Of a stretch of 32,000 nt of DNA, positions 1 through 32,000 are shown piece by piece. The position numbers and the translations under genes were made by a program. The notes below the pieces were generated by a model. It saw nothing but the letters and a program-made list of their open reading frames with translations. It did not search any database and was not told the origin of the DNA. Every line of letters starts with the position of its first letter. Positions within the stretch are counted from its first letter, which is position 1. The stretch comes from Nanobdellota archaeon (lineage in GTDB: Archaea > Nanobdellota > Nanobdellia > Pacearchaeales > GW2011-AR1): NCBI GenBank assembly GCA_022563455.1, contig JADFNI010000003.1, positions 12,666-44,665 of the forward strand. Reading direction: 5' to 3'.

Positions 1-18
1 AATCTAGTTTATTTTTTT

Positions 19-762
19 ATGGGGATAATTGATTTTGTTAGAAAGATTGGTGAAAAAACTCTTTATTTTCCTGGGGCTTTTACTGGTATTGAGTTTGAAG
101 AGCATTCTTTGAATTATCAGGAGATACTTGGTAAGCTTGGAATTTCGTTTGTTATCTTAGATTTGGATCTTGATTCAGGGCTTGAGAAAATGAATATGGG
201 ATATCGAAAGGATGCTAAGAAGACTGCCATGAAAAATTTTATACTCTTTAAGAAAAACTCAATTTCGAAGATTATAACTAACTCTCCTGAAGATTTTTAT
301 ATGTTTGAGGAAATTTATCCAACGTTTGTTCGAGGGTGGGATATAAAGATCGAATATATTTGTATTTCTATTCTTGAAGCTTTGAAGAAACGCAAAATTC
401 GGTATTTGGGACCTCGTGAGACCCGAGAAGTTGTTAGTTATCAAGATTCTTGTTATTTGGCTAGGCGTTGCGGAATAATGAATGAACCTCGGGAAGTTAT
501 TGGGATTCTTGGGGGGCGAATAATTGAAATTGAAGATAATCGGGAGGATGTTCTTTGTTGTGGCGCTGGTGGAGGGGTCTATAAAAATAATCCTAATCTT
601 GCTAGAGGGGCTGCATTGAACAGATCTAAAGGTATACCTGAAGAGGCTTCGAAATTTATTTGTTCGTCTAGCCTTTGTTATGCTAATTTAAAATCTGTTA
701 ATGAAAAACCAATAGAGTTTTCTAGTTTTGTTTTGGGTAAACTTAGAGGACTTGGAATATGA
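19..762 (+). CDS. CCG-domain cysteine-rich Fe-S oxidoreductase subunit (GlcF/HdrB/LutA-like C-terminal module)
   Basis: 247-aa ORF with cysteine motifs DSCYLARRCG and LCCGAGGGV typical of CCG domains. Its TGA overlaps the next ATG (ATGA at 759-762). Confidence 0.6.
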   Translation: MGIIDFVRKIGEKTLYFPGAFTGIEFEEHSLNYQEILGKLGISFVILDLDLDSGLEKMNMGYRKDAKKTAMKNFILFKKNSISKIITNSPEDFYMFEEIYPTFVRGWDIKIEYICISILEALKKRKIRYLGPRETREVVSYQDSCYLARRCGIMNEPREVIGILGGRIIEIEDNREDVLCCGAGGGVYKNNPNLARGAALNRSKGIPEEASKFICSSSLCYANLKSVNEKPIEFSSFVLGKLRGLGI

Positions 763-1928
763 AATTTAAGGGTTCTAAAATTTTAATGAAAGCATATGAA
801 ACGGATGCATCTAGATTTCGAGCACAAGTAAATGCAGTTGTTCATCCGGAAAATATTGAAGAAGTTTGCGTTGAGATTGTCAAAAATGAAGGAATTGTTC
901 CTCGTGGAGCCGGAACTGGTTTTTGTGGAGGAGTTGTTCCAATTAACAAAAGTGACGTTGTTATGGATTTGTCTAGACTTGATGGAATTGAGGATTATGA
1001 TGCAGAGCGTGGCACTGTGATTGTTGAAGCAGGGGTTGTTCTTAATGATTTGAATTCTTTTTTAAGAAAATTTAATCGGGAATTTGCTATAGATATTTTA
1101 AGCGGAAGGGTTGCTACGATTGGTGGGATGATTGCTACTAATGCTGTTGGAAGACGAGGCATTAAATATGGGAGGACTTCTGGACATATAAAATGGATTG
1201 ACGTTATTGATTCTGGGGGGTTGATTTCACGAAAAGGGGTTACTGAAATGAGTGATTATATTGGAATGGAAGGGATAACGGGTGTTGTTGTTAGGGCTTG
1301 TTTGAAAACAATTTCCTTGAAGACTCGGTCTGCTGAACTTTTAAAATTTATGAGTTTTGAGGGAGTTTTGGGTCGAGTTCAAGTTCTCAAGAGAGATTCA
1401 AGAATTTCATCAATAGAATTTTTTGATAAACAAGTTTCAGGGTATCTTGGGTTTTCTAATGCTTATCATTTATTTGTGGAATATGAGGATCCCTATACTG
1501 ATGCTTTCGAGACTCAAGAATTTAATTTGGAGGACAATATTTTTAGTGGAGAGAGATATGCAGAATTAATTTCGAGGATTGATAATATTTATTCAGCTGT
1601 TGCTCTTGAGGGATATACTAGGATTGAGGATCCGAAAGTTATTAGTGACAGATGGCCTGAACTTTTTGAATGGCTTGAACATCTAGAGATTCCAGTTTTT
1701 GGTTCAATTGGGGTAGGGATTATGCATCCTTGTTTTACATTGGATTTGGAGCAACATATACCTGAGATGGTTAAACTTGTAAAGCGACTTGGTGGTTGGA
1801 TAAGTGGGGCTTATGGGGTTGGAATTTTGAAAAAAGGATTTGTAGATATCAATGACAAAAAGATTTTAGCTAGTGTTAAGGCTCGGTGTGATCCAGAAAA
1901 TAAATTTAATATGGGGAAGTTTATATAG
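759..1928 (+). CDS. FAD-linked oxidase, GlcD / D-lactate dehydrogenase family
   Basis: 389-aa ORF with the PRGAGTGFCGG FAD-binding (PCMH-type) motif. Translationally coupled to the upstream CCG-domain gene. Confidence 0.7.
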   Translation: MKFKGSKILMKAYETDASRFRAQVNAVVHPENIEEVCVEIVKNEGIVPRGAGTGFCGGVVPINKSDVVMDLSRLDGIEDYDAERGTVIVEAGVVLNDLNSFLRKFNREFAIDILSGRVATIGGMIATNAVGRRGIKYGRTSGHIKWIDVIDSGGLISRKGVTEMSDYIGMEGITGVVVRACLKTISLKTRSAELLKFMSFEGVLGRVQVLKRDSRISSIEFFDKQVSGYLGFSNAYHLFVEYEDPYTDAFETQEFNLEDNIFSGERYAELISRIDNIYSAVALEGYTRIEDPKVISDRWPELFEWLEHLEIPVFGSIGVGIMHPCFTLDLEQHIPEMVKLVKRLGGWISGAYGVGILKKGFVDINDKKILASVKARCDPENKFNMGKFI

Positions 1929-1938
1929 GTTTTATGTG

Positions 1939-2301
1939 ATGGTAAAAATTAGTGAACAAGACAAAATTGAAGCGGAAAATTTACTTGAGGAAGCTAGTGC
2001 CGTGTTTGATAACTGTACTAAGTGCGGAATGTGCAAGGATCTTTGTCCGTCTTTTAAGGTTTTGAAAGATGAGGCTGTGGGGCCTCGAGGGCATGCTATA
2101 ATGCTTAGTGATAAAATAATTGATAAGGTGATTTATACTTGTACTTTATGTCAGGCATGTGAAAGAAAATGTCCTTTGAATATTAAACTTTGTGATGCTG
2201 TTTTGAAGGCGAGGGAGGCTTTTGTTTTGAAGGGGAGAAAGATTCCTGGGAGTGAGGAGGAGAAGGTTTCTGGGAATGAAGAAAAGGGATTGAAGAGTTA
2301 A
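1939..2301 (+). CDS. 2x[4Fe-4S] ferredoxin-domain subunit (GlcF N-terminal-like)
   Basis: Two CxxCxxCxxxCP motifs (CTKCGMCKDLCP, CTLCQACERKCP). The track ORF starts at 1873 but overlaps the upstream gene, so the ATG at 1939 (MVKISEQ...) is preferred. Confidence 0.65.
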   Translation: MVKISEQDKIEAENLLEEASAVFDNCTKCGMCKDLCPSFKVLKDEAVGPRGHAIMLSDKIIDKVIYTCTLCQACERKCPLNIKLCDAVLKAREAFVLKGRKIPGSEEEKVSGNEEKGLKS

Positions 2302-2381
2302 ATCCTTTATAAAACCCAACTGGGATACTTTTGTTCTACGCCCTGTTGTGGTGATACTATGTTAAGAAACTATCCTATTAA

Positions 2382-3347
2382 TTATCCAAATCTAGTCTCT
2401 TTTATACAATTATTATAGAGATATACGTTAGAAGAAGCAGTTAATTGTTCACACAATTCTGAATTTCCAGTTTCAATAGCTATTATGTAAACACAATCAT
2501 GATATGTCACAAATTTTGAAGTAAATGCATCAACACCTTTTTCTTTTTGTATAGAATCAATTTCCTCACAAACAGAAATATTCTTTATTTTTTTGATATA
2601 TTTTTTAACACACTCTTCAGCAGTTCCAGGAACTAGATTGGGAATTAAAGTTCGAAAACAATCATCCAATTCCATTTGTCTATCCAATTCCATTGATAAA
2701 GAACTTACTATATAGGGTGAGGGAATTATTATTAAAAATATAAGAAATAATAGTGGTAAATATATGATAAAAATATTTAATAGAAATTTTAAATTCTTGG
2801 TATTGTTAATAAAGATTTCATTATATAGGTGGGGAATAACATATTTGTACCTATAATAAATAATACCTATAAATAATAATACAAAACCAAGGAGTATCAA
2901 CAATCCAAAAAACTTAAAATTTAATAAAGACCAAAATAAAATAAAAGTAATCCCAAAAGCAAAAAACATGGAAATTTTAAATCTGGTTGGATTTTTTAAT
3001 TTAAAATTATTCATCATAGAGCCTCTAATATTTTGCATTATACCTTCTTTACTATTTTTTGATTTACGAGCCTGAACATTTTTAATTACTTTTATGACAT
3101 AAGGTAAAAACATCAAAAATAGACCAGTCTCAATTAATATAATATAAATTATAAATTTTAAAAAAGAATATTTTTCAAATAGTGGCAGTCCAGAATATAA
3201 ATCTGGGACAAATAATGGAAGAAGAATAGACAGTATTATTGATAAAATTAATAGAAAGGTATAGCCTATTAATCCTCTTCGCATGACATTAGTCAATTTA
3301 GGATTATTTTTCTCATCTCTTAAAATTGAAAATTTTTTATTGACCAA
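2382..3347 (-). CDS. Polytopic membrane protein with Cys-containing C-terminal soluble domain, function unknown
   Basis: 321-aa ORF with about 6 long hydrophobic segments followed by a C-terminal ~100 aa carrying several Cys. No motif recognised. Confidence 0.5.
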   Translation of the reverse strand: MVNKKFSILRDEKNNPKLTNVMRRGLIGYTFLLILSIILSILLPLFVPDLYSGLPLFEKYSFLKFIIYIILIETGLFLMFLPYVIKVIKNVQARKSKNSKEGIMQNIRGSMMNNFKLKNPTRFKISMFFAFGITFILFWSLLNFKFFGLLILLGFVLLFIGIIYYRYKYVIPHLYNEIFINNTKNLKFLLNIFIIYLPLLFLIFLIIIPSPYIVSSLSMELDRQMELDDCFRTLIPNLVPGTAEECVKKYIKKIKNISVCEEIDSIQKEKGVDAFTSKFVTYHDCVYIIAIETGNSELCEQLTASSNVYLYNNCIKETRFG

Positions 3348-3508
3348 TCTTTTTAATTACCTTCTTTATTTTTAATTTTGGTTAAATTAATATTTAAATA
3401 TATCTAAATATATAATTAAGTATATATACTAGAATTCCCTTATAAATCCAGTAAATAAAAGGAGCGTTAAACAAATTCTAAACACCCGGTTGGAGTGTCA
3501 AACGATCC

Positions 3509-5197
3509 TTAAATATGAGCAAACCAGAACTCTAAATCTTCTTTAGACTTTTTGTATAATTTTACATAGCCGAAGTTTTCAAAATAGATAATTGTTCCTT
3601 CTTTTAATTCTTTTAACTTTGGCTCGCCTAGTCCTTTTACTTTTTCATTGTCTGGGTATCTTATAACTACATTAACGTTTTCGTTATTATCTGGAAGCCA
3701 AACTATCGACTTTAATTTTTTATTTTTTTCTGGCAATGTGGCTATAAAATGAAAGTCTCGAGGTTTTGCACGAAGAATATTGCTTGAATTAAATGTTAAA
3801 AGATTCATCAATCTGTATTCGGAATCTTCCATCATTTCTAGATCCACTTGATCTATTAAGAAATCCTGATTTGTCTTGTAGGCTCTTTTACTATGTTCAT
3901 TACCCCTACCATATGGGATTTCTTTTTCAAGATTTGGCGCCGTTTTTATTTTTATTTTTATTGGACGTCTTAGGAAAAAGTATCTTGGACAATTACTAAT
4001 TTCTTTCTTATTTAATGAATATAAAACATCGACGGGTATTGTTATATTCGTTTTTCTAACTCCCATATTGAGAATAAATTCTCTTATTGCAATTGGTGTT
4101 ATTCCTCTATCCATTAAACTTTGTACAGACCAACTTCGAGGATCGTTCCAACCAATATATGTTCCAGATTTTACTTCAACAGCTCCTTTTGATTTTGATA
4201 GTTTTATCCCTTCAATTTCAAAATGACCATTATAAATTATAGTTGGGTGAGTCCAGCCAAATATATCCCATATAAATTTTTCAGTTCTTGTTTCAATTGC
4301 TAGTTCCATCCCTCTTAATATATGAGTTATTCCAAAAACATGATCGTCAATTGCCCATGAGAAGTCAAGAAGGGGGTATACTCTATATTTATTCGCAAGT
4401 ATTGCATGGGGCCGGTCTGTTATCCTAAACATTATTCTGTCCCTAAAAGCTGGATCTGGATCAATCATTGAAGTTTTTAATCTAACGCAACAAGAACCTT
4501 CGGGTGCCTTGAACAATTTTTCCCATCTTTGTAATTGAACTACTCCTTTAAATTGTCTACATGAACATTCAATTCTCTGAATCTTTAGTTCTTTTCTTTT
4601 CTCATTTTCACAGTCACATACGTATAGGTAACCTTTTTTGATTAGCTCTTTTGCATATTCATAATACTTTTCTATTCTATTTGATTTATAGAGAATCTTT
4701 GGGTCATGCTTTATTTCTAGATATTTTATTGCTTCTTCTATTAATTTATATGATTCTGGAATTATTGGTTTTTGTTCACTTCCTATTGTATCATCCATTA
4801 CGATTAATAATTTCCCGTTGTACATTTTTGCGTATTCGTCGTTTAGAATTAATGTTCTTGTGTTTCCAATATGTAGGGGTCCTGAAGGGAATGGTGCGAA
4901 TCTCATTACGACTTTACCCTCTATTGCATTTTCTAATTTTGGTAAACCAACTCTAACGACTCTTTTACTTGTTTTTTGTCCAAGACTTTCAAATTTGCTT
5001 TTTTGTTCTTCGATCGATAGGCTCTCTACTTCTTTTATTATCTTTTGGATTGTTGGCATAATCTCTTTTATCTTGCTTTTTTCTAATCCTTCTGCAAAAA
5101 GAGCTGCTAAGACTGCGCCCTGATTAGCTTTTCCCTCATACTTTATTGCGTTTTCTAATGCGTATGCTTTTATCACTTCTTTAGATATTTCTTTCAT
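3509..5197 (-). CDS. gltX: Glutamyl-tRNA synthetase, archaeal/eukaryotic type
   Basis: 562 aa. Class I HIGH motif (PSGPLHIGNTRT) and KMSKS motif (KLSKSKG). Length and layout are typical of archaeal GluRS. Confidence 0.9.
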   Translation of the reverse strand: MKEISKEVIKAYALENAIKYEGKANQGAVLAALFAEGLEKSKIKEIMPTIQKIIKEVESLSIEEQKSKFESLGQKTSKRVVRVGLPKLENAIEGKVVMRFAPFPSGPLHIGNTRTLILNDEYAKMYNGKLLIVMDDTIGSEQKPIIPESYKLIEEAIKYLEIKHDPKILYKSNRIEKYYEYAKELIKKGYLYVCDCENEKRKELKIQRIECSCRQFKGVVQLQRWEKLFKAPEGSCCVRLKTSMIDPDPAFRDRIMFRITDRPHAILANKYRVYPLLDFSWAIDDHVFGITHILRGMELAIETRTEKFIWDIFGWTHPTIIYNGHFEIEGIKLSKSKGAVEVKSGTYIGWNDPRSWSVQSLMDRGITPIAIREFILNMGVRKTNITIPVDVLYSLNKKEISNCPRYFFLRRPIKIKIKTAPNLEKEIPYGRGNEHSKRAYKTNQDFLIDQVDLEMMEDSEYRLMNLLTFNSSNILRAKPRDFHFIATLPEKNKKLKSIVWLPDNNENVNVVIRYPDNEKVKGLGEPKLKELKEGTIIYFENFGYVKLYKKSKEDLEFWFAHI

Positions 5198-5233
5198 ATA
5201 ATTATAGAAGGGTGGGAGTTTTAAATGTGGTGA

Positions 5234-5650
5234 TTACCAACCAATAATTCCAGGACCTGCGTTTTCTTTGTTTTCTATATCAAGTTTTCTTTCAACTAGT
5301 TCTAGCCTTTGTTCTAACTTGTAGATTTTATTATCGAGGTTTACTATTTTTTCATCTACTTCTCTTTTATCATATCCATCTATTTGATTCGAAAAATTGT
5401 TTGAGGATTCTGGAGTGAAACTATCCATTGCTGGTTCTGTTGGGCTTGATTCTAGAAAATTAAAGAAATTGTTGGATGAGGGTTTTGTTGAATTTTCGGA
5501 AGTTGAAGGATTATTTTTTGTAGTTCCTTTTAATTCTACAAATCCATCGGAATTTGTAGGGATTATAATATCTCTTCTTGGGATTCTTACAACTCCTCTT
5601 TTTTGAAGTTCTCTAAGATCTATCATTCCCTTTCTTTTTTTAAAGATCAT
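5234..5650 (-). CDS. Hypothetical protein with C-terminal coiled coil
   Basis: 138-aa ORF 36 nt upstream of gltX on the same strand. It has an S/N-rich middle and a heptad-like C-terminus (KIVNLDNKIYKLEQRLELVERKL). Confidence 0.45.
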   Translation of the reverse strand: MIFKKRKGMIDLRELQKRGVVRIPRRDIIIPTNSDGFVELKGTTKNNPSTSENSTKPSSNNFFNFLESSPTEPAMDSFTPESSNNFSNQIDGYDKREVDEKIVNLDNKIYKLEQRLELVERKLDIENKENAGPGIIGW

Positions 5651-5747
5651 ATCTTATCAAGGAGATTGCAGTATATAAAATATTTGGAATAAGGGGGCAC
5701 ACTATCCAAGTTACCTCTGACGAGACTTGAGTTCTTGGGCAAAAACG

Positions 5748-5755
5748 TTTATATA
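5748..5755 (+). promoter_or_regulatory. Archaeal TATA-box candidate (TTTATATA)
   Basis: Lies 17-24 nt upstream of the ATG at 5772 and 23-30 nt upstream of the ATG at 5778. No SD site is present. The spacing fits a leaderless transcript that may start at the second ATG. Confidence 0.4.
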
Positions 5756-5771
5756 TTCTTCAATCTAGTAA

Positions 5772-7352
5772 ATGAGTATGGGTGATATTAGAAAAATTAT
5801 CAGATCGATAGTTCCTAAGCAAGATAAAATTAAGTGGGGAGAGCCGGTTTCGTCATATAGGATGGTGTTTGATTCACAGCAGAATCAGTTAGAGCCTATT
5901 TATTTTTGGATGCTTGATTTTATTCGAGATATGGGTTGGGAAACTAAAAAGATAACTGATAATTTTAGAGCTAGTCCTGGGTCTGGACAGTTTGGAGACA
6001 TGGGACAGAGGGAGAGCTCTATGCAAAAACAGGGGATGGAGATGCTCGGGAGCCTTAATCAAGTTATTAAGTCTGTTCTTAATTTGATTTACGACTTAAG
6101 AGAGTTTGAGATTAGGCTTGAGAGTTATGACGATTATAGTTCTTCGAAAAAGGACGCGCGTTACAGGGGGATGTTGTCGTTGAAACAGATTTGGATGGAT
6201 ACAGTTGACATCAAGAAAGGGAATGGGTCGATTAATGTTATGTCTAGTCAGGCAGGTTTTGTTACACTTAGAGATTTATTTTTTATGGTTGATGACGAAG
6301 AGAGTTTGAAAAAAATAAGCAATAAGAAGGATGGAGTTGTAAATGATCAGACAAGTAGGATTTTGACACCTAGGCTTGACGAATTTTGGAAGTGGGTTAA
6401 TTATTCTGAAAAGGAACTTAGGAAAAGGATGAATATTGAAAGGAGTTATTTGAAGAGTCAAGTTGAGACGATAAAAATGTATTCTTCTTGGATGAAACCA
6501 TATCTTCGTGCTGCTGAGGAACTTAGACAGAAAGGGTTCGATGATGATGCGGCTCTTGTTCATGCATTTAGTACTACGATGTTTGAACTTGTACTTCTTT
6601 GTCATAAAACGATTGATGATGCTCAGCTTAATGAACCTTCTAGGGATGATCCTTCTGAAAGGTTTAAGGATTATAAACTAAAGAGGAATTATCATCCTGT
6701 TATGATTATTTCTTTTAAGTATCGGGGACATGTTTCTCAAAGGGTTACGCAAAAAGGAGATATCGGGTTTGCCGGGGGTGGAAGAATTGAAATGCAGTTT
6801 GATTCTTATTCTCTTAATGAACAAGAGTTGAAAATTGTTAAGAAGAAGTTTGAAGATGATGAGCGGGCGGAAACTATGGAGTTTTCTAGTGATATAGCGG
6901 TGGATGCCTTAGTTGAACTTAGGGAAGATATTGAACACTTTTTAGATGATTCTTGGAAAAAGGATGAAGTTAAAGAGAAGAGACGAGAAGAGGAGGACAT
7001 TAATCCTTTTAGCGCTCTTGGGGATTTGTTTAAGTCCTTGTTTGGGTTTAAAACTAAAACGAAAAGGGAAGAAGAGGGGAAGAAAGTTACAGATATTAAG
7101 GAAGTTAAGAAGGATAATTATGTTGAGCGGGCTGTTAGAGTTGATGCTGCTGAAAAGGCTGCTGAGGGGCTTTATTTTGTTTATGATATTTATAAGAAAT
7201 CGCATGGGATGGCGTCTGCTCCGAATGAAGGATTTGATATTGCCCCTGAGGAGAAGATTGGTGAAAGGGACGTTGAATTTGGAGATGTTTTTATGGGTCA
7301 GGGTGGTAATCCTGGAGAAATCGGCGAGAAACTTTGGAAGAGGAATGATTAA
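5772..7352 (+). CDS. Large hypothetical protein (526 aa) with K/E-rich C-terminal third
   Basis: Long uninterrupted ORF with no recognisable catalytic motif. Contains an amphipathic segment, FSALGDLFKSLFGF, within a charged region. Confidence 0.6.
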   Translation: MSMGDIRKIIRSIVPKQDKIKWGEPVSSYRMVFDSQQNQLEPIYFWMLDFIRDMGWETKKITDNFRASPGSGQFGDMGQRESSMQKQGMEMLGSLNQVIKSVLNLIYDLREFEIRLESYDDYSSSKKDARYRGMLSLKQIWMDTVDIKKGNGSINVMSSQAGFVTLRDLFFMVDDEESLKKISNKKDGVVNDQTSRILTPRLDEFWKWVNYSEKELRKRMNIERSYLKSQVETIKMYSSWMKPYLRAAEELRQKGFDDDAALVHAFSTTMFELVLLCHKTIDDAQLNEPSRDDPSERFKDYKLKRNYHPVMIISFKYRGHVSQRVTQKGDIGFAGGGRIEMQFDSYSLNEQELKIVKKKFEDDERAETMEFSSDIAVDALVELREDIEHFLDDSWKKDEVKEKRREEEDINPFSALGDLFKSLFGFKTKTKREEEGKKVTDIKEVKKDNYVERAVRVDAAEKAAEGLYFVYDIYKKSHGMASAPNEGFDIAPEEKIGERDVEFGDVFMGQGGNPGEIGEKLWKRND

Positions 7353-7417
7353 GGGTGCCGCAGTTCTGCATACCCCTGAAGAGCTGAATAAGGGAGCATA
7401 GAAAATTAATTAAGGTC

Positions 7418-8053
7418 ATGTTTCTTTTGTTTTGTATGGAAAAAGAGAAGAAGACTCGTGATTTAGATGATGATGAATTTTTAGAAGATGAAGCTGAAGA
7501 AGAGATTGACGATGGATCTAAAGATAATGATTCTTGGGGAATTGATACTCGTGTTTTGAAACCTGTTACTGAGTCTCGGAAAGTAAAAATGGAGGTTGTA
7601 AAAGAAGTTCTTCTTGAGAACTTGGTTGAGGATGCTCCAGTTTCTGAGATTTCTGATTTAAATTTGGAGTCGGAGAATTATGGTTCTTCTGTTTCAACTG
7701 AGGGATCTTTTCGGGGGAGTATGAGGGATAATTTATCTAAGGGGGATGAGAAGAAAGAGCAGATGTATATGCCGGAGCAAGAGGAGGGAAAGAATTTTTA
7801 TAAGTCTGGTCATACAGATATTACTGGGAATATCGTTTCTGGACTGTATAATTCTCGAACAAAAATTGATCCTAGTGGGGGGTCTTGGTCTACGGATACT
7901 CATTTGGGGACTAATGATATGAAGGATTCTCGAGGGATTGATGGAAAAGATCTTATTAATCAGAGAGATATACTTGAAGGGCATACCTTTAGGGGTCCAG
8001 GGGAGCGGGATGGTTTTTCTGCGATGGGCGGCGGGAAGCCGAAATACGAGTAG
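7418..8053 (+). CDS. Acidic, low-complexity hypothetical protein
   Basis: 211-aa ORF that is D/E/G/S-rich. The true start may be the MEKEKK methionine at 7436. Followed by a hairpin terminator. Confidence 0.45.
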   Translation: MFLLFCMEKEKKTRDLDDDEFLEDEAEEEIDDGSKDNDSWGIDTRVLKPVTESRKVKMEVVKEVLLENLVEDAPVSEISDLNLESENYGSSVSTEGSFRGSMRDNLSKGDEKKEQMYMPEQEEGKNFYKSGHTDITGNIVSGLYNSRTKIDPSGGSWSTDTHLGTNDMKDSRGIDGKDLINQRDILEGHTFRGPGERDGFSAMGGGKPKYE

Positions 8054-8057
8054 AAAT

Positions 8058-8079
8058 AAAAAACACATTCGTGTTTTTT
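8058..8079 (+). terminator. Hairpin plus T-run terminator candidate
   Basis: AAAAAACAC-attc-GTGTTTTTT forms a perfect 9-bp stem and ends in a T-run, 5 nt after the stop at 8053. Confidence 0.4.
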
Positions 8080-8130
8080 AGGTTGGTAGATAAGAAATGT
8101 ATCAGAATATCTAGATAGGGTTGAGGCAAA

Positions 8131-8138
8131 TTATAAAT
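8131..8138 (+). promoter_or_regulatory. Archaeal TATA-box candidate (TTATAAAT)
   Basis: Lies 23-30 nt upstream of the ATG at 8161, with no SD site. Consistent with a leaderless mRNA. Confidence 0.4.
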
Positions 8139-8160
8139 ACTACTTTTAACTAGTTATTTT

Positions 8161-10083
8161 ATGGGAGAATTTGGTGTAGAATCGTTTTATGGAGGGGGAG
8201 GGTCTTCTTTTGATCCTAGTCCTGATGGGCCTTTTGTTGGGTATCAGTTGAATCCTACGACGATTGGTTTTGCAACGAATCCTATGACTCCTGAGCAGTT
8301 GAACGAGTTTCAGCGAGGGGTTAGGTCTGGAGCTAAAGTTATTGAAATAAATTTAAATAATTTGCAGGGAGAAGTTCATCAGCAAGTGCCTACTCAACAT
8401 CTTCAGGAAATGAGGGCTCTTTCGAAGATTACTGGAATTAGTCCGAGCATTCATGGGCCTCTCGTAGATGCTGCAGGATTTAGTGAACAGAGAGGGATTT
8501 GGAGTGAGGAGAATAGAGACCAAAACGAGAGGATAATGTTTGCTGCAATGGAAAAGGCTAAGATAGTTGATCCTGATAAGAATATTCCCGTGGTTTTTCA
8601 TTCGTCTAATATGCTTGGGGGAGGGACTTTGTATACTCCAGAAAAAAAAGATGGGAAAACTATTTTTAAAGAAGAGGTCGTTCCGATTTATAACAGGGCC
8701 ACTAAGCAACTTGATCCGGTGACTGAGAAAAAGAGATATCATATTGGGGGAGGGGATACTGATGATCCTAAAAATTCTCAACCATTTGAATATACTCCGA
8801 CTGCTGATGAGACTATTGAGATTCGGAATAGTACTTCTTGGCAGAATGAGATAAAGAGTCTTACTCTTGAAAAGAAGTATGGAGATGATATTTTAAAAGA
8901 TACTGTGAATAGTGCATATGGGCGTTTTGCTATTCAAGGAAAGCCGCTTCCGGGGCCGATTACTAATGAGGATATTGGAAATGCTGAAGGAGAATTTGGA
9001 AATGGGCTTAATAAGGCTGATATTATTTTATCAAATAGCAGGGCTGCTTTTAATTCTCTTTTTGAACAGGCTTATGAATATGGGACTTCAGAACAACAAA
9101 AAGAGCTTAAGACAATGTCAGATAATTTTGGAAGTGAACAAGCAAACTTTCAGAAAAAGTTAAAAGAGGAGTCGAAAATGGATGCAAAAGATAGAACTAT
9201 TGGGCCTGGAATGGATCTTGTTGTTAGATCGGAAATGCAAGATAAATACTTGCAAAAGATGCTCCAGATAACTGGCAGGGAGGCTCCTAAGACTTTTATT
9301 CGAGCGGAGACTTTTGCGATGGATGAGGCTGCGAAGACTTTTGGGAATGTTGCGACTCGATCATTTAATGAACTTGGGGCTGGGTCTGCTCCTGTTATTG
9401 CTATTGAAAATGTTTGGAATGGAGCAATGTTTTCTCGTGGAAAGGATATGAAGAATCTTGTTTTGAAGTCTCGTGAAGTTATGACTAAGAACTTGATGGA
9501 AGACGGGATGGAAAAAGATGTCGCTAAGGATGTCGCTAAAAAGCAAATAGGGATGAATTTTGATCTTGGACATTTTAATATGTTTAGGAAGAAAGGGTTT
9601 ACGACAGAGGACATGGCTGGAGAAGTTAAGGAGTTTGCGGAATATATTAATTACATGCATATAACTGATAACTTCGGTTTTAGTGATGAGCATTTTTATC
9701 CTGGGCAGGGAAATGTTCCCTTTAAGGAATTTTTTAGGGAAATAGCTAAGAAGCATCCAGATATTCATTCTTTTAAAAAGATTGTTGAAAGTGGAGGAAT
9801 TGAGCATCGGAATATGGGGGGGAGGAGTGCTCATGCATTTAATTTAGCGGCTTTTGGAGTTCCAATATTTGGAGCAAATTCTTATGGGAGTGGTATGGCT
9901 CCTACGTTTGACCGAGGGCTTGATACTGTCGGAGCTTATTTTGGAGGATATGGAGATACTAGTCCTTCGATTCATCATAGCTTGTACGGGGCAGGATTTA
10001 CAACACTTCCTGGTTCTTTTGGAGGAATTATGCCTGGAGCTGACACTGGAAGAAGTAGATTTGGTGGAACTCCTATGAGTTAG
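8161..10083 (+). CDS. Xylose-isomerase-like / AP-endonuclease-2-like TIM-barrel protein with large internal insertion and Gly-rich termini
   Basis: 640 aa. The N-terminal part (KVIEINL..., SIHGP, VVFHSSN) and C-terminal part (DLGHFNM..., MHITDNFG...DEHFYPGQGNVPFKEFF) resemble the barrel strands and metal ligands of this fold. About 280 aa of unrelated sequence lies between them. Confidence 0.5.
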   Translation: MGEFGVESFYGGGGSSFDPSPDGPFVGYQLNPTTIGFATNPMTPEQLNEFQRGVRSGAKVIEINLNNLQGEVHQQVPTQHLQEMRALSKITGISPSIHGPLVDAAGFSEQRGIWSEENRDQNERIMFAAMEKAKIVDPDKNIPVVFHSSNMLGGGTLYTPEKKDGKTIFKEEVVPIYNRATKQLDPVTEKKRYHIGGGDTDDPKNSQPFEYTPTADETIEIRNSTSWQNEIKSLTLEKKYGDDILKDTVNSAYGRFAIQGKPLPGPITNEDIGNAEGEFGNGLNKADIILSNSRAAFNSLFEQAYEYGTSEQQKELKTMSDNFGSEQANFQKKLKEESKMDAKDRTIGPGMDLVVRSEMQDKYLQKMLQITGREAPKTFIRAETFAMDEAAKTFGNVATRSFNELGAGSAPVIAIENVWNGAMFSRGKDMKNLVLKSREVMTKNLMEDGMEKDVAKDVAKKQIGMNFDLGHFNMFRKKGFTTEDMAGEVKEFAEYINYMHITDNFGFSDEHFYPGQGNVPFKEFFREIAKKHPDIHSFKKIVESGGIEHRNMGGRSAHAFNLAAFGVPIFGANSYGSGMAPTFDRGLDTVGAYFGGYGDTSPSIHHSLYGAGFTTLPGSFGGIMPGADTGRSRFGGTPMS

Positions 10084-10144
10084 GGTTTTGTTGATTTATT
10101 TTTCACAGATTTTCCATCTTGGAATTAGGTTTGGTTTAATAACC

Positions 10145-10152
10145 TTTATAAA
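10145..10152 (+). promoter_or_regulatory. Archaeal TATA-box candidate (TTTATAAA)
   Basis: Lies 25-32 nt upstream of the ATG at 10177, with no SD site. Confidence 0.4.
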
Positions 10153-10176
10153 AGTCATTAGTATATATTAATAAAG

Positions 10177-11037
10177 ATGGTGAAAGAAAAGAAGGTTGGT
10201 AGTAGTCCTAAGGTTGTTTTGAAGAAATCTGCTAAGCCGGATACTATGAAGATTGTTCGGGAGCGAGAAATTGCGATGGACTTTGGTCTTAAAGTTTACA
10301 AGGAATTTGATCAGATGATTAAGTCTATTGTTCTTTTTGGATCGAGCGCTAAACGAATGTCGAATAGAAAATCTGATATAGATATTCTTATTTTGATTGA
10401 TGACATTGGTGTTAATTGGGATATGGAGCTTATTGCTTGGTATAGGGAGGAACTTGGAAAGTTGATTTTGAGAAATCCTTATGTTAAACCTCTTCATATT
10501 AATACGATGAGGCTTTCTACTTGGTGGGAGGATCTTCTTCGAGGAGACCCTGTTGTTCTTAATGTTCTTCGGTATGGAGATCCTCTTATTGATTTTGGTG
10601 GTTTTTTTACTCCGTTAAAAGTCTTGATGGCTCGAGGGAAAATTAGGTCTACACCTGAAGCGATTTATACACTGCTTAGTCGAAGTCCTAAGCATTTGGC
10701 TGGGTCTCGTCGTTCGCTTCTTGCAGCGGTTGATGGACTTTATTGGACGATGATTGATTCTGCGCATGCAGCTTTAATTGCTGCTAATATAGAACCCACG
10801 TCACCTGAAAATATTGGAGATGCATTATATGAAAATTTTGTTTCAAAAAAAATGCTTCATAAAAAATTTGTGAAATATTATGAGGAAGTGCATGGAATCT
10901 CTAAAGCGATAATTCATGGAAGGGTGGAAAGAGTATCTGGAAAAGATTTAGATGAATGGTTAAAAATGAGTGAGGAATTTTTAAAAGAGATGAATAAACT
11001 TGTAGATGAAATAATAAAAAATAGGACTGATTCGTAG
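10177..11037 (+). CDS. Nucleotidyltransferase (MNT/KNTase-like) with helical HEPN-like C-terminal domain
   Basis: Pol-beta-type NTase motif VLFGSSAKRMSNRKSDIDILILIDD. The C-terminal helical region (DSAHAALIAANIEPTSPENI...) resembles a KNTase/HEPN-type domain, but I saw no clear Rx4-6H motif. Confidence 0.65.
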   Translation: MVKEKKVGSSPKVVLKKSAKPDTMKIVREREIAMDFGLKVYKEFDQMIKSIVLFGSSAKRMSNRKSDIDILILIDDIGVNWDMELIAWYREELGKLILRNPYVKPLHINTMRLSTWWEDLLRGDPVVLNVLRYGDPLIDFGGFFTPLKVLMARGKIRSTPEAIYTLLSRSPKHLAGSRRSLLAAVDGLYWTMIDSAHAALIAANIEPTSPENIGDALYENFVSKKMLHKKFVKYYEEVHGISKAIIHGRVERVSGKDLDEWLKMSEEFLKEMNKLVDEIIKNRTDS

Positions 11038-11961
11038 TTATTTTTCTGTTTGATTTTGCTTGGAGTTTCTAGCTTCTTCTTCCTCTTGTTCTCTTGCAGA
11101 ATATCCGTCTTCAGCCATTTGCATTAGGGTGTTTAATAAGCCTTGTGAGTCTTGTAAAGCATTATTATATTTTTCTGCTATTTCTTCTGTTTTAGCTTTA
11201 ATCTCTTTTTTAATTCTCACAAGGTTTTCTCTTGAAGGGCTTTGTTTTAGATCATCCATTTTTCTTTGTACCTCTGTTTCATATTCTTGAAGTTCTGCTC
11301 TTTGGGGCTCTGCTGCAATGTAGGCGTTTTCTATATTTTGTGAAATAAAATCTGTGACACCTATGCTTTCAATAAGTCTTAATTGGGCGTTTGTTTGCCA
11401 TTGTTCTATCTGAGCTTTTGCGCCCTCTGTTGAGAGTCCTGAATAGAATGCTTTTACTACCCCTGTAACTTTCATCTCGTTCTCGAAATATTCTCTTGGA
11501 TCAGTTAGCTGAGTCATTATTTTTCTTGACTCTTCTAGTTGGTCCACTACACTGTTGAATTCATCTGAATCTCCATGGAAATATGGGACTCCTACTCCTA
11601 AGGCGTATCTGGATAATGTTTTTTCTGGATCTACTGTCCAAGCGAGATCTGCTAAGTGTTTTGAGTTTATTCTACCGAATCCTAATCGCTGTTCTAATGA
11701 ATATTGTTCAACTGACTTTTTTGTTCCTGCTAGCTCTTCTTCAGAATGTGTCTCAAATAAAGAATAGTCTCCAGTCAGCATCTGTGCGTATTCGTCTAAG
11801 TCTGCTGCTAGTAACTTTCTATAGTCCCTAGATCTTTCAATAAATTCACTAATGTTCCAAGCGTCATGTTTTTCTAGTGTTTTGTATTTGCTTTCGAATG
11901 GGCCCGCAGATCCTCTAATATAATTTTTAATTCCTGATTGGTCTCTATGCGTTTTTACCAT
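11038..11961 (-). CDS. Hypothetical protein with charged coiled-coil C-terminus
   Basis: 307-aa ORF convergent with the NTase gene, with zero-nt spacing between the two stops. No motif recognised. Confidence 0.5.
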   Translation of the reverse strand: MVKTHRDQSGIKNYIRGSAGPFESKYKTLEKHDAWNISEFIERSRDYRKLLAADLDEYAQMLTGDYSLFETHSEEELAGTKKSVEQYSLEQRLGFGRINSKHLADLAWTVDPEKTLSRYALGVGVPYFHGDSDEFNSVVDQLEESRKIMTQLTDPREYFENEMKVTGVVKAFYSGLSTEGAKAQIEQWQTNAQLRLIESIGVTDFISQNIENAYIAAEPQRAELQEYETEVQRKMDDLKQSPSRENLVRIKKEIKAKTEEIAEKYNNALQDSQGLLNTLMQMAEDGYSAREQEEEEARNSKQNQTEK

Positions 11962-12042
11962 GGATAGAATGAATGGAAATAGTATATAAAGTTTTCTGTA
12001 TGTTGTATCTATAAAGGAGTGACAATATTTGATTAAAGGTAG

Positions 12043-14778
12043 TTAATCAAAGATATCTTCTTTTTTTGGTTCAGTTTTTTGTTCTTCTTCAGGATTATGG
12101 TTGTCTGTATCTATATTTTCTACAACTTCTACGTCGCTTGTTGGTTCGTGGTTTTCAACTGGTTTATCTTCTACGATTTCTTGAGCTGTTGTATTTTCTT
12201 CTATGACTTGGGCAGCTTCTTCATTTTCTTCAGGCACGTTTTCTTCTTCGGTTGATTCTTCTTCTTCTTCTTCTTCGGTTGATTCCTCCTCCTCTAACAA
12301 ATCTTCCACTACAGGGCCATTTTTTTCTATTTCTTCTGCTCGAACTAGCTCATCGCTTTGTCTTTCCTTTAATTCAGTATCTATTGAATTTTCATCATCT
12401 ATTTCATCTATTTTTCCTTGCCCTTCTATTGATTGCGCATCTTCTGAATGTTTTGCCTGTTCATTTTCTTCTTGTGGTTCTTCTACTTCTTCTTCAATCT
12501 TATTTTCTTCTACTTCGTCTACAGATTCGCCGTTTTCTAATTTTTGAACTAAGACTGAGATTTCTTTTGCGACATCTGCATTTACTGAAATTGAGTCAAT
12601 TCCTTGTTTTACTAAGAACTTTACCATTTCTTTGTTGGATCCTGCTTGACCGCAAATTGAAGTTGTGACTCCTTGTTTTTTACATTCTCTAATTACTCTG
12701 GAGATTTGTTTTAGGACTGCCCAGTTTGTTTCGTCATAGATAAATTGAACGTCTTCGTTTCCTCTGTCGATTGCTAAGGTATATTGTGTAAGGTCGTTTG
12801 TTCCAAATGAGATGAAATCGATTCCGACTTCACAAATGTCTTTTATCATTATCACTGCTGCTGGCGTTTCAATCATTACTCCAAATTCAACGTTATCCAT
12901 TTCTAGTTCTTTGAAAACTTCTTTTGCGGCTTTTACTTCTTCAACTGAAATTATTTGAGGAAACATTACTCCTAATTTATGGCCTTTGTTTGCTAAATTT
13001 TTAATTGCTCTTAGTTCTGCTTTAAGGATTCCTAAGTGTTTTAGTGAGAATCTTATTCCATGATTCCCAAGCATTGGGTTTTTTTCTATTTCTTTTGGTG
13101 CACCTGCAAGATTTGAATATTCATCGGATCTAATATCTGAACTTCTTATCCAGATTTTTTTTCCAATAAATGTTTCTGCGATTTTTCCAAGACCCTCTTC
13201 TAACATATTTTGATATTCATCTAGGGTGTTGTTTTCTTCATGAAATAATGGGTGCTTTTCTGAACTTGCGATCAAACCTTCGAGTCTTACTAAACCTACA
13301 CCGTCTGCTTTTGTTTTGGCGGCACGGCTGCTGAATTTTGGAAGGTCTACTAAAACTTTTATTTTTATTTTTGTGTTAACGATTGGGAGGATCTCTACGG
13401 ATTTGTTTTCGGCAATGCCTGCAAAAACTATTCCATTAAATCCGTCAACTGTGACTTTATCTCCGTCTTTCATAACTTCGAGAGCGTTTCCAGTACCTAC
13501 AACTGCTGGGATTCCCATTTCCCGAGATACAATTGCTGCATGTGCGGTTATTCCTCCTTCTGAGGTTACTATTCCTGCCGCCCTTTCCATTGTGACTACC
13601 ATATCTGGGTTTGTCATTGTTGTGACTAGGATGTCTCCTTTCTTTATTTTTCCAAGATCTTCTGTAGACTTTATTATTTTTACCGTTCCTGAAGCGACAC
13701 CTGGAGAAGCTGCCAAGCCTTCAGTTAATATTTGACCATCAAGGTCTTCTGAATCTGAAATTTCTTTAGTTTTTTTAAGGGTTGTTATTGGTCTTGTTTG
13801 AAGGATGAATATTTCATCGTTTTCTATTGCGAATTCAATGTCTTGAGCTTTATTATAGTGCTTTTCTAGTTTTAGTGCATATTCTCCTAGCTGTTTTAGT
13901 TCATAAGTTTTCAAGACTCTTTGATTTGATTTTTCAGGAGTTAGTTGAATTGTTTTTGTAAGGCCACCTGCAGTACGAATAATTGCTAACTTTTTATCGG
14001 CAATTTTTTCTTCTTTAATCTCTAGATCTCTAGATAACACATGCCCGTCCGGTTTTATTTTTCCGGAAACTATTCCTTCACCAAGGCCAAAGACAGATTC
14101 GATTAGTATTTCATCGGTATTTTTTACTGGATGTTTTGAGAAGATGACTCCTGCCTTATCTGCGTTTATCATTTTTTGAACAATTGCAGCTATTCCTACA
14201 AAAGCTTCGAATCCTTTTTTCTTTCGGTAGTAAATGGATCTTGCGGTGAAAATTGAGGCGAAGACTTTTTTTATGGCTTCTATTAGTTCTCTGTTTCCTT
14301 TAATGTTTAAGAAAGATTCTTGTTGGCCTGCAAAACTTGAATCGTCTAAGTCTTCTGCTGTGGCAGAACTTCTGACTGATACGAAAATTGGTTCTCTTGA
14401 AGATTTTAATATGGCTAGAGCTCCAGGGGATCCTTCAAGGCTTTTTAAATCTATATTGAAATGATCATAGGCCTCGGTGATTTTTGAACTTAGGTCTTCT
14501 GGCATTTTTGCAGAATTTATTAATTCTCTTATTTCTTTTGATTTTTCTGTTAAATTGTCCGTGTCATCTACGTCAATTCTTTTTAGAAGATCTTTTATTT
14601 GGTCTTTTATTTTAGTTTCTTTTAAGAATTTAGAGAATGCATCAGTTGTTACGACGAAAGCTTGTGGAACTGGGAAATGCGAATTGTACATTTCTCCGAG
14701 GTTTGCTCCTTTTCCTCCTGCGAGATTTAAGTCGGATTTAGAAAGGTCGGAGAGCCATGCAATGTATTTATCACCCAT
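12043..14778 (-). CDS. ppsA: Phosphoenolpyruvate synthase (pyruvate, water dikinase) with 164-aa acidic C-terminal extension
   Basis: 911 aa. N-terminal LAGGKGANLGEM ATP-grasp signature and phosphohistidine swivel motif GGITAHAAIVSREMGIPAVVG, plus a PEP-utilising TIM-barrel region. An E/D-rich tail follows it. Confidence 0.9.
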   Translation of the reverse strand: MGDKYIAWLSDLSKSDLNLAGGKGANLGEMYNSHFPVPQAFVVTTDAFSKFLKETKIKDQIKDLLKRIDVDDTDNLTEKSKEIRELINSAKMPEDLSSKITEAYDHFNIDLKSLEGSPGALAILKSSREPIFVSVRSSATAEDLDDSSFAGQQESFLNIKGNRELIEAIKKVFASIFTARSIYYRKKKGFEAFVGIAAIVQKMINADKAGVIFSKHPVKNTDEILIESVFGLGEGIVSGKIKPDGHVLSRDLEIKEEKIADKKLAIIRTAGGLTKTIQLTPEKSNQRVLKTYELKQLGEYALKLEKHYNKAQDIEFAIENDEIFILQTRPITTLKKTKEISDSEDLDGQILTEGLAASPGVASGTVKIIKSTEDLGKIKKGDILVTTMTNPDMVVTMERAAGIVTSEGGITAHAAIVSREMGIPAVVGTGNALEVMKDGDKVTVDGFNGIVFAGIAENKSVEILPIVNTKIKIKVLVDLPKFSSRAAKTKADGVGLVRLEGLIASSEKHPLFHEENNTLDEYQNMLEEGLGKIAETFIGKKIWIRSSDIRSDEYSNLAGAPKEIEKNPMLGNHGIRFSLKHLGILKAELRAIKNLANKGHKLGVMFPQIISVEEVKAAKEVFKELEMDNVEFGVMIETPAAVIMIKDICEVGIDFISFGTNDLTQYTLAIDRGNEDVQFIYDETNWAVLKQISRVIRECKKQGVTTSICGQAGSNKEMVKFLVKQGIDSISVNADVAKEISVLVQKLENGESVDEVEENKIEEEVEEPQEENEQAKHSEDAQSIEGQGKIDEIDDENSIDTELKERQSDELVRAEEIEKNGPVVEDLLEEEESTEEEEEEESTEEENVPEENEEAAQVIEENTTAQEIVEDKPVENHEPTSDVEVVENIDTDNHNPEEEQKTEPKKEDIFD

Positions 14779-14800
14779 AAGGGGATTAGCCTCTAGAGGT

Positions 14801-14808
14801 ATTTAAGT
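14801..14808 (-). promoter_or_regulatory. Archaeal TATA-box candidate for ppsA (ACTTAAAT on minus strand)
   Basis: Lies 23-30 nt upstream of the ppsA ATG at 14778, with no SD site. Confidence 0.35.
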
Positions 14809-15023
14809 CTTGCTCCTGATTTTGAGGGGCTTTGCCCCCTTTGTACAATCTATCTTGTTGAATAGGGTATATTAGAGTATATAGATTTTGATAAATTTTT
14901 TTTATAGGGTCTAGAGAATATGGCTTGTTTAGTATATATGTTATGATATAGTATATTAAAGTCTATAGATTTGAGCAAAAAAAAAGAGGGTTTTAAATTT
15001 TTTTGGTAAATAAATGTAAGTAA

Positions 15024-15446
15024 CCCCCACCAGCAGGAGTCGGACCTGATCTGGTGGAGGCTTTTTACTAAAGATTTCTCTGATTCAGACGATTCTGACA
15101 TTTCCAAGATTTTGCTCCTTGGTTGTCGACAGCATCGTCTTTGCGTATAACGTGCTGGAAACTGAATGAGCCCCACCTACCATGATTACCTTGTCAATAA
15201 TCATGTTGCGAAGTGTAGGTGAGACTCGATGACCGGAACACCACTCTCATGCTTGGGGGGTCTCTTGCATGAGGCTTCAAAGGTGTTCGGATCATCTCAG
15301 CCAATCATCTTGTTGGATAAATGAAGCCCATCTGCTCATGATAGCCACACAACTAGTCATCTTGAAGATCGCAGGTGAGCTCTTTGATGCCTACACTCTT
15401 GTTTGAAGGTCAGCAACTTCTACAAGAGGCTTCGCAGGGCATCAAA
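15024..15446 (-). other. About 420 nt ORF-free region made of six consecutive stem-loops (candidate structured RNA or origin-like element)
   Basis: Stem-loops at 15024-15060, 15130-15157, 15174-15221 (nested 7-bp and 8-bp stems), 15228-15296, 15325-15381 and 15383-15446 (nested 9-bp, 7-bp and 4-bp stems). One C-A mismatch on the plus strand (in the 15024-15060 stem) becomes G-U on the minus strand; the 15325-15381 stem is equivocal on strand. Confidence 0.35.
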
Positions 15447-15468
15447 TTATTATCTTTATTAGTTCCTG

Positions 15469-15609
15469 CTAGTCGTCGAGAGGATCCTCGAAAAGCTCTG
15501 GGAACTTTTTCCGAATGCGTTCTTTAACTATCAATGCAAAGAGGCTTACGTAGAAGATGCATGTAGTTACTGCTGATCTGAAGAGGCTTTTGACTACTTT
15601 TTGGACCAT
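15469..15609 (-). CDS. Small single-pass membrane protein, 46 aa (not in ORF track)
   Basis: AAGGAAA SD site 5 nt before the ATG. Sequence MVQKVVKSLFRSAVTTCIFYVSLFALIVKERIRKKFPELFEDPLDD: one TM segment followed by a basic/acidic tail. Confidence 0.35.
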   Translation of the reverse strand: MVQKVVKSLFRSAVTTCIFYVSLFALIVKERIRKKFPELFEDPLDD

Positions 15610-15645
15610 TGTATTTTCCTTTGTGTTTGTTGGAAGCGTTATATT

Positions 15646-15780
15646 TTACTTTTTACGTATTCGCATTCGCCCAGATCTTCTTTTATGTCTTGCTTTCTTG
15701 ACCTTTTCCTTTTTCTTTCCTTTAGGTTTTCTGATTAGCTCCCTTAGATCTGTACTTGTTTTGATTGAGTTTCTTTGCAT
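15646..15780 (-). CDS. Very basic small protein, 44 aa (not in ORF track)
   Basis: GAGGT SD site 6 nt before the ATG. Sequence MQRNSIKTSTDLRELIRKPKGKKKEKVKKARHKRRSGRMRIRKK. Confidence 0.4.
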   Translation of the reverse strand: MQRNSIKTSTDLRELIRKPKGKKKEKVKKARHKRRSGRMRIRKK

Positions 15781-15814
15781 GGTTCTACCTCTGGTTTACA
15801 GAGCTTATAACCTA

Positions 15815-16318
15815 TCAAGATTCATCCCTTTTGAGCCTGATTGCCTTTACCCCTTGTGCAAAAGACATTAGGACGAACAGCAAGGTAAAGAGAACTCCGA
15901 CTGTTCTTGCAGGACTTCCACTTCCTACGCGAAAGGCGCTTGCGAAGTTACCGTCGAAGAAGTCCATGACGAAATTTGGAATCCAGAAGTAGAGGACTGT
16001 TGAGTGTTGCACGATTGAAGACAAAACTACTTTTGGTGAAGTCCGAAGAATTTCTTCTCCGAGGGTCTGATCTATCCAGCTTGTGATGCTGAAGAGGAAG
16101 ACCAGCGAGAAGGTTCCAAGAACCATACAAGTGAGCCATTTGAGTGGGCCGCCTTTCGGATTCTGTTCGAAGTAGTCCTTGAGAAATCCTACGGTGATGA
16201 CTCCAGAGGCTATGGCAGTGCAAGTGTTTGCCCACGTGCTCGCTCCCGTGAACAGTGCGATTGAGATTGCATTGAGGATCAAGAAAGTTCTATAGAAATT
16301 GTTGAGATTGTTAAACAT
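15815..16318 (-). CDS. Integral membrane protein, 167 aa
   Basis: ORF with about 4 hydrophobic segments and a GGGGGG SD-like run 4 nt before the ATG. Overlapping alternate-frame ORFs are disregarded. Confidence 0.6.
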   Translation of the reverse strand: MFNNLNNFYRTFLILNAISIALFTGASTWANTCTAIASGVITVGFLKDYFEQNPKGGPLKWLTCMVLGTFSLVFLFSITSWIDQTLGEEILRTSPKVVLSSIVQHSTVLYFWIPNFVMDFFDGNFASAFRVGSGSPARTVGVLFTLLFVLMSFAQGVKAIRLKRDES

Positions 16319-16369
16319 TGTACCCCCCAGATTTGCTGTTGTGTAACGGTTTTTGGTTAATAGTTTTTC

Positions 16370-16528
16370 TTAGATTCTTCTTTTCTTTCTCGCAACAGCC
16401 TTTGCAATTTTTGCTTTGTCTCTTTGCTTTTTGTTTGCAGCAAAGCCATTTTTGATTCTTGAACCATTGCTTGGGCTGCCTCTTTGAATTTTTCGCGTTT
16501 CTTTTTCTTCGTCTTCGTCCTTCTTCAC
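16370..16528 (-). CDS. Basic small protein, 52 aa, GTG start (not in ORF track)
   Basis: AGGAGA SD site 7 nt before the GTG. Sequence MKKDEDEEKETRKIQRGSPSNGSRIKNGFAANKKQRDKAKIAKAVARKKRRI. Confidence 0.35.
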   Translation of the reverse strand: MKKDEDEEKETRKIQRGSPSNGSRIKNGFAANKKQRDKAKIAKAVARKKRRI

Positions 16529-16630
16529 CTAGAACTCTCCTTTCTGATTATCTATTTAAAAAGAAATTTACGCACACTATTATCTAACCTGTTCTTGATT
16601 TCTTTTTTTGCCCTTTGCCCTTTTCTTCTT

Positions 16631-16858
16631 TTAAACGTCCTTGCTTTGCACGTTTTCTTCTCTTTTTGTTTCCTCTTCTTTTTTCGTGTGATCATTGTTT
16701 GACCCCTTCAGTTCTCCGAAGAGTTCTTTTTTGCTTTGTTGATCTTCACGCTCCATTCTGCTTTGCTTTACTTTTTTGAAGGACTTTCGTCGCCTTCGTC
16801 GCAGTTCCATGATTTTCAGCCCCTCGGATGGATTCTTCTCCTGTTTTTCTTTCTTCAT
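16631..16858 (-). CDS. Highly charged K/E/R-rich small protein, 75 aa
   Basis: AAGGAGG SD site 5 nt before the ATG. The SD overlaps the TGA stop of the upstream 51-aa ORF. Confidence 0.5.
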   Translation of the reverse strand: MKKEKQEKNPSEGLKIMELRRRRRKSFKKVKQSRMEREDQQSKKELFGELKGSNNDHTKKEEETKREENVQSKDV

Positions 16859-16869
16859 GGAGTCCTCCT

Positions 16870-17025
16870 TCAGTTCTCATTCGGATTACTTACTTGGAGT
16901 TCTTCTGTGGAAGATCTTCTTCTTTTGAAGATCTTTCTTTCCTCCTTCTTCTGTGCTTTTCTTATTCTTTCCTCCTTCTTCTTGATTTCACGCTTTTCTT
17001 TCTTGGATATGCGACCTTTTGACAC
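16870..17025 (-). CDS. Highly basic small protein, 51 aa, GTG start (not in ORF track)
   Basis: GGGAGAG SD site 5 nt before the GTG. Sequence MSKGRISKKEKREIKKKEERIRKAQKKEERKIFKRRRSSTEELQVSNPNEN. Confidence 0.4.
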   Translation of the reverse strand: MSKGRISKKEKREIKKKEERIRKAQKKEERKIFKRRRSSTEELQVSNPNEN

Positions 17026-17057
17026 TATATCTCTCCCGTTTTTCTTGGTGTTGGTTG

Positions 17058-17183
17058 TTAGGGATGATTCTTCCAGAAGAAGTTATCTTTTTTCTCTTTA
17101 TGAAATCTCATCAAAAATAGGATTGATAACCAGATCAGACTCATTGCTAGAACTTTGAACGCGCTTTCTACGAGATTTCTCAT
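17058..17183 (-). CDS. Small hydrophobic protein, 41 aa (not in ORF track)
   Basis: GGGGAAG run just upstream of the ATG. Sequence MRNLVESAFKVLAMSLIWLSILFLMRFHKEKKDNFFWKNHP, with one TM segment. Confidence 0.35.
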   Translation of the reverse strand: MRNLVESAFKVLAMSLIWLSILFLMRFHKEKKDNFFWKNHP

Positions 17184-17281
17184 TTTCTTCCCCACATATA
17201 ACTGTGATGTTGTTTTGCAGCGAAGAGAAAGGGATCCTTTCGGGTTTGGACCTTAGGATTCCTCTTTTCTGATTTAGCTAG

Positions 17282-17524
17282 CTAGCGCCGCTTTCGTCTT
17301 TGTCTTTCTTCTTCCTTAGTACATCCTTCGAGCAGTTCTTCGAAGAGTTCTCCGAAGTTATCTGATGGATCAGAATCAGAATCGTCATCATCTGCGTGAG
17401 AACTTCTTGCGCCAAGGTCTTCTTTTTGTACGACTGGTTCTACTCTCTTGTATCCGTCTTTTTCGCTTCGAAGCATTTTGATTGCTCGTGATTCTGATTC
17501 TGATTCTGTTCGTGATTTGCTCAT
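17282..17524 (-). CDS. Charged small protein, 80 aa (acidic centre, basic C-terminus)
   Basis: GGGGGAA SD-like run 3-4 nt before the ATG. A perfect TATAAT (plus-strand 17557-17562) lies 32 nt upstream of the ATG. First gene of the small-ORF operon. Confidence 0.5.
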   Translation of the reverse strand: MSKSRTESESESRAIKMLRSEKDGYKRVEPVVQKEDLGARSSHADDDDSDSDPSDNFGELFEELLEGCTKEEERQRRKRR

Positions 17525-17596
17525 GTTTCCCCCATTTGTTTTTGATGGATTGAACTATTATAGTCTGTCAGGATTTACTGAAATGATTTTTTAGAA

Positions 17597-17884
17597 CTAT
17601 ATCTTCTTGTTCGGGTTTTTCCAAATTACTTTTCTTTTGTTTGTGATCTTTCTGATGCTTTGGTGACTACAGATAAAGAGGAGCTGGTGCCCATTGTTGA
17701 AAACAATGAATGCACCATCATCTTTTATCATGTTATGGATGGAAGATTTTCTTACCCTGATTTTAAAATTTTTTACTCTGTTTCTTGGAATTGGAGACTT
17801 TTTGTAGGGGTCCTTTCTCCAGTTCTCTGAGAGAAAAAACGTGTGGGTTCCTACCTTGGTTGGGAAGTAATGCTCTTCGTTCAT
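17597..17884 (-). CDS. Hypothetical protein, 95 aa
   Basis: GGGAG SD site 6 nt before the ATG. No motif recognised. Confidence 0.5.
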   Translation of the reverse strand: MNEEHYFPTKVGTHTFFLSENWRKDPYKKSPIPRNRVKNFKIRVRKSSIHNMIKDDGAFIVFNNGHQLLFICSHQSIRKITNKRKVIWKNPNKKI

Positions 17885-17934
17885 GATTTTCTCCCATTCT
17901 GTTTTTGATTGTTTATTGTGATTTCGCGTTAAAG

Positions 17935-18040
17935 TTATCTAACGCATAAAACGTAAGGGCTCTACCTTTCCCATAGCAGCATCTAAGTCTTTTCCAGGAC
18001 TTTCGAGTTGTGCATTTGGGAGATTGGTAGAGCCCTATCT
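17935..18040 (-). repeat. Intergenic box-plus-hairpin module, copy A
   Basis: Box TTATCTAACGC at 17935-17945, then an 11-bp stem AGGGCTCTACC/GGTAGAGCCCT (about 17956-17966 and 18026-18036) enclosing about 59 nt. Confidence 0.5.
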
Positions 18041-18150
18041 TACATTTTGGGTATAGACCCGGTTCCGTCTATATCCGGTTCAGCTTGTCTACATAAGTGC
18101 TTTTCTCCTTTTTGGTTGGAGTTGTTGATTAATGAACTGTTAGGTTAGAG

Positions 18151-18234
18151 TTATCTAACGCTTAAAATTGAGGACTCTGCCTGCTGTTATACGCCATTCT
18201 AACTGAGCTTTTCAGTTAGAAACAGACAGAGTCC
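18151..18234 (-). repeat. Intergenic box-plus-hairpin module, copy B
   Basis: Box TTATCTAACGC at 18151-18161, an outer stem at 18172-18183/18223-18234, and a perfect 10-bp inner hairpin at 18197-18221. Confidence 0.5.
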
Positions 18235-18245
18235 CCGAACACTCA

Positions 18246-19241
18246 CTAGAAGAACTTGAACTTGAACCCGACTGTTCCTGCGAGGATGCTAGTGTCTGGT
18301 TTCTTGCTTGCAGGAATTGTGACACCCCCTATGAATGTGATGCGTCTCGTTATTATAAATTCGGCTCCGAGTTTTAGATTGACGATGAACGATGCTTTTT
18401 TCGAGCTTTTGGAGTCATCGTTGCCGTTGATCTTGATTGCGGCTAGTCCAATTCCTACTCCGAAGTATGGCTGGATTGGAAACCTTTCCCAAACTGAGTT
18501 CAAGTTGGCAGTAATTTGTGTGACGTCAATTTTTACTAATTGGCGTCTCAAATTTCTAACATTTACATCAACATCAGAACTGTAGTTGATGACGCAACCG
18601 CCGAGGTCGATTCTCCAACTGTCGAAGTAGATTCCCAAATCCGATGACGATCTCTTTTTCTTTGAGAGGCAGAACTCAAAGCCGTCGTTTCCTGTGACCG
18701 TTACATTTTGCCCAAGCCTTTTTTTGAAATAACCTTTGAGGTCGTTGCTTTGAGGGTTGATTACTACCCCGCTGTAGAAGTGGAAATCTTGCAGCCATTC
18801 AGGTTTCCATTCTTTCTTTTGTTCTTTGGCCTCTGCAGTTTCTCTTTCTTCTTTCTCCTGATCTTTGGTCTTCGCAGTTGCAATCGTGGTGTAAATAGGG
18901 CTGTTGCGATGACGCTCTAGTTTTTCGGCATCGCTCTCTTCACTTTTATGATGATCAATTATTGGGTTTGGGGGATTTGGTTGGTGATTTTGTTTTTTTC
19001 GAGTGTTGCTTGCCTCCTTGAGTTTACTAGTCGTGATAGAAGGGGACTTCTTTTCCACCCGGGAAGTGTGTGGCTTTTGCTCTCGGGGAGAGTTATCTAG
19101 TTCGGTCAGTTCGGTCAGTTCGGTCAAAGCTTCTTGCTCGTTCTTTGCCCCTTGCTCAGATCTGTAGTTTATCCCAGCAAGTATTGCTAGAGCTGTTGCG
19201 ATGAATGTTGCGATGACGATACCCCATGCGTTTTTCGACAT
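18246..19241 (-). CDS. Membrane-anchored protein with C-terminal OMP-like beta-barrel domain
   Basis: The preferred start MSKNAWG (19241) has AAGGAA 8 nt upstream; the track start at 19268 is a TTG. N-terminal TM anchor, (TEL)x3 repeat and charged linker. The C-terminal ~190 aa has alternating amphipathic strands and ends ...GTVGFKFKFF, like a bacterial OMP beta-signal. Confidence 0.6.
   Translation of the reverse strand: MSKNAWGIVIATFIATALAILAGINYRSEQGAKNEQEALTELTELTELDNSPREQKPHTSRVEKKSPSITTSKLKEASNTRKKQNHQPNPPNPIIDHHKSEESDAEKLERHRNSPIYTTIATAKTKDQEKEERETAEAKEQKKEWKPEWLQDFHFYSGVVINPQSNDLKGYFKKRLGQNVTVTGNDGFEFCLSKKKRSSSDLGIYFDSWRIDLGGCVINYSSDVDVNVRNLRRQLVKIDVTQITANLNSVWERFPIQPYFGVGIGLAAIKINGNDDSKSSKKASFIVNLKLGAEFIITRRITFIGGVTIPASKKPDTSILAGTVGFKFKFF
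18903..19030 (-). repeat. Direct repeat copy 1 (inside the OMP-like gene)
   Basis: About 130 nt similar to 19207-19339, offset 310 nt, including a 41-nt identical core CTTTTATGATGATCAATTATTGGGTTTGGGGGATTTGGTTG. Confidence 0.7.
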
Positions 19242-19339
19242 CTTTCTATTTCCTTTTATGATGATCAATTATTGGGTTTGGGGGATTTGGTTGCTGATTT
19301 TGTTCTTTTCGAGTGTTGCTTGCTTCCAGAGTTTACTGG
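19207..19339 (-). repeat. Direct repeat copy 2 (spans the OMP-like gene start and the 3' end of the upstream truncated paralog)
   Basis: See copy 1. Differences are scattered substitutions plus one 1-nt indel. Confidence 0.7.
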
Positions 19340-19554
19340 TTGTGGTCGTAGTCGACTTCTATTCCGTTCACGAAGTATGTGGATTTTGTGTCTAGGGACT
19401 CTGGTGGCTCTGTATTCAGTTTGGTCAAAGCTTCGAGTTGCTTGTCTGCCCATTGCTCAGTTTTGTAGTTTATTGCAGCAAGTATTGCGAGCAGGCTTGC
19501 GAGCACGAAGAGAGATCTTACATATTTGTCGAATCTGGTTGTCGTTGTTGTCAT
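19333..19554 (-). pseudogene. Truncated paralog of the OMP-like protein N-terminus (73 aa; TM anchor only)
   Basis: AGGAGA SD site. LAILAAINYKTEQWADKQLEALTKL parallels LAILAGINYRSEQGAKNEQEALTEL of the downstream gene. It ends at a TAA where the ~130-nt repeat begins, and it has no barrel domain. Confidence 0.45.
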
Positions 19555-19603
19555 GTTGTCTCCTGTTGATTGTTGGTTGTTATTGATATAGCTTCGCGCA
19601 AGA

Positions 19604-19694
19604 TTATATCTGACGCGTAAAATTGGAGCCCTATCCCACCACCAACTGAAGGGAACTTCCCAGGAGTTGATGGTTTGCGGTAGGGTAGGGCTCT
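19604..19694 (-). repeat. Intergenic box-plus-hairpin module, copy C
   Basis: Variant box TTATATCTGACGC at 19604-19616 overlapping a minus-strand TATAAT (plus-strand 19603-19608). Long imperfect stem at 19625-19640/19677-19694 with an inner stem. Confidence 0.45.
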
Positions 19695-19802
19695 GTCGAA
19701 CATCGTTTTCTTCGCTTTTGGCTTAGAATTCGCTTTGTCCGAAGATGCTGTTGCAAGAGAGGATGGTTTTTTCTGGAATGTCTCGTATTGTTCGAAAAAG
19801 AT

Positions 19803-20078
19803 CTAGATTGCAGTCATGGAAGTTTCACCCAACTTTCTTTTGCTAGTGCCTGGCTTTCCTTTTGGCCAAAGAGACGTGCTGATGTAGTGGCCGTGATCAA
19901 TGAAGTATACTTGCTGTAAGGTTCGAATTACTGTCAAATTGACTTTCGTTTCGGTGGTCTTGGACTTGAGCTAGAACCTGACGAAATTCGGAATCACAAT
20001 TGTTGCAAAGATTCCGATGATTACAATAATTATCATGAGTTCGATCAAGGTGAGGCCATTTTTTTTTCGAACAGTCAT
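19803..20078 (-). pseudogene. Bacterial-type type IV pilin / T2SS pseudopilin interrupted by an in-frame TAG
   Basis: The 35 aa before the first TAG (19971-19973) read MTVRKKNGLTLIELMIIIVIIGIFATIVIPNFVRF. The same frame continues LKSKTTETKVNLTVIRTLQQVYFIDHGHY... to a second TAG at 19803-19805. This is a prepilin cleavage/methylation motif G|LTLIEL with Glu at +5. Confidence 0.6.
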
Positions 20079-20370
20079 TATTTTTTCCTGTCCCTTTATT
20101 GTGTTGGTGGTTAAGTGTTAGGCGTCGTTCTTTTTGGCGAGAAAGCTGGCCTTGAGAAATTCCTGGAAAGATTCCACTTTTGAAGAGTAGTATATATGGA
20201 ACTTCTCAAGGCTTTAGACATTCATTTTTTATTCTCCTATAATAATTAATGATTGTCTGATTTTCGAAGTGCTGTTGTGAACTTTGCAACGCTAAAAGTG
20301 GGAAGCTCTTCAGAGGGATTGGCCTTGGAGGAGCTTCTATGGTTGTTGCAATCTGGTCATGGTCAATTAG

Positions 20371-20410
20371 TTTGGACCAGTTTGAACCAGTTTGAACCAG
20401 TTTGAACCTA
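20371..20410. repeat. Four tandem 10-bp units (TTTGAACCAG), iteron-like
   Basis: Units are TTTGGACCAG, TTTGAACCAG, TTTGAACCAG and TTTGAACCTA. They lie in the noncoding gap between the lipoprotein and pilin genes. Confidence 0.6.
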
Positions 20411-20474
20411 TCTGTATTGTCTGGATTAGGTCAATGTTGTATCTGAAGCGATAGGTCCTGCCTTCTTCTTCATT

Positions 20475-20837
20475 TCATTTCTCGTTTTGCAAAATCTCCT
20501 TGTAACTGGGCATATTTCTTACAGGTATTTCTAACAGATTTATGAGTTCTTCTTGAGAAACAATGAACAGCAGTATTTCTTCTGCAGTTGTCGCTGGGTG
20601 AAGGCCTAGAAGCTTGATTTGGTCTTGACGCCATATCTCGATATCGTAATCATTGACGTCTGCCCAGGTTGCCGTGCTTTTGAGTCCTCGCGCTTCGATT
20701 TCTCTTTCGAGATAACTTTTGCCTCCTTCGTATGCGAAGTCGTGCCAGTCGTCGATGTAGCTGTTTTGACTTATGCATCCAGTTGTTGCGATTGCGACTA
20801 CTGCGATCATGATTGCTGTTGTGATATTTAGGGTCAT
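20475..20837 (-). CDS. Putative lipoprotein, 120 aa
   Basis: AAGGAGAA SD site 5 nt before the ATG. Signal peptide ends in a lipobox-like IATTGC. Confidence 0.55.
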   Translation of the reverse strand: MTLNITTAIMIAVVAIATTGCISQNSYIDDWHDFAYEGGKSYLEREIEARGLKSTATWADVNDYDIEIWRQDQIKLLGLHPATTAEEILLFIVSQEELINLLEIPVRNMPSYKEILQNEK

Positions 20838-20841
20838 GATG

Positions 20842-20901
20842 GTTCTCCTTGTTTTCGTTGTTTGATTTTTTGACCTATACAGAAATCCTTAGACTTCTGA
20901 A
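20842..20901 (-). repeat. Promoter/leader repeat, copy 1
   Basis: About 55/60 identical to 22399-22458. Read on the minus strand it is hairpin, TATAGGTC, CA-rich leader, AAGGAGAAC, then ATG. Confidence 0.6.
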
Positions 20902-21141
20902 AAAATTCTAAATTCTTCATCTCTCTATAATGAGGGGGTATGTTTTGTTTGTCTTTTCTTTTTGTAGCTTAACCGGGGGAGGCTAAGTTCGACGGGATTA
21001 CTATTTTGTTCTCTCTGCATCATTGAGGGCTGGATCTGACGGCTTTCTTAACTTCGATATCGGGTTACACAAGAGTTCTTTTATGCCCTTGTTATCGAAT
21101 AAGCCGCCTATATGATTGCATTAGTACGTCTAGAGAATTTA

Positions 21142-21699
21142 TTAGAACGTCACCTTAAATCTTGCTTTGCCGCCCTTACCTTTCTTGAGAATGCCAACAC
21201 TCCACTTCATACGTACAGGAGGCTTTCCAATTCTAGCAATGCTTCCTATATCGCCTTTCACCCCTTTACCGGCAATCCTGATCGACGGCTTAAAGAACCC
21301 TCGCTTAGCTTTAGATCTAAGTCGCTGGACCGGGGTGTCTTGAAGAAGGGTTTTCTTTTTCTTATCTACCATTGCTGCTCCTTCAATTGCTAGTTCCCAT
21401 GCCAGCTGTTTGTTCCGGGTGCTAATTGCCATTATTAGCGCCTTGTCCAAGTCGTAAAGAATGTTTCCTTTTCCAAGGGAAGCACCGAAGGTTGGGATTT
21501 GTATTGAAGTACTGGCGGAAGTATATCTTCCTAGATACGGTGGTGCAGCACTGTGGACCCTGTTTCTTTTTTCTTGGTAATTGAAGTTGAAGAACTTTTC
21601 AGGGCCTTGACTTGTGTTTTGGGCTGTTGCATCTGTTGCAACGCTCATTGTCAAAATGACAAAGGTTGAAAGAACAAACTTTACTATGGAACTTTTCAT
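21142..21699 (-). CDS. Secreted basic protein, 185 aa
   Basis: AAAGGAAA SD site. N-terminal signal peptide (...MSVATDATA|QN). K/G-rich C-terminus ending in F. Confidence 0.55.
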   Translation of the reverse strand: MKSSIVKFVLSTFVILTMSVATDATAQNTSQGPEKFFNFNYQEKRNRVHSAAPPYLGRYTSASTSIQIPTFGASLGKGNILYDLDKALIMAISTRNKQLAWELAIEGAAMVDKKKKTLLQDTPVQRLRSKAKRGFFKPSIRIAGKGVKGDIGSIARIGKPPVRMKWSVGILKKGKGGKARFKVTF

Positions 21700-21911
21700 T
21701 TCTTTGTTTCCTTTTTACTTTAAGTGATCAACTAATTTCCAATTCAATGTGGTGCTAGGAAACTTGGTGTGTTTTGTTTGGTTCTCCTTTCTTTATGTTT
21801 CGTTGTAGTTATTTTTAGTGCACTATTGTGCTTGAAAGAGTACCTTTCCCTATGGTACTAGAAGGACTTATTTGTTGTTGACTTTAGAGTCAGTCGGTTA
21901 GTTAGTTAGTC

Positions 21912-22349
21912 TTACTCAAATTCTTCGATCAACCCCCAGACCAACCCAAAGACCAACCCAAAGACAGGTCCTAAGACAAACCCAAAGACCAACCCCAAGA
22001 CCAACTCAAGGATCAACCCCAAGACAAACCCAAAGACCACCACCCAGACAAACTCAAAGACCACCCCAAAGACCAACCCAACAATCAACCCATAGGTCAA
22101 CCAATAGAACAATCCCCTTTCACCGTAGCTCTTGAGGTTATTCCATCCATATTTTTGCCATGCAATGAAGCTTATGGCGGTTGAGGCTACTGAGATGTAG
22201 CAAATGATTGGGCATATGAAAAATGAGGGGTGGAAGGATACTTGAGAGTCTTCTTGTCCAACTCCTAGTTCTTTGAAAATTAGGTGGGAGTGATAGATCA
22301 TGGCTATGCTTGCTACTCCGAGAATGAGTGATACGAGTAGTCTTACCAT
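21912..22349 (-). CDS. Membrane protein with extended GxxxG glycine-zipper repeat
   Basis: 145 aa. The C-terminal half, GLIVGLVFG...VFGFVLGLILELVLGLVFGFVLGPVFGLVFGLVWG, has Gly every 4th residue and is encoded by tandem CCAAAGACCAACCC-like DNA repeats at 21931-22090. The N-terminus is uncertain (see the leader repeat at 22399). Confidence 0.55.
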   Translation of the reverse strand: MVRLLVSLILGVASIAMIYHSHLIFKELGVGQEDSQVSFHPSFFICPIICYISVASTAISFIAWQKYGWNNLKSYGERGLFYWLTYGLIVGLVFGVVFEFVWVVVFGFVLGLILELVLGLVFGFVLGPVFGLVFGLVWGLIEEFE

Positions 22350-22398
22350 AGAACTCTTGCTGACGCTGTTTGTTGAGATTTCTTGAGTGGAAATGACA

Positions 22399-22458
22399 GT
22401 TCTCCTTGGTTTTGTTGTTTGATTTTTTGATCTATACAGAAATCCGTAGACTCCTGAA
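22399..22458 (-). repeat. Promoter/leader repeat, copy 2
   Basis: Same unit as 20842-20901. At the position of the ATG in copy 1 it has ATT (22392-22394), which is in frame with the downstream 145-aa ORF. Confidence 0.6.
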
Positions 22459-22509
22459 TAAAGGTTGCCCTCCTCTAAAGAAGCTGGAAGGACTTTGGTG
22501 GATGCTTTC

Positions 22510-22908
22510 CTAAACTTCGTAACCTTCCATCCTCATCTCTTCCTCTGTCTTGATGGAGATTCCGTCGTTAGTGATGCCCCAGAAGTGATTTTCGAGTCTT
22601 TCGTTTTCGAGTCTTTCGATTACTACGAATTGATCGGTTAAATTCGTCGAGAATGGGAAGACTACTGAGAAGAGAATCTCTTCTCTTGTTTGGCTTGTAG
22701 TGCCATAGACGTTGATTTGTAGGAACTTAGTTCCGTTGAGAAGTTTTGGTGATTGTGGTTTTTTGCCTTTGTTTCGGTGATCGCCGTTCGTGTGAAGTTC
22801 TTTGACCTTGAACTCTGTGAGGGCTCCTCTTCCGAGTTTTGCGCATGAGAGCCCTGCGATTTGTATTGCGAGTGCAACGTTTTCGTTTGCTCGAAGTTCT
22901 CTTCTCAC
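22510..22908 (-). CDS. Hypothetical cytoplasmic protein, 132 aa (paralog family member, weakest match)
   Basis: GTG start with AGGAGA 4 nt upstream. Shows loose similarity to the 116-aa and 144-aa ORFs (LSCAKLG / FLQINVYG...ILFSVVF). Confidence 0.5.
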   Translation of the reverse strand: MRRELRANENVALAIQIAGLSCAKLGRGALTEFKVKELHTNGDHRNKGKKPQSPKLLNGTKFLQINVYGTTSQTREEILFSVVFPFSTNLTDQFVVIERLENERLENHFWGITNDGISIKTEEEMRMEGYEV

Positions 22909-23059
22909 ATGATCTCCTGTTTACTCTATGTTGTTTGGCTAGTTGATTGTTGTTGACCATCACAGATGTTGTAGGCATCTGGAGGAAGTGGGGAAGCCTT
23001 ATTAATTTGTTAACAAGACTTCCTTTTTTATTGCTCTTGCTTCTTTGGGTTCCTAGTGA

Positions 23060-23410
23060 CTAGTGGGATTTTCGCTCGAGATTCGGAACCTGATTTAGAT
23101 CATTTGCATCGAAGAGACGGTTTTCTCTTCCTCGAGAGTTTCGAAAATCGATGCTTGCCGTGGTGAGGTGGTAGTAATGACCTTCTTTTTTGTTCGTGAC
23201 TTCGAGGTAGGTCAGAACAAGTTTGGCACCTGTTTCATATTCAACTCTTACCTGAAAGGTCGAACGACTTTGAGCGCTGTGAACGATTTCCATACAGGAG
23301 AAATTAGCTCTCTGGTGCCTGTTTGTTCCAGGGGTTTTTACCATGATGAGGTTTGCGGCAATTGCGGCGTCTCTTTTAAGGACTAATGGAATCGTGTTTT
23401 GGGTGGACAT
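23060..23410 (-). CDS. Hypothetical cytoplasmic protein, 116 aa (paralog family member)
   Basis: AAAGGA SD site. Shares CME, VRVEYETGAKLVLTYLEV and ASIDFRNSRGRENRLFDANDL blocks with 25053-25487. Confidence 0.55.
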   Translation of the reverse strand: MSTQNTIPLVLKRDAAIAANLIMVKTPGTNRHQRANFSCMEIVHSAQSRSTFQVRVEYETGAKLVLTYLEVTNKKEGHYYHLTTASIDFRNSRGRENRLFDANDLNQVPNLERKSH

Positions 23411-23537
23411 GATGGATCCTTTTGTTTGCCTTATAATTGGGCTTTGAATTATTTAGTGTGATTCTTGATTTGTAGTTGATTTGTAATTGTGTGATAAAAC
23501 TTTTTGGATTAAGTAAGTTTAACGCTCTTACTTTTTA

Positions 23538-23897
23538 TCAAATATCTTCTAAGGTAGAGAGATCTATGACCTCTGTCACATTTCCCTTTTTCCTAGTTAT
23601 ATTACCATAACAGCCTTTACTAAAAATTCCGTGAAGTCTGCAATTGGCAATACCTCTTACATAGGTTACATCTCCTGAAAGTTTATCAAAATCACCTAGG
23701 AGACCTTCACCTAATCCTTCTTCGCATACTTTATCAATCCTTATAAAACAATTATTAGGGTGGATAGGTATGCTGCGAATCATAGATTTTCCGAGTCCTT
23801 TTGCAGTTCTTGCTAGTCTCTCGGCTATTTTTCGCTTTTCTTCAAGGGATATTTCAAGTTCAGATTCAGCTTTATTAACATTAACAGCAAGTAGCAT
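23538..23897 (-). CDS. Hypothetical protein, 119 aa
   Basis: AAGGAGAA SD site 6 nt before the ATG, the same SD style as the rest of the block, although this stretch is locally AT-rich. Confidence 0.5.
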   Translation of the reverse strand: MLLAVNVNKAESELEISLEEKRKIAERLARTAKGLGKSMIRSIPIHPNNCFIRIDKVCEEGLGEGLLGDFDKLSGDVTYVRGIANCRLHGIFSKGCYGNITRKKGNVTEVIDLSTLEDI

Positions 23898-23961
23898 TTA
23901 TACTTCTCCTTTTTGGTGATTTAATTACTTTCTAGATGTTGTTAATTTATTAGATTTCCTT

Positions 23962-24348
23962 TTATGATTCTTTTTGCTTTATTAAGGAAATGGTTAGGGA
24001 TATAAAATAACTAATCAATCCTAAAACAATTGAAAGGTTGATGTTGTAAAGAAAATCCGGAATTGGATTACTTTCTAACTCACGGATAATCTCAGCTATT
24101 ATTCCAATTCCAATTGACGAAATTAAAATTGAAAAAAGTACAGAATAAAAAATGGTAATATTCTGATGGATCAATTTTGCCAAGAAGGCCGAACTTGCAA
24201 TCCCTGAGAGTGTGAGAGAAACTCCGATTCCTTCCATTGGATTTTCCATCATGAGATTGAGGTAAAGAAAAATGATGAAAATTGCGGCAAAGAAAATGAA
24301 TCCAGTAGCTGAGATGTTGTTTTTTGGATAGATGATTTCTTCGGGCAT
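23962..24348 (-). CDS. Small integral membrane protein, 128 aa
   Basis: AGGAGA SD site 6 nt before the ATG. About 4 hydrophobic segments. Confidence 0.55.
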   Translation of the reverse strand: MPEEIIYPKNNISATGFIFFAAIFIIFLYLNLMMENPMEGIGVSLTLSGIASSAFLAKLIHQNITIFYSVLFSILISSIGIGIIAEIIRELESNPIPDFLYNINLSIVLGLISYFISLTISLIKQKES

Positions 24349-24695
24349 TTTGGATCTCCTGAGTCCTATTATTTATTTATTTATTGGGCTTGGTTGATGG
24401 TTGTACATACTACAGACGTTCTTGAACGTCTGGAAGAAATGCACCTTCCCCTGATAGTAGCGAGAAGGGCTTCGTGATTCGACAAACACTAGAAGCATTA
24501 GTCAAAGTGACGCTTTAGTGTGTCTCCGGCCGATGGTTCAAATAAAAGTTTTATTGATGGTCGGGTGCATCGTGGGTGGATCATTCATGAGTCGATTTCT
24601 CCTTTTGGTTGTTGGTTGATGTTGTTGGTTCATACAGGATCAATAGATTCCTGCGAAAAAGGTACCCCCTCTTTGGTAGCCGGAGGATTTTGATC

Positions 24696-24911
24696 TTACT
24701 TATTCAGTCTGCGCTCGACTAGCTGGTAAACCATCGTTGCTGTTGGGATTTTATTCTCCCTGGCTAGGCGTTTGAGTACGCGCAGTTCCTTGTCAGAGAT
24801 CATTATTGCAACTCGATTTCTTCGTGAGTTTGGGTTTTGGCCTTGTCCTGTTCCAATTGGACGACCTGCTCCAGCACGACGACCACCCCATCCGACTTTC
24901 TTATTTCTCAT
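24696..24911 (-). CDS. Ribbon-helix-helix (CopG/Arc-like) DNA-binding protein with Gly/Arg-rich N-terminal arm
   Basis: The preferred start MRNKKVGWGGRRAGAGRP (24911) has AGGAG 7 nt upstream. The C-terminal RVAIMISDKELRVLKRLARENKIPTATMVYQLVERRL fits a strand-helix-helix pattern. Confidence 0.55.
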   Translation of the reverse strand: MRNKKVGWGGRRAGAGRPIGTGQGQNPNSRRNRVAIMISDKELRVLKRLARENKIPTATMVYQLVERRLNK

Positions 24912-25052
24912 TGTACTACTCCTATTGTTTCTTGCTTGGTTACTTTCCCACTTCAAAATAGAAATTAAGAAGTGAAAAATGGTGATGGATCTTTGGATAA
25001 TAGATTATACCTGAGCCCTATTGTTTATTTGGCTATTTAGGGGTGAGGCTTT

Positions 25053-25487
25053 CTAAAGGGGATAGATGCCAACAAGTTTTGCTCTCATAAGCGCGCTTAT
25101 AAGCTGCTTATCCTTAATTATATTAGGACAGTTGTGGATGTTATTCTCTCTCGCCTCATTAAAAATCGGCACTAATTCATCTTCACCTAGAAGCTCATCT
25201 TCACTTCCCCATCTACGAAAATTGATACGGGCATCCAGAAGTTCTTCGCAAAGCATGCCTACATTTGGAAAAGTACAAAATGTCAAAAGAACGAGAGGGC
25301 CTTGATCAAAATCAACTTCTATCCGGATTATGCCTACTTCAGGAAATGCATTCTTTATATTTATCTTAGGATCTTGGGGTAGAAGATATCCATGGGATCC
25401 TTCCATACATATTAGAATTATTCTAGCTGTAGTAGTGAACATCAGCTGTCGATCAGGAGTAATTTCTTCTATATCGAAATTAGGCAT
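25053..25487 (-). CDS. Hypothetical cytoplasmic protein, 144 aa (paralog family member)
   Basis: GGGGAA SD site. Shares CME, IRIEVDFDQGPLVLLTFCTF and ARINFRRWGSEDELLGEDEL blocks with 23060-23410. Confidence 0.55.
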   Translation of the reverse strand: MPNFDIEEITPDRQLMFTTTARIILICMEGSHGYLLPQDPKINIKNAFPEVGIIRIEVDFDQGPLVLLTFCTFPNVGMLCEELLDARINFRRWGSEDELLGEDELVPIFNEARENNIHNCPNIIKDKQLISALMRAKLVGIYPL

Positions 25488-25815
25488 TTTGGTTCCCCTA
25501 TTATACGTATTCCATTAAGGAAATGTAGATTGATGTGTATGAAATACCTATTAGGGGGTATTTCGGTTGATTTTTAAAGATCTCGCATGGAGGTCTCTAT
25601 TAGAAATTTGTCTCTTTTTACCTATTTCTTTCTTGAAAAGAGGTTTTTCTTTGTCTTTTCGTTAGGTAATTTTTTTAGATCCTTTTTTGTTGTTTGTGTG
25701 TCGGGGCTAATCTTGAGGCTGTTGTGCTTCAAGGTTGCGTTGTCGTTTGTGTTTTGGATCTATTGTTTGTTTTGTGTTTTATTTTGTTTTAAATGTGATT
25801 TGATTAGTTAGATAC

Positions 25816-27756
25816 TCAGGCTAATCTTATTAATTTTTTCCAGCCTTTTTCGTATTTTATTTCTTCAATTTTTACTAGTCCTTTTTCTTGAAGAGATGTT
25901 TTAATATTAGTTCCTTTTCTGGCTGATAAATTAACAGCTTTGTAAACTTCTGTTGTGCTCATATTGTGGGCTGGATTTTCTTGCAAGAATTTCATGAAGA
26001 CTTGCTCATCTTTTGATAAAGATGTGTTTCCTAGGTTGTTACCCCTTTTAAGTGTTACTGTTAGCTCATTTTCGAAGATTTTGTTGATTACGAGAATTAT
26101 ATCCCTACTTGTGTAATCTCCTTGTAATTTGCTTTTTTCTAAGGTTTCTTCTATTTGATCTAGCCCGTATCCTGCATTTAAGTATTCATTTACATAATCG
26201 TAAAGCATAGATTGAACTTCGTTAAATTCATTAATTTTATCTTTTCTTTTAACTAAGATATCTTCTTCAGAAGGGGTATTCTCTTTGGAGACTCCTTGAG
26301 GATCTTCTAAAATTTTTGTTTTGTCCTCGCTATATACAATACTTTTATTGAATTCATCTTCCGGATTTTCTTCAAATTCTTTTGAGAAAGTTATAGCTTT
26401 CATTCTGTTTTTGATATCTTCATCTGTTATAATTATGCTTCGATCTTCCTTTTCTACTTTAATTAAGAATGGTTTTGGGTATCTTTCAGAGAGTTTTACA
26501 ATTGCGGAACCTACTGGAAGCTGTGAGAAATAATGTTTATTTTCTCGAAGCTGCATTAATTCACTTATATCAAAAATGTCTTGTGGAAGTTGAGCTTGAA
26601 ACGCGATATGACATGCAGAATTTCCTTTTACTGTGTCTGAGATTTTAGAAATATGTTGGTCTAAACAAATTAGGCTTGTTCCGTATTCTCTCATTTCTCT
26701 GTAAATCATATCTGTAACGGACTCATTTGCGAAGTTTGTTGGCTTTTTTAAGAATATGTTATGGGCTTCGTCGACGATTATTGCGTGTTTGAATTTTCCA
26801 GAAAAGTTGCTTGATTCTGCTTTTTTCATCTTGTAAATGTAGATTAATATAAATTCGCAGAAGACTTTTTTCTCGATGTTTCCAAGAGAATTTAACTCCA
26901 TGATTACCCTTTTATCAAGTAAATCTTTTACACTGAGGCTGTTATCTCCCTTGTAGTTTAGTGTTTTTCCAAATTCACCGAATGTTAAAACTGTTGCAAC
27001 TCTTAAGGCTGACTCAATCCACCCAGCTTCTCTTCCTTGCGTTCTTCCTAATTTTTCTTCTAATTTCCATTTAAGATGGTTCCAAGTTGGATAGTTTTCA
27101 GAGCCTGAATAGATTCCCCATTCTTTGAATGCCTCGTCAAGAGTTTCTAATAAAACTTTGTGAACACCAAAAGATGCTTGGAAACTTTCAACCAAAAAAT
27201 CGCAAAGTACGTTGATCCATTCTTTTGGGGAGATTCCAATTGGTGGTTGATTTATATTTGTCTTAAATAAATTGCTTACAGCCTCGTTACCGATGGTAAA
27301 ACTAAGTATTGTATTGTCTTTTGCTACAAGTGGTCTAAAGGATTTTTTCCAATCGAATACTAAGTATGGTTTGTTGTTTGCTTTTAAAGCGTCTAATATT
27401 TTAAATGCAAAATTTGTTTTACCTGAACCTGACATACCCGTAACACAAATATGTCTTGGAAAATCTTGTTCTCGAAGACTAAATGGATATAGGTTTTTTT
27501 TAGCGTAAGAAACTGTTGCTAAATTGTACTTTCCTGAAACTTGGTTTTGCATTGGAGGTTCTAGTAAAACTCCCTTGTCAAGGAGCATGTTAAGATTTTT
27601 TTGATATAATGCGTTTAAGATGTGTGCTATTTCTTCACGTTCTTCTCTAGTTTCAGCAATAGAATACTGGAAGTATACCTTGTCTACTTTGTCTCCTAAT
27701 ATTGGTCTTAAGTTATTACAAATTTCTTCTACTGTTAGGGGGCGTTGAATTGTCAT
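25816..27756 (-). CDS. FtsK/HerA-superfamily P-loop ATPase (DUF87-like) with C-terminal winged-helix-like domain
   Basis: 646 aa. Walker A motif VTGMSGSGKTN and Walker B motif HAIIVDEAHN. The C-terminal ~70 aa is HTH-like (MSTTEVYKAVNLSARKGTNIKTSLQEKGLV). Low GC and no SD site, matching the host flanks. Confidence 0.75.
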   Translation of the reverse strand: MTIQRPLTVEEICNNLRPILGDKVDKVYFQYSIAETREEREEIAHILNALYQKNLNMLLDKGVLLEPPMQNQVSGKYNLATVSYAKKNLYPFSLREQDFPRHICVTGMSGSGKTNFAFKILDALKANNKPYLVFDWKKSFRPLVAKDNTILSFTIGNEAVSNLFKTNINQPPIGISPKEWINVLCDFLVESFQASFGVHKVLLETLDEAFKEWGIYSGSENYPTWNHLKWKLEEKLGRTQGREAGWIESALRVATVLTFGEFGKTLNYKGDNSLSVKDLLDKRVIMELNSLGNIEKKVFCEFILIYIYKMKKAESSNFSGKFKHAIIVDEAHNIFLKKPTNFANESVTDMIYREMREYGTSLICLDQHISKISDTVKGNSACHIAFQAQLPQDIFDISELMQLRENKHYFSQLPVGSAIVKLSERYPKPFLIKVEKEDRSIIITDEDIKNRMKAITFSKEFEENPEDEFNKSIVYSEDKTKILEDPQGVSKENTPSEEDILVKRKDKINEFNEVQSMLYDYVNEYLNAGYGLDQIEETLEKSKLQGDYTSRDIILVINKIFENELTVTLKRGNNLGNTSLSKDEQVFMKFLQENPAHNMSTTEVYKAVNLSARKGTNIKTSLQEKGLVKIEEIKYEKGWKKLIRLA

Positions 27757-27763
27757 AATAAAT

Positions 27764-28210
27764 TTACTTAAGAATATCCCTAATCATTTCTGATCTAGAT
27801 TCTTTTTCGTTTAGTTCTTTAGTTCTTTCTCGAAGTTCTCGTTTTAATAATGCGATATCTCTCCAGCATCCGACTTTTTCGTTTAGTTGAACTTCGGAGA
27901 TGTCGATTTGTTTTTTTCGAAGTTCGGATCTTTCTCGAACGAATTCTGAATCGTCTTCTCCTTTTGGTGCGTTTTCCATTAGAAAATTATTAATGTTTGT
28001 CTTCATACCCTCAGCTTCTTTGATGAATTTATCACTAAGATTTATTCTTTCACTAATCATGCTATCAATTTCCTCTATTGTATCTTTTAAGGAATCTACC
28101 TTACCCTCACCAACATTTACTAATGGGTCGGTTTTAGGTTTTTCGTTGACGTTCCAAATATCTTCAGGGACGTATTTCTTAGGTATTTCGTTAATTATAG
28201 GGTCTTCCAT
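27764..28210 (-). CDS. Acidic coiled-coil protein, 148 aa, operonic with the ATPase
   Basis: Its stop lies 7 nt before the ATPase start. Heptad-rich charged sequence with no motif recognised. Confidence 0.5.
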   Translation of the reverse strand: MEDPIINEIPKKYVPEDIWNVNEKPKTDPLVNVGEGKVDSLKDTIEEIDSMISERINLSDKFIKEAEGMKTNINNFLMENAPKGEDDSEFVRERSELRKKQIDISEVQLNEKVGCWRDIALLKRELRERTKELNEKESRSEMIRDILK

Positions 28211-28358
28211 GGTATTTCTATCGAAAAAGGCTTTATAAATGTTTTGGTATGTTGTTACTATATAGTTAGGACAAAATATAATAGGTATTTATTTTCAGTG
28301 TCATTATTTAATAATAACATATGCAAAAATATTTAAAGGATTACTAATTAACTTTAAA

Positions 28359-29117
28359 ATGGGTTTAAGATATATTCTTAATGGGCTTGGTGTAGCAGTT
28401 ATAATTGGGACATCTTTTCAAGCTAATGCTAGAGATATAGCCTCTGAAGTTAATAATACTTCAACTACCTCCTTAATAGATATATTAGAAGACCGGGGTA
28501 ACTGTGGGGGTGGGATAAATTTTAAAACAAGTACAAAATCAGAAAGAATTGAAAAATTGTTTAGAGAGGGTGGATCAACTGGATTATCTTTTGGATTTAA
28601 TTGTTATAATATCGATACTTCTGTAAATACAACATATCCATTGAAAAATAATTTTAATTTAGATAAAGCGCATATAGAAATTGGATATTCTAAATCATTT
28701 GAAGATTTATCTGCAAGGTTAGGTATTACTTCTGTAATAAAAAGGTTTGGAGAAGATGATCATTTAATCGAGGGTAATGTGTTATTTTCAGGATTATCTT
28801 ATTTTGATTTAAAATTTGGATTAAAACAGTCATTAGTTAAGAAATCAACAGAATTTGGTATGGAAGTAAGAAGGAAATTTAAAATTGGGAAATATTTTGG
28901 ATTTAAGTGGTCTTATAGACCTTCATTTGAAATAGGATGTAGCTTTGAAGAAGGTGAAAATGGTTGTCCTATGAATTACACACCTAAACTTAGATTAAAA
29001 GGAAAAAGAGGAGATCTTTTTGTAAAATTAACTGGATTGCATAAATTTTATGATGGAAAGAAAGAAGATACTGATAAATTATCAATTAGTTTAGGTTATG
29101 TATTTAAATTAGATTAA
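28359..29117 (+). CDS. Secreted beta-strand-rich protein, possible small beta-barrel
   Basis: 252 aa. Signal peptide ...GTSFQANA|RD. Repeated amphipathic strand-like segments (AHIEIGYSKSF, LFSGLSYFDLKFGL, FGMEVRRKFKIG, FGFKWSYRPSFEIG, LSISLGYVFKLD). Confidence 0.5.
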   Translation: MGLRYILNGLGVAVIIGTSFQANARDIASEVNNTSTTSLIDILEDRGNCGGGINFKTSTKSERIEKLFREGGSTGLSFGFNCYNIDTSVNTTYPLKNNFNLDKAHIEIGYSKSFEDLSARLGITSVIKRFGEDDHLIEGNVLFSGLSYFDLKFGLKQSLVKKSTEFGMEVRRKFKIGKYFGFKWSYRPSFEIGCSFEEGENGCPMNYTPKLRLKGKRGDLFVKLTGLHKFYDGKKEDTDKLSISLGYVFKLD

Positions 29118-29152
29118 CAAGTTACAAACGTTTTCTTTTAAATACTTATAAG

Positions 29153-30232
29153 TTATCTAAAAACGACTATATCTCTAGATATAAATTGATCTGGACGGGA
29201 CTCTTCAATTGGGTTCATTATAATTTTGAGGTTTGTTTTTGCCGCTATTTTTTTTGAGTTGACTCTAAACTTTCTTATTTTTGGAAATGTTATTGCTATT
29301 TTTGCATAGTCTTTTTTGCATTTTTTTAAATGGGAAAGAATTGGAATTATGAATGCTTCGAAATTTTGAATTATATTTTTAGATTCAATATCACTTGGTT
29401 TTTTTCGAAGAACCTTTCCGAGTGGAGTTTCCGTCGCTATTGCTCCAAATTGAAGATCTGGAGTTTTTCTTGCATCTTTGTTTTCCAAAGTATACTTAGT
29501 TTTTATTTCATATTCTTCTTCAATCCATTTGAGATTTTGTTTTGCACCCTCAATTGCTTTTTTATTTAAGTCTATTCCATAGGATTTTATGTTTTTTAGT
29601 ATACTCTCAGTTAGTATTGCACCTATTCCACAGAAGGGATCAAGTAAATGGTCTCCCCTTTTAGCACCTGATAGGTTTATTAGAATTAGAGAGAGTCTTG
29701 GAGAAATTGCTAGGTGTTCTCGTCGGATAGGCTTTTTCATGTCCCTTTTTTTGACCTCAGTATAGTCATACTCTTCTGTAGCTAGTCCATAGTAGATTGT
29801 GTTGTTATTTTCTTGTAAAAATAATGAATAGTTAGTTTTTGGGAGTGATGAGGTTTTTTCGTTTTGAAATTTAATAATCCTTTTTCCAGTTTTTAATATA
29901 GCTTTTCTTTTTTCAGATTTAAACTTCTCTTTTATTAATATTGGCTCCATGTTTCCAAAAACTGAATATGAAAATTTGTCGGAATCGATTAGATCTTTAT
30001 TTTTTAAATATTCTTTTAGTTTAGTCTCGTTTCCTTCAAAAGTTATTTCTCCGATTTTTAGGATTCCTCCTAGATCTTGTATGTTGAATTTTTCGTTTTC
30101 AGCAGTTTCTAAAATTAAGATGTTTTCTTCGAAGAGGATTATCTTATGATATCTTTTTCTTGCTTCTAAATAGGATAAAAGTTCTTCACGAGAGAGTTCA
30201 GGATTTCTTCCTAGGATAAAAAAGTGTTTCAT
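29153..30232 (-). CDS. SAM-dependent RNA (tRNA guanine-N2-type, Trm11/UPF0020-like) methyltransferase
   Basis: 359 aa. Motif I LDPFCGIGAILTE and a motif IV-like ATETPLG, preceded by an N-terminal THUMP-like region. Confidence 0.6.
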   Translation of the reverse strand: MKHFFILGRNPELSREELLSYLEARKRYHKIILFEENILILETAENEKFNIQDLGGILKIGEITFEGNETKLKEYLKNKDLIDSDKFSYSVFGNMEPILIKEKFKSEKRKAILKTGKRIIKFQNEKTSSLPKTNYSLFLQENNNTIYYGLATEEYDYTEVKKRDMKKPIRREHLAISPRLSLILINLSGAKRGDHLLDPFCGIGAILTESILKNIKSYGIDLNKKAIEGAKQNLKWIEEEYEIKTKYTLENKDARKTPDLQFGAIATETPLGKVLRKKPSDIESKNIIQNFEAFIIPILSHLKKCKKDYAKIAITFPKIRKFRVNSKKIAAKTNLKIIMNPIEESRPDQFISRDIVVFR

Positions 30233-30239
30233 TGGATTC

Positions 30240-30260
30240 TTTCTTTTTTGAAAAAAGAAA
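30240..30260. terminator. AT-rich inverted repeat / T-run (possible bidirectional terminator)
   Basis: TTTCTTTTTT-g-AAAAAAGAAA is a perfect 10-bp inverted repeat between the 123-aa ORF and the methyltransferase gene. Confidence 0.3.
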
Positions 30261-30351
30261 TTTCCCCCAAGTAGAAAAACATAGATTCCAAAACTCCGTT
30301 TTGATTTAGTATCATGGAAGGACTAGTTGGGGAAGGTTTTTAGGTGTTTTG

Positions 30352-30723
30352 TTATGTTACTTGGTCTAGACCTGTTCCGTCTTCGATTATATCTGTTGCC
30401 ATTTCTTCAAGATCCTCCTTTTTATCTCCGTAAAGTGTAAATTTTCTAGAATACCAAAAACTTTTGCGAAATTCTATCTCTCCCGGTTCTCCTATGGGTT
30501 CGTAATGATTAACTACTTGAGTTACTCTTATTGCAATTCCTGGTTCTACAAAGTATGTTCTTGCATGCTTAATTTTTGCATGAATTAAAGGATCTCCTTC
30601 TCTACTTATTTCTCTGGAGTAGTGCGCAGTTTCTTTTACTTCACGATCTACTAATTCACGAAATTTCGCTTCAATAAATCTTGGGGGAGATGCTTTTTCT
30701 ATATATTTCAACTTTATTATCAT
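30352..30723 (-). CDS. Hypothetical protein, 123 aa
   Basis: Clean ORF in host composition, downstream of the ribosomal protein genes. No motif recognised. Confidence 0.5.
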   Translation of the reverse strand: MIIKLKYIEKASPPRFIEAKFRELVDREVKETAHYSREISREGDPLIHAKIKHARTYFVEPGIAIRVTQVVNHYEPIGEPGEIEFRKSFWYSRKFTLYGDKKEDLEEMATDIIEDGTGLDQVT

Positions 30724-30768
30724 TAGTTATTAAAATGTAAACAAGCTATATATCTTTTTCTATTTGCC

Positions 30769-31320
30769 CTACTTTTTAGAAGGGATATTAGTTTTAAAAG
30801 TCAATGTTCTTATCTTGCAAGGAAGTCTTGCTTTTGCTGATCTTATTAATTTTCTAGCGATGACTTCTGCTCTTTCGTTTTTGATTGCTATTATGAATAA
30901 CGTTTGACCTGGTTTTATTAGGGCTGCTCTGCCCATTGTTTTTCCAAAAGCTCGACTCATTCCAGTTTGCATACGGTCTGCTCCGGCCCCTGTAAGCATT
31001 TTATTTTCTCTTAATATATGGTGTGGATAGGGTTTTACTTCAAAGTAGAATTCTTTTCCGATTCTTGTTTGGATGAAACGATTAAGGTACTGTCTTACAG
31101 CTTCTATTGCGTTATCTCTTAGTTGGATTTTTTCTTTAGAAATTACATGAAGCTGGATCTGGTATTCATTATTATCGAAGCCTTTTATGTCTCCCATTTT
31201 GAATTTTACGATTTTTGCATTTGGAACAGTTTTAATATAGGACTTTTTTCTTTTCTTGGATTTTCGAGTGTAAGGTCTTGTGTATCTTTTTGTATAGGCT
31301 GAGCCTTTTCGAAGTGCCAT
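30769..31320 (-). CDS. rpl10e: 50S ribosomal protein L10e (uL16)
   Basis: 183 aa. Signature ...HHILRENKMLTGAGADRMQTGMSRAFGKTMGRAA... is characteristic of archaeal/eukaryotic L10e. Confidence 0.9.
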   Translation of the reverse strand: MALRKGSAYTKRYTRPYTRKSKKRKKSYIKTVPNAKIVKFKMGDIKGFDNNEYQIQLHVISKEKIQLRDNAIEAVRQYLNRFIQTRIGKEFYFEVKPYPHHILRENKMLTGAGADRMQTGMSRAFGKTMGRAALIKPGQTLFIIAIKNERAEVIARKLIRSAKARLPCKIRTLTFKTNIPSKK

Positions 31321-31321
31321 T

Positions 31322-31591
31322 TTACTTTAATACCTCAATTGCTGTTCCTAATGCTTGACCTGGAAGGCCGTGTTCAAAAATTGCTCTGACGACACCATTG
31401 TTTCCGTGCGCACTTGAGATTTTTCCAATTAACTTTTTAGGGATTTTTCCAGGACTAGTCCATTCAACTTGGACTCCGACGTATTTCGCTGCCTCTTCTC
31501 TGGAATTTGAACCTGGAATTTCAATAATAAAGTGTCTAGGTGTGTAATTTTTTCTTCCTCTTCTGAACTGTAGAACTTTTCCAGTGACCAT
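31322..31591 (-). CDS. rpl35ae: 50S ribosomal protein L35Ae (eL33)
   Basis: The VTGKVLQFRRGRK...SREEAAKYVGVQVEW...HGNNGVVRAIFEHGLPGQALG pattern matches L35Ae. The ATG at 31591 gives the usual ~90 aa, though upstream ATGs to 31648 are possible. It lies 1 nt from the rpl10e start. Confidence 0.85.
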   Translation of the reverse strand: MVTGKVLQFRRGRKNYTPRHFIIEIPGSNSREEAAKYVGVQVEWTSPGKIPKKLIGKISSAHGNNGVVRAIFEHGLPGQALGTAIEVLK

Positions 31592-31694
31592 GATAACTCT
31601 TTTGAAAAGTTGGTTTTTAAAGATTGGCATTGATGTAACTTTTTGCATGTTTTTTAAATGAAAAACTTAATAAGCCAAATTTCTAATAATTAAG

Positions 31695-32000
31695 ATGGAT
31701 AAAAGAGGAATTTCTGCAGTTGTAGCCACAGTCCTAATGATTTTGCTGACAATTGCTGCTATTGGTGTCATATGGTTATCAACTCTGAATATTGTCGATG
31801 CTGATTTTAAAAATTCTAATGTTCGAGTCGGAATTATTTCTAGTGAGGGATATACTTTTTATGACCCTATTAATAAAACTGTTTGTGTCCAGGTAACGAG
31901 AAGTTCTGATGGGGGAGATATTGAGAAGATAAGAATAATTTTTGCATTTGATGATGGGAATTCTTTTTCTATTGCAGTCGATGCACCAGAAGTCAATAGT
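31695..32000 (+). CDS. Archaeal type IV pilin-like protein (class III signal peptide), 3'-truncated by the window end
   Basis: MDKRGISAVVATVLMILLTIAAIGVIW is the archaeal prepilin/DUF361-type N-terminus. The ORF stays open to position 32000. Confidence 0.65.
   Translation, partial: MDKRGISAVVATVLMILLTIAAIGVIWLSTLNIVDADFKNSNVRVGIISSEGYTFYDPINKTVCVQVTRSSDGGDIEKIRIIFAFDDGNSFSIAVDAPEVNS

Follow-up and report, generated by a model that had tools for sequence, protein, structure and literature searches.

A compositionally deviant island beside a conserved ATPase gene of a DPANN archaeon carries an apparent bacterial prepilin relic and has counterparts at the same site in related genomes

Introduction

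Archaeal integrons, chiefly cassette arrays without an adjacent integrase (CALINs), have been documented in Nanoarchaeota and other archaea (PMC9668308). The possibility that DPANN archaea have bacterial hosts was raised by Castelle et al. (PMC8204110). The locus described here is a 10.8-kb island (14991..25815, minus strand) in the chromosome of a DPANN archaeon, located within the 32,000-nucleotide stretch of DNA that was analysed (the window). The host is of the Woesearchaeota type; the nearest relatives of its ppsA gene are found in Woesearchaeota MAGs, and identity to Woesearchaeota-type MAGs is 75-76%. The island consists of 18 short ORFs in one orientation, is about 58% coding as against 91% in the flanks, and deviates from them in composition. 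Inter-domain transfer, an unrecognised integrated element and a chimeric assembly had been put forward in the initial annotation. The explanation favoured here, with moderate confidence, is an insertion hotspot extending across the lineage, at which the cargo was acquired horizontally and is for the most part decaying.

Results

Composition and translation signals

The flanks are archaeal. The L10e, L35Ae and class I GluRS genes called initially were confirmed, and a Trm11-like tRNA methyltransferase is also present. In 1-kb windows, the GC content ranges from 0.24 to 0.40 across the flanks and from 0.34 to 0.45 across the block, so that the GC step noted initially is present, although not at the size given to it (from 25-35% to 43-47%). 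The regions are better separated by codon position 3 than by overall GC, with a GC3 of 0.432 in 17 block ORFs versus 0.255 in 18 flank genes. Intergenic GC is 0.38 in the block and 0.31 in the flanks, and the tetranucleotide correlation is 0.93-0.96 between segments of the flanks and 0.70-0.89 between block and flank. The credible ORFs lie exclusively on the minus strand across the block, as had been stated.

The shift in composition is uneven. The ORFs near the ATPase gene are host-like and the distal ORFs are deviant. The ATPase-proximal sub-block (23411..25815) has near-host codon usage and contains four ORFs of 144, 71, 128 and 119 aa (23538-25487; GC3 0.22-0.39), among which a ribbon-helix-helix-like protein (24696-24911) and a protein with four TM segments (23962-24348) were recognised by eye. 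Searches of Pfam, PHROGs and PADLOC assigned none of the four to a family, the one exception being a weak PHROG match for the ribbon-helix-helix-like protein. The distal sub-block (14991..23410) has strongly deviant codon usage and contains bacterial-type envelope genes; GC3 is 0.42-0.56 for most ORFs between 15815 and 23410.

A Shine-Dalgarno (SD) core of at least 4 nt precedes 13 of the 18 block starts (at least 5 nt in 11 of these), and G-runs precede three further starts. The start of the ORF at 21912..22349, singled out initially as the only one in the block lacking such an element, has neither an SD core nor a G-run. SD sites had been reported as absent from the flanking genes inspected; the enrichment in the block is real, but 5 of 18 flank starts do have a core, in every case a weak one. 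In many flank genes, the ATG is preceded by a TATA-like box at a distance of about 25 nt. Within polycistronic units, archaea, too, use SD sites at internal genes and, therefore, SD signals alone are insufficient to assign a bacterial origin.

Genes of the island

By eye, about 8 of the 18 translated ORFs have a signal peptide or TM segment. The 145-aa membrane protein at 21912..22349 has a C-terminal half built from a 12-nt tandem repeat (GLVF-type repeats; repeat family D1 spans 21903-22118). It is followed by a secreted protein of 185 aa (21142..21699) ending in RFKVTF. When 1.84 billion representatives were searched exhaustively with HMMER, the only matches were the 185-aa protein itself and one partial relative, P0146, which lies on a 4.2-kb contig with 11 small co-oriented ORFs. 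A putative lipoprotein of 120 aa (20475..20837), without a match in family searches, has a signal peptide read from the sequence as ending in ATTG|C. The lipobox reported for it is thus visible, although atypical at position -3 and without support from prediction tools.

The 331-aa protein at 18246..19241 begins with a signal or anchor segment, has an OMP beta-barrel domain in its C-terminal part and ends in FKFKFF. The match to PF13505 (OMP_b-brl; E 3.2e-7, 31.1 bits with a cut-off of 28.7) and the terminal F agree with the OMP-like barrel recognised at the outset. A word-indexed search of 5.8 billion proteins found only the protein itself, and the AF2 model (pLDDT 33) was too low in confidence for use. 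The adjacent 73-aa fragment (19333..19554) is a paralog of the N-terminal part of this OMP-like gene and represents a partial duplication of it, and direct repeats D2 (98 nt, 91%) and D3 (87 nt, 78%), spaced by about 300 nt, lie at the gene and the fragment. Family searches were empty for four consecutive small ORFs (16370..17524) that are highly charged (K/R/E-rich), each preceded by an SD core or G-run, and for the 167-aa polytopic membrane protein (15815..16318) that is the final clear ORF of the island.

The prepilin relic

The PilA-type prepilin at 19551..20078, with the processing motif G|LTLIELM, matched Pfam N_methyl above the cut-off (E 1.3e-6). Its presence had been noted correctly; two in-frame TAG codons, at 19971-19973 and 19803-19805, had been overlooked. 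The 23 PilA relatives recovered are 39-59% identical, one being labelled Deltaproteobacteria and one lying in a bacterial context next to a PBP transpeptidase, PilZ and a response regulator. Both TAG codons align with Q of bacterial PilA; this residue is invariant in RFQLKSK and present in 7 of 8 aligned relatives in EGQVFF. In the DNA alignment, TTC TAG CTC of the prepilin stands opposite TTC CAG CTC of a bacterial pilA. The gene is thus a pseudogene, and it is the only gene of the block to which alignment assigns a bacterial origin.

The possibility was considered that the donor reads TAG as glutamine; the pilin would then be intact, and use of the standard code would make the coding density look too low. 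The alignment of both stops with Q is as expected, and reading through TAG lifts ORF coverage of the minus strand from 0.67 to 0.89. However, 6 of 17 block ORFs end in TAG, the TAG of the OMP-like gene sits directly after the required terminal F with a TGA next, and the other extensions are short or enter the leader of the next gene. Moreover, the window contains no suppressor tRNA, and CAG to TAG is an expected transition under AT bias. This reading is disfavoured and considered exceedingly improbable.

Borders and assembly support

The island is bounded on one side by the stop codon of a HerA/FtsK-superfamily ATPase gene (25816..27756, minus strand), a conserved anchor upstream of the variable site, whose product has a C-terminal winged-helix-like tail. 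The protein matched DUF87/HerA, Zot and ResIII in Pfam, CedD and HerA weakly in NCBIfam, and HerA of PDB entry 4d2i with an E value of 6.5e-6. Among its 807 homologs, the best 120 are 60-69% identical and lie on contigs of up to 569 kb; the named sources are mostly Nanoarchaeota, Pacearchaeota or simply archaeon. The ATPase gene is a core DPANN gene. Just upstream of it is a conserved gene for a 148-aa coiled-coil partner (27764..28210, minus strand), with tblastn matches in 35 of the ATPase-anchored loci. An ORFan with host GC, rich in beta-strands and OMP-like in appearance, is located just upstream at 28359-29117.

The distal border was placed at a T-run near position 14,990, not far from the edge at 15,020 proposed initially. 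In the adjoining conserved host sequence (14841..14990, minus strand), the T-run precedes an AT-rich motif that occurs twice and has ATATACTATAT as its palindromic core. This host sequence is the sole part of the spacer between the ATPase gene and ppsA (12043..14778, minus strand) that is homologous between the window and locus L006, and its AT-rich motif recurs in L020. The gene ppsA, identified by its Pfam families, is the conserved host gene at the far side of the site. Domain, tRNA, Rfam and repeat searches found no integrase or transposase domain, tRNA, Rfam match or flanking direct repeat at the island, in agreement with the first inspection.

An empty site is present in L020, where the ATPase gene adjoins ppsA with only 760 nt between them. 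This locus is collinear with the window through L35Ae, L10e, the tRNA methyltransferase, the 148-aa gene, the ATPase gene, ppsA and the next gene. Both junctions are spanned by four contigs from three further assemblies, which match the window at 99.94-100% and break or differ solely at repeats within the block. In one of these variants, L002, an extra 337-nt module with a single gene (101 aa) lies between 10-nt direct repeats, AACCACCAAC, at the microhomology found at 20103..20112 (minus strand) in the window; another assembly has a 1.1-kb deletion within the block.

The island is real and not an artefact of assembly. A chimeric contig, in which an assembler joined bacterial to archaeal DNA, would explain why the composition jumps and why bacterial-type genes are present, and the comparison contigs (MEGAHIT-style with names of the form k141_..., scaffold and Logan assemblies) may share their sample and reads with the window. 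However, two false joins exactly at the syntenic ATPase/ppsA position would be needed, and the junctions were reproduced by three different pipelines. Furthermore, equivalent blocks that are joined to host DNA at both ends within a single contig occur in unrelated samples and species (L006, L023, L038, L040, L041 and L052). Together with the empty site, these observations effectively exclude the chimera suggested initially; its probability is negligible.

Equivalent blocks in related archaea

The DNA that adjoins the ATPase gene on its downstream side is GC-richer by 0.10-0.15 in about two thirds of related loci. The excess, taken as the highest 2-kb GC within 5 kb minus the GC of the ATPase gene, was calculated for the 15 loci that extend 4 kb or more to each side. 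The mean was 0.092 downstream and 0.030 upstream (Wilcoxon p = 0.003), and an excess of at least 0.07 was found downstream in 10 of the 15 loci and upstream in one. The control consisted of 8 DPANN loci anchored on ppsA with no ATPase gene next to it, and none of their 225 windows had such an excess.

The cargo differs between loci, with no common gene even where ppsA is 75% identical. The families in the equivalent blocks include sigma-70, CsrA, PEP-CTERM, N_methyl prepilins and MipA. SD-preceded ORFs lie on the strand of the ATPase gene in 13 of 16 blocks (131 versus 46 ORFs), and the GC of the block follows that of the host at a near-constant offset (r = 0.90, n = 10). Searches for an integrase, a tRNA, att repeats and attC sites were negative. 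These data point to a recurrent insertion hotspot beside a core ATPase gene rather than to a single event.

Discussion

The island is absent from a collinear relative, and the same site holds unrelated GC-richer cargo in about two thirds of the relatives. The region between the ATPase stop codon and the conserved T-run/AT-rich border would thus represent horizontally acquired DNA. The inter-domain transfer proposed initially is borne out for the pilin relic, whose relatives are bacterial PilA in bacterial contexts; for the remaining cargo it is plausible because equivalent blocks elsewhere carry strictly bacterial families. The source would be outer-membrane bacteria, or mobile gene pools circulating among them, as seen for the pilin and presumed for the rest. 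The nonsense mutations, partial duplications, microhomology deletions and low coding density suggest that the cargo is mainly transient and decaying and does not form a working bacterial envelope system. Entry may have occurred without an element-encoded integrase, by a host recombinase or by illegitimate recombination at a site that is permissive and perhaps structured. Since each intact ORF has its own SD site, these ORFs are probably translatable in the archaeon. The ATPase-proximal sub-block, with its host-like codon usage, may be older or more adapted than the distal one, although its four ORFs could instead be native, fast-evolving genes. Not all of the evidence favours acquired, decaying cargo. 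Three ORFs were searched for homologs, and the two other than the pilin, the OMP-like and 185-aa proteins, are essentially without relatives; a donor can therefore be named for little of the block. The constant GC offset between block and host is not predicted by random uptake from assorted bacteria. The strand bias of the cargo suggests a directional mechanism or selection for expression, not passive junk, and mostly intact ORFs with good SD sites fit function as well as recent arrival.

The last two points would also suit a hypervariable accessory locus, a replacement-type flexible island swapped between related strains by homologous recombination in the conserved flanks and maintained by selection. 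Its secreted, membrane and regulator-like proteins (OMP-like barrels, pilins, lipoproteins, PEP-CTERM proteins, sigma-70 and CsrA) would contact or manipulate a partner organism, possibly an outer-membrane bacterium. The proportion of ORFs with signal peptides or TM segments and the shared orientation with the ATPase gene are consistent with this, as is the recurrence of prepilins (window, L045, L052), OMP-like proteins (window, L030, L031) and PEP-CTERM proteins (L006 and, by eye, L018 and L030). The OMP-like ORFan upstream of the ATPase gene would also fit, as would the bacterial hosts considered possible for DPANN archaea (PMC8204110). However, the prepilin is a pseudogene, the blocks are only about 55-60% coding, structural deletions are present in the population, and no cargo gene is common to the loci, so that conservation is not demonstrable. 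OMP barrels also require BAM-type insertion machinery, which is not known from archaea. Such a functional locus is considered rather unlikely.

Even less probable is an integrated element from a family not yet recognised, be it viral, plasmid or IMEX-like. It would carry all its genes on one strand and no integrase of its own, and a host recombinase would have inserted it in a fixed orientation, in the manner of Xer at dif; the two sub-blocks would then reflect successive or degraded copies. The single chromosomal site, the orientation bias, the expected lack of an integrase, the palindromic motif at the distal border and a leader and SD style uniform within each block, as from one donor replicon per block, are in its favour. 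So are the ribbon-helix-helix-like gene near the proximal end and the P0146 contig, whose co-oriented ORFs are accompanied by a repeated promoter-like motif. On the other hand, capsid, terminase, Rep, relaxase and integrase are absent from the block and from 60 cargo ORFs of 14 other blocks, flanking direct repeats are absent from the 7 loci with both borders, and the cargo is of a bacterial chromosomal type (PilA, sigma-70, CsrA). In addition, tblastn of two block proteins against 50,697 phage records gave no match, and the ATPase locus has none in IMG/VR. A CALIN, each short ORF being a cassette bounded by attC sites, would account for short, co-oriented, orphan-rich ORFs with their own SD sites, many with export signals and hypervariable between genomes, and for the single-gene module that varies between assemblies; the integrons on record in Nanoarchaeota (PMC9668308) add to its appeal. 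However, RYYYAAC...GTTRRRY pairs are absent from the window and L006, and a relaxed scan for imperfect hairpins bounded by AAC/GTT (about 45-140 nt) found none in either block, compared with 0-3 in shuffled sequences. Strong folding after stop codons is rare (z of -5.3 once, most -1.9 to +1.6), no tyrosine recombinase is present, and the indel edges are a plain 10-nt direct repeat and not an attC site. A CALIN is accordingly disfavoured and very unlikely.

Acquired cargo at a recurrent site, the explanation preferred here, can be set beside earlier findings in the same lineage. Bacterial sigma-70 genes are prevalent in Woesearchaeota, with mis-binning ruled out (PMC8204110). A hotspot for cross-domain gene capture, as proposed here next to a core ATPase gene, appears to be previously undescribed.

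Composition and translation signals of the block

An ORF survey confirmed that all credible ORFs of the block (14991-25815), 18 in number and short, lie on the minus strand. In 1-kb windows, the flanks had a GC content of 0.24-0.40 and the stretch from about 15.0 to 25.8 kb one of 0.34-0.45. The rise from 25-35% to 43-47% estimated by eye in the initial annotation is therefore real but smaller. The step is much sharper at the third codon position than in windowed GC, as GC3 was 0.432 in 17 block ORFs and 0.255 in 18 flank genes. Intergenic GC was 0.38 in the block and 0.31 in the flanks. Additionally, the tetranucleotide profiles of flank segments correlated with one another at 0.93-0.96, while block and flank correlated at 0.70-0.89. 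These values of GC3 (0.43 vs. 0.26) and tetranucleotide correlation represent the deviant composition that is a hallmark of an acquired genomic island. The block is not uniform. GC3 was host-like, at 0.22-0.39, in the four ORFs that lie closest to the ATPase gene (23538-25487), and it was 0.42-0.56 in most ORFs within 15815-23410. The coding fraction was about 58% in the block and about 91% in the flanks.

A Shine-Dalgarno (SD) core of at least 4 nt was found ahead of 13 of the 18 block starts, with G-runs ahead of three more, and ahead of 5 of 18 flank starts. The five flank cores are weak in each case, and the contrast in SD sites that had been described thus holds. The TATA boxes ascribed to the flanks were seen again, about 25 nt upstream of the ATG in many flank genes, which is the spacing expected of leaderless archaeal mRNAs. 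Neither sigma-70-type promoters nor intrinsic terminators occurred in the block more often than in shuffled sequences. T-runs were not depleted on its coding strand and there is thus no sign that the block was constructed for read-through transcription.

Integrity of the assembly and the empty site

The possibility was considered that the contig is chimeric. The ATPase protein and one block protein were each present on contigs of other assemblies. One of these contigs (L001) spans the region from the L35Ae gene across the ATPase/block junction, and two others (L002 and L003) span the junction of the block with ppsA, all with 99.94-100% identity to the window, although these assemblies may share one sample with it. 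The contigs differ from the window, or break, only inside the block and at repeats. L002 has an extra 337-nt module with one 101-aa ORF and the direct repeat AACCACCAAC at its bounds, the stretch 18,997-20,103 is missing from L003, and a contig break at about 22.26-22.40 kb adjoins a 70-nt repeat. The two copies of this repeat (20836-20905 and 22393-22462, 89% identical) are the leader/SD regions of the genes at 20475-20837 and 21912-22349, and the break in that assembly adjoins the second copy.

Independent support came from L020, a related locus with an ATPase 64% identical to that of the window. Its genes on both sides follow the same order as in the window, but only 760 nt separate the ATPase stop at 7628 from the ppsA start at 8391. 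This is the empty site, with ppsA beside the ATPase, that the initial annotation had proposed to look for in relatives, and absence from a collinear relative is a further hallmark of an acquired genomic island. With contigs of other assemblies crossing both junctions and L020 collinear around the ATPase/ppsA site, the chimeric assembly that had been listed as an option is extremely improbable. The foreign-looking block is confirmed, with the corrections noted: it is genuine, foreign in composition and missing from a collinear relative.

The pilin relic and the other block ORFs

The prepilin noted previously, with its G/LTLIEL motif, was examined at 19551-20078. When glutamine was put at two in-frame TAG codons, the protein (G/LTLIELM) matched the N_methyl family PF07963 with an E-value of 1.3e-6 and 28.2 bits against a cut-off of 21.2, and it showed both the methylation motif and the hydrophobic helix. 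A total of 23 PilA-type relatives with 39-59% identity were found. One is labelled Deltaproteobacteria, and another lies beside genes for a PBP transpeptidase, a PilZ protein and a response regulator on a contig with a GC content of 0.66, a clearly bacterial neighbourhood. The first TAG aligns with the invariant Q of RFQLKSK and the second with the Q of EGQVFF in 7 of 8 bacterial relatives. At the DNA level, the block pilin reads TTC TAG CTC and bacterial pilA reads TTC CAG CTC. The noted family assignment therefore stands, but the frame is interrupted by the two TAGs; in addition, there is an internal deletion, and the C-terminal ...C...GQSVF region is deleted or degenerate. As judged from these alignments, 19551-20078 is a relic of a bacterial pilA gene, inactivated by CAG-to-TAG changes.

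It could be argued instead that the donor read TAG as glutamine and that the pilin is intact. This recoding was rejected, since TAG terminates 6 of 17 block ORFs and the read-through extensions are implausible. Moreover, in the OMP-like gene the TAG comes directly after the terminal F, and an intact, recoded pilin is hardly credible.

The OMP-like protein of 331 aa (18246-19241) ends in F, as had been noted. Its C-terminal part matched PF13505 over residues 209-337 of the 340-aa ORF, with 31.1 bits against a Pfam gathering cut-off of 28.7. A word-indexed search of 5.8 billion proteins returned only the protein itself, and PDB sequences gave no match. The AF2 single-sequence model of the domain had a pLDDT of about 33 and was unusable. 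Translations and repeat comparison also revealed a truncated duplicate of the N-terminus of this gene in the block.

The 185-aa secreted protein (21142-21699) had one partial relative in an exhaustive HMMER search of 1.84 billion representatives. This sole relative is borne by L068, a 4.2-kb contig from Logan SRR29093005 with a GC content of 0.54 and 11 small co-oriented ORFs. The motif GCCGATAyATAAAGGG is repeated ahead of the genes of this contig; by resemblance, we take it to be a candidate promoter of the T3/T7 phage type. The only PHROGs match on the contig was an acetyltransferase. Of the three block ORFs whose relatives were sought, the pilin therefore has its closest relatives among bacterial PilA proteins, and the OMP-like and 185-aa proteins are essentially relative-free. 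The inter-domain transfer suggested in the initial annotation is borne out for the pilin relic by these bacterial relatives; for the rest of the block it is only plausible, and there we infer a bacterial source.

Two polytopic membrane proteins, a putative lipoprotein and a ribbon-helix-helix-like protein in the block received no family assignment. The same is true of four consecutive small ORFs of 51-80 aa, composed almost wholly of K, R, E and D, at 16370-17524 on the minus strand, each preceded by an SD core or a G-run. These may be nucleic-acid binders or coding-like debris. In the 145-aa membrane ORF (21912-22349), a 12-nt tandem repeat of about 18 units at 21903-22118 encodes GLVF-type repeats in the C-terminal half.

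The host flanks and the ATPase

Pfam and NCBIfam identified L35Ae, L10e, a Trm11-like tRNA methyltransferase, class I GluRS and PEP synthase among the flank products, in agreement with the archaeal markers L35Ae, L10e and GluRS recognized earlier. The nearest relatives of the PEP synthase gene, ppsA (12043-14778), were 75-76% identical and came from MAGs labelled archaeon or Candidatus Woesearchaeota. The C-terminal tail of its product, about 150 aa encoded at 12043-12500, is extremely acidic (E/D-rich), with shorter forms in two related loci, L005 and L006. One ppsA-bearing record, L008 (DAOTCN010000001.1), is titled 'Candidatus Paceibacterota bacterium'. Genes for L35Ae and L10e adjoin its ppsA, so this locus is archaeal, and Pacearchaeota and Paceibacterota were probably confused when the record was titled. 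Four flank ORFs of host GC (2382-3347, 7418-8053, 11038-11961 and 30352-30723) had neither a Pfam family nor a homolog in the related loci fetched, indicating that orphan genes are common in this genome outside the island too.

The ATPase (25816-27756) belongs to the HerA/FtsK superfamily, with Pfam matches to DUF87, Zot and ResIII and a PDB match to HerA (4d2i). The NCBIfam matches to CedD and HerA were weak and far under the family cut-offs. With 64.5 bits for CedD (NF053655) against an equivalog cut-off of 600, the likeness to the Ced/Ted import ATPases is at the superfamily level only. The ATPase had 807 homologs, of which the best 120 were 60-69% identical to it over the full length. These homologs were found on contigs of up to 569 kb and the named ones were mostly labelled Nanoarchaeota, Pacearchaeota or archaeon. 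The gene for a 148-aa coiled-coil protein (27764-28210 in the window) is kept directly upstream of the ATPase gene in 35 loci. A search of IMG/VR with the ATPase alignment found no relatives. On this comparative evidence, the ATPase gene is a vertically inherited core gene and not the gene of an element. A role as a mobile-element component was accordingly rejected, given this core-gene status and the conserved upstream synteny. HerA-based anti-phage defence, in which the ATPase is paired with a cognate effector such as SIR2 or DUF4297, was also rejected, as PADLOC gave only weak HerA/mad8 matches to the ATPase (at most 39 bits) and none to its neighbours.

Recurrence of cargo at the ATPase site

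Throughout the order, this site is occupied by cargo that is similar in kind but unrelated in sequence. In L006, a locus of another species with a ppsA 75% identical and an orthologous ATPase C-terminus, a different block of about 5.5 kb occupies the same position. The GC content of this block is 0.45-0.53 against 0.37-0.42 in its flanks, and its small same-strand ORFs include CsrA (E-value 4e-26), a PEP-CTERM protein, a cold-shock-domain protein and a lipoprotein.

When metagenome contigs were scanned with the ATPase alignment, 48 loci were recovered, 15 of which had at least 4 kb on each side of the gene. In these 15 loci, the GC excess, calculated as the highest 2-kb GC within 5 kb minus the GC of the ATPase gene, had a mean of 0.092 downstream and 0.030 upstream of the ATPase (Wilcoxon p = 0.003). 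An excess of at least 0.07 was found in 10 of the 15 loci downstream and in one upstream. In the control, eight ppsA-anchored DPANN loci without an adjacent ATPase, none of 225 windows had an excess of at least 0.07. The GC of the blocks follows that of the host (r = 0.90, n = 10) and exceeds it by about 0.10-0.15. In L018 and L025, which are among the loci that have no clear GC step, a reading of the sequences still found PEP-CTERM, lipoprotein and OMP-looking ORFs at the site.

The cargo is unrelated from locus to locus, poorly coding and SD-led. It lies on the ATPase strand in 13 of 16 blocks, with 131 SD-preceded ORFs on that strand vs. 46 on the other; one exception, L037, is inverted and displaced. 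About 48 of 60 cargo ORFs from 14 loci had no Pfam family. Among the families of the remainder were N_methyl (twice), sigma-70 regions 2 and 4 (in L030), PEP-CTERM, MipA, CSD, Band_7 and a lysis lipoprotein, and Pfam detected no integrase, Rep or capsid protein among the 60. The hotspot is the main addition to the original observation of a block. No description of an ATPase-adjacent hotspot was found in the literature, the coverage of which was incomplete, so that novelty is unproven.

In one locus, L019, the tRNA methyltransferase gene is separated from the 148-aa gene by a second GC-rich block. The GC content there is 0.55-0.65 on both sides (500-8000 and 11966-21956) of a unit comprising the 148-aa gene, a 193-aa ORF and the ATPase gene. 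Furthermore, a gap of 0.7-3 kb separates the 148-aa gene from the ATPase gene in L018, L022, L027, L030 and L031. The second block and the gaps indicate that the neighbourhood has more than one variable slot. In the window, the slot between the tRNA methyltransferase and 148-aa genes holds a 252-aa ORFan (28359-29117, plus strand) with a GC3 of 0.13, a signal peptide and a beta-strand-rich amphipathic C-terminal half ending in ...LGYVFKLD. The predicted protein looks OMP-like. It had no match in Pfam or PDB and no homolog in any fetched locus, and its AF2 model (pLDDT about 32-33) was unusable.

Borders and integration machinery

At the distal border (14841-14990), on the ppsA side, a T-run precedes an AT-rich motif (AATATACTATATCAnAACATATA) that is present twice and has ATATACTATAT as its palindromic core. 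This border is the sole part of the ATPase-ppsA spacer that is homologous between the window and L006 (6040-6280). The motif is also present in L020 (7890-7960 and 8300-8345), with a perfect palindrome of 19 nt. It may serve ppsA as promoter or operator, bind a protein or be a site of recombination. On the proximal side, TCACA occurs within 100 nt after the ATPase stop (25716-25815 in the window) in 11 of 22 loci, vs. 3.6 ± 1.7 in shuffled sequences. A G-poor tract with an A+C content of 0.70-0.84 comes after it in the closer relatives. The empty locus L020 also has the tract, which is therefore host DNA located at the proximal edge of the variable site.

No tRNA or Rfam family was found in the window, and Pfam detected no integrase or transposase domain in it, nor any relic of one among stop-to-stop fragments of its ORF-poor stretches. 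Direct repeats common to both borders were absent from the seven loci compared. The mobility genes, tRNA target and flanking repeats by which genomic islands are recognized were thus lacking, just as the initial annotation had seen no integrase, transposase, tRNA or att repeat at the borders. The attC sites of integron cassettes were sought with our own scans rather than the IntegronFinder model. A strict core-pair scan gave none, and a relaxed hairpin scan gave none vs. 0-3 in shuffled sequences. Hairpin folding after stop codons was inconsistent. A tyrosine recombinase or IntI was not present among the main window ORFs scanned, a set that excluded ppsA. As regards dif-like flanks, no repeat was common to both borders and the AT-rich palindrome was on the distal side only.

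Of the virus hallmark genes, namely those for capsid, terminase, portal, Rep and integrase, none was detected in the block by Pfam, and PHROGs gave one weak match of unknown function among 10 proteins. A tblastn search of two block proteins against phage records returned nothing. A phage origin was rejected on these grounds, the PHROGs results being uninformative for the block proteins and for L068, together with the lack of an IMG/VR relative of the ATPase.

Interpretation and significance

We hold with moderate confidence that the block is acquired, decaying cargo that entered a hotspot without an integrase. DNA would enter after the ATPase stop and ahead of the conserved T-run/AT-rich border with no element-encoded integrase, and would then decay under the AT-biased mutation and deletion of the host. 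Decay is suggested by the CAG-to-TAG changes, a shift of third positions towards A/T when compared with bacterial pilA, the truncated duplicate and the microhomology-bounded indels. The ATPase-proximal sub-block, with its host-like GC3, may be older or more adapted than the distal one, and the SD sites of intact ORFs could allow their translation.

Passive uptake does not account for the orientation bias, the constant GC offset or the recurring envelope and regulator genes, and these features keep two rivals alive. The site may be a hypervariable partner-interaction locus under selection, although we regard this as unlikely. More doubtful still is an element of an unrecognised kind that has no integrase and was inserted by a recombinase of the host. 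An integron-type array would fit the layout, but it failed every attC test run and is quite improbable. A speculative idea, to which we give little credence, is that the site is a dedicated direction-biased capture locus for the GC-richer DNA of a bacterial partner or host with an outer membrane, possibly aided by the ATPase and its coiled-coil partner. Such a locus would jointly account for the fixed site, the near-constant GC excess, the orientation bias and the recurring bacterial envelope and regulator genes. If it exists, it would be the first locus-level genomic evidence that some Woese- and Pacearchaeota live on bacteria.

Acquisition and decay at a hotspot, our preferred reading, would also have consequences if the pattern is genome-wide. 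Bacterial genes in DPANN are known, but where and how they enter such tiny genomes is not, and the hotspot would provide an address. The mechanism of inter-domain gene entry would become testable in existing metagenomes, as would the fate of the incoming DNA, since decay has been caught in the pilin relic and in population-level deletions. The identity of the partners of uncultured Woese- and Pacearchaeota could likewise be tested, as the cargo may record them. For MAG curation, filters based on GC and taxonomy see such blocks as contamination and could discard them in error.

Comparison with known systems

Like filamentous, inovirus-type prophages with a Zot ATPase, the block has small ORFs in a common orientation, many of which encode membrane or secreted proteins, beside an ATPase with a Zot match. 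In contrast, the ATPase here is a core gene with conserved synteny, not found in IMG/VR, and the cargo is without replication or coat signatures. IMEX elements, such as the CTX phage and the gonococcal genetic island, integrate at dif by means of the host Xer recombinases. The block resembles them in its single chromosomal site, the lack of its own integrase, the orientation-specific insertion and the possible tandem accumulation. In contrast to them, neither dif-like flanking repeats nor element hallmark genes were detected, and the AT-rich palindrome is confined to the distal side. No archaeal dif is known beside the ATPase gene.

Integron cassette arrays, mostly CALINs, have been described in archaea including Nanoarchaeota and were proposed as platforms for inter-domain gene transfer (Ghaly et al. 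2022, PMC9668308). The block shares with CALINs the tandem, hypervariable short ORFs in one orientation. It differs in that attC-like sites and IntI were undetected, although a CALIN would not need IntI, and in that the leaders within each block have the look of a single donor and not of a mosaic.

Passages of Castelle et al. 2021 (PMC8204110) report that sigma-70 and further bacterial systems are widespread in Woesearchaeota and that mis-binning was ruled out, and they raise the question of bacterial hosts for some DPANN. The bacterial genes carried by this block and its counterparts conform to the pattern in those passages. The passages concern genome-wide protein families and have no fixed locus, compositional signature or decay, and the word 'island' is absent from the main text.

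Compared with the hotspots of horizontal transfer in bacteria, the block is unusual in five ways: its DPANN host, the bacterial-type cargo, the near-constant GC margin, the mostly shared orientation of cargo and upstream core gene, and the lack of a recognisable integration apparatus at borders without tRNA, integrase or repeat. Moreover, the site persists among relatives with ATPases about 47-70% identical. In its behaviour, the block is nevertheless like a genomic island at a conserved hotspot. As in the flexible genomic islands of bacteria, the composition is deviant, the site is empty in a relative, the cargo varies from locus to locus with surface-related and orphan genes enriched, and the core genes on both sides are conserved.

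Follow-up and report, generated by a model that had tools for sequence, protein, structure and literature searches.

A dense set of eight small orphan open reading frames in a higher-GC island of a Pacearchaeota-type archaeon

Small proteins of fewer than 80 amino acids are routinely missed by annotation. The closest described systems for the locus reported here are horizontally acquired, strain-specific islands of orphan small genes, including those passed from bacteria to DPANN archaea, and archaeal integron cassettes and CALINs, for which cross-domain cassette sharing has been described in Nanoarchaeota (Ghaly et al. 2022, PMC9668308). The locus is found in a Pacearchaeota-type (DPANN) archaeon, at positions 15469-17524 of a 32,000-nucleotide stretch of DNA that will be called the window. 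It shares with the acquired islands a deviant GC content, the orientation of the genes on one strand and translation signals unlike those of the host. It differs from them in that every ORF is an orphan, and in that this very site is occupied by other islands in several species.

The likeness to integrons and CALINs lies in the array of small ORFs on one strand of a DPANN genome, mostly orphans and bacterial in their affinities, together with hairpins between some of the genes. However, when both strands were scanned between 14800 and 25900 by pattern matching (regular expressions) and folding, no attC pair of complementary R''(RYYYAAC) and R'(GTTRRRY) boxes 40-150 nt apart was detected, and this candidate was rejected. 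The local hairpin modules have a lone GTTAGAT box that pairs with a TCTAAC next to it, unlike the attC layout. A covariance model built on three hairpin-plus-box modules (R1) recovered in the window its own three training copies alone, none of which falls in 15469-17524, and a search of nine sister-island loci with it yielded no credible copy, the best further match having E=0.34. Furthermore, no IntI or Phage_integrase match was obtained with Pfam among the 20 larger ORFs of the window, although a CALIN need not have such a recombinase nearby.

An inovirus-like prophage was also considered, as the locus has numerous tiny genes, among them ones for single-pass peptides with basic termini and for a small multi-TM protein, next to a P-loop ATPase with a partial Zot match. 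This candidate was discarded: the adjoining ATPase is a host gene of the HerA/DUF87 type, and the ORFs had no counterpart in PHROGs (no match at E <=0.05 for any of the eight), in phage records or among viral contigs. The best match of this ATPase was DUF87/HerA, followed by HerA, mad8 and, weakly, CedD; the Zot match was restricted to residues 322-384. The gene has a host-like GC content and is conserved in the genus regardless of which island comes next, its 3' end being kept in about 30 genus genomes that lack the present island. The initial annotation had named a viral or plasmid origin of the small ORFs as a possibility, which was not supported, since neither PHROGs nor phage, plasmid and viral-contig searches returned a match. 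The roles it suggested (nucleic-acid binding, secretion or toxin peptides) are guesses. Two other known systems were set aside. For Ced-type DNA import, the best NCBIfam match of the ATPase, CedD, scored 64.5 bits against a cut-off of 600, and read-through translations over all eight ORFs, where CedA, A1 or A2 membrane subunits would be expected, matched no NCBIfam family. For known anti-phage defence, the PADLOC models gave chance-level matches alone (E=0.018 and 0.055).

The stretch belongs to a 10.8-kb island of higher GC content (0.40-0.44 vs a genome mean of 0.333), which occupies a variable hotspot between the HerA-type ATPase gene and ppsA and is flanked by archaeal genes on both sides. 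The genes of the island share one strand, and their translation signals differ from those of the host. The same island was found in at least three assemblies, with proteins about 99% identical, and it is missing from 48 genomes of the same genus, in which both flanks are kept. No integrase, att repeats or tRNA target was found for the island; one 11-mer shared by its borders (15457 and 25905) was examined as an att-type direct repeat and proved compatible with chance.

Eight ORFs of 80, 41, 51, 75, 52, 167, 44 and 46 aa are present on the minus strand of the stretch. The 80-aa ORF (17282-17524) encodes an acidic, Ser-rich product, predicted to be disordered, with a basic C-terminal tail. It is followed by the 41-aa ORF (17058-17183), whose product has a single hydrophobic segment (residues 7-28) and a basic C-terminus; its ATG lies at 17183, and a longer version of 45 aa starts from a GTG at 17195. 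The next two products are rich in K, R and E: the 51-aa one (16870-17025, GTG start), in which these residues make up 57% and whose ORF contains an internal repeat about 30 nt apart, and the 75-aa one (16631-16858), which carries an ELFGEL motif. The 52-aa ORF (16370-16528, GTG start) encodes a basic product of pI 10.9. The 167-aa ORF (15815-16318) corresponds to a putative membrane protein with a basic tail, for which Kyte-Doolittle windows indicated three clear TM-like segments (residues 11-28, 59-82 and 135-160) and a weaker one. Finally, the 44-aa product (15646-15780) is hyperbasic, with a net charge of +18 and a pI of 12, and the 46-aa product (15469-15609) has one hydrophobic segment, at residues 11-30, and an acidic motif at its C-terminus. 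By the same hydropathy windows, the 41- and 46-aa products have one TM-like segment each. The fraction of K, R, D and E residues reaches 0.49-0.57 in five of the eight.

All the features described in the initial annotation, namely the eight ORFs with their SD-like sites, charge bias and membrane segments and the motif that some of them share, were present and beyond chance, and the TGA of the 51-aa ORF was indeed seen to overlap the AAGGAGG site of the 75-aa ORF. The set had also been called tightly packed. This was only partly right, because the intergenic gaps, from the 80-aa to the 46-aa ORF, measure 98, 32, 11, 102, 51, 34 and 36 nt.

The eight small ORFs tile the stretch too densely for chance. 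When ORFs of 41 aa or more are counted, 80% of it is covered, against 35±12% (maximum 72%) in 1000 composition-matched, local first-order Markov simulations, none of which reached 80%; the tiling of the antisense strand is 27%. The anti-SD duplex energies at the proposed starts are -11.9 kcal/mol for the 75-aa ORF, the strongest in the stretch, then -9.9 (167 aa), -9.0 (52 aa), -8.4 (80 aa), -7.4 (51 aa), -7.1 (44 aa), -5.8 (46 aa) and, for the weak site of the 41-aa ORF, -5.5 kcal/mol. An energy of -6 or lower was thus attained at 6 of the 8 proposed starts, whereas 5 of the remaining 46 start codons of the stretch reach it. Of the six SD-like sites in the stretch with an energy of -8 kcal/mol or below, four are placed 5-12 nt ahead of the starts of the 80-, 75-, 52- and 167-aa ORFs. 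Two AAGGAGG sites (around 16978 and 16948) lie in the interior of the 51-aa ORF, with no start codon after either. Among host ORFs of at least 250 aa, just 16% reach -6 or lower; as the host is mostly devoid of SD sites, expression of the set in this archaeon is uncertain.

Coding potential was scored with a codon model trained on the other ORFs of the island, as the initial annotation had suggested, and compared with open frames of the same dinucleotide content. Coding support beyond composition was limited to three ORFs, those of 167 aa (z=4.2), 80 aa (z=2.3) and 46 aa (z=2.35). No codon signal beyond composition was obtained for the ORF of the 41-aa membrane peptide or for the K/R/E-rich 51-, 75-, 52- and 44-aa ORFs (z=0.4, 0.6, 0.8, 0.9 and -0.1, respectively), in a test that has little power on 40-75 low-complexity codons. 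The caution first attached to these ORFs, that purine-rich DNA easily yields open frames, was well founded, since the codon patterns of the 51-, 75-, 52- and 44-aa ORFs could not be distinguished from those of open frames in such DNA.

Besides their charge, some of the products share an acidic motif. Its repeat at the DNA level spans 19 nt, of which 18 are identical (95%), between 16709-16727 in the 75-aa ORF and 17333-17351 in the 80-aa ORF, both copies being on the minus strand and in frame. Looser copies were found at 17345-17363, at 15476-15495 in the 46-aa ORF and at 25234-25253 in a 144-aa ORF. The 80-aa ORF also contains a perfect 15-bp inverted repeat on the minus strand (17369-17504, arms 17369-17383 and 17490-17504), whose arms encode Ser-Glu and Asp-Ser runs; the fold of 150 nt around it has a z value of -3.3.

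The cluster probably comprises two or more transcription units and not the one operon of the initial annotation. A single operon is unsupported because an AT-rich spacer of 102 nt (16529-16630, minus strand), bearing two TAGATAAT boxes (16547-16554 and 16579-16586), splits the set, and because the 80-aa ORF has a leader and a TATAAT hexamer of its own. This hexamer, -10-like as read from the sequence, is located on the minus strand at 17557-17562, 33 nt before the 80-aa start, and over 29 nt the leader that follows it shares 72% identity with that of a neighbouring 95-aa ORF. The TAGATAAY box has 8 matches in the window vs 3.3±1.6 expected, 5 of them on the minus strand of the island.

As judged by sequence comparison, no ORF of the set has a homologue apart from near-identical strain copies. 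The eight products matched no family in Pfam, PHROGs or NCBIfam, and the earlier remark that no known family is recognised was borne out by these searches, by PADLOC and by the sequence searches. When the 167-aa, OMP and 75-aa products were compared with 5.8 billion clusters, only themselves or near-identical strain copies were returned. Scans of metagenome and viral contigs, blastn and tblastn against phage and plasmid records, and the PDB gave the same result. Among 1.84 billion representatives, the sole relative of the 80-aa product was itself; the 167-aa product was an orphan in every search run, and no paralogues were found elsewhere in the genome. In the ESM Atlas, the 167- and 80-aa products, whose models are poor (pLDDT 0.52 and 0.47), had low-score or long-helix look-alikes alone.

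The statement of the initial annotation that five of the ORFs are missing from the ORF track was addressed indirectly, by exact look-up. The 80-, 52- and 167-aa products were found as called genes in NCBI and ENA records, the 80-aa one on three contigs (NCBI, ENA and Logan), whereas Logan alone has a call for the 44-aa product, on a contig. No public record has a call for the 41-, 51-, 75- or 46-aa product as such, the sole call within the 75-aa ORF being its 41-aa C-terminal part on one Logan contig. Half of the eight ORFs are thus absent from every public call set.

Sister species of the same genus carry different islands at the same ATPase-ppsA locus. Some of these contain FliS, CsrA (with homologues in two of the islands), a PEP-CTERM protein and a module made of a lipoprotein, a 4-TM protein and a tiny hyperbasic ORF. 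In three sister islands, a multi-TM protein of 150-170 aa is followed by an SD-led tiny hyperbasic ORF of 33 aa (sister genome G058), 39 aa (G052) or 63 aa (G053), and the 44-aa ORF is likewise located directly after the multi-TM gene. The two arrangements also agree in locus and in strand relative to the ATPase gene, and are similar in size. The topology of the 167-aa protein matches that of the sister 4-TM protein, in which a loop separates the first three TM segments from the last and a basic tail follows, and besides position, size and topology both have a short Q-x-x-G-E-E...P stretch. The present island differs from the sister module in having no lipoprotein gene directly upstream and no csrA. 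At the sequence level there was no significant similarity: alignment of the 167-aa protein with the sister 4-TM family (alignments A1/A2) gave an hhalign probability of 0.3-0.5%, a profile of this family found no match at E <=0.1 in the genome to which the window belongs, and tblastx and blastp comparisons of this island with the sister islands detected no homology. A second metagenome scan for further members of the sister 4-TM family returned the G052 and G058 islands alone.

Taken together, we give roughly even chances to the interpretation that the stretch consists of orphan small protein genes, genuine now or until recently, of an acquired 10.8-kb island with bacterial-type expression signals. 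Each ORF would be started from its own Shine-Dalgarno site, and transcription would proceed in two or more units, roughly 80 / 41-51-75 and 52-167-44-46. The products may form a membrane-anchored set built on the 3-4-TM protein and the two single-pass peptides. The five highly charged products are probably disordered or helical, and their Arg/Lys clusters could contact nucleic acid or acidic partners; the recurring acidic motif, of the ELF-E-EL type, might act as a short docking element. The set could be a local and strongly diverged version of the sister module of lipoprotein, 4-TM and tiny hyperbasic proteins.

It is possible, although we consider it on balance doubtful, that the true genes are the 167-aa one and perhaps also those of 80 and 46 aa, and that the 51-, 75-, 52-, 44- and 41-aa ORFs stay open by chance, in a T-poor, purine-rich spacer with few stop codons in any frame. 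Overlapping alternative ORFs of 47, 44 and 36 aa do open in other frames of the purine-rich core, the 47-aa one (16552-16695) even with an SD-like site of -7.8. The codon scores of the five ORFs are no better than those of these alternatives, the base composition is A-rich at every codon position, most of the five were never publicly called and none has a homologue. On the other hand, the low codon scores come from a test that is weak at these lengths, and the tiling of the core taken alone is still unusual (75% vs 32±20% simulated, p=0.018). Within the core, the two strongest SD-plus-start pairs with correct spacing are precisely those of the 75- and 52-aa ORFs, and the recurrence of an SD-led tiny hyperbasic ORF at an equivalent position in three sister islands also speaks against chance. 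Another explanation, that the ORFs are remnants of larger foreign genes decayed by frameshift or nonsense mutation after acquisition of the island, seems unlikely. Decay is visible elsewhere in the island, where around 18094 an SD site and an ATG are followed by a TAG, and where a 70-nt leader is duplicated (89% identity) with the loss of the ATG in the copy at about 22393. Moreover, the coordinates place the 75/52 pair and the 44/46 pair each in a common reading frame. However, these same-frame pairs are parted by several stops of different kinds and by AT-rich spacer sequence, translations of the three sense frames in which X replaced each stop matched no Pfam or NCBIfam family, and there is no room for the lost remainders of genes, because each ORF has its own SD site and the gaps are of 11-102 nt only.

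That the purine-rich core (around 16340-17060) acts as RNA or DNA, namely as a CsrA-binding leader, a sponge or a homopurine tract, appears very improbable. This idea draws on the CsrA homologues of the two sister islands and on G053, where an island-borne csrA is immediately preceded by about 200 nt of nearly all-purine sequence. Against it, csrA is absent from the present island, and GGA (15 observed vs 17.1±3.9 expected), ANGGA (8 vs 8.6±2.9) and likewise AGGA are not enriched. In addition, the 16529-16630 spacer folds no more stably than shuffled sequences (z=0.07), and no Rfam match was obtained even at E <=1.

The reading as orphan small protein genes can be extended into a broader proposal, to which we attach a low probability. 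The cluster would then be a hyper-diverged copy of a module of lipoprotein, 4-TM and tiny hyperbasic proteins, sometimes with CsrA, that recurs in bacterial-type islands kept by several species of the genus at one locus, immediately downstream of the HerA/CedD-like DNA-translocating ATPase. It would represent an envelope or nucleic-acid-handling apparatus acquired across domains, maintained and diversified by a host-dependent archaeon, and not inert cargo.

If the ORFs are translated, hypercharged and single-pass membrane micro-proteins without relatives would be expressed from bacterial-style signals in an archaeon that mostly lacks them. Taken alone, the 2-kb cluster is an unexplained set of orphan genes, and the wider locus is of greater interest. 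In many species of the genus, the ATPase-side locus holds different, partly bacterial-type islands with FliS, CsrA, a PEP-CTERM protein, an outer-membrane-type barrel and a pilin, and it could make it possible to test how bacterial genes are acquired and retained by DPANN archaea. The closest relative of the sister-island FliS is 59% identical and belongs to a Planctomycetales MAG; this MAG was rejected as the donor, as its contig shares nothing else with the islands. The 41- and 46-aa products, for their part, resemble the small membrane toxins of type I toxin-antitoxin systems in size and in having one predicted TM segment each, a likeness of sequence features only.

Inspection of the ORF listing for 15469-17524 bore out the eight minus-strand ORFs of 80, 41, 51, 75, 52, 167, 44 and 46 aa proposed in the initial annotation, the 41-aa ORF being extended to 45 aa when an upstream GTG is taken as start. 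The ORFs are separated by gaps of 11-102 nt and occupy about 80% of the stretch, and K+R+D+E make up 49-57% of the residues in five of the eight products. Two single-pass peptides and a four-segment membrane protein had also been claimed; one hydrophobic segment was indeed found in each of the 41- and 46-aa products, and the 167-aa product contains three clear segments and a weaker fourth. The acidic motif common to the 80-, 75- and 46-aa products was found as described. Its basis is a 19-nt repeat, which lies in frame in the 80- and 75-aa ORFs (18/19 bases identical) and has a looser copy in a 144-aa ORF of the surrounding higher-GC island. A perfect 15-bp inverted repeat also lies within the 80-aa ORF.

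Purines make up 61% of the coding strand overall and 72% of its core (16340-17060), and open frames are therefore cheap in this stretch. In simulations with local first-order Markov chains (1000 sequences), ORFs of 41 aa or more, chosen without overlap for the greatest coverage, tiled 35±12% of the stretch (maximum 72%), compared with 80% for the real sequence; for the core alone, the values were 32±20% and 75% (p=0.018). Tiling of the real antisense strand was 27%. The eight-ORF arrangement in 15469-17524 was thereby confirmed to exceed chance.

To evaluate the ribosome-binding signals, all 9-mers were scored for duplex energy with a CCUCC-type anti-SD. The stretch contains six SD clusters at -8 kcal/mol or stronger: four directly precede the starts of the 80-, 75-, 52- and 167-aa ORFs, and two belong to a repeat within the 51-aa ORF. 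Of the 8 proposed starts, 6 have a site of -6 or below, versus 5 of 46 other ATG/GTG/TTG codons. Since few host ORFs reach -6 (16% of those of at least 250 aa, versus 9% of random positions), these signals are foreign to the usual style of the host.

A codon test favouring all eight frames was discounted because of a bias introduced by stops in the remaining frames. With a codon model trained on ten other island ORFs, and open frames with the dinucleotide content of each ORF as null, the coding-potential check was positive for the 167-aa (z=4.2), 80-aa (z=2.3) and 46-aa (z=2.35) ORFs. It was negative for those of 41, 51, 75, 52 and 44 aa (z -0.1 to 0.9), whose scores were not above those of overlapping alternative ORFs (47, 44 and 36 aa). 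The 167-, 80- and 46-aa ORFs are very likely real genes. Those of 75 and 52 aa are probably genes as well because their start signals are excellent, and those of 51, 44 and 41 aa are possible genes.

The eight ORFs are unlikely to form the single operon first suggested, as the 80-aa ORF is preceded at 33 nt by a TATAAT hexamer and has its own leader, and the 102-nt spacer preceding the 52-aa ORF carries two TAGATAAT boxes. This leader resembles that of the adjacent 95-aa ORF, and the TAGATAAT box, which is enriched on the island strand, also occurs after the large hairpins around the gene of the outer-membrane-type barrel protein. A simple scan found no terminator inside 15469-17524. An ORF-poor region of about 430 nt (15022-15450) separates the last small ORF from the left border of the island and matched nothing in Rfam at E≤1; it contains the sole terminator-like hairpin found in 14800-18300, at 15041-15022.

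In agreement with the earlier failure to recognise a known family, the ORFs gave no match in Pfam, PHROGs, NCBIfam or PADLOC. Translations of all three sense frames, in which X stood for stops, were also without match in Pfam and NCBIfam, which argues against recognisable decayed larger genes. The 167-aa protein retrieved itself alone among 5.8 billion clusters and had no match in the genomes of 40 relatives, metagenome contigs, viral contigs, plasmids, phages or the PDB. Save one low-complexity match, the 80-aa protein found only itself among 1.84 billion representatives, and the sole match of the 75-aa ORF was a 41-aa sub-call on one contig. Exact look-up showed that the island is present in other assemblies too, where the barrel protein differs at 1-3 residues.

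The genome holding the window is archaeal (0.97 Mb, 87% complete, GC 0.333), and the island spans 10.8 kb (about 15.0-25.8 kb) at a GC of 0.40-0.44. A DNA search of 48 genus genomes matched just its two flanks: the last 60-85 nt (25816-25900) of a HerA/DUF87 ATPase gene (25816-27756, minus strand) and an AT-rich element preceding ppsA (about 14860-14990). These flanks are conserved in about 30 of the 48 genomes (up to 92% over 60-85 nt), at a distance from each other of 0.3 to about 10 kb, and the intervening DNA is different in every species (loci L013-L021 and L027). This varying spacing marks the ATPase-ppsA interval as a variable hotspot across the genus and makes assembly chimerism unlikely. 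The best NCBIfam match of the ATPase, CedD (a DNA-translocating ATPase in Sulfolobales DNA import), is a lead only, since its 64.5 bits fall far below the cut-off of 600; HerA and mad8 defence models are matched as well. That a DNA translocase adjoins a hotspot of foreign DNA may be coincidental or not. On the other side, the ppsA-like gene (12043-14778, minus strand) encodes PPDK_N, PEP-utilizers and PEP-utilizers_C domains, followed by an extremely acidic C-terminal extension of about 160 aa without domain match.

The islands of four sister genomes (G052, G058, G018 and G053) have a GC of 0.45-0.51, markedly higher than in the host DNA on either side. Bacterial-type genes were found in them, namely FliS (E=1e-31), CsrA (E=4e-26; two species) and a PEP-CTERM protein (L015:6168-6494, L020:2728-2964 and L020:5872-6699, minus strand; L027:2277-2468, plus strand). 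The best FliS relative, 59% identical, comes from a Planctomycetales MAG, the rest of whose contig is unrelated to the islands. The sister islands have in common a module made of a lipoprotein gene, a 4-TM protein of 150-170 aa and small SD-led ORFs. In three of them, the 4-TM gene is succeeded by a very small, hyperbasic ORF with an SD site (33 aa in G058, 39 aa in G052 and 63 aa in G053); that of G053 lies in a tract of almost nothing but purines that immediately precedes csrA. In the window, the 44-aa ORF similarly comes after the 167-aa gene; however, homology between the 167-aa protein and the sister 4-TM family is not demonstrable by sequence, and the link appears to be a positional analogy only. 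In G024, the locus (L013:2636-4781, minus strand) has a host-like GC and encodes a membrane protein of about 170 aa in four tandem paralogous copies, along with a 364-aa secreted protein.

Other readings were weighed for the cluster. An integron cassette array was an appealing one, since CALINs carrying bacterial attC sites have been documented in archaea, Nanoarchaeota included (PMC9668308). The island contains three homologous hairpin modules (17925-18045, 18140-18240 and 19595-19700, minus strand). In each, a long hairpin precedes a small one around a GCGT(T/C)AGATA box; the modules fold far better than shuffled sequences (z -6.1 to -7.4) and flank the gene of the barrel protein together with a truncated copy upstream of it. 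The array was rejected, as zero R''/R' pairs were found in the island and a covariance model of the modules detected no further copy, either in the window or at nine loci of sister islands. An inovirus-like set found no support, the ATPase being a conserved host gene and matches to phage proteins being absent, and neither did a CsrA sponge, since GGA is not enriched.

The finding in 15469-17524 is a cluster of small orphan genes within a foreign island. The most economical guess at a mechanism would be a membrane-anchored trio with basic, disordered partners binding nucleic acid. Trio and partners would be part of an acquired element; its counterparts in sister species would have the architecture in common and no detectable sequence likeness. 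The hotspot and its bacterial-type cargo are a more remarkable feature than the cluster itself.

Signs of gene decay were observed elsewhere on the minus strand of the island. At 18094-18112, a strong SD is followed by an ATG and directly by TAG, and at 22393-22462 lies a 70-nt leader that matches the one of the 120-aa lipoprotein gene at 89% identity and no longer has a start codon. Finally, a tandem repeat of twelve 12-nt units (21903-22118) inside a 145-aa ORF encodes a repetitive hydrophobic stretch of the G-L/F-V-F type.

Follow-up and report, generated by a model that had tools for sequence, protein, structure and literature searches.

A type IVa pilin gene of bacterial type, probably a pseudogene, within a hypervariable spacer of a DPANN archaeon

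Analysis of a 32-kb stretch of DNA (here called the window, meaning the whole stretch that was analysed) indicated that a short minus-strand reading frame ending on TAG is very probably the first part of a pseudogene, the remnant of a horizontally acquired bacterial-type PilA gene that lies within a hypervariable spacer in the small genome of a DPANN archaeon. What was observed directly comprises the features of the sequence, the alignment, the change of frame, the usage of TAG and the synteny on which this reading is based. A bacterial-type type IVa major-pilin (PilA-like) gene would have been acquired horizontally into a strain-specific island of 11 kb and would there have suffered a CAG-to-TAG transition at an invariant Gln midway along helix α1, together with one or more deletions, amounting to ~195 to 200 nt in total, that would have removed the globular β-sheet core and shifted the frame. 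The original C-terminus (…C-NSIF-GQSEF-stop) would in this way have been left in another frame ~100 nt downstream of the PGTSK motif.

Translation of the minus strand from 20078 to 19971 gives MTVRKKNGLTLIELMIIIVIIGIFATIVIPNFVRF, with TAG following directly. The cleavage site and helix consist of KKNG followed by LTLIELMIIIVIIGIF, and the constituents of an N-terminal methylation domain are all present, namely a short basic leader with Gly as its last residue, a hydrophobic +1 residue, Glu at +5 and a hydrophobic helix of ~20 residues. The 35-aa ORF scored 32.5 bits with PF07963 (N_methyl; curated cut-off, 21.2 bits) and 23.4 bits with TIGR02532 (curated cut-off, 16.3 bits). As both curated cut-offs were exceeded, the resemblance to pilins is not a matter of chance. 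A database search with the read-through product retrieved 23 proteins, most of them 177 to 198 aa in length and three shorter, and several of these carry the source names PilA or prepilin. The closest intact relatives were 180- to 190-aa PilA proteins of Deltaproteobacteria/Myxococcota-like bacteria, and identity to the intact homologues of this length was 50 to 59% over the first ~80 residues. An exact look-up of the 35-aa ORF among 153 billion gene positions returned no recorded gene product.

Downstream of the first TAG (19973-19971), translation in the same frame gives LKSKTTETKVNLTVIRTLQQVYFIDHGHY... and runs on to a second TAG at 19805-19803, the whole of the stretch from one TAG to the other reading LKSKTTETKVNLTVIRTLQQVYFIDHGHYISTSLWPKGKPGTSKRKLGETSMTAI. 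In an alignment with 14 homologues, the column of the first TAG is occupied by an invariant Gln within the motif RFQLKSK, and the TAG is one C-to-T transition away from CAG. The preliminary description of this DNA had proposed a pilin gene broken by a TAG on a conserved Gln through a single transition; the profile scores of the 35-aa ORF and the invariance of the Gln support the first part of that proposal, and the codon table bears out the second. Replacement of the TAG by Gln raised the score of a partial match to NF041775 (Myxococcus-type PilA) from 36.4 to 64.8 bits. Since the score rose and the match was extended upon read-through, the frame is truly continuous across the TAG. The read-through match spans profile positions 10 to 69 of 214 only, and the equivalog cut-off of 400 bits was missed. 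A profile of the family, built from 20-odd homologues, matched the read-through frame at profile positions 6 to 92 with an E value of 5.6e-35, and the frame downstream of the TAG therefore has the significant pilin similarity on which the initial proposal had been made to depend.

The extent of this same-frame homology was seen in tblastn searches with the 23 homologues, whose matches ended at 19839, with a minority ending within 19812-19872 and one reaching 19737. An invariant P-x3-PGTSK motif marks the end of the homology (~19839). The pilin character had been described as fading after HGHY, a limit that was set too early, as the homology goes on for ~15 residues to the PGTSK motif. An exhaustive HMMER search, for which the 55 residues following the TAG served as the query, was uninformative, retrieving four long repetitive proteins and zero pilins. 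An exact DNA-pattern scan over the TAG, with N at the variable base, was used to look for CAG variants and sister strains and gave 0 matches in genome and metagenome contigs.

A second lesion was evident from the length and frame of the remnant. From ATG to stop it measures 356 nt, which is no multiple of three, and intact homologues are about 549 to 558 nt long. In a different frame, the minus strand encodes NFHDCNLDLFRTIRDIPEKTILSCNSIFGQSEF followed by TAA (19725-19723), corresponding to the disulfide-loop end of the family, ...C...VGPC-x4-GQS[VE]F-stop; the C-terminus of one homologue (P0012) reads …VGPCAANFGQSEF. The Cys, the Cys spacing, the GQSEF end and the stop codon of this piece all agree with the homologues. 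The last 11 to 17 residues of the homologues gave weak but recurrent tblastn matches in the different frame at 19776-19726, and the piece aligned to profile positions 168 to 182, the very end of the profile (15 residues, -0.8 bits). The pattern C-x4-GQS-x-F-stop occurs a single time in the six frames of the 32-kb window, compared with a chance expectation of 0.003 per window from second-order Markov simulations, and it lies on the same strand as the PGTSK motif, ~100 nt downstream. For so short a match, the putative assignment as the C-terminal remnant is based on the exact motif and the stop codon rather than on the alignment score.

A remnant of 356 nt, compared with about 550 nt, and a C-terminus in another frame mean that ~195 to 200 nt are missing and that the frame has been shifted. 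The missing part comprises the αβ-loop and the β-sheet core, which in the homologues contain the blocks FDTLGW...QVFFQY...YT..A.ADIDGD..NQ.WGY (the last block also given as NQVWGY), and profile positions ~93 to 150-167 had no counterpart in any frame. The D-region remnant at the C-terminal end (HDC-x18-C-NSIF-GQSEF-stop) is out of frame with the N-terminal part. A functional type IVa major pilin has an uninterrupted α1 and a globular αβ domain with a four-stranded β-sheet, and the remnant does not have this structure. Hence, of the earlier suggestion of a freshly inactivated pseudogene, the pseudogene stands, but inactivation by one transition only does not, as ~65 middle codons have also been lost with a change of frame. 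The second TAG, which had been recorded as an in-frame stop, is outside the ancestral frame, and because 19805-19803 is beyond the junction it is not the stop of the ancestral gene. The features of the remnant and its surroundings are listed in Table 1.

Table 1. Coordinates, within the window, of the pilin remnant and associated features
Feature	Position	Strand	Description
Whole PilA-like type IVa pilin remnant	19723..20078	-	Both family ends present, in different frames and ~195-200 nt too close
35-aa ORF	19971..20078	-	Prepilin leader MTVRKKNG; Gly at the cleavage site, with Leu+1 and Glu+5; initial, hydrophobic half of helix α1
TAG nonsense codon	19971..19973	-	Codon 36; aligned to invariant Gln (RFQLKSK)
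Same-frame pilin homology after TAG	19839..19970	-	Second half of helix α1 and loop to invariant PGTSK
Junction zone	19819..19838	-	Likely site of the change of ancestral frame, with ~65 codons gone; approximate limits, one or two events
C-terminal remnant	19723..19824	-	Putative family C-terminus, in a different frame, ending on TAA
Second TAG	19803..19805	-	Past the junction; bases within AAT CTA GAT (N-L-D) of the ancestral C-terminal frame
Indel site	20097..20112	.	Just upstream of the pilin start; assembly L002 (positions 2305-2641) adds ~338 nt
OMP-like 331/340-aa protein	18246-19268	-	C-terminal PF13505 OMP_b-brl match (E = 3e-7); ends …GFKFKFF
Variable spacer (island)	14779..25815	.	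11.0 kb, from PEP synthase (12043-14778) to HerA-like ATPase (25816-27756)

The host was identified from the genes that flank the spacer. L10e (PF00252), L35Ae (PF01247) and an archaeal-type GluRS are present, and the L10e protein shares 71 to 82% identity with its counterparts in MAGs labelled Woesearchaeota, Pacearchaeota or Nanoarchaeota. These genes place the host among Woesearchaeota/Pacearchaeota-like DPANN archaea, in agreement with the archaeal host supposed at the outset. The order L35Ae–L10e–methyltransferase–148-aa protein–HerA-like ATPase–spacer–PEP synthase–nucleotidyltransferase–AP_endonuc_2-like protein was found in relatives and in 80 metagenomic loci; in two relatives (L021 and L023) the methyltransferase abuts the PEP synthase and the ATPase pair is absent. 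The HerA-like ATPase, 52 to 76% identical across relatives, was considered as a mark of a mobile element and rejected as such, being a conserved core gene of the lineage. A provirus origin was examined by scanning viral contigs with the HerA-like ATPase, which yielded no relatives, and a viral scan with the pilin alignment gave generic N-terminal matches only.

The remnant lies between the ATPase and PEP synthase genes, in a position that varied greatly in length and content. In nine relatives the corresponding spacer measured 0.8, 1.8, 1.9, 2.0, 3.0, 3.6, 4.3, 4.5 and 8.9 kb. Neither the spacer ORFs of the window nor the pilin gave a tblastn match in 80 related loci, and nothing in common was detected by tblastx between the spacers of different genomes. 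The spacer content of the relatives was unrelated between genomes and mostly orphan, with small membrane or secreted proteins in two spacers that were inspected. A difference in composition was also detected, with GC3 values of 0.42 to 0.56 for the ORFs between 15815 and 23410 compared with 0.13 to 0.36 for host genes; the N-terminal part of the pilin, with a GC3 of 0.525, resembles the island, and the GC content of the remnant is ~40%. Among relatives, spacers of at least 3 kb were clearly GC-richer than their flanks in three of five cases. Conserved flanks, unrelated content and deviant composition, the marks of a hypervariable spacer, are thus all present, and the ATPase–PEP synthase position is a hypervariable hotspot in this archaeal lineage. 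The marks of an integrative element are not, as there was no tRNA, no integrase domain and, among the repeat families detected, no terminal direct repeat, and an Rfam scan of the whole window returned nothing.

The content of the spacer in the window consists of orphan proteins, judged from their sequences to be mostly membrane or secreted proteins. A Pfam scan of its three minus-strand frames detected only N_methyl and a weak OMP_b-brl match, with no trace of a decayed pilus-assembly gene. No PilB/PilT, PilC, PilD or PilMNOPQ gene was found in the 32-kb window, whether among 26 ORFs scanned with Pfam, in the minus-strand frames of the island or in the remaining ORF translations. The OMP-like protein, which matches a β-barrel domain of bacterial outer membranes although it is encoded in an archaeal genome, had no homologue but itself among 5.8 billion sequences, and an exact look-up of its 331-aa form returned no recorded gene.

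Several repeats were observed within the spacer. The segments 18920-19201 and 19230-19502 are a tandem partial duplication of the 5' part of the OMP-like gene, ~300 nt apart and 78 to 91% identical, and a 73-aa ORF at 19333-19554 repeats the N-terminus of the 331/340-aa protein. This 73-aa ORF is probably a second gene fragment beside the pilin remnant. A 70-nt sequence is present at 20836-20905 and 22393-22462, in copies that are 89% identical and lie directly upstream of island ORFs 20475-20837 and 21912-22349; the sequence includes a AAGGAGAA-like ribosome-binding stretch and looks like a shared promoter or leader. ORF 21912-22349, which encodes a small membrane protein, contains a 12-nt tandem repeat of ~13.6 copies (21930-22092) whose translation is a hydrophobic repeat of the (G/V)LVFG type. 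Four tandem copies of a 10-nt unit, AGTTTGAACC, occupy 20369-20408 in the intergenic region upstream of the pilin remnant.

Alternatives to a pseudogene were considered, and the three that follow are improbable even when combined. According to the first, the 35-aa ORF would be a functional stand-alone mini-protein, for example a membrane peptide or a minimal substrate of an archaeal prepilin peptidase. The ATG has been kept, with a purine-rich stretch upstream of it (AAAGGGACAGGAAAAAATA), and the G-1/E+5 motif is fully intact and scores above the Pfam threshold. However, the exact look-up in 153 billion gene positions returned no gene product corresponding to the ORF, and no pilin-like sequence was present in the 80 related loci, so that the conserved mini-protein in homologous loci that had been envisaged as a counter-explanation was not encountered. 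Furthermore, the homology runs straight through the stop, which is the signature of a nonsense mutation and not of a designed terminus. A functional mini-protein is accordingly regarded as very unlikely.

The second alternative is an artefact of assembly, in which bacterial reads would have been wrongly joined to an archaeal contig, or the stop and the deletion created by faulty assembly of a repeat region. Three further assemblies of the same or a near-identical population were located via other proteins of the window. One of these, L002 (ENA ERZ27267501), is identical to the window over 20078-19723, including the TAG, although the compared assemblies may share one sample; over the remainder of the 8.6-kb overlap that contains the remnant, L002 and the window differ at four positions. 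The ~338 extra nt that it carries just upstream of the pilin start hold a 101-aa orphan ORF and are bounded by the direct repeat AACCACCAAC; this indel represents either a polymorphism that arose by deletion between short repeats or a discrepancy between assemblies. In the other two assemblies, a contig (L004, from SRR12886461) ends at 20103 and a scaffold (L003) has a gap of 100 N over 20102-18998. These interruptions, the additional 338 nt at 20097-20112 and the tandem duplication of 300 nt just downstream would be expected of an artefact, and the stretch is difficult to assemble, yet the sequence of the pseudogene was reproduced, base for base, in two assemblies. Archaeal core genes stand on both sides of the island within one contig, so that a chimera would require two junctions, and the GC content of 40% and GC3 of 0.525 place the remnant with the island and apart from the bacterial homologue loci, whose GC content is 63 to 67%. 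An origin by mis-assembly is on this evidence most improbable.

The third alternative, which the preliminary description had raised as TAG read as Gln, is that the codon is decoded as Gln or another amino acid, the gene being intact and giving rise to a full pilin. The usage of stop codons in the window bears on this possibility. TAG terminates 9 of the 30 listed ORFs, with TAA and TGA terminating 16 and 5, respectively. The TAG of L10e lies only a few residues from the point at which L10e stops in ten relatives, five of which also use TAG, and island ORFs 18246-19268, 22510-22908 and 23060-23410 terminate on TAG as well. With the standard code, GluRS, PEP synthase, the HerA-like ATPase, the methyltransferase, L10e and L35Ae are full-length and align along the length of their relatives. 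TAG is an ordinary working stop codon in this genome. Reassignment of TAG to Gln is known from some ciliates, green algae and some recoded phages. The sole likeness of the present case to those systems is the in-frame TAG at a conserved Gln position, and it differs in that TAG terminates both host and island genes and the gene is broken independently. The position of the TAG exactly on the invariant Gln, one transition from CAG, and a frame held for 44 further codons of clear homology are what recoding would predict, but it was rejected as hardly credible, because TAG ends these ORFs, with that of L10e at a homologous end point and those of the three island genes among them, and because the read-through product would still be truncated, without a β-sheet core, and frame-shifted, with the family C-terminus out of frame; moreover, no tRNA gene of any kind is present within the 32-kb window. 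Pyrrolysine at the TAG was dismissed on three counts, namely the Gln with which the codon aligns, the frequent use of TAG as a terminator and the additional break in the gene.

With the pseudogene as the preferred reading, the likely origin of the ancestral gene was examined. The intact homologues that were inspected are on bacterial contigs of 63 to 67% GC, beside genes for NifU, a penicillin-binding protein and a PilZ protein. Comparison of the island with two bacterial pilin loci detected no synteny beyond the pilin, and a search for a donor with the OMP-like neighbour as the query retrieved only the protein itself. In view of the GC content of the homologue loci and the absence of synteny, the donor is not among sequenced close relatives, or else strong amelioration of the gene has taken place. 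Even the best homologues reach no more than 50 to 59% identity over the N-terminal half, and they come from far GC-richer genomes. The gene probably passed from a bacterium to the archaeon.

The state of the remnant bears on the course of its decay. Where helix α1 departs from the family consensus, many of the replacements are Ala→Val/Thr and Val→Ile, which, like CAG→TAG, are changes from G/C to A/T and would be consistent with an AT bias in mutation pressure. Conservation is still good over the first 80 codons, which are interrupted by one stop and contain no frameshift, so that either inactivation was recent or this part was constrained; this fits a young pseudogene, without proving it. The interruption of α1 and the missing globular domain suggest a loss of function. 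Deletion between direct repeats, as at the 338-nt indel, is consistent with an ongoing deletional decay, although there an assembly artefact is possible.

A conserved N-terminus of 80 residues at ~40% GC suggests a long period of selection in a low-GC genome. It was considered that a bacterial-type pilin had been functional for a long time in the archaeal lineage and was recently lost, or that bacterial DNA has repeatedly accumulated in the spacer, and these broader proposals appear doubtful. Under the former, a once-functional bacterial-type (Glu+5) pilin would perhaps have been processed by an archaeal prepilin peptidase; under the latter, the ATPase–PEP synthase spacer may be a recurrent landing site for DNA from the bacterial host of an episymbiotic Woesearchaeote.

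Comparison with the Myxococcus-type PilA proteins (NF041775, PF07963 and TIGR02532) indicated both what has been retained and what has been lost. The remnant shares with them a class-III signal peptide with Gly-1 and Glu+5, a continuous hydrophobic/amphipathic α1 (…IPNFxRFQLKSK…), the PGTSK loop and a C-terminal Cys…Cys-x4-GQSxF. Unlike them, it has a nonsense codon at Gln36, has lost ~65 codons of the globular domain and has its C-terminus out of frame; furthermore, its residue at +1 is Leu, not Phe, and its score with NF041775 is 64.8 bits compared with 400 bits. In contrast to bacterial PilA systems, it resides in an archaeal genome, with no PilB, PilC, PilD or PilM-Q genes nearby in the 32-kb window.

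The occurrence of bacterial genes in this host lineage has precedents. In the main text of Castelle et al. (2021, Front Microbiol 12:660052, PMC8204110), Woesearchaeota/Pacearchaeota DPANN are described as having many bacterial-type protein families, some of these archaea are proposed to be episymbionts of bacteria, and laterally acquired bacterial pathways are described as maintained and functional; neither pilins nor pseudogenes came up when that main text was searched for these terms. The present case concerns the same host lineage, whereas the pilin remnant is a dead gene that stands alone in a variable, strain-specific spacer. It is one more case, here a decayed one, of the already known presence of bacterial-type genes in DPANN. 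Demonstration of an ordinary pseudogene removes one candidate for stop-codon recoding and, as a by-product, puts on record an isolated pilin gene of bacterial type that is decaying in a Woesearchaeota/Pacearchaeota-like genome. The significance is small, being that of a descriptive detail with no new mechanism, and the ATPase–PEP synthase position, which carries 0.8 to 11 kb of unrelated, often GC-richer orphan genes, could serve as a hotspot for studies of gene flux between DPANN archaea and bacteria.

Other observations were made on the genes flanking the spacer. A partial ORF at 31695-32000 on the plus strand has an archaeal class-III-signal-like N-terminus, MDKRGISAVVATVLMILLTIAAIG (also given as MDKRGISAVVATVLMILL…). 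It had been named an archaeal class-III pilin, for which the N-terminus is plausible, but its match to Pfam Pilin_N (E = 0.003) was below the threshold. Two ORFs between conserved core genes had no counterpart in relatives. One, at 28359-29117 on the plus strand, encodes 252 aa with a signal-peptide-like N-terminus and a β-strand-like end (…SLGYVFKLD) and has a GC3 of 0.13; the other, at 30352-30723 on the minus strand, encodes a 123-aa protein. The PEP synthase (minus strand) has a C-terminal tail of ~150 aa that is extremely acidic and E/D-rich and extends beyond the region matched in relatives (~750 residues aligned). Upstream of L35Ae, most relatives have a match to a nucleotidyltransferase paralogue.
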